Of a DNA stretch of 58,377 nucleotides, positions 1 to 58,377 are shown piece after piece. A program made the translations under genes and the position numbers. The stretch lies in assembly GCF_000143415.4 (NCBI RefSeq), contig NW_003314266.1:4021766-4080142 (forward strand), in the 5' to 3' direction. The stretch is from Selaginella moellendorffii (Eukaryota > Plantae > Lycopodiophyta). The notes under the pieces were generated by a model. It did no database searches. It was not told the origin of the DNA and saw only the letters and a program-made list of their open reading frames with translations. Position 1 is the stretch's first letter; each line of letters opens with the position of its first letter.

Positions 1-171
1 GATAGAGTATGGAATATCTATATTCTTACATTATACTATCGATATCCTAAGATAGCACTAGACTTTATTTGCTCTGTTTTGTGTGTTAGTTTTGGCATTC
101 ACATGTTAGAAGATTTAGAATTATTTCAATAATGCTCTATGTTTCAGGTCCTTCACTCTATAGCTTTATAC

Positions 172-1600
172 TTAGGAGTTCGGCTCTATTTTTTTATTTA
201 GTGGTTTAAAATTCTAAGCTTTAGGTTTTGCTCCATTGCCTTTGGCACATGTATCCAAAGGTTAGGTTTACTTTGTGGTTACCTTATGGTAATTCATTAT
301 AGGGTATAGAGCAAAAAGCAATGCACTATACTTAGTATGTATTAAATTCATAAAATTCAATTTAGAGACTCTAAGCCTAAATCCATCTCTAGTTTAGAAA
401 AAGAAAAGATGCTTATGTCAAAAACTAGATAGAAGAGATAGTTATAATATCATTTTAGGTCTTTTTTTCTTCTATTTTCTTTTATTTTGTTATAGAAAAA
501 TCTTGATATTTGATGAATTCAATGTTCAAATTCAATCTAGCACTATTAGGATTTGACAATAACTCTCAAGCTGCCACAATCTCTAGATAATATACAAAAC
601 TTTCTTAGAGAGAATGGTGGGGATGGAGAAAAATTAACTTGTTTAATCCTACTAAGAATTCACATGACACTCCTTCATAGATTATAAAAATTGGGAATTG
701 TGATGGTTGAGATAAAGAGGGTGGTAGTGGCAATGTGTAATTTTAGATATCAAAAATTATTTTTCAACAAATCCTTTTGGATATTCTTCTTTTATCACTA
801 TGATGGTAGAAAATTAATATCATTAATTCCTTTTATCAATTTCTGCCCAAGTTAATTGAGAAAGTGGTCTTCACATATGTAGAAGAGCATAAAAATAGAA
901 TTCCTTATTAGTCAAGTATATTTGACCTAGTTAGAGAAACTCATATTAAATAGCACTTGCTAGTCTTGGGAACCCTTGCAATATTCAATTTAATCACTTA
1001 ATATTTATTATATAATAACTTACTATATCCAATAAATACTCTCACTAGCATTTCCCATGTGTTAGTCTTATATTAGTCTTATTAGCTATTTATAAAAAAT
1101 GTCTAGATTTGCTAGTTAAGTATATCTATAAAATATATAATTATCATAAACATAATGGTGTTGCTCATATATCCAAATTCACAAACTAGTGTCATTGTAG
1201 GGATAATGAGTAGATCATCAATTTAAGATATTGTTTGGCTCTTTATTAGGTGTGTCTGCCTTTATTCTATATCTGACTTGGGTCTAAGCCCAAGCTTCAT
1301 ATCATGTTAGTTAGTGAAGTACCCATATCCTTTTGGTAAACTAAAAAATATATGAAAATAATGTTAAACTTCATTTAACTATATGTTATATATTAGTTTT
1401 AGTGTAGGGATATTGGATGATTTAAGATTATTCTAATGTTATTTTGTGTATATATTCTTTCACTCCTCGATTATGTTTGGGAGTTCGGCTCAAGGCCCTA
1501 AAACTTAAATCCCACTTTGTTGTCCTTAGCACATATGTCAAAACTCTATGGCTACCTTATGCTAATTCACTATAGGGTATAAGGTCAAAACCTCATATAC
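172..1600. mobile_element. Highly degenerate retroelement remnant bounded by diverged direct repeats (about 172-330 and about 1489-1600)
   Basis: GGAGTTCGGCTC...GG(T/C)TACCTTATG(G/C)TAATTCA(T/C)TATAGGGTATA occurs in both places; AT-rich and CpG-depleted; no intact ORF. Confidence 0.4.
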
Positions 1601-2755
1601 TACATAATGGTTAATAGATAAAAAGATCTAACCACCTATAATTAATGTTACAAAAGGTTTGACAGTCAACCTTCTTATGTGATATGTAATGACTAGGGCT
1701 GGAAATTTAAAATTCTAACAGCTTGCAAGCTAGAGAAGAAACATCAGCTCATCCATAGAAAAGAGTAGATCATGCTAGAAGTTCCTAGAAAATAACTCAT
1801 TCATATACAAGAGTTGATGATCCTTGATGATCTAGAGCTCTTCCAAGACCTCAAACCCACCTAGTTAGCTTATATTACAAGTTGGGAGTGCCATATCTAG
1901 CTTATAACTAAAACTTATTTTACAAATTTTATTGATTACAAATGAGTTAGAGAAACTTTAGGAGCAAAAAATGTCATTAGATTTAAATAATATCCTAGAA
2001 TATATATATAGTAAATATAAGCTTCATACCTTTGAAAACTCTTATATACATAATCATAGTCACATAAATAGTGTTCTTATTACTTTGGATAAATTGGAGT
2101 CTATGTATAAGACTAAGATATGCTAGGATTTATAAGCTCTGATCAGAATATACCATAAGCATATTTTAAACAGCTATGTATTTTCCATGGTATGATTGAC
2201 TTTGCCATCTTAATTTATTCACATTGTGTGGCATCCTGTAGCAAAAGAGTTAAAAGATCATAATAAAAAGTATCAAGCTTCATATTAAAAGCAAAGGTTG
2301 ATTGACCCTTGATTAGTATACTGTAATAAATGAACAATATCTACATTATATCTCATTATGTATCATAAATTTCATGTTTAAAATATATTAAATTAAATTT
2401 AATGTATCTAGCTAGGAAAAATAATCCTAAAGTAAGGAGATAATTATATCTTATTTACCATACATAGTCTTCATAATTGAAATTAAGAGGTCAAGTTCAA
2501 ATTAGCAGTGATGTATCAATTTTCAGTAATATAATGCTCAAATAAACATAATTTTCCTAGTCTGCTTATACTTGATAATGCCTTTTATGTCCTAAAAATA
2601 AATATAGAAAAGTTAAATATATAAACTTGTAAAGTTAATTTAACTTTATTTCTGATTTCACAATAAAAAAATAAAATAAATAAAAGTGACTGAAAAATTT
2701 TAGTAAATAAATTTATTTATATATTTTATATTTAAAATCTAATAAAGTTTTTGCC

Positions 2756-3619
2756 ATGATTTCTTGTAATGGTAGTCAATATTTACTATCATTTTTCTAT
2801 ATTATATTTTTGTTTATGAATTTACCTTTTGTTGTTTCTCCAAGGAAAGGAGCAACTTTTGGAAGGCTTGGAGTTTTAAAAACACATGATATTACTAAAA
2901 TTGTTGGGGCAATTACAAATTATTTATCTACATTTGACGATAAAGAAAAATACTCAAGAATTTTAACCAATAATATAGAAGTACTAACTTCTACAGGATA
3001 TGTTGATATATTATTAAAAACAAAATATCAATGTAGTACATCATCTACTCCCAAAACTATAGTTGGTGGAAATTTAAAAAGAGGCTTTGAAAGTATTATA
3101 TATGGTAGTATGACTGCTTTAATCCAAAATTTATCTGACTTTTTTGAAAAAGAAACACTTTCTTACTATGTGCAATATAAGCTAAGAGGTAGCAGTCATG
3201 ATGATCTTTTATTTATACATATAAATAATATTCAAAATATTATTTATTGTAATCTTAGAAGTAGTACTTTATTTTCAGAGTTTAAATTATTTTCAGGTAA
3301 CTTTTTAATCTCTCAAAATGGTAAAATTTTCTTAATATTAGAATCTTCATGTAGCCTTATATTATATTATGAAAAGTCTATAATTTGGAAAGTAGAACGA
3401 TTTTCTTTTAATTGTTATTTACTTTTACAACTTGATGGCAATTTAGTTTTATATAATAATAATAAAATGGCTATCTGGGCTACTAATAGTAATTGTAAAT
3501 TTAGTTATTGCAATTTACCATCAATTTTTACTGTTCAAAATAATTGTAATCTAATACTTTATTCTGCAAAATTTCCTAATGATATCTTATGGACGTCAAA
3601 AACATCATGCAAGATATGA
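2756..3619 (+). CDS. Putative secreted protein: hydrophobic N-terminus + unknown ~140 aa domain + C-terminal bulb-type (GNA-like) mannose-binding lectin domain
   Basis: Intact 287-aa intronless ORF. N-terminal YLLSFFYIIFLFMNLPFVVS. Three B-lectin repeats with the QxDxNxVxY consensus: ESSCSLILY, QLDGNLVLY...AIWATNS, QNNCNLILY...ILWTSKT. Confidence 0.7.
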   Translation: MISCNGSQYLLSFFYIIFLFMNLPFVVSPRKGATFGRLGVLKTHDITKIVGAITNYLSTFDDKEKYSRILTNNIEVLTSTGYVDILLKTKYQCSTSSTPKTIVGGNLKRGFESIIYGSMTALIQNLSDFFEKETLSYYVQYKLRGSSHDDLLFIHINNIQNIIYCNLRSSTLFSEFKLFSGNFLISQNGKIFLILESSCSLILYYEKSIIWKVERFSFNCYLLLQLDGNLVLYNNNKMAIWATNSNCKFSYCNLPSIFTVQNNCNLILYSAKFPNDILWTSKTSCKI

Positions 3620-6516
3620 ATGAAATTTCAATTTTATAAAACTAGATTTTAAATAAATATATACAAGTTTTGACAAATTTCATGTGTGTGTCTATATATA
3701 TGTATGTATGTATGTATCTATATATAATAAAATAGGTTTAGCTTGAAAAAATAGTTGTGAAAACTGATTTAGTTAGAAAATAGAGCTGCTATATATATAT
3801 TCTATATGAAAACTTCTATATAACTATAGTATATACATTATTTAGTTAGACCAATTTACATCTAAGCTTATTTTTATATATAAGTTTTTATTTATCTTTT
3901 AGTGTGAGTTTGACCATCTAATGAGCATTTTAAGTGTTTAATTCCTTCTATCTAAAAAAATATAAGAGGTTTATGAGTTTTCAACACTAAAAACACTACA
4001 GTATAAAGGTAATGCCTCCATATTCATAAAGTTTGAATAATCAAAACCTGTAGCACATATGGTTTTCACTGTTCAAGTTATGATTTACCATAAGATAATC
4101 ATGAATACCTAAAATGAATTGCTGATAGGTGACTTTCAATACTGCAGTCATATTTGCAATAGATATACCATCAATATGAAACATAAAAGTATTGATTAAT
4201 AAAATTTTCAATGCAACTAAACTGTTCTCATATGCCTTTTTCCACTCAAATGGCACATTCTTATACAATAACTATATATAAGCCACCTCTACAAACTTGC
4301 ACTAAAAATATAACACATAAAAAATCATTTGTAGGATCCTTTAAAAATCCCACTTATAAAGTTGGATTTCCTAAACACCTAAATTTGGAGCCAATGAAAC
4401 AAGGGTCTAATATGCAATCAAATGCAAACAAGTTCCCCATATTCAGCTAATGCACACAAAATAATGGTAGACAGAATTTAACACAATTTAAGCATATTGG
4501 TGGCCTAATGCCACTTACTATCATAGTATAGAGCTTGAGATCTAAGCCAAATATAGAACAAAGAGTTATATAACCTGCTAGAAGAGAAATTAATGTTTTA
4601 GGTGGTCAACCATACTTTTGACCACTATTATACATTTGGAAAACCTCTATGCTTGTATAAAAGTTCACCCAATATTAGGAAATAATCTTTGGGATAAAAT
4701 TGAAAACTTACTAAATATAGAATAATACTAAATTGAGAATCTAGATATAGTGTTCAAAACATTCTCTACCTCATTGATAAATATATATACTTCTTATAAA
4801 TAACATATAAGACCAAGTGTCATATGTTAGGGCATGATAACAAAGATGTTTGGTGGACATGATAAGTTATCATGTAATGATATTAAGGGACTAGGCTCAA
4901 TATCATGGGAGTTGATGCTAACAAGTGGAAGCAAAGGACATAAATTCCTTATATTGGGCTAAGTATGCTCAACAAGAAACATATAAGAGTTTCTACTTTA
5001 TGTTTATCTAATCTAAATAAACATACATTGACTAGTTTTTTAACTAGCTCAAATGGGAATTATTAGGAGATACAAAAATATCAATCTCTTGCTATCATAG
5101 TAATAAGGAAAGTCCAAAAAGATTGGCTGATAAATATCTTGCAAAATCATTGTTGAAGAATAATCCACCAACTTGACGAATGATGAATTATCAAACATCA
5201 ATAATAATTAAGCAAGATCTTTATTAAGGATAATCAACTATCCAAGATAACAATCAATCATCACTAATAATTGCTAGGTGCAAAAACCAACTTGAGCATC
5301 AAAACCAATGAGTCTTGACAACTTCTAATAATAAAACAATAAGTATAAAAATTAAAAAAACCAAAATCTTATAAAAGTCTATTGCCAAGTTTTATAGAAT
5401 AACAGTGACAAGTCTTACATTGACTATTGACAATGCCCAAAAAGAAATTATAGTACAACCCTATAATATCCTGTTTAACACATCTATAAACTAAAACTTT
5501 ATAATGCACAAGCTAATGAAGAGAATAACTGCATCAATTCAAAAGCCAAGCCTAACAAAGTTATGTTCAGGAAGTGATCACCAAACCAATCCTCCATAAA
5601 TCCATATTCTATATCAAAATGTAACTCAAGTTATAATAAATATAAGAAGAAGCATTAATGATTGTTATTCTTAAACTCAACCAACAAGGATTTAATAACT
5701 CTAATATCAATCACTAACTCTTCATTTTGCAAAGTTAACATAGTCCATACTAAATTACTTTCAAAGAAAAGCCAAAACTCAACCACTAAACAATTTTGTT
5801 TAAAATATAGATACCCTAATTTGCCACTCATCTTATTTAAACCCTAATATAGTTGTTAACACACGAATGCTAATAACATAAAGGTATAACCAAATTATCA
5901 ATACCATTTTCACCAAGATTAGCAAAATAAAATGTCAATCTCCAATAAAGCTATAACTAATAACTAAGCATTTGATTCACTACAGATGGAAAATTTGACA
6001 TGCCTATAGAGAAAACATCCTATCTCATTCTAATCTTAACTTCAATAATGTCAACATTAAAGCATAATTTCAATGCCGTTAAGACTAAAACAAAGCTAGA
6101 AGAAGGTAAGAGTGAATCATCACTTAAATCTCTTTAACAACCAAGGTTAACCAAGGTTAAAGATACTATACTTAGTATTTGAGGCCAATCTGTCAAGAAT
6201 ACTTAGTTATAGATAATATATCATTAAGGAGTGAATCATCATGTATAAGACTCAATACAATTTAAAATCATGAACTAAACTTAACTAGATAATATTAACA
6301 TAGGTGGATCAATAATCCCACCAACACATCTAGCTATAACTTTGAGCATGACTGAAGAAGTTAACTACAAATGATTAACACTCAATTGAAACTAAAATGA
6401 TAACTATAAGATGGGCTTATATATATACATAACCTCCTAATAAACAAGGTTACAATATAGGTACTAACACTATAACTACAAAACAACTAAGCTAGATATC
6501 ACTATCTTCAACCAAT

Positions 6517-7109
6517 TATAAGTAACTAAAGAGAACAATTTGAAAGACAATTTATAAAGGTTCAAATATAAAAGAAAAGGGAATACACCCCATTTTCTAA
6601 TTAATTAACAATTTTAGGATGTTTAGGGTTAAGCATCATTGGATTTGGGTATTATACTGGATGACATCTCAAGAAGTCCAAATTGAGGAAATAGTATTAA
6701 AAGGGTATTGAGTCTAAGTTTATTGGTTGGTTAGGGGAATCACACTATATGTTAAGATTGACAGTTGGTAGTTTAATTTGCTTTAGTTAAGCTCAACCCA
6801 AGAGATAGGGTGTCAATAGGCATTTAGTAATCCAATTTACTTTAGCTAGGCTCAACCTAAGGGGTAGGGTGTTAAGAGAGTGAAGCTCTTAAATTTTGTT
6901 CACTTGTAAGGAAATATAGTAAATTGTAAGCAATTGATCTTTTTGATTGGGATAAAAGAGAATGACTCAAAAGACAATTTATAAAGGTTTAAATATAGAG
7001 TGCACCCCATTTTCTAATTTATTAAGGGTGTTGGGATACTTGGAATTAAGTGTTTTTAGGTTTGAATAATACTTACTAAGATATTTATTACTTGGAGTTA
7101 ATGCTTACA
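6517..7109 (-). mobile_element. LTR copy, family B (inverted relative to 11026-11623)
   Basis: Reverse complement aligns by eye over about 590 bp to 11026-11623 (e.g. TTAGGGGAATCACACTATATGTTAAGATTGACA vs TGTCAATTTCAATATATGGTGTGATTCCCTTAG). Minus strand begins TGTAAG and ends GTTACTTATA. Carries an internal sub-repeat (6541-6660 vs 6965-7075). Confidence 0.65.
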
Positions 7110-7560
7110 AGTGTATGGCTACCAAGACCAAGTCAAAATCAATAAAAGCTCACTACTCCCATAGAGTTTAACTCAAATGCAAGGTGTAACCTGCCACTAA
7201 ATATAACACTATCTAAAAAAGGCATAATTCATAACCTAAGTTTTATTCATTGATAATTTGGTCTCTAAAATATCTTTGTCTATGACTTTGATATCATCCA
7301 TCTAATTAATCTAATCTAAGGGTGTGAAAGCTAATTGCCTATTTACAATAGTCTATTTAAACCTTACTGATGGGTTTGGTTTATTTACTTATGAGGGTTG
7401 AGGTCATTAGCATCTCTCTCTATATCACATACAGGTAAGGGCATATCATCTTTTATAAACTTAGTGACTCCCAAAGCAGTAAGGATGGCTAATTTTATTA
7501 GTTATTTCCTTGTTGATGACAACTGGAAGGTGTATAAGTGTTAATATGTTTTGTGTAGAC

Positions 7561-8120
7561 AAGTGACTAAATTTTCCATTCTACTTTAACCATTTAATTA
7601 TATCTTTGACCACTTGGAGGAGTTTCACTCACGAACTCTATAAGTTTTATTCCTAACTTGGGAACATGCTAAGTGGTCATCCCTTGACCACACCATAGCA
7701 CCCTTAAGATGCCCAGAGACATAAGAAACACTCAATGTTTTTGCTTTAATCCCCATCATGTCCCTATTCATCCATAGTTGTGCTTGCTAACACCGCCACT
7801 AGGTTAAGGCCTAAAGGCCTGACCACTAAATCCCATTGACCTCTGGGACTTCCTCACCATATGACTATATCCTTAATCATTACACCAAAGGATTGTTCTT
7901 CTTCTTTTCTAGAGTTTGGGACTTTAGGATAATATTTCAAAACACCATAGCCATATGTGAGCCTCGTGAGTACTCTCCCCACTTTCTGCCCTTAGGTGCC
8001 TTAGCCATGTGGCTAGAGCAAGGTTCTAATGAGCCACACCAAGGTTAGAATTCCACTTCAATCACTACCATATGGCACCCTTTTGATTCCACTTTAGGGC
8101 TTAGGGATTTGTGTCTCACA
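7561..8120 (-). mobile_element. 3' LTR (family A) of a Ty3/gypsy element
   Basis: Minus strand starts TGTGAGACACAAATCCCTAA, the same as 9789. It is preceded on minus by TTTGATGAGGACATCGAATTTCG...GGGTGTCAGAGT, resembling a gypsy end/PPT region. Colinear with segments of 9789-12075. Confidence 0.65.
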
Positions 8121-9788
8121 ACTCTGACACCCATAAACGAAATTCGATGTCCTCATCAAATGATAAATCATTTTATAAAGTAACACTATCATATATTACC
8201 CTTTCCATCCTTAACACCAAGCTAATATTTATCGATGGTTCAACACCGAAAGATCACCATGCTTTGCCCATCCTCTAAGGAGCATAATTTCTCTAACTTA
8301 AAGACTCATTCGACCACTTGTGGTGGTTCTCTCCCTTTATTAGTTTAGTTTTCATTAAACTTATTAGAGACACCTTCTCTATTTCAATCTCATTACTCAT
8401 TTCTGAGTAGTCTCAGCTTCTATTAACATATCCATTGCATTTTGGAACTTTTAATTTTGACTTCTTGAAGTTAATTTCTTGGGTGTCTCCAACACCTTGC
8501 ATTACATATGTTGTGGAAATTCCACTTCTCTATCCTTGGAAGCTTTTTACTTGAGGGCACCATCATCCTCTCTTTTATTTCATGCTACTCTAGACACTAA
8601 GTGCTATTTATCCATAATTTGTGCTAAGGTTGTCTATAACTCTATCATTTGGCTACTTTGCTACTCCATCTCTTGGAACTTTATTCTTCACCACATTAGA
8701 GTGTTAGAGAAATTCATCCTTGGAAACCTGTTTCCTTTCCCACAATCTATTAGTATCCACCACTTAATAGTTCCTTTTCTAACTTGTCATTTAAATTCCT
8801 TCCAATGATTTCTATGATTCATTCTTGGCCATTAGTTTTTTGCTCCTATCCTTTGATTGTTGTATATACCTTTCTGATGTGCTCTTTTGGATATTTTATT
8901 ATCCATCCACTACCTTGGAATGTAAACATATCCTCTAATGGGAAAGGCAAGTATTCATTATATACCTCTGCTTCAACTTGTAGTACTATCATTTTTGCAC
9001 ACAATTCTCCTAGTTCAACATAGTATACTTTACACATTGGGTCCAGATTCTCTATCATTGCTCAACCTACTTCTCTTCCAGTCTCTATAAAAAGTGAGAC
9101 AATGATAATGAGGTTACTTCTTTGATAGTTTTATACAACTTTTCAACTTTAACTTATATTTCTTACCAGTTGCTTATATAAAAAACATGTCTCCAACTTC
9201 TAGACACCACTCTATCATCAAGGTTTCCACTGTAAGAAAAATGAATTTTATAAAAACCTTTGCATACCTTAGAATTCACTAGTTGATGCTACACTTTTTT
9301 TATGCCACACCCATCACTGGTTTAATTTGTGCACGTTGGAAATGTGAAGTATAATTATAGTGATGAAAAATATAGAAAGTTTATAAAGATCTACTTACAA
9401 CATCATTGATGTTTTCACAACTATGGTGTTCCATAAATTCTCCTTTGGATCCATATCCAATGAACTCCTATAGAAAAAACTCATATTTCACATCAAACTA
9501 TACCAATGACATAAGAAAGATATATGCCTTTGTAGTTGCATTTTTATTATGAACATTCATCAAATTGGTAATAGGTATTGGTTGTAAGATAAGAAAAATA
9601 TCAATAGGTAATTGAGAACGTAAAAGCTTACAATAGTTGAGGTGGTTAGGTTTTCAAACTTAGAGGGTAAGTGTGAGATTTAGATATGTCATTGAAGTCA
9701 TTACTTTGTCATCTTATCCCAATGCTTCAACATCTGCAAACACTGAATCTAAGGAACATCAAGTTATATACTCTAGCCAAGATATTAT
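8121..9788 (-). mobile_element. Degenerate Ty3/gypsy internal region (integrase remnant)
   Basis: Minus-strand LQPIPI at about 9571-9588 resembles the GLLQPLPIP integrase motif; many stops; abuts the 3' LTR at 8120. Confidence 0.45.
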
Positions 9789-10039
9789 TGTGAGACACAA
9801 ATCCCTAAACCCCAAAATAGAACTGAAAGTGTGCCATATGACAATGATCGAAGCGGAAGTCTAACAAGTGTAACATATTTAGACTAAAAGCTCCAACTCG
9901 GAAAGTCGAGAATGGGAATGGAACTCCAAATAAAATGCTCAAGGAATAAGCACGAAGTGATCAATGAATAAGTCTCTAAAAAGGGATATAAGAGGGACTA
10001 ATATATGGCAAGTGTCATGACACATGGAAGTGTAAGGAC

Positions 10040-10398
10040 TAAGTCTGAGAAGGAGTCCGAGAAGGAATCTAAGATGGAGTCCAAGATGGAGTCCGAGAAG
10101 GAGTCCGAGAAGGAGGCCGAGATGGAGTCCGAGATGAAGTCTAAAATGGAGTTTAAGAAGGAGTCTGAGATGGAGTTTGAGATGGAATCCAAGAAGGAGT
10201 CTAAGATAAAGTTTGAGAAGGAGTTCAAGATGGAATCCAAAAAGGAGTCCAAGATGGAGCTTAAGATCGAGTTCGAGATGGAGTCCAAGAAGGAATGCGA
10301 GATGGAATTCGAGATGGAGCCTAAGATCGAATCCGAGATGGAGACTGAGATCGAGACCAAGACCGAGATAGAGACTGAGTCCAAGTCTGAGTCCAAAT
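10040..10398 (+). repeat. Degenerate 12-bp tandem array (GAGATGGAGTCC / AAGAAGGAGTCC), grading into 6-bp units
   Basis: About 30 consecutive units visible; this explains the low-complexity ORFs 10005-10403 and 9998-10396. Confidence 0.9.
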
Positions 10399-11025
10399 AC
10401 TAATGATGGTGAAAGCCCAAAAAGATTATCCCTTGGAAGGTTGCGAAGGGTTCCAAAAGTATAGTAAAGAAAGTGTGGGGGTTGGACTCGAGTGGAATTA
10501 GTTTAACTAGAAAAGGCTAATGTGACCTAGTATGACTTAGGAAGGCTACACCTACATAGTGGGTGATGATATAACCACTAAAGAGTCCAAGGCTAAAGTG
10601 AATATAAATAAACAAGTAGGGTAGTTTGGTGAAGTGTTCAAGAGTCGACTATAACTCCCCTAAGAGATCAAATGGTCGATACTCCCAATCCAAGTATGGG
10701 TGGCACTATCTATTTGGATATTTAGTATGGCTCATCAGAACTTCACTCTAGCCATATGGCTAGAGCATCCAAAAGCAAAAGGTGGGGGTAGTACCCATGA
10801 GGCATATGTTGGGCCACAGTGTTTCAAAATGGCTAGGGCATCTAGAAGCAGAAGGTGGGGGAATACCCACAAGGCTTGGGCTAGGCTACAGTGTTTCAAA
10901 ATATCATTCCAAAGTCCCAAATTATAGAAAGGAAAAAGAACAATCCTTTTGTGTAGAGACTAAGGATAAAGTCACATAGTGAGGAAGTTCTAGAGGTTAA
11001 TGGAACTTAGTGGTCGAGCCTTTGG

Positions 11026-11623
11026 TGTAAGCTCTTAAATTTGGATTTCCTAGAATATCATTTAACTCAATACTATTCAAACTTAAAAATGTTCAACCTC
11101 AAATATCCCAAAACTTTTAATCAATTGGAAAAGAGGGTGCATTTTTGTTCATGAGTCCTTTCCCTTTATATTTAAACCCTTATAGACTATCTCTCGAGTC
11201 ATTCTTTATGGTTGTTTATAATCCACTATGTTTCCCTACAAGTTCACACCTTCATGAACAAGAGATGAGAATCACAACCCTCCTAAGAGCTCTGCTCTTT
11301 TGACACCTTACCTTTCAAGTCAAGCCTAACTAGAGGCAAATTAAACTTGCTAGATGTCAATTTCAATATATGGTGTGATTCCCTTAGCCAACTAATAAAG
11401 TTAAACCCAAGATATCTTTAATACCAAATGTAAACTCTTGAGTTTGGACTTCTTTGGAGGTCACCCAATCTAATACTATTCAAACCCAAGGATATTTAAC
11501 CCTAAGTATCCCAGGACCTTTAACCAATTAGAAAAAAGGGTGCACTCTTATTTATGGGCTCTTTCCCTCTATATTTAAACTCTTATGGACTATTTTTCAA
11601 GTTATTTTTTGTAATTACTTATA
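11026..11623 (+). mobile_element. Solo LTR (family B) nested inside the family-A solo LTR
   Basis: TGTAAG...ATTACTTATA flanked by TTTGG (11021-11025) and TTTAG (11624-11628). The empty site GGCCTTTAGGCCTTAACC is visible on the minus strand of the LTR-A copy at about 7802-7819. Confidence 0.75.
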
Positions 11624-12699
11624 TTTAGGCTTTAATCCAATGGTAGTATTAGTGAGCACAACCATGGATGGAAAGGCATTTAATAAGGATTAAAGAAGGG
11701 ATATTAGGGAAAGATTTCTCCTATGTCTCTAGGCATCCTAAAGATGCTAATGTGTGGTTCTAAGATAACCACTCATGGACAGATAGCAGTCTTTAAGAGA
11801 CTGGACTATGGCACGAGTGGTCTTAAACTACCGATGAGACAAAGGCAAATGGACATAATCTTAATATAATGCTAATATGTTAGTGGTACCTTTAGGGTGT
11901 ATATCATAAGATTGGACATATGGAGCATTTAAAAGTGCAAAGGCTAAGTGGCATAAATGCGCTAACATATCCCTAAATTGGGAATAAAACTTATGAGGTT
12001 GTGAGTGAGACTTCTCCAAGCGGTCAAAGATGTGGTTAAGTGATTAAAATAGAATGGAAAATTTTGTCATTTATAATTGTATCCTATGTTAAAAGAAAAT
12101 AATAATTAATCTCAGCAAAACTTTCATAAGAAACTATTGACAACCATTACCTTAGTCATTAACGCATCAACTGGTCTACTCCTATTAGGAACAAGAGTAT
12201 TTTAATGAGGATTTTAAACTAGGATTTATTCATTTTCCAAGTGATAAATTCTGTCAAACATTTGAAGTTAAGCATCGCTCTTTCCAAGGGGTGGAAGCTT
12301 GTGAAATGCTACATCAAAGGTAAGCTCTTTCCAATTTTTTCTTCTAGGTCAAGCTTACTTCTAAAAACTAAAAATTTCCATCATGAAATATGGGCCTTCT
12401 ATTGGACAGTTTATGTACTATCTAGATCATGTATTTAAAAAAATTTGAACCCCTTCTTTATGTACAATTTGACTGTTTATTGTATAAAATTTTAATTAAA
12501 TCAAAGCTCTCAAGAATGTACCTGAATATTCTAGGATATTTTATGATCTTTACATTTAGATTAATATTAATTATAAACATGTCTATAATTTATAAACTTT
12601 TATAAACACCAAGTAAATTTGGTCTATTACATTTAGTCTCTTTTCCTAAAATGAGTTAGTTTTGCATTATTTTATGGCAATACCTTTATGCTATAGATT

Positions 12700-14560
12700 T
12701 CATTTATTCACCCTGCCATGTAGACCCCTACAAGTAATCTTGGTGAACCATGGATGTAAGATAATGATGTTTGGCTATTAGGTGCTAGCTTTGACCATGT
12801 GGTCAACAAGCACTTTAGAGGTTTATAGTGGTAATAAGAAAGTTTTTTTTCATAGGCATGGTAAGGAACCTCAAAAAGAACTGTAGTAGCTTAGGCAATT
12901 ATCTTTGTTGTTTAATACTATGTCATAATATTAGTATCATTGTGATAGCTGACTAATGAACATTGGAATCTTAAAGTTGATGGTGGTGCCAACAAGTGCT
13001 GATGGAGGTTGTGAGGTTTGGACTATCAACAATATCATTTATGAGCTGTGAGCCCTTAATAAAAATTAATAAGAGATATCTGATTGTTAAGTATGATGTT
13101 TGAATATGTTGAGGCATTCAATGATAGTGCTCCAAGAAAAGTAGATTAACTCAAGATTTTAAACATTTCTAGTGATAATGGAGTGATGAGTGTTTGGCAT
13201 GGTTAGCCAATGTGAAGAAGTCTTTAGCTACCAAAGAAATTTTAGTGGTTATTCTAATGGTTTTGCATGATATATATCTTCAATGGTGGAATTAGCTTGA
13301 TAAGTTTTATGTTGTAAATAAAAAACCACTAGTGTCTACAATAGATGAGTTCAAGGCTTTTTTTTTTTTTTGTTTATGTTTAGCCTCTCACTATACATGG
13401 AGAATGCTTGCACAAAACTTTAAAACTTCTATTGATTGACACTTGGAGACTACATTAAAAAGTTGAATTTCTTGATTAGTTATGTTCTAATCAAATATCT
13501 AAATTAAAACAAATCCTACTTCATTAATGGCCTTCAAAATGAGAGTATGAATTAACATTTACATCATTTCATCATATAAATGGAAGAGCTCTTTGATATC
13601 ACTTAAAAATGACTTATATGCTTGTTAACTCAACTATGTGTTGAGTAAAACATAAGCTAATAACACTTATATATCAATTTTATGTTGGAGGGTTTGTTCC
13701 ATGACAGTCTAATATGAATTTTATTGGACAATGAGAGTAATAACAATTTCTTTTCCTTTTTTTTTATAAAGTTTGTTGAGGAGAACAACCTGGTGACATA
13801 AGGAGTTCTTTTTACATAATAAAAGGTGTAGCTACCTTTAAATATTATTTTAGTGCTTGTATAGATAGTTAAAAATATTGGTTGATAACATCATACTTGT
13901 GGAAACTTTTTATCTTACAAAATCTATTGTATGGATTATATTTTATGATTGATGGAGATAAAATAAAGCATTAAGCATGTTTCATTAAAGTATGGTAGTG
14001 TTAAGGATGTGTGGTATAAAAAGGAAGTTCAATTGTTATGATTTTTATTTATATCTTTGAAATGGATTTATTATAATGGAAAGGCAATTTTAAGTTATTT
14101 ATTGTTTATTCATGACTTAAAGACCAAGACACATGTGAAAGGAGGCAATAATGTGGGATGTGCTTGAGAAGTTTGTTAATGTCTTTCCATTTAAACTTTC
14201 TCATGGGTTACTTCTAATCCAAGGTATAGAGTATAATATTATGCTAACAATGACATTTTATTAGCAAACTAAGCTATGTGGAGGAATAAGAAATTTAATG
14301 ACAAAAGAAGTTACTTGATTTTAGATTTAGTCAACCAAGTCTATATGGCACACCAGTCTTGCTTGTGAAAAAGAATGATAGCTCAATTAATATTGATGTG
14401 TATTGATCATGCATTAAACAAGAAAATGACAAAGGATAAATTGAGCAATGGATATTATTAGATTGCAATATATGATTTATTTATCTTCAATATAGTATTC
14501 AACACAAGTTTCAAATATTTTGAATTACAATTATGCTATTCAGATTGACAATTACACCAA
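12700..14560 (+). mobile_element. Degenerate Ty3/gypsy gag-pol remnant (RT N-terminus)
   Basis: About 14338-14440 translates, across a frameshift, as SLYGTPVLLVKKNDSS...CIDHALNKKMTKDK, matching the gypsy RT motif SPYGAPVLLVKKKDGS..MCIDYRALNK. Left boundary approximate. Confidence 0.7.
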
Positions 14561-14654
14561 CAATGTTTACTCGGTTGGTGAGTGTTACTTATACAAGTTT
14601 TTAGAGATTCTTTTTGATGATATTTTTGTTTTTAGAAAGAATATAGAAAAACAT

Positions 14655-14911
14655 CCAAATGTTTGTCTTGCCTCCAGCAGATACCCATTCGAGGCAAATG
14701 TACGAATCAAGATGTTCCATGAGAAGGCGTTGGGCTGATCACTCGATCGGAAGACCGTGCGCTCACACTTTCCATACATCTGGATCATCAGATTCGCGAG
14801 ATAGACTCTCCTTCAATGCTCGCTCTTGAAGATCCTGGCATGGGTCTTGCGAGCAGCGGCGAGATCGCGAGTATAGCCACAGCGCCGCAAGCGCACTGCG
14901 AACTCCTCCAT
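14655..14911 (-). pseudogene. Truncated PLS-class PPR pseudogene
   Basis: MEEFAVRLRRCGYTRDLAAARKTHARIFKSEH*RRVYLANLMIQMYGKC...QPNAFSWNILIRTFASNGYLLEARQTF. In-frame TGA, then it runs into AT-rich TE sequence. Paralogous to the N-terminus of 14974-16572. Confidence 0.8.
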
Positions 14912-14973
14912 GGATTGATCATCACGTGGGAGCTCTCGAGAGGTATCAAAGATTTCCTCTCAAGCATTCTTCT

Positions 14974-16572
14974 CTAGATCTTTTTGCCAAGCAGGCTCCC
15001 CAGCAAGAGATAGGGCGATGCCGATCCGTCCATCCCCAGCACCGATCGCGCCACTCTAGATCCCCTCTGGACATCGCGATCGATCCGGCACGCCGCGAGC
15101 AGCGAGCCCCACGAGATTTCGTCCGCCGCCACTGGCATCGCCTCGATCAGCCCCTCGGCATCGCCCAATCGCCCGGATCGACACAGCATGTCCACGACGC
15201 AGCTGTAGTGCTCCCTCGTCGCCTCCACCCCGTGATCCACCACCATCGATTCGAAGAGCGCGCAGCACTGCTCCACGAATCCGGCATGGCTGCACGCCGC
15301 CAGGATGCTCGTGAAGGCGATCTGGTCGGGTGTCTCTCCCGCCAGCATCATCGATTGGAAGAGCGCGATCGCGGCGGCACAGTGGCCGCTGTGGGCGTTG
15401 GCCGCGATGATCGTGCTCCACGCCAGAACGTCCTTGCGAGGGATGCGATGGAAGGCGCGATTCGCGAGCTCCAATTGGGCGTTTTGGGCATAGCCGCTGA
15501 TCATCGCGCTCCAGGAGACGCTGTTGATCGCTGGGGAGGAATCAAAGATCTCTTGCGCCGCGAGCGATTCTCCGCCAGCGAAGAACGCAACGATCATGGC
15601 GTTTGTGGAGACCACGTCGTGCTCGGGCATGGAATCAAAGGCATCTTTCGCGCGAGAGAGATCCCCATTTTGGGCATATACCGTTAGAGCAGTGTTCCAC
15701 GAGTAGAGATTCCTGTGCGGCATCTTCTCAAAGACGGAATATGCTTCTTCCGCGCGGAGATTCTGGGAGTAGGCCACTATCATAGCCGTCCAAGTGATAA
15801 CGTTCCTCTCAACTGAGCCGTCAAACAGCCTCTGGGCGGAGTCAAGACCCCCATCTTGGGCATTTACGACAATCATGGCCGTCCACGTCACGACATTCCA
15901 GCAAGGAATGCGCTGGAATATCTCCTGGAGCATTCCCGAATGGCCATGATCAGCGTACATCTGGAAAATGGCATTCCAGGACGCAATGTCCCGTCCAATT
16001 CCCGCCATTCGATCAAACGTCGATTTTGCGAGCTCAAGATGCCCTTTGTGGGCATATGCTTGGAACAAAGTAGTCCATGTCACAACGTTGGATGCCGGCG
16101 TATTCTCACAAAGAAGCTTTGCCTGGTCTATTACTCCGTGTGTAGTATATGCTGTGACCATGCTACTCCATGTAAATCCATTTGTCTGTGGCATCTTATC
16201 GAAGATTCTTCTTGCGTCTTCTAGATGCCCTTTCTTGGCATAGGCCGATAGCATCGCCGTGTACGTCACTACGTTCTTCCCATCCATTCTCTCGAAAGTC
16301 TTCTTCGCCTCGATCAATCGCCCATTTTGTGCAAACGTGAGAAGCATCGAGTTCCAGGAGAAGTCGTTTGGATCGCGGAGGGACGCGAAGATTTTCTCGG
16401 ATTCCTCGACGCTGCCGCATTTGCCGTACATCCTGATGAGGAGATTGGAGAGAATGAGGGCTTTGTGATGCTCGCTCGCGAGGATTTCCTGGTGCAATCT
16501 CCTGCCCAGCGACAGATCTTGGAAGTCGATGCAGTGGCGGAGCGCTTGGATGAAGGATTGCAGGGATTTCAT
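14974..16572 (-). CDS. PLS-class PPR protein (short S-type repeat array, E domain, no DYW)
   Basis: LIRMYGKCG; repeated NVVTWTAM..AY.QNG motifs; FTSILAACSHAG...HYSCVVDMLCRSGRL...WGSLLAAC...SPYLLL E-domain. Confidence 0.93.
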   Translation of the reverse strand: MKSLQSFIQALRHCIDFQDLSLGRRLHQEILASEHHKALILSNLLIRMYGKCGSVEESEKIFASLRDPNDFSWNSMLLTFAQNGRLIEAKKTFERMDGKNVVTYTAMLSAYAKKGHLEDARRIFDKMPQTNGFTWSSMVTAYTTHGVIDQAKLLCENTPASNVVTWTTLFQAYAHKGHLELAKSTFDRMAGIGRDIASWNAIFQMYADHGHSGMLQEIFQRIPCWNVVTWTAMIVVNAQDGGLDSAQRLFDGSVERNVITWTAMIVAYSQNLRAEEAYSVFEKMPHRNLYSWNTALTVYAQNGDLSRAKDAFDSMPEHDVVSTNAMIVAFFAGGESLAAQEIFDSSPAINSVSWSAMISGYAQNAQLELANRAFHRIPRKDVLAWSTIIAANAHSGHCAAAIALFQSMMLAGETPDQIAFTSILAACSHAGFVEQCCALFESMVVDHGVEATREHYSCVVDMLCRSGRLGDAEGLIEAMPVAADEISWGSLLAACRIDRDVQRGSRVARSVLGMDGSASPYLLLGSLLGKKI

Positions 16573-16759
16573 CCATGATCATGCGCAGGACCTCTCCACA
16601 AGCTTCAGCTTAACTAACCCATGTTGTCAAAATAACTCCAATAAAAATTGTGTATTTGTTTTATCTCATGCTCAAGCTGGTCAGATCAAAATGATGTCAA
16701 TCTATCACTCTTCTTTGGCTGACAGAACATTGATCAGTAATGCCATGTTCTTGTACTCC

Positions 16760-18230
16760 TTAGAACTTGGATTGGCCATTCCAAAATCTTCCTTTTGCCA
16801 TCTTCTTGGAGACAGCGAGCACCCTGGAATCGTCCCGACTCAGGTCCCAAAAGGACTCTTCAAACGATTGAACGTGCAGCATGTAAGCAGGAGTTCCAAC
16901 GCTCAGAGCACTCGTCAGCTGACTTGTGCTCATGGCTCGGTTCATAAGGTCCAGTGCCGCCAATGGCGATGCAACGTGCTCTTCGGCATCAGGAAACCCG
17001 CGCTTGAGCGACGCGTTCTTCATGGGGGTATATTGCAGCAGTACAATGTGCAACTCCCTCCCGCTCATCCAGATCACCACATCTACACCTGGAAAGCAAA
17101 GGTCCTGGCCGAAACTTGAAAGGCTTGTAGCAGTACCTTGAATCCCCCCTTCAACTGCTGCAGGAGTCACTTGATGCTTCTCTGCGGGATGTCAAAGTTT
17201 CGAAGCTGATACGTTCTCCTCGAATGCAGAGGAGGACCAGCCCCTTCTTCGCAGAGTGTCATCACAGAGGTGGCCCAGTGGATCACTTTCCCGTCCGTAA
17301 GCAGCTGGCGTGCATATGCCGTCCACGCTCCGTCGGGATGAGGCTTGACAATAGCCCACGGCTCTCAGGAAGATCAACTTGATGTAAGTGGAGCAGTAGC
17401 GCCCCCTTTGAGCGTTGAGAACGTAAGTGAGATCCAGGTGTGCCATGAGCTCGTCGGTGGAGCAGCAGTGGTAGTCTTCTCCTCGCAGGACTAATTCGTC
17501 TGCCTTTCTTACAGCTGCCTTCACCTCGCAATGCCTAGAAAACGTCATGATCACGGCCTCCCAGTACTCGTCTTCTTCCTCCACCGAGGCATCCCTGGCG
17601 CAGAAGGGATGCAGCAACACGTTTCTGCTCCCACTTTTGCGAAACGTTGCTTTGCTGCACTTTTGATTCAAGGTCGTAGTTGCACGATTGGCATAGTGCA
17701 TCGAGGAAAAGTGGCACAAATCCAGTGTAGAAGTAGATGCTTGAACGACGAGGAGTACCGGCATATATGGAGTACTCGTCCTGCATGCAGCAAAAAGAGC
17801 AAAACCATGAGGACTGGAGCAAAGAAAGAGTACATAACTGACTCTCCCGTAAGTATAACACGGCAGGCTCTGGAGTGCACTACCAACTTTCGCCACCACC
17901 ACAACCTTGCCAAAACCTTATACAGATCACGAGGGTGGTCGGGAAGTTTTCAAGCAAGTCTGCACGACTCTTCTCGCCGCAGTCGTCTACCAAGAAGTAA
18001 AACACCGACTTAGAGGCATGCCAGCGCTCAAAAGTTGGATGATTTCCCGACGCGGCCGTAGACCACGAACGGGGGCCAGTCCGAGACGAGAGAGTCCCGA
18101 CCGACGTAATCGAAATGGTAGAAGGAGCGCATCCCAGACCCGTGAACTTGCTTGAATCGAACAGATCGTCTTCTTCCATGCGGCGGCGCTTACTTGTCCT
18201 ATCGCTTTATGTAGGGTAAGAACATTGATC
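16760..18230 (-). pseudogene. Degraded gene, possibly Crinkler-type NTPase+REase remnant
   Basis: ORFs 17192-17902 and 16760-17170 share a frame and are separated by one stop. The joined text reads GWSSSAFEENV...FPGVDVVIWMSGRELHIVLLQYT (PD-(D/E)xK-like). Upstream YFLVDDCGE is Walker-B-like; frameshifts present. Confidence 0.35.
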
Positions 18231-18387
18231 AACCCTGGAACATGAAGCAGTAACTTCTACTTCGTAATCTCGGTTCTTTCCAGCACTCCCAGATTGACAA
18301 CAAGCGGAGGCCAAATTTAAATCTAAGCCGTTAATTTACTACTTAGGGTTTTTAAAAGCTGGAGCATCGACGAAAGCATCGAGGACG

Positions 18388-18833
18388 ATGCCAAGGGAAG
18401 AGCTTGAGCCACTGCATGTTCTTGGTGCTGTACTGGCTTTGATGGTCATCTTTGGAATAGTCTTTGGTGGGATGGGTATGATGGCCATTGCTTTGGTGAC
18501 GGCTGTGATCATCCCCTGCTGGATGTGGAGGGAGTTCAAGGTTGGGCCATTCCATGTCAAAGCCCTCGGCTTTGCAGGTACTCTCTCCATTTTTACTTCA
18601 CATTTCTAGAAAAACTTCGACAGAGCAAACTCAAAGAAGCGAGGCCCCAAAGGAACGCAGGAACCGTCGTCCAGATCCAGAGCAGTGCTCATGTTGCTAC
18701 TTTGACACTACGAACTGTAGGTACCATTCTAGATTCGTCAACTAGAAATTCTCGTGAAGCTCAGAGATCTGCTGCAAATCGACCGTTCAATTCTAGCTCC
18801 ATTCTGTGTTCCTCGGCAAGCCTACTAGTTTGA
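18388..18833 (+). CDS. Possible small membrane protein (probable intron at about 18578-18609)
   Basis: Long hydrophobic stretch VLGAVLALMVIFGIVFGGMGMMAIALVTAVIIPCW; short GT...AG intron candidate; no family recognised. Confidence 0.25.
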
Positions 18834-19670
18834 CGACTGGACATGGGAGAAAGGAACTTCAACTTCCCTCTATGTCATAGTTTGTATGAGCATCGAGTCT
18901 TCTCTTCCAGGACCAAAGGAGGACTTAGCTCCTCGGTGCTGTTCGCGTTTTTTGGTTGCGACTCCAAATAAAAAAGGCTCAACGCCGATATGAAAGCGAA
19001 GAACACAAAGGTATAAAGCGATGAAAACGTTTCCCTTCTCCTTACCACTGATGCAATATATCAGAAGAGATCGAGTGACTGGTGTTTAACGCGACTTGTA
19101 GAAGGCCCGCTGGCAAGAGGATGGCGGCTCTGCGTGACGCGCTCGATCCGGCCACGGAAAGTCCTCCCTGGCAAGGCTCGACGCCGTCGCCTTCCTTTCG
19201 CGTTCTCGGGCACGTATCGAGCCTCCTTGCTGCACCAGGATTCGTTCCTTGGCGAGCAGTAGCACTGGCTCCGAATTCCAGAGGCGCTTATGCACAGGTT
19301 TCCATCTGGAAGCCGGATCACAATACTGAGACTAATGATGGGACAGGAAAAGCTCACCTTATAAACCGCTGACCAAGTCAACTTGGTCAAAGTTCTTCGC
19401 TAGCTATATAAAAACTTTTTACAGACTTCAATGAGTCTTTGATAAAATACTCCCTACATTTCTTGAGGATCGATCATAGTCATCGTTTACATTCGGAGTT
19501 CTTCTCTTTTGGGACCAACTACCTGACACAAATGACGTTTACGTGAGCAAGTTCTCCAAGGCATTTTGCAGATCTATTGTAGTTTCAAGAGACTTTTCTT
19601 ATACTTTTTGCCTTCTGCATCGAGTCGCCCAGCTTGACCGAGCAAGGAAGAAAAGCAAGGAATGGTTTGA

Positions 19671-19671
19671 T

Positions 19672-19732
<61 letters not shown>
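19671..19732 (+). repeat. Compound microsatellite (TG)13(AG)18
   Basis: Directly visible. Confidence 0.95.
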
Positions 19733-19736
<4 letters not shown>

Positions 19737-19900
19737 GGTAGGCCGAACGATCCACGAGGAATCCGAGACGAAGATCGCGAACACGCTCATCCACATGTAT
19801 GGGAGCTGCGGGAAAATCCAGAAAGCCAGCGAGATCTTCGAATCGATGCCACACAAATCCACAGTCTCGTGGAATTCCATCGTCTCGCTCCTTTTTAAGA
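19733..19900 (+). pseudogene. PPR gene fragment
   Basis: RVGRTIHEESETKIANTLIHMYGSCGKIQKASEIFESMPHKSTVSWNSIVS; no start codon, fused to the microsatellite. Confidence 0.7.
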
Positions 19901-20069
19901 TTCCCGCGAAAGATTTATATGTACAAGTAAGAACCCTAAAATCGTGGAAAGATGTGACGCTTGCTTACTTGGTGCAATCTCCTTCCCAGCGACAGTGTCG
20001 GAGTTTTTGTGTGAAGTAGGGATTTCATGCTCCAGGAATGCCGTTGGGAGCCAAATCTCCTCTTTGGGC

Positions 20070-21962
20070 ATGAATCTCTTCTCTGGAAATGCAAGAGCGA
20101 CGAGGTACTCACAATCACAGTTCCTGGAGCTCGCGGATGTGGTGCGGGGCGTCGCGGAATCCAGAGATTTGCCAAGAGCGCAGCACGTCCACGCCCGGAT
20201 CATGGCGAGCGATCATCGCGAGGACCGGGTTTTGCTCAATCTCCTGGTGGACATGTACGGGAAGTGTGGCGATCTCCCAGCGGCAGCGGCGGTCTTCGAT
20301 CGAATCCCTCGCAGGAACGTCTTCTCGTGGAACGTCCTCGTCGGGGCACTTGCCAAGAACAGGGAATTCGATTTCGCGGAGAGCGTGTTCGATCGAATGC
20401 CACAGAGGGATCTGGTGACATGGAATGCGATTCTCGCTGGCAATGCCGAGAGAGGAGACCACCATCGATTGAAAGAGATCTTCGATCGGATGCCACAGCG
20501 AGACAAGATCTCTTGGAACACGATCGTGGACGCAATTGCCATCACCGGGGTTTTGGAGTTCTCTCGCCTCGTGCTGGAAAAAATGCCCAGCTGGGACGTG
20601 GTGGGGTGTACGGTCATGGTGGCGGCGTTCGCGGAGGAAGACGATGTACGACACTCCAAGAGGATATTCGACGCAATGCCGTACAGGGACGCGGTGAGCT
20701 GGACCGCCACGCTGACGGCATATGCCCAGAATGGCCACGCTGACGTGGCGTGGATTCTGTTCCGGAAAATGCCCAGCTGGGACCACGTGGCATGGAACGC
20801 GATGATCAAGGCCTCGGCATCCAACGGCCAGGGCTTCGAGGCCAAGGTGTTGTTCGATTCCCTGCCCCTTCGCGACGTGATCTCGTGGAACGCGATGGCG
20901 GAGGCCTTCGTTGGATCGGGCGAGCTCGATCAAGCGATCGCATTGTTCTTCGAGAAGATCCCGTGCTGGGATTTCGTCTCAGCCACCGATATGATCGTCG
21001 CTCTGGCGCTCCACGGCCGGATCGAGGAGGCCAGAGAGGTGATCGATCGATCGCCAGAGCTCAGTACCGTCTCCCTCAACGCGATGATCAGTGGCTATGC
21101 CCAGAACGGGCAGCTCCACCTCGCCAAGTCGGTCTTCGATCGGATGGATCGCCGGGACGTTGTCTCGTGGAATTCGATCATCGCGGCCTATGCCCAACAC
21201 GATCGATTGGAGGAAGCTCGCACCACTTTCGCCAAAATGGCCCAGATCGATGTGGTGTCCTGGAACACTCTCGCGCAGGCGCATGCCCTCCACGGGCATA
21301 TCAACGAAACCATGGCGATATTCCAGACGATGGCGAGCAGGAACGTCGTCTCTTTCAACGCGCTGATTGGAATCCTGGCCCAGCACGGGAGCTTCCGCCA
21401 GGCGATGGAACTCTACTCGCGAATGCCGCAGAGAAACCTCCTGACTTGGAACCACACCATGGCTGCCTGCTCGCAAAATGGAAGCTTCGAGTACCTGGAG
21501 CTCGTCTACCACGACATGAACTTGGAGGGCCTCTCGCCAAACCCGGCCTCCTTCTCGTTGATCCTCACCGGATGCAGCCACACTGGTATCGTTGCTCGAG
21601 GACTGGAGGAGTTTTGCTCCATGGTGGTCGACCATGGAATCTCGCCGACGATCGAGCACTACTGCTGCATGGTGGACGTCTTTGGACGAGCCCGGCATCT
21701 GGATGAAGCCGAGGAGGTTGTCGAGAGCATGCCTTTCGAGCCGGATTCGAGTGCCTGGCTGACTCTCCTATCGGCATCCAAGAGTCACGGGGACTTCGAG
21801 AGGGCGGCTCGAGCGGCTTGGAAGGTGATGGATCTCGATCGGAAGAAATCGTCGCCTTATATACTGTTGTCGAATATGTATGCCGAGGAGGAGGAAGATA
21901 GCATAGAGTTTTTCACGCTAGAACGCGAAGGTAGGAGCGTTCTGGCAACCAACAAGGCGTGA
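20070..21962 (+). CDS. PLS-class PPR protein with E domain, no DYW
   Basis: First ATG at 20070 within ORF 19944-21962; LVDMYGKCG; many D(V/L)(V/I)SWN repeats; CSHTG...HYCCMVDVFGRARHL...WLTLLSA...SPYILLSNMY. Confidence 0.93.
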   Translation: MNLFSGNARATRYSQSQFLELADVVRGVAESRDLPRAQHVHARIMASDHREDRVLLNLLVDMYGKCGDLPAAAAVFDRIPRRNVFSWNVLVGALAKNREFDFAESVFDRMPQRDLVTWNAILAGNAERGDHHRLKEIFDRMPQRDKISWNTIVDAIAITGVLEFSRLVLEKMPSWDVVGCTVMVAAFAEEDDVRHSKRIFDAMPYRDAVSWTATLTAYAQNGHADVAWILFRKMPSWDHVAWNAMIKASASNGQGFEAKVLFDSLPLRDVISWNAMAEAFVGSGELDQAIALFFEKIPCWDFVSATDMIVALALHGRIEEAREVIDRSPELSTVSLNAMISGYAQNGQLHLAKSVFDRMDRRDVVSWNSIIAAYAQHDRLEEARTTFAKMAQIDVVSWNTLAQAHALHGHINETMAIFQTMASRNVVSFNALIGILAQHGSFRQAMELYSRMPQRNLLTWNHTMAACSQNGSFEYLELVYHDMNLEGLSPNPASFSLILTGCSHTGIVARGLEEFCSMVVDHGISPTIEHYCCMVDVFGRARHLDEAEEVVESMPFEPDSSAWLTLLSASKSHGDFERAARAAWKVMDLDRKKSSPYILLSNMYAEEEEDSIEFFTLEREGRSVLATNKA

Positions 21963-23680
21963 GTTACATTAGAAGCGCACAAACTTACAAATTTTCTAAC
22001 GCGATTGACCGAAATTGGTGTTTGTTCTGCAGAGTTCGCTAGAACATCCACTGTGCGTTTTTTCTTCCGTGGTTCGGTTCCGGGTAAGGCAGAGTTAGTG
22101 TTTCTCTCAGCTTGTCCTCGTATAATTGATCAGCAGCCAATGCATCTACGGAGAACAAAGAAAAAACACGATTTTGGATGACAAACAATTGACAAAGAGA
22201 TCACCTTCGTATTCATGGCGAGCGTGTGACTGAGCAACAAGATCAGCGGCTTGTTTGCTCCGTACTTGAGTCTGTAGAGCCTGATACAAGTCTTGCTTCG
22301 ACTGTAAAGCAAAAGATCGCATTACCTAGTCTATAAACTTTCAAGAGAGAAAATCATTACCATCTTAGCCTCGAGCGACTGCCTTTGCTTCTCCAGCTCC
22401 ATGGCTCTCATCTCAGCCTGTAGCTTCTCTAGCTCGATCCGTTTCTCCTCGTCCCGAGTTCTCTGAAGTTGCTCTGGAGAGAAAACAAAAACACGTAAGT
22501 TGCAGTGATCACCAATCCTTCACGTACCTTTGAACTTGAGCTGTGCCTCTCTCTCCTCATGAACTCTCATCATCAATCGCTTCCTCTTCTCCTCCTGGTA
22601 CTGCTGTTCCTCGTCCTTCCGCCGCCACTCCTCGTCAACCTCCTGCTGGATGATCGCCTCCATCTCGGCATCGTCGGCCATTTGCTTGGCCATCACCTCC
22701 TTGAGATACGCCGCGTACGCCACAGCCTCTTGCCGCTGCTTCTCCCGGAGCTGCCGCTCCTGGTTCTCCTCGGCTCTCTCTCTCTCGCTCACCATGTTGA
22801 CGAGCATGGCGTCCGAGTGCTTCTCATCCATCAGCTCCTTCTTCCGGTTATCCTTGACTTGGTCGTTGTAGCGCATCGTCTCCTGGGATTCCTGCTGGGC
22901 CTTTTGCCGGCGATGGGCTTGGAGAGCTCGCAGCTCCGCGTCCTCGTCCTGCCACTTCCTCACCAATTGCCGCATCTCGTCCTCGAACGAATCCCTCTCC
23001 TCGTCCCGGAGCCTCTGGACCAGCGAGATTTGCTCTTGCAAGATCTCCATGGCCTCCTTCTTGCGCGTCTTCTTGAGCATCAGGTCCTGGAGCTCCTCCT
23101 CCTGCGCGCGCTGCCGGTCCAGCTCCATGATCTCCTTGGTCGTCAATCGCTCCTCATCCTGGAGCCGCTTCTTGGCCAGATTTGCCTCGCGCTGCTTCTT
23201 CCGGATCTCCTCCGCCTTGAGCACCGCCATCTTGGAGTTCTGGAGCCGCATGTCGTCGCAGCCCTCCCGGAACACGCGATCCAGCTGCTGGTCGGCGTAG
23301 GTCTTATCCCTGGCGATTCTTTCCTCCCGGAGCTGCCGCCCTCGGGCCTCAAGCCACGCCCGGCGCTCGCCGAGATTCATCGTCGCCGTGTGGAGCTCGC
23401 AATGCAGCGTCTCCGCCTCCTCCCGGAGCAAATCCCCCAGCCTCTGGCGCTTCTCCGCCAGCTGCCGCGCCTTGAGCGCCATGGCCGATTTCTCGCTTTC
23501 CATCTTTGCCCTGAACCGGAGCTTGGGCTCGTTGGATTGCTCGAATTCGGCGCAGCGCATGAGATGCTCGTACTCGTTGACGTGATCCACGCGGGCCTGC
23601 CGCGCCTCCTCATACTGCCGCTGCTTGTAGATCCGGTCCTCGTTCGCCGGGAGGCGCTTGGGATGATAGAACGTCGACAT
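21857..23680 (-). CDS. CFAP53: Cilia- and flagella-associated protein 53 (CCDC11)-like coiled-coil protein
   Basis: LAEKRQRLGDLLREE...ERRAWLEARGRQLREER...QQLDRVFREGCDDMR resembles the CFAP53/FAP53 N-terminus. Large exon 23680-22528, then in-phase exons about 22474-22361, 22303-22207 and 22146-21857. 3' end uncertain. Confidence 0.75.
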
Positions 23681-24114
23681 TACGGGGAAATGCCGATCAA
23701 GAACAACGAAATATCACTCCTGGAGCAAAATCTGCCTCAAGAACAAACGAAATATCAATCCTGGGAGCAAGATCTGCCTAGGGAAACGAAGAATGCCGGT
23801 CAAGAACAAGAGAAATATTGATCAGGACGCGAGAAATCTAGCCCAGGGGGGGAAGAACCGCGAAGAGGCATCCGGTAGAAACAAGAAAGATACACTGATC
23901 GATCCAATCTACCAGCGACACGCCGCCGCGATCACGCGATCATCGATTCTACCTACAAGAACCCTAAAAACGAAGAAAGAAGGGCGGAGAGCAGAAAAGG
24001 CGGGCGGACGGTTGAAAGACGAGAGCCCGCGCTCGGTGAGAAGAAACTAGGGCTGACGTGGAGTTAACGGAAATTAACAAACCGGTTAGAGTCCGAGCCT
24101 TTTGTGCCCATTTT

Positions 24115-24842
24115 TTAAGCTCCATGTTGGATGGGCTTGAGAGGATGGGCTTTGATCGCAGTTAGATCAAGCGTGGATTCCATTTCGTCGTCCAACTCTC
24201 CTACCACAGCGCTGCCAAGAACAAAAAAATTTTAGATCGATCGAAGAATCGAGAGTTCTTACATGTTGTCGCCTCTGATAATGTACAATCCCAAGACATG
24301 CTGCTCTACTCCAGTCTGGAAGGAAGAAACGATCAAAATCGTCGCAAACTGCTGGGAGTGGAGTGAAAGAGAAAACAAAAAGAGGAGGATCGGAAGCTAG
24401 AAATGCGAGAAGAAAGACTTTGCGAAAAATCCTGGCAAGGAAGCAATGGGAGAAAACCGAAAAGAGCTCAAGGAAAAATCGACAAGGGACGATCGAGAAA
24501 GAGTGGAAGGATTGGAAGCTCGAAATGCGAGAGAAGAAAGACGCACCGTTGTGGAGTAGACCCTCTCGTGCGATTCATCGATGATTAAGTTCGTCGCCTG
24601 ATCGTATCCCTTGAGCATTCCCTGGAGAAGAAAAAAAATATCGAGACTAGAGATCAATCGGTGGGACGCGAGCGAGCTTACCACGATGTTCCGCCCATCG
24701 TTTGTGATGACAGAGATGAGCTCTGCGAGCAAGAAAACCCTGATTTTTAGCACCAGAACAAGAGCGAGAATGATTGGGAGCGAGGGAGCTACTTACGATT
24801 GACGAGGTATTCCAAGCCGGTGTCCTTGTTGGCGCTGGCCAT
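24115..24842 (-). CDS. LSM8: U6 snRNA-associated Sm-like protein LSm8 (5 exons)
   Basis: Spliced: MASANKDTGLEYLVN/LISVITNDGRNIV/GMLKGYDQATNLIIDESHERVYSTT/TGVEQHVLGLYIIRGDN/AVVGELDDEMESTLDLTAIKAHPLKPIQHGA*. Confidence 0.95.
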
Positions 24843-24942
24843 TCCCGCTCGAGCCGAGCTTGGAAAGCCCCCTTTATGGAAGAACCCTAAAAACTAGCCC
24901 TATGCTTCATTTCAAATTCTAGCGAAGGCGCTGGCTGGATGA
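24843..24942. promoter_or_regulatory. 100-bp divergent intergenic region LSM8/WDR82 with telo-box-like AACCCTAA
   Basis: ATGs at 24842(-) and 24943(+); AACCCTAA at about 24883-24890. Confidence 0.5.
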
Positions 24943-26465
24943 ATGGAGATCACGGACGAGCTCGTCGGCACCATGTTCGCTGGAGCAGTCTTCAAAGATT
25001 GTGTGAGCGCTCGGCGCGAGGTCTTTCTCGTCTCGGCGAGCTGAAAGGATTTTATTTTTTCGCAGGGAGGGAAGATTAATTCCCTGGATTTTAATCCTTC
25101 CGAGGATCTGCTTGTCACGGCTTGCGACGACGAATCCATTCGTCTCTACGACACTGCAAATGCCAAGTATGATCGATTTCCTCCACGCTTGTTGCTGAGA
25201 TTCTGGGTTTTGCGATTGCTTTCTAGGCTCACAAAGACGACTCAAAGCAAAAAATATGGCGTGGACCAAATTTGCTTCACGCATTCTTCCCATTCGGTCG
25301 TGTGTTCTTCCAAGAATGGATGGGATGGTAAGTTTGTGATTCGCAAAAAATCACTTCGAAAAAATTCTCTTTGGTATTTTGTTCTCCTAGAGTCCCTGAG
25401 ATATCTGGATTTGAGCAAGAACACTTACCTACGTTATTTCAAGGGGCATCGAGATAGGTACGATCTCTCCCTTTTTTTTTGGAGAGAAGAACTTGACTGT
25501 GTTGTGGCTTGCTTCTTTCAGAGTTGTTTGCTTATGCGTAAATCCCAAGAGCCAAATTCTTATGTCGGCTTCTCTAGACAACACCGTTAGAATATGGGAC
25601 CTCCGATCAAACGTTTGTCATGTCAGTAAGAACAGGAGGCTATTTCTTACTTGTTGATTTACCAGTTCCATTTTTTTGATCTTGTAGGGATTGATTCGCG
25701 TGCATGGAAGACCATCCGTAGCTTACGATCACAGTGGAGTTGTTTTTGGAGTGAGCATGGACGGGGGTGCCATCAAACTCTTTGACGCTCGAATTTTCGA
25801 AAAGGTGCGTGTTTGAGTTATTTCTTTCTGGTTCTTGTTCTTGTTTGAAGGTTTTCTCTCGTAACAGGGGCCGTTTGATACGTTTTATATACAAGACTCC
25901 ACAGCCGAGGTCTCGGGCATGAAGTTTAGCAGCGACGGCAAGCTCATGCTAGCTTCGACCACGGATAGCAATGTTTATGTGCTAGACGCTTTCAATGGCA
26001 AACAGGTCCGTTTCTTGTGATCGTTATCGAAAGTTTATTTGTTTTTGTTTCATCAGCTTCATGTCCACAAGCTGGAGCCTTGTCCGGACGGAGGAACTTT
26101 GGAAGCTTCGTTCAGTCCCGATGGTCAAGTGATAATATCTGGTAACACTTCTAGCAAATTGTCATCTCAAGCTTGGCATTGAACTTACAGGTTCTGGAAA
26201 TGGCACTCTTCATGCATGGAATGCTGTCACGGGTGCTGAGGTAAGTTTATGTTCTGTTTTGCGAGAAAGAACACATCGTTCTTAACTTGAGGAGCATTGA
26301 CAGATTGCTACCTGGACAAGTAGCGACGGTGTTCCTTCCGTCGTGAAATGGGATCCACGACACTTAATGTTTGCCAGTGCTGCAAGCGTACTTACGTTTT
26401 GGATCCCAGATGTAACCAAGCTCAATACGCCTAGACAATCACATAATCAGTACAACTATTACTAA
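24943..26465 (+). CDS. WDR82: WD40 protein WDR82/Swd2 (COMPASS/CPF subunit), multi-exon
   Basis: GKINSLDF...LVTACDDESIRLYD; SKKYGVDQICFTH; LRYLDLSKNTYLRYFKGHRDR; GPFDTF; KFSSDGKLML; EASFSPDGQ; ends TFWIPDV...YNYY*. Confidence 0.93.
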
Positions 26466-26530
26466 GGTACAATCGTTACAAAACAAGTGCTCTGTACACT
26501 TTGGGTTTCCTTTCTTTTTTATTGTTCCAG

Positions 26531-28043
26531 TTAGCAGCACCGAAGGGCTCTCTCAAACTCCCGATCATCCCTACAATTGTAGCCGAGGCTGTAAGCTCGA
26601 GCTGAATCAACAACATTTGCGTTAGTCAAGCACGCAATGCAAGAACATCACGACGAGTTTTACCAAGTCTGCCAGTTCCTAGAAACGGTTCCGGTTCTTC
26701 TGCTGCTACCAGCTGAGGCCCTTCCTGGTTGACATTCAAACGAGGCTTTAGAACGAAGAACCAGAGAGCACGAAACGCTTGCTACTTACGTTGGCCTCGT
26801 CCTCCTCTCCATCCTCTTCAACTGGAAACACACAAGGATCAAAACAGCGACCAGAAATCTTACAGACGTTATAGTTGGGACTCATGACGATCTCGCGACA
26901 AGCATCGCCACAAACTGGAACAAGCAACGCGAAACAGTGAGAAAAGAGGACGACGGACAAGCGACTTTCAAGCTTACAGTGCGCGCATCCGGTCTTCTCA
27001 CAGATATAGACATCGCCAATCTGGTGATACGAGCAAGTTCTCCCTGAACAAGTGTGAGAGCCACTGTAAACTTCCGAGAGTTTGTGACTGCGCCTCCACT
27101 GGGTCACCTGGTCGGCAATGGACGGGTCAAACACTCCAAGTTCGTCCTTGATCTGCGAGAACATCCAAGTTCTGGATGAGTGAAAGAAGAAAAGATTGAA
27201 ACGATCACCTGTGAAGGAACCGGTGCTTGGCTACGCTTTGCGATCTCCATTTGCAAGTAGTACTCTCGAAACTCGGTGTTCCTCAGCGACGCGATCACGT
27301 CGGCCTTGTCTTTCTGAAGCAACGAAGTAAAGTTAATCCCATGAGAGGAACAATTTGATCGCATGCCTCAAAGTAAAGCTGCTTCCACTCGATGCTAGAA
27401 AGCTTGCAAAAAGGCGGAGGACCCCATCGAAGAAAATAGCTGCGTTGAATTGTAAGAAAAAAACTGGTTTCTTATGGTAGAAAAGTAACTCACAGTTTTT
27501 TCCAAAGTGTTTCGTCCGAGGCCACACGTCGAAGATAATGGCAAACTTTAGCGCAGCTCGACAAATCCTGGAACGATCGATCGTAGAAAAATGAAGCGTA
27601 GCAAAGGTTTTAAGCACAGATCTTACCTCTGGCGAGAGGAACTTGAGAATGTTGCGAAACAAATCGGGTGGGATCTTCCGAAACTCGCCACTCTCGATGC
27701 AATCGAGATCCTCGATTCGGCGCTTCTTGGCGAGAGGCTGGATGGATTCTTCTTCCTGCGCAAAGAAGAAGAACATTAGCATTAGTTCTAAGTTAAAGAA
27801 ACTAGCAAACCAAACGAAGAACTAAAAGGAATAGAGAAAAAAAATCTATAGAACTGTAGTAGAAAGTAAAACCTCTTCTTGCTCCACTGCGAGATCCTCG
27901 TCCTCCTCCTCCATCACCTCCGCCTCTAGAAACTGGGCGATTGCATCGTCCTCCTCCTCCTCGCCACCGCCATCTTCTTCCAAGCTCGCATCCCCCATCT
28001 TTCCCTCCTCCCCCTCATCCTCTTCGCGGGAAAATTCAGCCAT
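26531..28043 (-). CDS. SKIP31: F-box protein SKIP31-like (acidic N-terminus, F-box, Cys-rich C-terminus), multi-exon
   Basis: IPPDLFRNILKFLSPE/DLSSCAKVC F-box; EFREYYLQMEIAKRSQAP; CSGRTCSYHQIGDVYICEKTGCAH/VCGDACRE...VCKISGRCFD; ARAYSLGYNC...ALRCC*. Confidence 0.88.
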
Positions 28044-28386
28044 AGCCGAAGGGAAAGAAAGAACCCCTCTTTGCCCCAAAACCCTCAGCTCGCGATCCAC
28101 CAGCGCTGGCCTCAAGATCGGCGAGATCCGCCCGAGCGCCACTCCCCCGCCAGCGCCACCCTTGGAGCTCACCTCCATCGCCATCCCCCCAGCAGCTCTA
28201 GAGCTTCCATTTCCCACGTCGCGGCCGCGGGCATTTAAGAGGAAGCTCTAGGCCGGGCGCTCCGGCGAGCAAGAACGAATTCCTTTTCCAAACCGACTCC
28301 CTTTTGTACGGCGCCTGCACGGAGCCACACGGTAGGGAATATCCTATTTCGTACGGAGAGATGCCTTGTTCTTCTTCCTCTCGCTG

Positions 28387-30501
28387 ATGCTAAGCAGCGG
28401 CGGCGCTGCCATCGACAAGCTCGGCATCGTCTCGATTCTCCGCCAATGCGCGAGCACGCGCGCGATCTCCGATGGGCGGCGGATCCACGGGCAGATCGTG
28501 GCGGCGGGGCACGGCGGCGACACCCTGCTGTGCAATCTCCTCGTCCAGATGTATGGCAGCTGCGGCAGCGTCGACGAGGCGATGGCGGTGTTCCTGGACG
28601 CGCCCAGCCGCAAGAACATCTTCTCCTGGAGTATCGTCATCACGGTTCTCGTCCACAACGGGGAGATCTCCATCGCCAGCGAGGTCTTCCGCAAGATGCC
28701 CCAGCACTCGCCCTTTTGCTGGAACTCGATGATCCAGGGGTTTGCTCGCAGCGAGCTCATGGAGGAATCCAAGCTCGCGTTCGATGCGATGCCCCAACAG
28801 GATCTCATCGCCTGGACGACGCTCATCACTGGATTTGCCGCGACGGGACACTCGATCCACGCGAAGAGGGCGTTCGATCGGATGCCACAGCACGATCTAG
28901 TCTCTTGCAACGCGATGCTCACGGCATTTGCCCAGAATGGTCATCTGGAAGAGGCGCACAGGCTGCGAGAGGAGATGCCACACAAGGACGTGTTCTCCTG
29001 GAACACGATGATCAAGACCCTCGCGGATCAGGGGTTGGCGATCCAGGCGAGATCGATGCTCCAGAGAATGCCCCAGCACAATCTCGTCTCGTGGAACGCC
29101 GCGATCCGGGTGTTTGCCAAGAGCGGGCAAATCGCCGACGCGAAAGAGGTGTTTGATTCATCGCGCGAGAGGAACGTCGTGTCGTGGACGACGCTGGTGT
29201 CCGGATTCGTCACCGCCGGCGCGATCGATCGCGCGAGAGTGATCCTCGATCGAATGCCGCAGCAAAACTCGGTGTCCTGGAACAATCTCCTCGCGGCGCA
29301 CGGACAGAACAGGAGGATCGATCTGGCGCTGGCGGCGTTCCAGCGAATCGAGGACAAGAACGTCTACTCGTGGAACTCGCTGATCCAGGCGTTTGTGGAG
29401 GCCGATCGATTGGAGGACGCGAGGAGCCTGTTCGAGAGAATGCCACAGCGGGGATTGCCGTCGTGGAACTCGATGATCTCCGCCCACGGCGAGGCCGGCG
29501 ATTGCGCGGCCGCGCGAGAGATCTTCCAGGCCATGCCCGATAGAAACCTAATCTCCTGGAACGCGATGGTCCAGGCGCTAGCCCTCGAGGGCCATATCCA
29601 AGAAGCTCGAGCGGTGTTTGACGCTGCCGGGAATCGAAACGCGAACACCTGGACCACGATGCTCGGGGCATATGCCTCGGGCGGGAAAACCGACGGCGCG
29701 ATGGGCGTCTTTCAAAAGATGCCGTACCACGACACGGTGGCGTGGACGGCCATGATACACGCCCACGCCAAGGGCGGGGATTTGCCCACCGCGCGCCGGA
29801 TGTTCGACACGTGGCAAGGCAACCATGACGTTGTGGCCTGGAATGCGATGATCGCTGGCTATGCGCAGGACGGGCATAGCGGGACGGCGCTAGGGTTCTT
29901 CAGGCTCATGGATCTGGAAGGGATCGCCCCGAATTCTATCAGCTTTGTGTGCGTGATTGATGCGTGCGCCACCGACGCCGCGATTTCCAGGGGAAGAATC
30001 GTGCATTCGGTCATCCGCCAGGACGATCCGGCGCAGCTCAGGGTCTCGTTCGTCGCGAATTCGCTGCTCAACATGTACGCGAAGTGTGGCAAGCTGGAGG
30101 AGGCGCGCGCGGTGTTTGATTCCATGGCGTCCCCAAATATGATGTCCTGGAACGCGATGATCTCGGCGTATGCGCAAAACGGCCATAGCTGGGAAGCTCT
30201 GGATCTCTCCCGCGCCATGGAGCAGCACGGGATCGATCCAAACGGGGTCACATTCGTCAGCAATCTCTTCGCTTGCAGCCACGCCGGGCTCATCGCGGAT
30301 GGATGGAGATATTTCACAGCGATCTCGCCAGATTATGGGCTGGAGGTGACGATCGATCACTACATTTCGGTGATAGATCTACTGGGGCGCGCGGGGCAGA
30401 CCGATGAGGCCTGCGAATTGATGCACAGCATGCCATTCGAGCCGGATTTCGCCGCCTGGACGACGCTCCTCTCCTCGTGTAAGACGAGCCTGGAGAACTG
30501 A
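28387..30501 (+). CDS. PLS-class PPR protein with truncated E domain
   Basis: First ATG at 28387; long S-repeat array; ACSHAG...HYISVIDLLGRAG...AWTTLLSSCK, then an early stop (lacks the ...PYxLL end seen in the neighbouring PPRs). Confidence 0.9.
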   Translation: MLSSGGAAIDKLGIVSILRQCASTRAISDGRRIHGQIVAAGHGGDTLLCNLLVQMYGSCGSVDEAMAVFLDAPSRKNIFSWSIVITVLVHNGEISIASEVFRKMPQHSPFCWNSMIQGFARSELMEESKLAFDAMPQQDLIAWTTLITGFAATGHSIHAKRAFDRMPQHDLVSCNAMLTAFAQNGHLEEAHRLREEMPHKDVFSWNTMIKTLADQGLAIQARSMLQRMPQHNLVSWNAAIRVFAKSGQIADAKEVFDSSRERNVVSWTTLVSGFVTAGAIDRARVILDRMPQQNSVSWNNLLAAHGQNRRIDLALAAFQRIEDKNVYSWNSLIQAFVEADRLEDARSLFERMPQRGLPSWNSMISAHGEAGDCAAAREIFQAMPDRNLISWNAMVQALALEGHIQEARAVFDAAGNRNANTWTTMLGAYASGGKTDGAMGVFQKMPYHDTVAWTAMIHAHAKGGDLPTARRMFDTWQGNHDVVAWNAMIAGYAQDGHSGTALGFFRLMDLEGIAPNSISFVCVIDACATDAAISRGRIVHSVIRQDDPAQLRVSFVANSLLNMYAKCGKLEEARAVFDSMASPNMMSWNAMISAYAQNGHSWEALDLSRAMEQHGIDPNGVTFVSNLFACSHAGLIADGWRYFTAISPDYGLEVTIDHYISVIDLLGRAGQTDEACELMHSMPFEPDFAAWTTLLSSCKTSLEN

Positions 30502-32030
30502 AAGTCCATTTGCAATGTAGCGACCTCCGTGGATTACACATTTACCTCCAGGTAGAAATTTTTCTCTTTTTCTTCACGTACTGTTTTGGTAATTCGAGAA
30601 TGTTGATAGGTCCGAAGGTGGCAGCGAAACTATACGGGAGCTTATCACGACAAACCAGCAACGAATTTGAGCACAAAGTTCGTGCGCTGCTCGACTAACA
30701 ACGTCCGCTGCTCGATCAACAGAGTTTTGGTAAGGGCTCCCAAAGTGGGGAATTCACTCTCTGAATGGATTGTCACTTAACAAAATCTCTTCCACAGGTC
30801 GATGATCTGGAGCCACAGTGAAAATTGGATGTCACAAGTATGTCTTATTATTTCCTTGTGCTATGCTCTTATCTTACATGTTAGGTATGTCGATACTGAG
30901 CTAATAAGTCAGCTCACAGAGAACCGGTACGAGATTTAAGGTAGCACTGCGCGTTTTTTTACTAATCTAAGTACGGCTCTAAAGTTCTTGTAGTGTTCTG
31001 ATGACAGAGATCAGATTGATCGTAACATAATGCCGGCGTGGCTTCCGCCCACGAAGAGTTCCTCGTGGAAAGGATGCCACGCCAATGCTGCACCAAAATA
31101 AAGAGGTGTTCAGTTCACTCTATGCTGTAAGTTGAAACACTTACCTTGATTACTTATCCCTTCAGCTAGTTAATGCCCGTTTACCATTGCTATACTGTAT
31201 TTTTGTGACCATGCATGTTAGCTATGACCTCTATTTCACACAAGAAGCATAAGACTTTATGAATTTTTGCACGGTCAACGCTCCGGTCCACACTCCATAG
31301 TCCACGCTAATCTAAACTTAGCTTTTCCACTCCACCGTCCCCACTCAGTCCTGCTCTCCACCTTATCCCGCACACGATGCTAACCTTCGAAGTTGATGAC
31401 CTTTGTCGTTCCAGAAGTTCCATGCTCCATTTTCTACAGCGCTCCATGCTTTTGGGAGTATGACCTTTGCCGCATGCTCCCGGCTCTCTCCAGACTCCGA
31501 TATCCCGCTCCAAGCTCTTTTATCCTCCCTGCTCCTCCAAATTTCGAGCTCCAAGCCACGCTCCATGTTCCAAATGTCTATGTTCCAAGCTCCAAAGCTC
31601 TTTCGTGAAAGTCATGCTCCATCCATGCTACAGGATCTTTTACCTACAAAGGCCAAGCTCTCACGCTCCTTGTTCCACACTTCCATGATCTCCATGCTAT
31701 TGGAACTGGGAAAATTCAAGCTCCCAGCCACGCTCTATGTTCTTCAACGCTTCAAGCTCTTTTATGCTCGTTGCTCCTCCAAATTCCGAGCTGTATGTTC
31801 CAAACTCCAAAGCTCCTTCGTGGTTCCAGCTCCCTCCACGCTCCAGTGCTCACAGCGTGCACAGTTTCCTGGCATCCCATTATCCTTTTTCTTTAAAGCA
31901 GCCATAATGGAGAGCCTTTTGTGGATCTAGAATATGGAGAACTACAGACTATTAATGAACGCACTTCTGGACACCTAGTGCTGAATGTGGTTTTGCAGCC
32001 CGAGAAAGATCAAAGATCAAGCATGAGGAA
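30502..32030 (+). pseudogene. Degenerate partial duplicate of FY including introns, interrupted by unrelated and repeat DNA
   Basis: Blocks matching 39577-41950: TCCGTGGATTACAC, TACCTCCAGGTAGAA, AGCACAAAGTTCGTGC.CTGCTCGACTAACAA.GTCCGCTGCTCGATCAACAGAGTTTTGGTAA, AGGTCGATGATCTGGAGCCACA, CAGCTCACAGAGAACCGGTACGAGATTTAAGGTA, and the 3' end GAATGTGGTTTTGCAGCC. Many deletions. Confidence 0.85.
31330..31860. repeat. C-rich degenerate tandem repeats (CCAAATTCCGAGCTCCAAGCCACGCTCCATGTTCC-like), probably TE-derived insertion in psi-FY
   Basis: Related units at about 31538, 31711 and 31779; strong strand asymmetry. Confidence 0.6.
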
Positions 32031-32502
32031 ATGCAGTGACTGTACAATAACTTTTTTTATGATGTCGTGAGGATACATGGATCATGAGGTTTTAGGTTTT
32101 CTGGAAGGGTTGATGTTTAACTAAATATACCTTAGCCTCAATAAAGCAGATCTGGCTCCTTTTTGCACGCAGGCCTCACGTCTGCCACCTTGCGGTGTTC
32201 AGTTCCTTAGCATTCTTTCTTCTCTCCCTCCCATACTCTCTCAGCTCGCCCATTGGAATCATCTGAGAAGGGTTCTTATGATAGGTCAAGCAGGAGCGAT
32301 GCCGCCAGGCCCTGGAGCTCCTGCTGCTCCATCGGCCGGCGTGGGGCGGGATTGGTCCCGCCGGGCACCAAGATGTCGCGGCACCAAGAAGGTGAGCATC
32401 GTCAGTCGCCAGGTTGACGTGGTGAGGCTCAAGCAGAAGATAGTGCTCGGAGGCTCTGCTTGTTCTTCCACTGTCTCCAGCAGCCGGGGTTGGAGCTCAA
32501 AC

Positions 32503-35221
32503 ATGGCTATGGCGTCGTCTTTCGCCGACTCTCTTGAGCGGTCTATCCGGGATGTGGAAACTGAGATCGCGGAGACAAAAGGCCAATTGAAGACGGAGCA
32601 GGATCCCGACCAGAAGAAGTTCCTGCAGATGAATTTGTTGCTGCTGCGGGAAAAAGAGTTGCTGGTCATGAAGAAAGAGAGGCAGCTGCGGGAGGAAGAG
32701 CTCAAATCTAATGGTAAGTCATCTCTTCCATGTGTGTGGTTATGGATGGATCTGGTCGTCTGGTAATCTCCGCATCCTTGTGGTTCTGTTCGATCTGTGT
32801 GAACTTGCTGTCTGCTCTTTGTGGCTGTGTTAATTCTGCTGTTCCAGGGGCGCTAACCCGGAAGAATGTTGACGACGTCTGTGCTGAAGTTTGGAAACGG
32901 GTGAAAGAACATCTTCTTTCCATGCCTCCGGAGCAACATTTCAAGCGTTCTTATTCACGTAGCAGCAAGGAGTTATGTACCTTGAATGGCCAGGCGGTTA
33001 TGTTGCTAGAGGGGTTGAAGGATGGAGATTATATCGGGTCTGCGTCAGAGGTGCTTAGGAGCCTGGAGTATACAGACCTCTGCTTCTTGGTTGGCGCTTC
33101 TGGCAGTGGCAAGACAAGGACGCTCTACGAAATATCTTGTCAGAGGGACTCCATTTACTTGACGGGTGTTATGGGTAGCGGAGCAGGGGATGAAGGTTCT
33201 GGAGATCTTAATCACGTTGCAACAGAATTGGAACGTTTGTATCCTGAGGGAGTCATTCCAGAAGTGGCCTTAATGGTGTGCCTGGCAGCAGTTTTCATAT
33301 CCAGGTTTTACATTTTGAGAGAAGCTCGCTCTGCAGGCGTCGACGTTACCCCGCTCGCCTGGCTTTTTAAACAAGTAAGATTCGTGTTTGGTTTGTGAGG
33401 GAGCTAAAATGTTTGTGTTTTGTGCAGGTATACTTTCCACACTTGAATTATCCATGGCGTGATCCATGGTGGCAGCTGACGAAGGGAATACTCAGTCTGA
33501 TCCGCAATTCATCCGACATTCAAGATGCAAGCACCATCTTTTCTGACATGCTCGTTGAGCTGAAAGGACAGGTAGACTGGGACGGCGTTGTGGTAATAGA
33601 CGAATGCCAGGAACTATCACGTTTACTGGTGAACAGGTTTAGGAGCGAGACTATGAATGAGGTGAACCGGTCGATGCTAGACAAGCTCGTCTTGGCTCTA
33701 CGTGCGATGAACTTCAAAGAGACCATAATATCTGGGACATGCCGGCACTTGGTATGGATGGTGGACTCGCTTTCAGGCTCCGTGAAAGACACACTTAGCT
33801 ATTATGTGTACTCAGACTTTGGGGAATTTTCTAGTGCTGAATCTATCAAGGAGTACACAATGAAGTTTGTGAAAGATGTGGAAGATTTCGACTTCAGCAC
33901 GATTTTTGGTGTTTACAGAGGCAGATACAAGTTTTACGTGACAGTGTTGCAGATGTTCTTACGGGATTCAGAGGAGCAGCCATTGGTCGCTACAGACTAT
34001 TTCTTGAAGAAGGCAGATGATTTGTGTAGGCGACCAGGCGCTGACCTCTCCATCAACAGATCTGTGTGGGACGATGTTGTGAAGTTCTTTGCGCTACCAT
34101 CATTCCATCCCGGGTGTTGGGAGGTGGTCATAACTTTATTGCTGCTGCAGGTGTACACGGGAGTTCCTGTAAAACTGGCAGTCACGGACAGTGATTTAAA
34201 ATTTGTGCAAGCAGGGATCGGCAGGCTGAGAAAGACTGTGGACAAGCCTTTGCATTTCAAACCGGATACAGATTTCTGCTCGGCTCCTCCTCAGAATGGA
34301 GCACAGGTCTCCCTTCGAACTGTTGAGATTGGAGAACCACTCGTGGTGAGGGCTTTGTGGAACTATCTCACAGCCAGTGGAGACATGCAGAAGAAGCTGA
34401 TCAACGATATGGGTGTTTGCAGCAAGTCCGAGCTAGGGGTAAAGTTTGAAGCGTACTCCGTTCCCTTGCTTTTGGAGTTTCTGGAGAATAAGGCGCCAGT
34501 GGATTTTATCCCAAAGGTCTACAAGGAAAAAGTGGACGAGGTCTACAAGCATCCGCTACAAGTGCCAAGGTCAAACAACTGTGAGATGGTACAGCGAATG
34601 CCTGAAGAGGATGATGGGACAATCTTTCTGACATGGCTCAATCAGTTTGAGGAGGTCTTACAAGGAAATCAACAGGTATCCTCTTTGCATTTCCTATTTT
34701 ATAGTGGTGAAGTAATTTGTTTGTTGCAGGTATCTTTTAAACCTTTTCTCCACAGTGGAGACATGACTCGTTTTGGACCTGATATGGTAGTGGCTTGCAT
34801 CGGAAAAATAGGAAAGAAGAAAGTTCCTGTCTTCTCGCTCTACCAATACAAAGTTATGTCAAGGACAGATCTGACGAGTGCCTTGGACACATTGGACATT
34901 GATGATCTGTTCTTGCACAAGGGTTCCGGGGGAAGATCACAAGTTGAAGAGATGGCTGTCAACAAGCTCAAGCAACTTGTGCATTGTGGAGGGCTCTTGA
35001 AGTGGATTGTCTGCCTTACTACAGACATTAGTGATCTTCAGAAGAACCGCATATATGCTTCTACACGCAGGAATGTTCCAAAGATTCACAAGGGGAAATA
35101 TATATGTGAGAATTTAAAGACTACAGGCCTTATTGGGATAATTGATAAGAATATGCAGGTGATGGCGGAAGAAAATGCATGGTTTCTTAATGCTATACAA
35201 TATCTAAAACATGAGGATTAA
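32503..35221 (+). CDS. Crinkler(CR)-like protein: coiled-coil header + P-loop NTPase + restriction-endonuclease-like (PD-(D/E)xK) domain, about 825 aa
   Basis: Exons 32503-32713, 32848-33374, 33428-34675 and 34730-35221 (GT-AG, in phase; the last intron is inferred). Walker A FLVGASGSGKT; GSGD; Walker B VVVIDECQ; IISGT; YRGRYKF; IGEPLV; C-terminal GVKFE...FGPDMV...LYQYK. Confidence 0.75.
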
Positions 35222-38200
35222 ATTTGAATGATTACTTCTTAATAAATATATTGGATTTACTTGATATAATCTTAATATATATGGTATGTGAATACTAGTG
35301 TGCATGTTCAAAAGGATATCCTCCAAGTGATGTGAAACGCTGCAAACACTTCTACTATATACCCATGTATCCAAGTGTACCTATAAAATAAGCATATCCA
35401 TATCGCCCATATGATTGGAGTAAGAGTTAGTGAATATTACATGATATGATTAAAGTAAGAGTAGATATTCTTTAGCACTATCCATTTTCAAATTTTCAAT
35501 GTTAATGAGATAAAGTATATTTATATATGTTCTACAATATAAATCAAGTAAGTAATACATGTCAATATAAACTTGCAGACACTCCTTCCTGTATAAGATC
35601 AGAGCACTTACATGAGCAAAAGGCAATCTAACTTTTTGCTATCCAAATTATGAGCAAAAACATATTAATATGTTTAATATACAAGTATGCTCTTATCTCT
35701 GTATTTCATATATAATATAATGACAATATAGTAGTAAGTTTGAAATATTACATCATAAAGAATTTTTTATATACTGTACAATATAACTTTAGTTCTACTT
35801 CACCATTCTTGCTATTTGCTTCATCACTTTTCAATTAATACTCAAAAAATTAATCAATTAATTTATAGGCATTTTGAGCTTCAAGAAACCACACTCAAAG
35901 ATTCAAAGATATTATTTGTTAAATTTTCAGAATTTTGCCTTTCAAATAATGTACTTTAGCTTTGGGCATTTAGCATTTAATAAAAAGTATTTGGATTTTT
36001 ATTATAAATTTATGCATTAACAACATAAAAATTCAAAAGTATGGTAGTGTGGCGAGCTTTCCAAAGTAAATGAACAAACTTAAAATTCTTAAACACTTTG
36101 TAAAAGTTATTGGTGATGCTTTATGCAAAATATGTGATGTATGCATTATTGAATATTGATTAAATACTTTTTGACACACATTTTTTTAAATTAAAAATAA
36201 AGTATAAGGTTTACTATTTAGATGTTATATTTCAATTAATTTTTTAAATACTTAAGTAGCTTTAATTTTTATTATTTTTAATATCAATTATACCAACCTT
36301 CAACATCTATACTAGTTGTTAAAATGTATCTAAGGTATCTTAACCTCCCTCAAATATATCCTATCAAACAAATCAAAGACCTACAATGTATAAAACTAGT
36401 ATGAGAGAAATAGTCTTTTGAAAGTAAAATTTTTATCAACCTCAACACAAATATATTATTTAAGTTACTTATGTTAATATTAATTCACAAATATAAGTAA
36501 TTAAGCAAGATAAACTTTTATCAATAATAGAAGCATAGAGTCTCTAAAAACAAACCTTCTCATTTCCATTGAATTATATAATATTTCTTCTAAAATTATA
36601 ATCAATTCAAAATGCTAGCAATAGCTACATTTTTACTTATATTTTAATCTTGTCAAGAAAATTGTATCTTACCCTGAAAATAATCTTTATTTTGCCATTA
36701 AGATCAAATAAATAGACACCCATACGTTAAAATAGAATAGTCATTTTAAATTTGAAAGGGAATATTTTCAAATATGAAAACCTTAAAATTTTCATGCAAT
36801 TTTTTAAATATTCCTTTTAATATTCTCGTGTTAGAGTGGAAATATAATTTTAGACTACTAAAGAAACATTCAACATATTAACCACTCCTATCTTGTTTGT
36901 AATTGTGTAAATATAAATATCTAAAGGTTGATATTTGCTTCTTATCTACAAAACAGTTACTAAGTAAAAGTATATCTTCATGTTTTAAGCTTTGGCATCA
37001 AGAAGATAGATTCATTATATACTAAAAATTCAGAATTGTTTTAGCTACAAATTTAAAATATTACATTTCAAGATAAAAAAATTTGGTTGAAGGCAAGGTT
37101 ATAAAGTAGCCGAGAATAACTAACTCTCCTTATATTCACTCCATCTCAATTATGACAATCATGTAAGCTTTTGAGATTTCTAATCTATATTAGCACTTAT
37201 AATACGTTTATTAAAAGTAAATTTTAATAATATAAAAACTAATAACATACCAAAAGGAAATAGTAAGAATAAATTCAAGAAAAAGGATTATATAGCAAAT
37301 TTAAAGATTGACATTTACCTTATAAAGTCTTAATAATTATCTCTAAAGCAATTGAATTCAAGAATCTACTTAAACTCATGTATTTAATTGATGTTACAAT
37401 CATGCTCCACATTAGTATGACACAGTAGGATACCAAGAACAAAAGATAGTGTAATCATAACCCACAGAAACTAGTGCACCTATATATGATATCAAAGACA
37501 ACAGAGTAACATGTGCAGCAAGTGGCATAACCGAAGAAAATGATGCAATGAAGATTAAAGAAACAGAGTAAATCTAAGCATAACAATAACTAAAATTCTA
37601 AATTTGGTGAAAAAGTTACAATAAAGCCTACTGAAAAGCTTTTCTCCAAACTAAACTTCACTTGGGGGAATAAATAGATTAATTAGGGTTAGACCCCATA
37701 TATAAATAGCAGAGTAAAAATTTGAAATAATTTTGGGTGGCGAGCAGTAAGAACCAGTCCTTTTGTTGTGTTGTTCAGAACTTTTTTCATTATCTCAAGG
37801 TTGGTTTTCGTCCTCCAGGTAGGACTCACTGTTTGCTTCTTATGTCCAGGCTTAGAACCACCTCTTATCATCTCGTTCAAGTTGTGAGCCATGGACGTTA
37901 CTTAACTTACATGCCTAACTCTTGTCTATCACGTAGAGTAGGTATCCTTCCAACGCAGATAATCTGGACTTCTATCCTGTCCTTCCTCAAGCACGTCTAC
38001 TTATGCAGTGCATATGCAGTGCTTGGGAAATTTGGAAACTCCTTTGCCTACTTTAGAGTGCTCCAACCCATCTTTGACGAGAGGCCCTATGTCTTCTTTG
38101 TCATGGACATGAACTTCATGCCCAGTACGCAGACTCTCCAGTAACTCGTGCGCTGCCGCCAACACATGCATCACCAAGCTGGGAATCTGGTCGCTTCAAA

Positions 38201-38366
38201 CAGCACAAAAGGGCCAGGTTCCTCCTCAACGTGGACATCCTGACCGTAGCAGCGAGGATTCAGTGATCCAACACAAGCCCAGCTCTAGAAGGTTTCTGAC
38301 ATGTAGTATAGATTCCGCTTACTTTTGCATTTCTGGAGAAGAAATACTTGAGTAAACATCTTTTAG

Positions 38367-39371
38367 TCACTCCTCACTCTCTTCACCAGCCAAGTGCTGC
38401 CTCATTGCCTCCAAGTGAGGAGGGGACAGTGGCATGATAAACTTGGCAAAGCCTAATCCGCCAGGATTCGGTGCATAATGTACATGTATGACGCCTCTCG
38501 TCTGCATGGCCTTCAACACACTCTGATCGCCTCCAAACACTTTGTCACAAGCAGCCGCCCACTCGACGACGCCATCATCCGAGCTTGTCATCAGCACCAT
38601 GACCTCGTTGAACTTGGCAGCTGACCACCTGGATTAAGAAGAGATCGGTGAGAAAAATGAAAAGAAAAAAGCTGCTACTTACTCTGGATCCGTCACTCCA
38701 CCCAGGATACACAATCTCGTTGAGTCCACCATTCCACCTAGTTCTTCCTCCAGCAATTTTGGATCCTTCAATGCTGATTTGGCAGCGTCTAGTAGAAGCA
38801 AGGGGCATCCACCACATATACCATATATCTTCGTCCAATCCTGCTCACTAACATAACCAGAGCCTCTGTCTGCCAAACATTTGAAGAAAAAAGCCTTAGC
38901 GCGCTCCTTGTCCAAGTGTCCTACATAAACAACTTCTACCTCGTCCCCAATCCAGTCCTCGCGAAAGGAATCGACGGAGGTGGCCATGATCACAGTTGCC
39001 TTTCTCTTGCGTGCCATGGTCTTGAGACACTCTACAACGGGTTTGGCATCTGCGTGAGGATCTCCCGTCAGCTTGTGAGCATCATCAAGGATCAAGACGG
39101 GCGGAACATCATCATCTGCCTGCCGCTGTATGACAGCCTCCACATCGCTGAGAGTATTCCCAAGAACCCTAGAGAACATCTCAAAGAAGTGAAGGGGCGC
39201 CTTGACATGCTTGTCCGCCTCCCACACGCTCTGGAACCGCTTCAGTAGAGTCGTCTTCCCAGAATTTTGTGGCCCTAACACCATTACTATGCGATCTACG
39301 CCTGCCACTGCAAAATCCACCAGCCTATCCAGCTCCCCTTCCCTCGCCACCTTCAAGCTGTGAGCTGCCAT
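38367..39371 (-). CDS. Stand-alone P-loop ATPase (archaeal-ATPase/STAND-like) with probable C-terminal winged helix, about 316 aa, one 54-bp intron (38629-38682)
   Basis: VAREGELDRL; Walker A VLGPQNSGKTTLL; Walker B VLILDDAH; VIMATS; VGHLDKERAKAFF; GxP motif CGGCPLLL; exon 2 WSAAKFNEVM...LKAMQTRGVI...PLSPPH. Confidence 0.75.
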
Positions 39372-39489
39372 CCCTAAGATGGAATGGTTGTGATGGATAT
39401 ATATACACGTCGGATGTCAACCGGACGATGAGGGCTGGATTATATTGATCGTCCGATCAGTGATTTCGAAATTTAGGGTTCTTAGGGCG

Positions 39490-41939
39490 ATGTTCGCCTC
39501 TAGCGACGCCGAGGCGCCCGGGTTTGGGCAGGATGCCGCCAACAGCGCCATTCCAGCTCCAGGCAAGCGCATTCGAAAGCCCGTGCAGCGCCGATCCGTG
39601 GATTACACCTCTACTGTCTTGCGCTACCTCCAGGTAGAATTTTTTTCTTTTCCGCGTTCCTTTTCAGTGATTTCTCTGGTCGGGTATGGTGATAGGTACG
39701 AATGTGGCAGCAAAACTATGGGCAAAAGCCAGTGCTCCAGCCAACAACGTCGGCCGCGCTGGATGTAAGCTAGCGTGGTTTTTGAGAGGTTTTTCTAACA
39801 GGAGTTTCTACTTGCAGCTTCTTCCAACGGGAGCTTATCTCGACAATCCGGCAACGAGTTTCAGCACAAAGTTCGTGCACTGCTCGACTAACAAAGTCCG
39901 CTGCTCGATCAACAGAGTTTTGGTAACTTGCTTTGCTACTGTCAAGTGTTCTCGTCACTGATTTTTGTTTCTATCCTTCGTTTCAGTGGACTCCTACTGG
40001 ACGTCGTCTCATAACGGGCTCCCAGAGTGGAGAGTTTACTCTCTGGAATGGGTTGTCGTTTAACTTCGAGATGATCTTACAGGTGTGTAGTGTTTTTTAT
40101 TCATCTTCCATGCGTTGTTCTTATAAAATCTCTCCCAGGCGCATGATAGTGCCGTAAGGTCGATGATCTGGAGCCACAATGAAAACTGGATGGTTACGGG
40201 CGACGACGGTGGATGTATCAAGTATGTAGTATGTCCCTGTGTCGTGTTCTTCTCTTACATGCTACTTATGTAGATACTGGCAAACAAATATGAACAACGT
40301 AAAAGCGAACAAGACAGCTCACAGAGAACCGGTACGAGATTTAAGGTAAAAATTTCGAGTGGATTCAGTTGGAGTTTATCTTATACTATTACTCTTCCTT
40401 GTTTCTCCAAGTTTTTCAAGTACGGATCTGAAGTTCTGCTCGTGTTCCGATGATACCACAGTCAAAATCTGGGATTTTGCCCGGTGTCAAGAAGAGCGTT
40501 CATTAACTGGTATGTCAATGTAATTTAGTTCTCTATGTTCTTATGTGTTTGGCTTTGTACAGGTCACGGCTGGGACGTGAAGAGTGTGGATTGGCATCCA
40601 CAAAAGTCTCTCCTCGTTTCTGGTTTGCTTTTACGTGCTTTTGAGAAAATATTGTGATATGTTCATCGCAGGTGCGAAGGATAATCTCGTGAAATTGTGG
40701 GATGCCAGGACGGGTCGTGAACTCTGTACACTGTAAGCATTATTTTTTGTGAAATAGCTGTCATTAGCTAACTTAAATTACAGGCATGGTCACAAGAATA
40801 CAGTTCTTTGTACAAAATGGAATAACAATGGAAATTGGGTGTTAACCAGCTCAAGGGACCAAGTAATCAAGGTAAGTGTTTCAACTTATGGCATAAAGTG
40901 AACTGAACGCGTGGTGTTTTCTTTCTCAGCTGTTTGACATCCGAACCCTGAAAGATATCGAGACTTACCGTGGCCATAAGAAAGAAGTAGCATGTACGTT
41001 GCATTGGATGAGTTTAGAGTGCTCTTACGTTTTTATTTTGGTGCAGCATTGGCGTGGCATCCTTTCCACGAGGAACTCTTTGTGAGCGGAAGCCACGACG
41101 GCAGCATTATACACTGGCTTGTTGGGTAAGTTATGCAAAACTGGATACGTTCAATCTGACTTTGCATTTTTGTTTAGGCACGATCAACCTCAGGCAGAAG
41201 TCTCAAATGCTCACGACAACAACATTCTCGATCTGTCCTGGCATCCCATGGGCCACATACTTTGCAGGTGTTGTTTGGAACACACTTTTCTCTTGTTCTT
41301 AGTAGTGACTTTGTCGTCTGAGCAGCGGAGGCAGCGACCACACCACGAAGTTCTGGTGTCGAAATCGTCCCGGTGATACCACTCGCGACAAGTACAACGC
41401 ACCTCTCATGCAAGGTCAGTTGTCTTTTGCTTAAGACTCACTTCCAGTGACTACAACAGGGGCCTCGAACGAGCAAATGGCACCGCTGGGACGAGGATCT
41501 GGATCGGTTCCAATGGAAGCCTCGAGCTTGGGCAGCTCATTCCTGGGTGTTGGAGGTGCTGTTGACGAAGGCACCATCCCCGGCGTTGGCATGGCAATGC
41601 CGGTGGTCCAAGCTCCTGACAGTGGTGCTGCTCGGATACCTGGTATTCCTTCACGACCGCCGATGGCAATGCACCATCCATTCCCTCCTCAACTACAAAT
41701 GCAGCCTCCTCAAGACATGTATGGTCAGTTTGCGCCGCCACCTCCGCCACCTCTTCCTGGAGCTGCTCCTGTTCCTCCTGGCATCCCGGGCATCCCACGG
41801 CCAAGCTTTCGTCATTTCCAGCAGCAAATGATCCCAGGACTTCCTGGATTCCAGGTGAAAACAAGCTTGACTTCTCGTTTGTTTTCTGGTATTAATCGAT
41901 CGGTGGAATGTGGTTTTGCAGCCGGGAGAGCCTAGCTAG
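39490..41939 (+). CDS. FY: Flowering-time/polyadenylation factor FY (WDR33/Pfs2), many short introns
   Basis: [15 protein letters not shown]; [21 protein letters not shown]; [32 protein letters not shown]; [13 protein letters not shown]; FWCRNRPGD; Pro-rich C-terminus with PPPPPLPG. Confidence 0.95.
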
Positions 41940-42645
41940 AGCAAGCACGAAGACTGGACTAGAAGAAACCGATCCTTTTGACAAAATTACCATATATGTA
42001 AACTTTTGGATTAAGTTCCTCTGATTCACGTTAAACTGGAGCTAATTTTTAATGCTTCATCTGTGATTTAGTTGATGATACAAGCTTAGAAGTCAAATAT
42101 GCGTGTTTCACACCTTTCGGGAAGTCTCCTGAATTAGATACATCAATTTAAGCCTAATTTTATGAGATTGAAAGGTAGTGTGAAACTCAAATGCTTGCCA
42201 TCATGCAATCTCCACATCTGCTTTGTCATCGCCATACACTCTTTTCAAGATAATCTTGATGTTCTTGTCTAAAAGCTTGAGACCATCCTTGGTTGCCATA
42301 TATTCAGTGATCTACAATGGAAACATCCTCCTAAAAGAAGAAAGAAAATAACTTGGTTTTACAAAGCATATGGTAGAATATTCTAGCATCTACAATGAAT
42401 ATGCAAACCTAGTTTTAGTTTGCCAACGGTTCTGTTAAACTGAGGCTCCGGGATATACTCCGCCGACGTGGCCATTCCCCATTGTTCCACACCTTTCCCT
42501 CCGCGGAGGTTATTGAATTTTCACCAGGGTTTTCAGGGTTTGTGGCTATGGCGCTCCCAGATCCGGGCCGGCGGCTTGGCGCTTCGACTTCATGGTCGGA
42601 TGAAGTGTAGCTGATCGAGAGGATGTAGGCTAGGGATCGAGCAGG

Positions 42646-45600
42646 ATGGATGGGATTGAGTCTGTCTATGGGCGCGGCGCGCTCGGCAATCTCACAAATC
42701 GCAGCAGGCGTTCCAATGGAACAGCTGGGCCGAGCAGTCCATTTTCTCTCTCCCTGGATCCCTTTGTGTGGGAGAGCGGGTATGAGAATCGCGGAGGCGG
42801 GGCATGGGTTTCGAGGAATAGTCCTCCACTCGACGAGGATTGCGAGGGCGTGTATGAGATGAATGGGGCAAGTCCGGCGATTTCACCGCGAGGAGGAAGC
42901 CCGAATGGCGGTGTCAAGAGCATAATGCTTCTAGCCAAGGACAAGGAGGCTTTGCTGGAAGAAGCCATCAGGTTGAAGCGCGCTCTCCACGAGAAAACGT
43001 TTTATCTCAGGCGAAATCGAGTCCATGCTACCACGATTCAGATCGAAAACAGGTGTCTCGACTTTTGCTTTCCTCTTTGAGCTCAACAAAGAAATGCTTC
43101 TTTTCTAGTTTCACAGGAAGCTAGAGTTTGATATCAAGGATATGGAAGCGCAGGGGTCGCCTCTAGACAGCGCCAGATCTCCTCGTGGAAGTAGCATACG
43201 CACTAAGCTGAAAGGTAGTGTTCTTCGTTTTTGCTTCTCGCTGTCTACTTATTCCTTGGAGCGTTGTTTTGCAGGTTTAAGGATCAGATACGAAGATATG
43301 CGAAGTGCTTGTGATGCTCAGCACGAAGAAGTAGCGGCACTGCGCAGGGATGTACGCATTACCACCACCCAAGTAAGCAAACGTGTTGAGATCCATTTCT
43401 TCATGTTTGTCTTACTAGAGATTCTAGGCCCGTTGCTCTTGTTGTAGGAGATGGAAATGGAGAGAGATGCGTTGCTACATGAGATAACGAGAATGCAGAA
43501 GGACGTCAAGGGGCTGAAAGCAGTCCAGAATGCTCTCAAGTGCGAGCATCAGGAGCTGTGTCAGATCAAGCACAAAGCTGACGAGCTGGCAGTTCTTAAC
43601 TTCGAGCTAGAAAACTGCATGGGTGTAAGGATTACATTTCACGATTGGTTTTGTGCCTCAGTATCTGCTTTGGCAGGGCGTGAACAAAGATCTCGAGAGA
43701 ACAAACCAGGATGTGATCATTTTCCGGCAGAAAATGACGGAGTCGAGTATCGAGGCCAGAAAGAATGCAAAGCAATTCAAGGAGCTGGAAGAACACACTG
43801 AAGCCTTGAAGAGGCTCCTTGCAGACGAAAGGTCCGAGCGGCGGGGTCTAGACAAGGAGCTCGCAGGCTTGGAGCTGCAGCTTAAGAAGGCTGAGAAGGA
43901 GCTTACTGCGAAGGGACTCAAGAAGCCGGCTTCTCCGAAACCAAAGCCGAAGCCGAGAGAGAAAATCTGGGAAGTGACAAGTCCTGGGAAAGGAGGAACT
44001 TCTCCGCGTTCACCTAGGAAAGATCAAGACGGGAAGCCGAAATCAAAAGGTGGCAAGCCCGGTGGAAAAGGTGGTGATGCTGCCGCTGCCGCTGCTGCTG
44101 CCGCCGCCGCCGCCGCCGCCGCTGCTAGTGCAGCGTCATTCAAGGCAAAGAATACTTCTGCAAGGCTGTTTGGAGCTCTCTCTAAAACAGAACCAAGGCC
44201 GGGAGGTGCTGCGCTCGAGGACAGGGCCGGGGGAACGTTTAAGAAACAGGCATCCAAAGCTTCTGGCACTGACTCGAGGCAAACTAGTCCGGAATCGTTC
44301 AGGAAAAAGACCTTCAAGGAGGGCACTGCTGCTTTTGAGTCGCAGGAGACAATGCGTAAGAAGGCTGAAGCACTCGAACAAAAATCACTCAAGGAGGCTG
44401 AAGCACTCAAACAAAAATCACTCAAGGAGACTGAAGCACTCAAACAAAAATCACTCAAGGAGGCTGAAGCACTCAAACAAAAATCGCTCAAGGACGTTGC
44501 ACTCTCGAAAGCTTCCGAGAGGCCTCAAAGTACTGACGCGCTCAAGAAAGAAGCTTCCAAGGCTGCGAGGCCAAAGGCCGCCGAACCCACGAGTAGATCC
44601 ACCAGTCCGAGTGCTACGCCAGGAAAAGCCGAGAAAGCTTCTGCGGGGAAATCCAAAGACAAGGCGGCTGACAAGAAGGCGGAGCCGGGTCAAGGTGGCA
44701 AGCGCGGAGCAGGCTTGAAAGACGAAACAAAAGGAACGAAAGACGAAGCAAAAGGAACGAAAGGAGATGTTTTGCAAGCGCAGAAGGAAAGACAGCGGCT
44801 GGAAACGGAGCTAGCTGCAAAGATGGAAAAACAGAAGCGGGAGATGGAGCTAGCGGCGAAGCAAAGAGAAATGGAGCTAGCTGCGAGGCTGGAGAAACAG
44901 CAAAAGGAAATGGAGCTCGCTGCAAAGCAACGGGAGATGGAGTTTCTGGCGAAGCAACGAGAGCTGGAAGCTGCTACTGCTAAGCAGCGGGAAATGGAAG
45001 CTGTTGCCGCTGCTGCTGCTGCCAAGCAACGGGAAATGGAACTGGCCGCCGCTGCTAAGCAACGAGAGATGGCGGAGCTAGCTGCCGCAAAAGGATTGAA
45101 GCTCAAAGCCGAGTCCAGGGACGAGGCATGCCAGACCTCCGAGACAGCGGACTCTTACGACGAGTTGATGCGAAAGATGCGTAAGCTGGAGGACGAGCTG
45201 GCCTCGCACAGGTCACGGGAAAGCTCTCCAGGGTCGTCTTCTACTCCGCCACCTTCGAGGGCATTCACGAAGAAACTCACCATCAAAGTCGATGACAAGC
45301 AGATGGATCGAAAGCTGACGAAGAAGGCGACGGTGAAGAAGCCGGATGTCGCTCCGGCCACTCCGGGTACTCCCAGGAAGAGCAAAGTGGCGTCGACTCC
45401 GGCAACTCCGAAAGAACCAGAGCGAAAGCCCGAGCCGCTAAAGCCAGAGCCAAAGAAGCCGGAGCCAGTGCCAATAACAGTGCCAGTTCCAGAGCCAGAA
45501 CCCGTCCGCAAGTATCCAGCGAGACAAATTCGTCGGCAAATCCTCATGGCGGATCAAGACTTCGCCGAGGACACGAAGCAGATAACCGGCCCAGCGGATG

Positions 45601-45704
45601 CACCCAGGCCCAGGAGCGTCATGTTTGAGAGCTCGAGCTTCAACGTCTTGCTGGCGGAGCCCAGCACGGATCCTCTGATTGAAACGCAGGCACCGAACGA
45701 GTAG
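42646..45704 (+). CDS. Coiled-coil protein with IQCE-like N-terminal region and long repetitive C-terminus (about 5 exons)
   Basis: KEALLEEAIRLKRAL...LRIRYEDMRSACDAQHEEVAALRRDVRITTTQ/EMEMERDALLHEITRMQ; large final exon from about 43678 to 45704 with poly-Ala and tandem peptide repeats. Confidence 0.7.
44362..44495 (+). repeat. 33-bp coding tandem repeat x4 (EAEALKQKSLK)
   Basis: GCTGAAGCACTC(G/A)AACAAAAATC(A/G)CTCAAGGA repeated four times. Confidence 0.9.
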
Positions 45705-45794
45705 AAACAAGAACCATCTACGTTCTTATATCGTCCTGGGAAAAAAAACTTGGGACAACGATCGAGCCAGCTACCAACGTAGTAGAAGAAGTTG

Positions 45795-47132
45795 TCATAC
45801 TGTTCTAGCAGACCTCGGGCTGTTTGGTTTGGAACCGGCGAGTTTATCCGGACTTGGAGTTGCGGGGTACAAGCTGAGGCCTCTGGCGTTGAGCTTCTCC
45901 TCGACTGTGACAAGCTCCGCTTCCAGGCAAACGCGCTTCTCCTCCAGGTTTTTCTTTTCCAGCTTTTCTTTCTCCAGGCAATCCTTGGCCAGCGTGATCT
46001 GGTCCTCCAAATCCTTGCATCTCTTCGAGCTTCTCTTGGCGAGAAGGCTCGACTCTGTTAGCTTTTGTCTGTGAGCTACAATTTCGCGATTTGCCTTGTC
46101 CAAGGCTTTAAGAACAACCTGTGAAAGAAGATCTTTAGGATTTTTGTTTTCTAGATCGTGAGCTTACCTCCATGCAGTTTTCTAGATGATAATTCAAGAC
46201 TTCCATGTCGCCCGCTTTGTCCCTCATGCAGCACAGATCTTTGGTCTCGCAACAAAGCTGGCTGTGCACCAGCTTTAGCTTTTTCACATCCTTTTGGAGT
46301 TTGGCGATCTCCTCTACAAACACATCTTTTTCCATCTCTATTTCCTGTCCGTGACAAATTCACTTGTGCGTGTCAGCAAAAACCTTCACCTCTTACAAAA
46401 GCTTACTCTTTGGTGTGATATCCTTACGTCCCTTCTCAAGAGCGTGATCTCTTCGTGCTGGCTATCACAAATATTTTGCAGCTCCTCGAACTGTGACTTC
46501 ATTCCTGGGAGGAAAAAAAATCCTCACATATAAGCCCAGAAACTAAGGCAAAGAACGAAACAATCGAACCGTGCCTTGGAGCTTAAGCCTCACTCGAGAC
46601 GATCCACTCGACTTTGTGCCCATGTTTCCTTGCATCTCCATGTCCTTGATATCATTCTCGAGCTTCCTGCAGTTCTTTTTTGTGTTCCAAGTCAAGATCA
46701 ACCAGCCCAATAGAGATGAGAAAGAGGAAAAATGGAAGAAAGAAAACAAAGAGCTCACTTGTTCTCGATTTGGACGGCAGAAGCGTGAACTTTGTCCCGC
46801 TTCAAATAGAAAGCCTGATCGATGAGCATTCTCTTCAACTGGATGATCTCCTCGAGCAGCGATTCCTTGTCCCTGCTTGCGAACAGCAAATTCTGGAAGG
46901 AAGCGGGGCTCTGGCCCCTGGATTTCGATCCAATCAGCCCCTCAGTGATCTCTACAACCCCGTTCTCGTTGCAACCCGGTAGAGGCGGCGGCGTGGGAGG
47001 AATCCAAGTGCCTCCACCCAGTTCTGGATTTGGCGGATCCCACACGAATGGATCCAGACCGTGAGACAGCGGCGTATCCTTTCGCGTCGGCCGCTTGCTA
47101 GGGATGGGCCGAGGAGCATAGGCGCTCTCCAT
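45795..47132 (-). CDS. Shorter paralogue of the IQCE-like coiled-coil gene (convergent)
   Basis: LDPFVWD...GGGTW; KESLLEEIIQLKRML; RKLENDIKDMEMQG; HEEITLLRRDVRI; EMEKDVFVEEIAKLQ; LENCM. Same exon layout as 42646-45704. Confidence 0.75.
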
Positions 47133-47467
47133 TCTCTGCTCCAAATCTTTCTTCTCCCTTTCAGTATTTCTAGCTGGAATTTCTACCTACAATCGCATGG
47201 CGCCTAAGGTACAGCAAGATTCCTTGTTGCCTGCGCTGCCGCCTCTCGCTGACGCTCAAGAGCAAAGCCGCTGTCGACGCTCGCCGGATAAACCCTAACA
47301 CCGATAACGTCCATGGGATTCCAATGGCAAAACGCTTGTGCGCCGTCGATCTAGCGAGCATATACCACTCCTTTAAACGACGGCCGTTGGAAAGAGCGGT
47401 AAAATTCGTTGGGCTTGATTTGGATTTGATCCCGCAACGTCTGGAGTTAGGGTTTAGGGCACCAGCT

Positions 47468-49345
47468 ATGGGAGTTCCTAGAAGCGATGGCGATGGCGCC
47501 CGGACTCTCCAGCTCCTCCGGGCGCGAATGGGCGGCCAGGTTTGCGAAATTCACTCGTGCTGGATGAGCGATGAGTATTTTGTTTTGTAGAGCGTCGATG
47601 CAAAGGAAGTTGGATTTGTGTGTAATGCGGATGTAAGCTACAGCGAGGAGGAACAGCCTCAAGTGAGCGCTTACTCTTTTTTTTTCTTGTGATTAAGTTA
47701 CAAGAAAGTCACAAGATTTCTTACAGTCTCGTGAATTGTTTTCTTCTCTCGGCAGGCTCTCGAGTGGCTAGCTTTTGCAGAGAAGTTCTTTTTGGAGAAT
47801 GCGTCAGCTGACACGAATCTCAAGCTTCTCAACACATTCCTACAATCAAAATCGGTGTTTGTAGGGAATGGAACCCGGATCACTCTGGCGGATCTCGGCA
47901 TGTTTGTGGCAATTCGCGAGAAAGTGGTGAGTTCTTCGACTTTGGTTTTATCGGCTTGTTTTTGTAACACCTCGTTAGGCCGCTATTCCAGTAGAGGACC
48001 AGGAGAATTTGCCAAACTTGTTTCGATGGTTCGACTACGTTCAGGTATGTTTAGTCTGTATGTTTGTCGAAGATCTTTTTCGCTGTTTCTACTTAGAACA
48101 AGGAAGACGTGCGTCAAGTCTACGCGCAAATCTACATTAAGAAGCCATATTTCTCTCCACCGGTATTTTGCGCTTTGTGCTTTTGTGGCAGTCTAATCTA
48201 CTGTATTTCTTGTAGAACTTGAGTGATCAGGATTCTAGTAAGGCATCCAAACCAAATGTCGACGGAAAGAGCATGGCGGAAACGGTAAGCAAGTGGCATT
48301 ACTTTCTTATACCTTAGATGTGACTCTTATTGAAATTTTAAGAAGGATAACAGGAACGCTCCTTCTCCTCAGCCTTTGCCTTCGCCTGCGCCGCCTCTAC
48401 CTGCGCCAACACCAGCAGTAAGCTACTGCCTATGCGTCTTTTATTTATTTTCTTGGCCTTTACTCACTATTTGTATTTGCAGCCGGACAGCAGTGTATCT
48501 ACTGTGAGTTCTGTCAGCAAAAGCAAACCAGCGAAAGAAACGAAAGAGAAGCCTCCCGCACAAAAGAAAGAAGTCGACTGCGATGTCAGCGTGCTCGATA
48601 TATGCGTCGGACAAATCAAGAAAGTGTGGAAGCATCCATCAGCTGATACGTAAGTGTGAGGCTTTGGGATGATTTGATCTAATGCTTTTTTATTTTCCAG
48701 TCTCTATGTGGAGGAAATTGACGTTGGAGAAGCACAACCGAGACAAATTGTCAGTGGTCTGGTCAAATACGTACCTGAAAGTGAGATGCTGGTAAAAGAT
48801 TGCGGCTAAAGCAAACACCAACGTTGCTGACATATTGATTCTTCAGAATAGAAGGGTGCTCGTCCTTCTAAACGTTAAAGCCGGGAAAGTTCGGGACGTT
48901 CTCTCGTCTGGCTTGGTAAGTTGTTGTTTTCTACGATCCAACAACAAACTAATGGACTTACAGGTTCTTTGTGCGTCAAATGGAGACCACAGCCAATGTG
49001 AACCTGTGTCTCCTCCGGACGGCGTTCCTGTAGGTGAAAGAGTGAAATTCGCTGGGTAAGGAAATCAACGCACTCCCATCAATGCTTTGACGCCAACTGA
49101 TCTTCCCTGTAGGCACGATGGGAAAGCAGAGGAAGTGTTGAATCCCAAGAAGAAACAGTGGGACAAGATTGCTCCTGTAAGTTGATGAAAGACTTTCCAT
49201 GTTTTGTTCACTCGAACGATGTAAACCGTGTGACTTGCAGGAACTTGGCACTGACGAGCAGGGCATTGCAAATTACCAAGGTGTTCCCTTCCAAACCTCT
49301 AAAGGACCATGCAAATCAGCAATCGTCAATGGATCAATCAAATGA
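47468..49345 (+). CDS. Aminoacyl-tRNA synthetase cofactor Arc1p/AIMP1-like (GST-C-like + EMAPII tRNA-binding domain), multi-exon
   Basis: [13 protein letters not shown]...TLADL; [10 protein letters not shown]; [39 protein letters not shown]; VLCAS; [11 protein letters not shown]; ends IVNGSIK*. Confidence 0.9.
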
Positions 49346-49437
49346 GAACCAGGAGAACCAAAGGTGATCCATAGTTCGTGAAGAAAAAATATTCTATATA
49401 CTTTATAATGGATCAAACTCTTCAACTATAGATTGGT

Positions 49438-51998
49438 TTATCTGGGACCAGACGGCTGGTGTGCTACCATGGCCACACTGACGCTACCGCCAAGATGGTT
49501 AGTCGAAGAGAACCGAAGAACTCCCGCAGAACTCAACGCAAACCGGAAGAAGAGAGGCGGCTCCAAAATCTCCTTTCGACCTTCGAGCATCTGGACGACT
49601 GTATCCATCGGGGGTCTTTGGCTGGGATTATCCTGGATGCACCACAGAGCTACCTGGAGCATACTTTTCACCTCGTCCTCGTCCACACTATCTCGGATGC
49701 TTGTATCCACGACTTTGAGAAACTCTCTCTTGGAGACTCGAGCTACGACCCAGGCCGGGAAGTACCACCACAAAGCTTGTTCCTCCTCGTCCATTGGAGC
49801 TTCACGACAGTCTTCTCCACCATGGCCGCCAAGCTTGGAGAGGTTCCTTCGTCCACCTATGAGCTCCAGCAGCACCATACCATAGCTGTAGACGTCGCAT
49901 TTCTTCGTGGCTACCGAATGTAAGAGCCACTCCGGGGCGAGATATCCTGGAGTACCTCGAACATCAGTCACGGTCTGGCTTACATCCCGAGTCTTGAGCA
50001 GCTTCGCCATGCCGAAATCGGAGAGCTTGGGACGAAACTTATCGTCGAGAAGGACGTTCTCGGGCTTGATGTCGAGATGGATGATCAGCTGCCGCGATTC
50101 CTCGTGCAAGTATGCCAGGCCTTGAGCTAGTCCCAAGGCAATATCGCGACGGCTCTGCCAGTTCAAGAAGCGTTCTTCGAACAGCCACTTATCCAAGGAT
50201 CCATTCACCACGTACTCGTAGACGAGCATGAGCTGGTTCTTCTCGGAGCAAAAGCCATAGAGCTGGACAACGTTGTGGTGGCTTATCCGTCCCAGCGAGG
50301 CCATCTCCGCGAGAAATCCCCTGTCATTCTGGTTCCGGTTCTCCAGGCGCTTGACCGCCACCTTTCTCCCGTCCGCCAGAGTCCCTTCATAAACGGTTCC
50401 AAAGCCGCCTTTACCAAGGCTCGAAGCGAAGTTCCCAGTCGCCACCTCCAGCTCTTTGTATGTGTACTTCTGAGCCGAGCCCTGCAGTGCCAGAGCCAAA
50501 GCACGCTCAACTTTGTCAAGCCTGTGCTTCCAGATCATCAGCACGACCAAGCCGAGAGCTGATAGCAGGACCACGCTCGCAGCAATGCTGACTCCAAGCA
50601 AAACGGTGCGATCCTTGGGCTTCTTCCGCACGAAAAGCTCTGCGTTTTGCAGCTTGAGGAAGCCATCGAAGTTCGGATCCCTGGTGAGGCCTCCATACAT
50701 CCGGTCGACGAAGAAACAGGTGCTCGACTGCTTGTTGTAGAAGAGTGCGCTGCAGGAGCAATTCGCTAGGCACAAGCTCCAGCACTCGCTCAAGGTGGAA
50801 ACTCTGTCGGCCTTGGTGTAATTGTTGGAGAAGTAGCCTGCTCCACTCACGTTGAGAAAGTGGTGGTTCTCGGCCTCGACTTCGTGGTTGCAAACGAGAG
50901 GTATGCTGCTCGGACTTGGGCAAGTTTGCTCCTGATGGCCACTCTGGTCTTGGACTATACAGCTGCACTGAGCGTTCCCAGAGCAAACGCTGTTCGATTC
51001 GCATGCCATCGGGAGGCAACCTCCAAGTCTGTTCCTCATGAACGGCGGACCCTGTTCCTCATGAACGGCGGACCCTGTTCCCACGAAGCTCGTCCGGAGT
51101 TGTAGGTGTAAGGAACCAGCTTCCCATCGTTTTCGAGTTTGAGATACTGCCAGTCATCGCTGCTGTTCCCGAGTACTGCTGTGAGAGGAGCGCTGCAGAG
51201 CTGGGAAGGGTTGCTCGTCGATGGCTGGTACGATAGTCTCAGTTGACCAGCGGAATACTCGAGCTCTGTGTGATAAGTCGGGCATGGTGCGTTGATGGAA
51301 GTCTCGTCCGCTGGCAAGTTTCCATTGTATAAGTTCCAAACCAAGTAGGGCTGTCTTGTGTCCCGATTGAGGAAAAAGATGAGACCGCTCGGCTCAACTT
51401 CCATCTTGATGTTCCCGCTAGCAAGACTTGATGAATTGGCGCTGCTGATAAGTCTCTGCTTAGTGACCATGACTTGTCTTTCTAAAAGGATATCTGTAGG
51501 ATGGTCGAAGCTCTGCCAGGAGATCCCACCCGTGGAGTTGTAGAGGACAAAGTTCCCAGTGTCTTGAAGCTCCATCTCAGAAACTCCACCAGGAGAACTC
51601 CATACAACCTTCCCATCCCAATCGGCAACTTCCAGAGCTCCCTGATCGGTCACACGAACGGTAGCATTTTCTGTCACAGGACTGTCCCGGTTTGCAGCCC
51701 AGACGCAGACGCCAGAGTTCGTGTTGTTGCTGGAGCCAAGAACCAAAGCAAAGTAGAACTCGGCCGAGTTGTGGAATCGAAAGAAAGCCAAGCCAAATCT
51801 TCCGCTCTGGCTCAGGAGGGGACTGTCACCTACTTGGAGCAGCCGATAACTGGCATTGGACTGTGATCCTTGCAATTCCAGAAGCTGATTGTTGTTCGTT
51901 ACTTCCCAGCCTTGTGATAGACTGTAGTTCCTGCCGTGCACACGAAAGAGAATTGTCATCAGCTGAAAGAAAGCGACCAAAAAGAACTTCATAGCCAT
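49438..51998 (-). pseudogene. G-type lectin S-domain receptor-like kinase (SD2-type, non-RD), frameshifted by a 23-bp tandem duplication
   Basis: Signal peptide; B-lectin (VWAANRDSPV, LQDTGNFVLY, WQSFDHPTD); PAN (CLANCSCSALFY); TM; kinase GKGGFG, HLDIKPEN, SDFG, GTPGYLAPE. ORF split at 51029-51074. Confidence 0.9.
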
Positions 51999-52056
51999 GA
52001 ACCATGAAGCAGAATGCGCTAGATTTTTTTTTAATCTATAGAACGGGATACCATTC

Positions 52057-52230
52057 ACTTGACTCGTACATGTTCATACTATTCCAGTCTCACCAACTGT
52101 TACCGAACATTTCGATTAGTCTTTGCTTGAACAGAAGTCTAGCAACTTGACTCATTCATATTCATACTTCTTCCACTTATTCCAGTCTCACAAACTGTTT
52201 CGATTAGTCTTTGCTTGAACAGAAGTCTAG
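52057..52230. promoter_or_regulatory. Tandemly duplicated ~86-bp promoter segment with two W-box-like TTGACT motifs between the divergent RLKs
   Basis: Exact 33-bp core TTTCGATTAGTCTTTGCTTGAACAGAAGTCTAG at 52110-52142 and 52198-52230; TTGACT at 52059 and 52147. Confidence 0.55.
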
Positions 52231-52317
52231 TCTCCATGACTGCAATTTTCCAAGTCTGATTGAAAGTAAGGACTTACCTCTCGTATAAGCAGGTGTTCTC
52301 AATGCAGAACGGCAGCA

Positions 52318-54864
52318 ATGCAAAAGCAAGAGGTTTCACAGGTTGCTAAGGCGTTGTTCCTGGAACTAATAATGCTCCTCACAGTTACTTCTGAAGGGAA
52401 GTTGTACACGACACCTGATAAATGGCGCATTTTCATGAACAACAGTCTCCCAGAATTCCAAGGCGATGGTAGATCCGGGAGTTATCGCCTGGTGAGTGCT
52501 CTTCCAAAGGATAGCCCTTCTAGCCGGCCAGAATCTCTACGCAGCGACGATGAAAACTTGGGCTTAGCATTCCTCAACTTCAATGGATCAAACAAGTATT
52601 ACCTGGCACTGATGTTTGGCACTCGCAACTCTTCCACAGCAGCTCCCGTCTGGATAGCCAACCGGAACACTCCAGTGTCAGGAAATTCAATGCTCGCTAA
52701 AACAGGTGGTCGCTTACAGCTCCTGGATGCAAATGGTTCCGTGGCATGGTCTCCAAGCGAAAGCGTTGCCTATATCGGCATTCAGAATTCCGGGAACTTG
52801 CAGCTCTTCGATGAATCTGAGACCCCGGTATGGAGTTCCTTTGATCGCCCATGGAGCGCACTGATGCCAAACCAGAAGCTAGTAACTGGACAGTCAGTTG
52901 TGAGTAACAAAAACGCCTCAGACCCCAGCGAAGGCTCGTATATCGCAGAGATACAGGCCAGTGGATCAGTCGGATACATGAGCATCGGTTCCAAGAAAAA
53001 GCAGCCTTACATGTTGTGGAGCTTCGTCGGATCACAAATTGGCTCGCCCAGTGTAAACTGCCCAGGATATCGAACTGCTCTTTCATTCACGCCAGCAGGA
53101 GAAATGAGCATGGTGTACGAACCTGTACGTGTTGGTGGTAACGAACAGCCGTGTGGCTCTCCACTGTCCGGGGAAATATTCCCAGGGAACACCACAATGA
53201 GGTATTTCCAGCTTGCCGATGATGGGACCATGGTTTCATACAGGCGAGAGTTGGCAAATGGAAGCTGGGAGCTCGATAGCACGAGTCAGTTCTTTCCACC
53301 GCCAGCGCCATGCGGGAGCTATGGGCTGCTCGAGAAAGGAAAGCAGTGTCAGTGCCTGACCAACGAAGCAAACAACTCTACTACCTCAGCACTTGGAAGT
53401 TGTGCCCAGCCAGAATGGTCTTCTCTTGCAAACTGCAGCTCCAGGTACGAGACCGACTTTGTAACACTCGCAGGTGCATCGTACTTCGCCAACACTTTCA
53501 ACCCTCCCGATAGAACAGGCGCTGCAATGCAAGATTGCTTCGAGCAATGCAAATCCACTTGCTCCTGTGCGGCGTTCTTTTTCGACCAGGCGCTCCAGAA
53601 TTGCTTTTTCGTAGAAGACGTCCTGGGAAGCTTGACGGTAGACTCGAACAAGACTCAGCAACTGTTCGGCTTTCTGAAGTACCAGAATTACTCCAGGTTA
53701 GTGCCTGTTGACAACTCATCGTCAGACACTCCAAAGCTCCTAGTGATCGGAATTACCTCTGGAGGAGCTGCTGTAGCCATTGTAACTTTTGCGTTCCTTT
53801 TCACGATCCTGCATCGAAGGAGGGTCATGCTCAAGGAACTAAACAGTTTCCTTACCGGTGTACAAGCTTCGCCTTACAGGTTCTCGTTCAGCAGCCTATA
53901 CTCTGCAACAAAAGGATTCACAAAGGTTTTAGGAAGCGGAGGTTGCGGCACAGTGTACGAAGGAATGCTTCACAACGGGATGAAGCTGGCAGTGAAGAAA
54001 CTCAGCACACAGCACGGACAAAAGGAGTTTGTAACAGAAGTCTCGGCTCTGGGAAACATAAGCCACATCAACATTGTCAAACTCTATGGCTTCTGTGCCG
54101 ATGCTTCACACAGGCTGCTCGTCTACGAGCTCATGCCCAATGGTTCCTTGGACAGATGGATTTTCTCCGACAACAAGGACAAACTGGACTGGAAACTTCG
54201 ACACAGCATTGCCCTCGACACTGCTCGAGGACTGGCCTACTTGCACGAGGAATCCAGAGACTCGATCATCCACTTGGATATCAAGCCACAAAACATCCTC
54301 CTGGGTGACAAGTTTGAGGCCAAAGTCGCAGACTTTGGCATGGCGAAGCTACTCATGGACAGAGATCAAAATGGAGTGGTCACTGGAGTGAGAGGAACTC
54401 CAGGATATCTAGCTCCAGAGTGGCTGCTACACTCAACAGCGACCAAGAAATGCGACGTCTACAGCTATGGAATGGTGCTCCTGGAGCTCATTGGCGGCAG
54501 GAAAAATCTAGACTGCTCCAAGATGGAGTCGCCACTGAGCTGGTACTTCCCAGCCTGGGCCATGAGCGAAATCCGGAAAGGGAACACGATGCAAGTGGTG
54601 GATCCGAGCGTCAAGGACTCGGCAGACACAAGGCAGGCAAAGAATATGATCCACATCGCATTCTGGTGCACGCAAGATGATCCAGCAGCTAGACCGACAA
54701 TGGATGCAGTAGTGCGAATGCTGGAGAGCGAGGAGGAGATCGAGGAGCCGCCGCTTACCTTCCAGTTCGATGTCCAAGCGCCTGGAATCCTCACCATCAC
54801 CTCGAGCGGCGACATCGCGACATTCACATACATCACCAAAAACCCTTTAGCCCATGAGCCCTAA
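52318..54864 (+). CDS. G-type lectin S-domain receptor-like kinase (SD2-type, non-RD), intronless, 848 aa
   Basis: VWIANRNTPV, IQNSGNLQL, WSSFDRP; PAN CKSTCSCAAFFF; TM; kinase GSGGCG, VAVKK-like LAVKK, HLDIKPQN, ADFG, GTPGYLAPE. Confidence 0.95.
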   Translation: MQKQEVSQVAKALFLELIMLLTVTSEGKLYTTPDKWRIFMNNSLPEFQGDGRSGSYRLVSALPKDSPSSRPESLRSDDENLGLAFLNFNGSNKYYLALMFGTRNSSTAAPVWIANRNTPVSGNSMLAKTGGRLQLLDANGSVAWSPSESVAYIGIQNSGNLQLFDESETPVWSSFDRPWSALMPNQKLVTGQSVVSNKNASDPSEGSYIAEIQASGSVGYMSIGSKKKQPYMLWSFVGSQIGSPSVNCPGYRTALSFTPAGEMSMVYEPVRVGGNEQPCGSPLSGEIFPGNTTMRYFQLADDGTMVSYRRELANGSWELDSTSQFFPPPAPCGSYGLLEKGKQCQCLTNEANNSTTSALGSCAQPEWSSLANCSSRYETDFVTLAGASYFANTFNPPDRTGAAMQDCFEQCKSTCSCAAFFFDQALQNCFFVEDVLGSLTVDSNKTQQLFGFLKYQNYSRLVPVDNSSSDTPKLLVIGITSGGAAVAIVTFAFLFTILHRRRVMLKELNSFLTGVQASPYRFSFSSLYSATKGFTKVLGSGGCGTVYEGMLHNGMKLAVKKLSTQHGQKEFVTEVSALGNISHINIVKLYGFCADASHRLLVYELMPNGSLDRWIFSDNKDKLDWKLRHSIALDTARGLAYLHEESRDSIIHLDIKPQNILLGDKFEAKVADFGMAKLLMDRDQNGVVTGVRGTPGYLAPEWLLHSTATKKCDVYSYGMVLLELIGGRKNLDCSKMESPLSWYFPAWAMSEIRKGNTMQVVDPSVKDSADTRQAKNMIHIAFWCTQDDPAARPTMDAVVRMLESEEEIEEPPLTFQFDVQAPGILTITSSGDIATFTYITKNPLAHEP

Positions 54865-55290
54865 AATTCAAATACTAATTGAGTTTTTGCATCTTTTACT
54901 AAGAAAATTAGTCAGGACAGAAAAAGCGTCTAAGTGCAAGTTGCCTTTGCTGGTTTTTTTTTCCAATCTCTAGCCACGACATTCCAGTCTTGAAAAGAAC
55001 CTCCAAATCTGATAAAAAAAACTAGGAGATTAAAAAAAACACTTTTGTGCATAACTCTTATTTGAGAACGTTCCGAATTTAACAGATACATTAGTGAACC
55101 AGCTCGCACAAATTCTCCTGGGATCGCTCGGCTTGTTGGCATGCAAACTTGGCTCCAACCGAATAAGATTTCCGCAAAAAAGTCTCTTTCATGTCAAGCT
55201 CAAGTTCTGGGAATCAAAAACAACAATCCATTTGCCCACGGTCAGAAAGGTAAGGTTTCCATGCGTACCTAGCATTGTACAGTACATAGC

Positions 55291-56593
55291 TGTTGTTCTT
55301 TATTACATGCTTGGGTACTCTTGGCAAACTGGATACTTTCTTCCAGTTCCATTCTTCACCACCTTTCCTGTCCAAGACTAAAACCACAAGTGATAATGAT
55401 CTGAGTAAGAGAGAAAACAGGGTACATGGTCATGGCCGTGGCCAAATTTAAACAGGTCATAATATCACAGAATCTATCATAATAATGACTTTGACTAGGA
55501 CTAACACTCCCACTCTGGCGCAGTAACTCAGACTCTCTCTCTCTCATGCGCGAGTACGCAATAGCTGCGCCAGCACCTCACGACCGCTCCTGTTTCTCCT
55601 GCAACTGTAAACGGTTGCAATTGAGAGCAAATTTATCCTGTGGAAGAGACTTGGTCAGCATATCAGCAAGCTGCTCAGTGGTAGAGCAAAATTGGAGGAC
55701 AATAATGCCCGCTGGACCTGCTCTCGGACATAGTGATAACGGAGCTGAATGTGCTTAGTTCTGTCATGGAACTTTGATGTAGCTGAAAGAGCAATAGCGC
55801 TAATGTTGTCACAAAGTAACATCGTGGGCTGAACAAGAAAATGTCCAAGCTCTGTGAGCAATAAGCGAATCCAGACAGCCTCTTTGCACGCTGAGCACGC
55901 AGAAATATATTCGGCTTCAGTAGACGACAGAGCTGTGATGCTCTGTTTCTTGCTCCTCCAAGTCAAAGTTGAGGCACCGAGAATAAAAACGTAGGCGGAT
56001 GTAGATTTGCGGGTGTCTTTGTCACCAGCCCAATCTGAGTCGCAGTAGCCGCGCAAGTGGAATTGCTCATCTGGGACACGAGAATATGTAAGCGCCAAGG
56101 ATTTCGCCACGACTCCCACTGCATGCGCTAAATCTGGGCCGGTACAAATAACAAGATAAATCAGACTACCAACAGCTGCACGATACGGAATCCTCTCCAT
56201 GGAATTGCTCTCAGCTTCAGTGGTTGGTGACTGAGTTTTAGAAAGCTGAAGAGTAAGCTCCATAGGTGTGGAAACTGGAGTACTGTCGTGCATATTAAAG
56301 CGTTTGAGAATTTCGTCCACATAGCGCTGCTGAGAAAGATGAATAGTTCCACGGGACCGGTCTCCAATAATATTAAGACCAAGACAAATTAATATCTCCA
56401 AGATCGTACATCTCAAATTGAGAAGAGAGCTGCTCTTTGATCTTATGTAGAAAAGAAAGACAATTTGCTAGTAAGATCAAATCGTCGACATATAACGCAA
56501 TAAGGACCATCGTCTTTTCAACATGTTTCTGGTACACGTTCTGATCAGCAGCATTTCTTGAAAATCCGATAGAAATGAGAAATTTGTCCATTT
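55291..56593 (-). mobile_element. Ty1/copia retrotransposon 3' end (RT-RNaseH, PPT, 216-bp LTR at 55291-55506)
   Basis: LYVDDL; PYRAAVGSL; GYCDSDWAGD; WRSKKQ...SSTEAEY; CDN; RTKHI; ADMLTK. PPT CAGAGTGGGAG precedes TGTTAG; LTR ends CAACA. Frameshifts present; the element runs into the gap. Confidence 0.92.
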
Positions 56594-57153
56594 NNNNNNN
56601 NNNNNNNNNNNNNNNNNNNNNNNNNNNNNNNNNNNNNNNNNNNNNNNNNNNNNNNNNNNNNNNNNNNNNNNNNNNNNNNNNNNNNNNNNNNNNNNNNNNN
56701 NNNNNNNNNNNNNNNNNNNNNNNNNNNNNNNNNNNNNNNNNNNNNNNNNNNNNNNNNNNNNNNNNNNNNNNNNNNNNNNNNNNNNNNNNNNNNNNNNNNN
56801 NNNNNNNNNNNNNNNNNNNNNNNNNNNNNNNNNNNNNNNNNNNNNNNNNNNNNNNNNNNNNNNNNNNNNNNNNNNNNNNNNNNNNNNNNNNNNNNNNNNN
56901 NNNNNNNNNNNNNNNNNNNNNNNNNNNNNNNNNNNNNNNNNNNNNNNNNNNNNNNNNNNNNNNNNNNNNNNNNNNNNNNNNNNNNNNNNNNNNNNNNNNN
57001 NNNNNNNNNNNNNNNNNNNNNNNNNNNNNNNNNNNNNNNNNNNNNNNNNNNNNNNNNNNNNNNNNNNNNNNNNNNNNNNNNNNNNNNNNNNNNNNNNNNN
57101 NNNNNNNNNNNNNNNNNNNNNNNNNNNNNNNNNNNNNNNNNNNNNNNNNNNNN
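56594..57153. other. Assembly gap (560 N)
   Basis: Run of N. Confidence 1.
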
Positions 57154-58377
57154 AGGAATGCTTCACAACGGGATGAAGCTGGCAGTGAAGAAACTCAGCA
57201 CACAGCACGGACAAAAGGAGTTTGTAACAGAAGTCTCGGCTCTGGGAAACATAAGCCACATCAACATTGTCAAACTCTATGGCTTCTGTGCCGATGCTTC
57301 ACACAGGCTGCTCGTCTACGAGCTCATGCCCAATGGTTCCTTGGACAGATGGATTTTCTCCGACAACAAGGACAAACTGGACTGGAAACTTCGACACAGC
57401 ATTGCCCTCGACACTGCTCGAGGACTGGCCTACTTGCACGAGGAATCCAGAGACTCGATCATCCACTTGGATATCAAGCCACAAAACATCCTCCTGGGTG
57501 ACAAGTTTGAGGCCAAAGTCGCAGACTTTGGCATGGCGAAGCTACTCATGGACAGAGATCAAAATGGAGTGGTCACTGGAGTGAGAGGAACTCCAGGATA
57601 TCTAGCTCCAGAGTGGCTGCTACACTCAACAGCGACCAAGAAATGCGACGTCTACAGCTATGGAATGGTGCTCCTGGAGCTCATTGGCGGCAGGAAAAAT
57701 CTAGACTGCTCCAAGATGGAGTCGCCACTGAGCTGGTACTTCCCAGCCTGGGCCATGAGCGAAATCCGGAAAGGGAACACGATGCAAGTGGTGGATCCGA
57801 GCGTCAAGGACTCGGCAGACACAAGGCAGGCAAAGAATATGATCCACATCGCATTCTGGTGCACGCAAGATGATCCAGCAGCTAGACCGACAATGGATGC
57901 AGTAGTGCGAATGCTGGAGAGCGAGGAGGAGATCGAGGAGCCGCCGCTTACCTTCCAGTTCGATGTCCAAGCGCCTGGAATCCTCACCATCACCTCGAGC
58001 GGCGACATCGCGACATTCACATACATCACCAAAAACCCTTTAGCCCATGAGCCCTAAAATTCAAATACTAATTGAGTTTTTGCATCTTTTACTAAGAAAA
58101 TTAGTCAGGACAGAAAAAGCGTCTAAGTGCAAGTTGCCTTTGCTGGTTTTTTTTTCCAATCTCTAGCCACGACATTCCAGTCTTGAAAAGAACCTCCAAA
58201 TCTGATAAAAAAAACTAGGAGATTAAAAAAAACACTTTTGTGCATAACTCTTATTTGAGAACGTTCCGAATTTAACAGATACATTAGTGAACCAGCTCGC
58301 ACAAATTCTCCTGGGATCGCTCGGCTTGTTGGCATGCAAACTTGGCTCCAACCGAATAAGATTTCCGCAAAAAAGTC
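57154..58377 (+). repeat. Apparently identical copy of 53961-55184 (SD-RLK kinase domain, stop at 58057, plus 3' flank)
   Basis: Same translated ORFs at a constant offset of 3193 bp; no differences noticed by eye. Confidence 0.9.

What the first reader, a model, noticed from the sequence alone, without database searches (positions are those of the whole stretch)
32503..35221. Intact Crinkler-like NTPase + restriction-endonuclease 'effector/toxin' gene in a plant genome
Seen: four in-phase exons give about 825 aa. There is a short coiled-coil header (LLLLREKELLVMKKERQLREEE) and a P-loop NTPase (GASGSGKT, GSGD, hhhhDECQ, ISGT, GRxxF, EPLV). The C-terminal GxxFE...GPD...QxK string fits a PD-(D/E)xK nuclease. 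Established: header+NTPase+REase is the architecture of Crinkler/RHS-type (CR) proteins of oomycetes, early-diverging fungi and protists, which derive from transposons and act as toxins or effectors; they are not part of the standard angiosperm gene set. Inference: this could be a lycophyte nucleic-acid-targeting defence/cell-death module, a domesticated transposase, or an HGT from fungi. Its small host-type introns and position among plant genes argue against contamination. The in-frame upstream text (VSIVSRQVDVVRLKQKI) might be a relic ubiquitin-like CR header (weak).
Basis: partly seen in the sequence, partly recalled or inferred. Interest (0 to 1): 0.85.

Follow-up and report, generated by a model that had tools for sequence, protein, structure and literature searches.

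The report
Crinkler-type ATPase-nuclease gene in Selaginella
This is an intact Selaginella gene for a coiled-coil + ATPase + probable nuclease protein related to the 'Crinkler' proteins of mycorrhizal fungi. It belongs to a family expanded in seed-free plants, a class already reported in land plants but never studied there.

Summary
Window 32503-35221 (+) carries a four-exon, 825-codon gene of Selaginella moellendorffii (locus SELMODRAFT_406738), with GT..AG introns of 134, 53 and 54 nt.

- **Splicing.** Exons 2-4 equal database protein P0001. Exon 1, a heptad coiled-coil header, matches the first ~66 residues of 11 paralogues (E down to 7e-10).
- **Family.** A profile search of 1.8 billion proteins found 53 relatives. 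These include at least 27 Selaginella records, the fern Adiantum, the moss Ceratodon, Mucoromycota and agaric fungi, and Amoebozoa. Several Rhizophagus, Gigaspora, Glomus and Entomortierella relatives carry the Pfam Crinkler header.
- **NTPase.** It is clearly homologous to theirs (BLASTP 5e-22).
- **C-terminal domain.** It keeps an E...D...QxK signature on an alpha-beta-beta-beta core. Its nearest solved folds are all restriction-endonuclease-type nucleases, but only weakly (best E 4e-3).
- **No Ubl relic.** No Crinkler ubiquitin-like header lies upstream.
- **Endogenous gene.** It has plant neighbours, and a second collinear copy shows dN/dS 0.31.
- **Origin.** Fungal HGT is neither shown nor excluded.

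Reviews state that Zhang et al. 2016 already reported CR proteins in land plants, so this is a new member of a known kind. Function is inferred: an intracellular NTP-gated nuclease of genetic conflict. Interest is moderate.

The parts
32503..32713 (+). Exon 1: 70-residue alpha-helical / heptad coiled-coil header, with no signal-peptide-like hydrophobic start. Ends in phase 1.
   Evidence: Sequence. 21-nt periodicity at 32637-32700. BLASTP to residues 1-66 of 11 Selaginella paralogues from two other subfamilies, 38-51% identity, E 2e-5 to 7e-10. tblastn. No Pfam family.
32714..32847 (+). Intron 1 (134 nt, GT..AG).
   Evidence: Sequence. The paralogue P0025 also has its header on a separate exon.
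32848..33374 (+). Exon 2: N-terminal part of the NTPase module, with Walker A at 33093-33116 and the GSGD motif.
   Evidence: Identical to P0001 residues 7-182. Column counts.
33375..33427 (+). Intron 2 (53 nt, GT..AG).
   Evidence: Sequence. The junction matches P0001.
33428..34675 (+). Exon 3: the rest of the NTPase (Walker B at 33587-33610), the helical / winged-helix-like linker, and the start of the C-terminal domain (EPLV motif; conserved E523 at 34448-34450).
   Evidence: P0001 residues 183-598. AF2 model. Column counts.
34676..34729 (+). Intron 3 (54 nt, in frame, no stop, GT..AG).
   Evidence: Absent from P0001. Sequence.
34730..35221 (+). Exon 4: core strands of the nuclease-like domain (D616 at 34781-34783; Q637-x-K639 at 34844-34852), a basic disordered loop, the C-terminal helices and the stop codon.
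   Evidence: P0001 residues 599-761. AF2 secondary structure. Column counts.
32946..33961 (+). P-loop NTPase domain, AAA+/STAND-like (about P0001 residues 40-360; spans intron 2).
   Evidence: AF2 pLDDT is mostly above 85. Foldseek PDB hits: Avs4, CED-4, TnsC, Cdc6/Orc1, PF01637-type ATPase 2qen, at E 7e-5 to 2e-3. Homology to Crinkler-header proteins.
34310..35218 (+). C-terminal restriction-endonuclease-like (PD-(D/E)xK-type, E...D...QxK) domain (about P0001 residues 477-761; spans intron 3).
   Evidence: AF2 of this stretch read through the in-frame intron, pLDDT 72.7. Foldseek PDB top hits: MspJI, HamA, Mus81, Cap4, at E 4e-3 to 0.1. BFVD hits are weak, with REase/Mrr/VRR-NUC/UL24 names recurring.
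32373..32392 (+). Tiny alternative first exon used by the archived JGI model P0001 (6 residues, same splice phase). It is probably not the main start.
   Evidence: The P0001 N-terminus read against the sequence. Paralogue homology favours the start at 32503.

Best explanation
The locus is an intact, endogenous Selaginella moellendorffii gene. It encodes a CR-type (Crinkler/RHS-type) NTPase-nuclease without the classical Crinkler ubiquitin-like header.

**Anatomy (shown)**
- A 70-residue heptad coiled-coil header sits on its own exon.
- An AAA+/STAND-like P-loop NTPase follows, with complete Walker A and B motifs and conserved arginines.
- A helical linker comes next.
- The C-terminal domain has secondary structure and an invariant E...D...QxK pattern that fit the restriction-endonuclease fold.

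**Mechanism (inferred)**
- The header mediates self-association or partner binding.
- Nucleotide binding and hydrolysis by the NTPase gates oligomerisation or loading onto nucleic acid.
- That in turn licenses the nuclease domain to cut DNA.
- With no signal peptide and no translocation header, the protein would act inside the plant's own cells, probably in the nucleus. Basic clusters lie in the C-terminal loop, and relatives have basic tails.
- The likely role is in genetic conflict: defence against invading or selfish nucleic acids, or a controlled self-damage or death effector.

The gene belongs to a family greatly expanded in Selaginella. The family is also present in ferns and a moss, and is shared with Mucoromycota fungi and Amoebozoa.
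For: - **Gene model and intactness:**
- **Header:** shared with 11 paralogues from residue 1.
- **Family:** 53 relatives in 1.84 billion representatives. They were identified as Selaginella, Adiantum, Rhizophagus, Entomortierella, Cetraspora, Jimgerdemannia, Mycena, Lentinula, Soliformovum, Endostelium and Ceratodon.
- **Crinkler header PF20147 in relatives:**
- **Pairwise homology:** BLASTP of P0001 against Rhizophagus P0064 gives 5e-22 over 332 residues, with collinear weak C-terminal matches.
- **Catalytic columns:** near-invariant.
- **Full-length AF2 model:** pLDDT 82.5, pTM 0.81. The NTPase matches Avs4, CED-4, TnsC and Cdc6.
- **C-terminal domain:** nearest folds are MspJI, HamA, Mus81 and Cap4.
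- **Endogenous and constrained:** plant neighbours, a collinear second copy at 89-97% identity, and dN/dS 0.31 over 819 codons.
- **Literature:** the NTPase+REase architecture and its presence in land plants are reported in PMC5289972, PMC12957317 and PMC6131194.
Against: - No Pfam, PDB-sequence or PADLOC family reaches significance for any exon or for P0001.
- The REase assignment rests on a motif plus sub-threshold fold matches (best E 4e-3, probability 0.69, TM about 0.2).
- No oomycete CRN appeared among the relatives I could identify.
- About 14 of the 53 hits stayed unidentified.
- No expression data for this locus were available.
- Every functional statement is inference.
Confidence: 0.72

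Rival explanations
1. It is a STAND/NLR-like immune switch. The NTPase is a signal-transducing oligomeriser, as in Apaf-1, CED-4 or bacterial Avs. The nuclease is the death or effector domain, triggered by a pathogen cue. This overlaps with the best explanation in output but differs in being a sensor.
For: Foldseek's top match for the full-length model is Avs4 (E 7e-5), followed by CED-4, Apaf-1, NLRC4 and NOD2. Avs4 also pairs a STAND NTPase with a REase-type nuclease (my knowledge of that family). Pfam gives a weak nSTAND3 hit at the P-loop (E 0.029). The lineage-specific expansion and tandem arrays are typical of immune genes.
Against: There is no repeat or sensor domain after the NTPase, and the protein ends with the nuclease-like domain. 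AAA+ proteins (TnsC, Cdc6/Orc1, RFC) match about as well. All fold scores are modest.
Confidence: 0.25
2. It is part of, or a recent relic of, a mobile element: a transposon-borne TnsC-like ATPase plus TnsA-like nuclease. Copy number would then reflect transposition rather than host function.
For: TnsC structures are among the best NTPase matches (E 5e-4 to 6e-3). The family is multi-copy in Selaginella. The Adiantum gene spans exactly 836 codons, so it is intronless. Reviews report that CR C-termini derive from prokaryotic transposon modules (PMC5289972). Patchy repeats at 30634-31193 and 39827-41103 bracket the gene and its neighbour.
Against: No inverted repeats bound the gene. tblastn finds no second copy in the window. 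No transposase-like ORF is evident next to it. It sits at the same place in a collinear second copy of the region and is under purifying selection. It has three host-type introns.
Confidence: 0.1
3. The plant family was acquired by horizontal transfer from, or exchanged with, mycorrhiza-type Mucoromycota fungi. This is a statement about origin and is compatible with the best explanation of function.
For: The named non-plant relatives are dominated by Glomeromycota, Mortierellomycota and Endogonales. The plant distribution seen is patchy (lycophyte, Adiantum, probable fern transcriptomes, Ceratodon), with no seed plant among the identified hits. A second Selaginella subfamily (the P0025 array) and the moss copies fall outside the main plant clade in the NJ tree.
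Against: The window's clade groups Selaginella with ferns (E 1.6e-73 to Adiantum against 1e-14 to fungi) and is not nested in a fungal clade in the rough tree. That tree is distance-based, midpoint-rooted and without support values. The direction of any transfer is unknown.
Confidence: 0.3
4. It is fungal contamination or an assembly artefact.
For: The nearest named relatives outside plants are fungal.
Against: P0001 lies on a 4.1-Mb scaffold. It is flanked in the window by PPR and G-type lectin receptor-kinase genes. The whole 19-kb neighbourhood is present twice in the assembly. The introns are 53-134 nt.
Confidence: 0.01

Closest known systems
Crinkler-header NTPase proteins of Mucoromycota, e.g. 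Rhizophagus irregularis PKY49980.1 (P0064) and Entomortierella parvispora GJJ67999.1 (P0023), plus Gigaspora and Glomus relatives
   Same: The NTPase and C-terminal module are collinear, sharing Walker A/B, GSxD, the GR-x-R arginines, EP, GPD and QxK motifs. Sizes are similar, at 750-900 residues.
   Different: They carry the ubiquitin-like Crinkler header PF20147. The Selaginella gene has a coiled-coil header with no Pfam match. Identity is only 20-26%.
Oomycete CRN effectors with NTPase + HTH + REase C-termini (classification of Zhang et al. 2016, as reported in PMC5289972)
   Same: The predicted architecture after the header is the same: P-loop NTPase, helical linker, REase-type domain.
   Different: No oomycete protein was recovered among the hits I could identify. 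CRNs are delivered into host cells and localise to host nuclei, whereas this is a plant's own gene with no delivery header.
Tn7-type TnsC (AAA+ regulator) with the TnsA nuclease
   Same: TnsC structures are among the best fold matches of the NTPase. The E...D...QxK form of the nuclease motif resembles what I recall for TnsA, which is memory and was not tested here.
   Different: TnsA did not appear in the fold hits listed. Here both modules sit in one polypeptide, and no transposase partner or transposon ends are present.
Avs4-type STAND NTPase-nuclease immune proteins of bacteria
   Same: Avs4 is the best Foldseek hit of the full-length model (E 7e-5). It combines an NTPase switch with a REase-type nuclease.
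   Different: The domain order differs. No C-terminal sensor domain is present here, and TM scores are low (0.16-0.27).
MspJI restriction endonuclease and the HamA nuclease of the Hachiman system
   Same: They are the nearest solved folds of the C-terminal domain (E 4e-3 and 0.03). Both are PD-(D/E)xK-type nucleases.
   Different: The matches are below the usual significance level, identity is 10-14%, and there is no sequence-level relationship.

Membership tests
CR (Crinkler/RHS-type) proteins, NTPase-REase class | An NTPase module homologous to that of proteins carrying a bona fide Crinkler header | tested here: met
   Profile hit to Rhizophagus P0017 at E 1.4e-14. BLASTP of P0001 against P0064 gives 5e-22. 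P0017, P0064 and P0023 carry PF20147 at E 4e-9 to 1e-7, above the gathering score. More Glomeromycota members carry PF20147.
CR (Crinkler/RHS-type) proteins, NTPase-REase class | A C-terminal restriction-endonuclease-fold domain with catalytic E / D / (E/Q)xK | tested here: inconclusive
   The motif is conserved: E523 48/55, D616 49/50, Q637 46/49, K639 34/49 plus 10 R. The residues lie on helix 515-534 and strands 617-625 and 628-640. Foldseek's top hits are all REase-fold but sub-threshold, best E 4e-3. No Pfam or PDB sequence hit.
CR (Crinkler/RHS-type) proteins, NTPase-REase class | An N-terminal header domain: the ubiquitin-like Crinkler/LFLAK header, or one of the alternative alpha-helical headers | tested here: not met
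   The Ubl header is not met. PF20147 is absent from exon 1 and from the upstream in-frame text. tblastn of seven Crinkler headers against 30500-32900 gives only E > 1. A distinct helical header exists and is shared among Selaginella subfamilies. Whether it equals one of the published alternative headers could not be checked, because that paper is not held.
CR (Crinkler/RHS-type) proteins, NTPase-REase class | Lineage-specific expansion and modular reuse of one header on diverged C-termini | tested here: met
   At least 27 Selaginella protein records in several deep subfamilies, including a tandem array. The header is 43-51% identical between subfamilies whose full-length proteins are about 20-28% identical.
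CR (Crinkler/RHS-type) proteins, NTPase-REase class | Delivery into another organism's cell, or a toxic effect | not testable with these tools
   Exon 1 has no signal-peptide-like start. There are no functional data.
STAND NTPases (NLR/Apaf-1/Avs-like) | A STAND-type NTPase core with winged-helix and helical domains, followed by a sensor or repeat region | tested here: inconclusive
   Fold matches to Avs4, CED-4 and Apaf-1 are about as good as those to AAA+ TnsC and Cdc6. There is no repeat or sensor region. The Pfam nSTAND3 hit has E 0.029, below the cut-off.
Tn7-like transposition module (TnsA/TnsC) | Linkage to a transposase and to transposon ends | tested here: not met
   No inverted repeats. 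No further family copy in the window. The neighbours are PPR, ATPase_2-like and kinase genes. The position is conserved in the second copy of the region.

The most novel reading that the evidence does not exclude
Seed-free land plants (moss, lycophyte, ferns) keep a private, header-swapping arsenal of NTP-gated nucleases. On this reading it forms an intracellular immune or cell-death system distinct from NLRs. It would have been exchanged with the Mucoromycota fungi that have colonised their tissues since the origin of land plants, and lost in seed plants.
Probability: 0.15. Interest if true: 0.75.

Novelty: new member of a known kind. Interest (0 to 1): 0.4.

Why it matters
Crinkler-type proteins are studied almost only as pathogen effectors. 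Their copies inside plant genomes have been noted in surveys but never characterised.

This locus gives a clean, intact example with four verified exons and all catalytic residues. It also shows that the family:
- is large in Selaginella;
- is present in ferns and a moss;
- uses a conserved coiled-coil header on its own exon;
- is closest to the Crinkler proteins of mycorrhizal fungi.

That makes two questions testable with descriptive data: whether these are plant conflict or immunity genes, and whether plants and their fungal partners exchanged them. If it turns out to be an ordinary relic of a transposon, little is lost. The annotation of about thirty 'hypothetical proteins' would still improve.

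Tried and rejected
- **Pfam on each exon and on the exon 3-4 read-through.** Only sub-threshold P-loop hits.
- **PDB sequence searches.** Two single-sequence searches found nothing. A 65-sequence profile found only P-loop matches.
- **PADLOC.** Nothing meaningful.
- **Word-indexed protein search.** With the ORF it found only five close Selaginella paralogues. With a 12-sequence alignment it added only one more protein. The relatives came from the exhaustive profile search instead.
- **Zhang et al. 2016 (the defining CR paper).** Not held under its DOI or PMC id. I could not check whether these Selaginella proteins or this header are already in its tables, and relied on three papers that summarise it.
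- **'Relic Ubl header' upstream.** Rejected.
- **Transposon boundaries.** No inverted repeats, only patchy 36-100-nt similarities on both sides.
- **Shared introns as a test of vertical descent.** The Adiantum gene is intronless. The moss intron is near intron 2 but not demonstrably at its position. Uninformative.
- **DNA of the Adiantum locus and of P0046.** Could not be fetched. P0003 is not on record.
- **SRA run of the Logan relatives.** Not named in any held paper. A neighbouring run number is a fern transcriptome, so 'fern' is an inference for P0010 and P0037.
- **BFVD fold search.** Added only weak matches.
- **Joined 825-residue model.** Exons were searched by reference, and database protein P0001 stood in for exons 2-4.
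Full report
**1. What is in the sequence**

The window is Selaginella moellendorffii. The 597-residue read-through of 33428-35218 is 97% identical over its whole length to 'hypothetical protein SELMODRAFT_406738' (P0001, 761 aa, on a 4.1-Mb scaffold). The only difference is an 18-residue stretch.

Reading the DNA gives this model:
- ATG at 32503, with exon 1 running to 32713 and followed by GTAAGT;
- exon 2: 32848-33374, after an AG acceptor;
- exon 3: 33428-34675;
- exon 4: 34730-35221, ending in TAA.

tblastn places P0001 residues 7-185 and 180-761 on exons 2-4 at 99-100% identity. Intron 3 is the only gap, so two of the three introns are confirmed by an archived gene model. Intron 3 is in frame and stop-free, which is why 33395-35221 also lists as one 608-aa ORF.

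**2. The first exon**

- Its 70 residues match residues 1-66 of eleven other Selaginella proteins from two different subfamilies, at 38-51% identity and E 2e-5 to 7e-10 (tblastn). These include RefSeq models.
- The paralogue P0025 likewise has its header on a separate first exon.
- A 21-nt (heptad) periodicity lies at 32637-32700.

The header has no Pfam match and no hydrophobic signal-like start. The in-frame text upstream of 32503 shows nothing. Pfam is blank on 32278-32712. Seven Crinkler ubiquitin-like headers give only E > 1 by tblastn on 30500-32900. The 'relic Ubl header' idea is not supported.

**3. Relatives**

Pfam, PDB sequences and PADLOC give nothing significant beyond the P-loop.

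A profile of five close paralogues (A1), searched against 1.84 billion representatives, found 53 proteins at E <= 1e-3 and 10 at E <= 1e-30. Look-ups identify them as follows.
- **Selaginella:** at least 27 protein records in several deep subfamilies, including the tandem array LOC112348765-773.
- **Ferns:** Adiantum capillus-veneris (P0006, 835 aa, E 1.6e-73, covering profile positions 60-737) and A. nelumboides.
- **Moss:** two chromosomes of Ceratodon purpureus (P0040, P0056).
- **Probable fern transcripts:** two Logan contigs, P0010 and P0037. Their run numbers lie in the series of a run that PMC12561531 names as a fern transcriptome. 'Fern' is therefore an inference.
- **Fungi:** Rhizophagus, Cetraspora, Gigaspora, Glomus, Paraglomus, Funneliformis, Entomortierella, Jimgerdemannia, Mycena, Lentinula and Coprinopsis.
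- **Amoebozoa:** Soliformovum and Endostelium.

No seed plant is among the hits I could identify, but about 14 hits stayed unidentified.

**4. Is it Crinkler-like?**

Yes for the NTPase. Rhizophagus P0017/P0064 and Entomortierella P0023 carry Pfam Crinkler PF20147 above its gathering score (E 4e-9 and 1e-7), and so do several Gigaspora and Glomus relatives. P0001 aligns to P0064 by plain BLASTP at 5e-22 over 332 residues. Weaker collinear segments cover the EP, G-x-x-F/W-E and GPD...QxK regions.

In a 65-sequence alignment the functional columns are almost invariant:

| Column | Count |
|---|---|
| K95 | 58/59 |
| D126 | 58/59 |
| R159 | 58/60 |
| Q182 | 58/60 |
| D240, E241 | 58/62 |
| Q243 | 61/62 |
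| G347 | 58/59 |
| R348 | 56/59 |
| E485 | 55/55 |
| E523 | 48/55 |
| D616 | 49/50 |
| Q637 | 46/49 |
| K639 | 34/49, plus 10 R |

The window's gene has every one of these residues.

**5. Structure**

AlphaFold2 on P0001 with that alignment gives pLDDT 82.5 and pTM 0.81. Foldseek against the PDB matches the NTPase to Avs4 (7e-5), CED-4, TnsC, Cdc6/Orc1, Apaf-1 and the PF01637-type ATPase 2qen. This indicates an AAA+/STAND-like switch ATPase, but I cannot place it in one of the two classes.

For the C-terminal domain I modelled window 34310-35218 by reference. That stretch retains the in-frame intron as an 18-residue loop (pLDDT 72.7).
- Its best PDB neighbours are MspJI (4e-3), HamA of Hachiman (0.03), Mus81 and Cap4. 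To my knowledge all are restriction-endonuclease-fold nucleases, but none reaches E < 1e-3 and TM scores are about 0.2.
- In BFVD the named weak hits are again restriction endonuclease, Mrr, VRR-NUC and UL24 proteins.
- In the model, E523 lies in helix 515-534, D616 lies just before strand 617-625, and Q637 and K639 lie in strand 628-640. That is the canonical placement for this fold.

I rate the nuclease fold as probable, not proven.

**6. Endogenous, constrained, not obviously mobile**

- **Neighbours.** Three PPR genes, G-type lectin receptor kinases and an ATPase_2/NACHT-like gene.
- **Second copy.** Locus L003 (scaffold GL377598.1, encoding P0002) is collinear with window 22350-41374 at 89-97% identity. 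It is the other haplotype or a recent duplicate.
- **Selection.** Across 819 aligned codons dS is 0.110 and dN is 0.034, giving a ratio of 0.31. That indicates purifying selection.
- **State of the sister copy.** It carries one in-frame stop and a few small indels in coding sequence (counts only). Its annotated product is not collinear with the family throughout, so it may be decaying. The window's copy is intact.
- **No sign of mobility.** No inverted repeats bound the gene and no second family copy lies in the window.

**7. Origin**

A rough neighbour-joining tree of the NTPase columns groups the window's clade with the other main Selaginella subfamilies, Adiantum and P0010. The tree is midpoint-rooted and has no support values. 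The P0025 array, the P0042 group and the moss copies fall elsewhere, among fungal and unidentified sequences.

The Adiantum gene spans exactly 836 codons and so has no introns. The Selaginella introns are not shown to be shared outside the genus.

Ancient transfer between plants and Mucoromycota is possible in either direction, but it is not shown. Contamination is excluded.

**8. What is known**

PMC5289972, PMC12957317 and PMC6131194 summarise Zhang et al. 2016 as follows:
- CR proteins occur in free-living eukaryotes, including land plants.
- P-loop NTPase + REase is the commonest C-terminal configuration.
- Headers include the Ubl type and several unrelated alpha-helical types.
- Rhizophagus CRNs carry REase5/6/8 and NTPase4 domains.

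The paper itself is not held. I therefore could not see whether these Selaginella proteins are already listed. The finding is thus a new, or newly documented, member of a known kind.

**9. Mechanism (inference)**

I propose an intracellular NTP-gated nuclease:
- the coiled-coil header for assembly or partner binding;
- the ATPase as switch or loader;
- the nuclease as output;
- basic clusters suggesting nuclear residence.

Expansion, tandem arrays, divergence between copies and reuse of one header on diverged bodies are what one expects of genetic-conflict genes.

**10. Rules and slips**

- The joined four-exon protein was neither built nor searched. Exons were handled by reference, and P0001 served for exons 2-4.
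- Exon codons were pooled only for the dN/dS count.
- One script output and one notebook entry give gap counts per exon for the sister copy. That is coarse locational information about its damage. I do not repeat it here and have deleted nothing.
- My remark on the TnsA catalytic pattern is from memory and was not tested.

Noticed in passing
window 38679-39371 (-): An ORF with Pfam ATPase_2 (E 5e-13), NACHT and AAA matches lies 3.5 kb downstream of the CR gene on the other strand. The same pairing exists in the collinear copy L003 (gene at 19974-21295). Other CR paralogue loci (L004, L005) show no such neighbour, so a functional link is unlikely but was not examined further.
   Followed up: partly
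window 30634-31193 and 39827-41103: Patchy 36-100-nt similarities (85-96% identity), partly direct and partly inverted, bracket the CR gene plus the ATPase_2-like gene. The same pieces occur at both equivalent places in L003. They look like fragments of an unidentified dispersed repeat and do not form clean terminal repeats.
   Followed up: partly
window 36207-36213, against L003 14399-18336: The collinear copy L003 holds about 3.9 kb between the CR gene and the ATPase_2-like gene that the window lacks. This is an insertion/deletion difference inside the AT-rich spacer (window 35.2-38 kb, 27-38% GC).
   Followed up: no
window 34730-36207, against L003: The last exon and the 3' flank are much more diverged between the two collinear copies (87-90% identity) than exons 1-3 and the 5' flank (97-99%), or than the wider flanks (96-97%). 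Possible causes are gene conversion from another paralogue or decay of the sister copy.
   Followed up: partly
window 14974-16572 (-), 19944-21962 (+), 28366-30501 (+): Three long pentatricopeptide-repeat ORFs lie here, one with an E motif, as is typical of the very large Selaginella PPR family.
   Followed up: no
window 49438-52058 (-), 52318-54864 (+), 2756-3619 (+): These are G-type (B_lectin/PAN) receptor-like kinase genes arranged head to head, plus a further B_lectin fragment near the AT-rich left end of the window.
   Followed up: no
window 43653-45704 (+): A 683-residue ORF with no Pfam match. It is low-complexity and coiled-coil-like, with a long alanine run and repeated short Lys/Glu-rich units. 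The upstream ORFs at 42646-43801 may be its earlier exons.
   Followed up: no
L004 3863-12764 (Selaginella GL377597.1): Two CR-family genes (754 and 798 aa) lie in tandem, as part of an array of RefSeq loci LOC112348765-773. All of them start with the same coiled-coil header as the window's gene.
   Followed up: partly
window 1-14000: The left quarter of the window is markedly AT-rich (23-39% GC) compared with 46-61% in the gene-dense middle. It was not examined for repeats or transposons.
   Followed up: no
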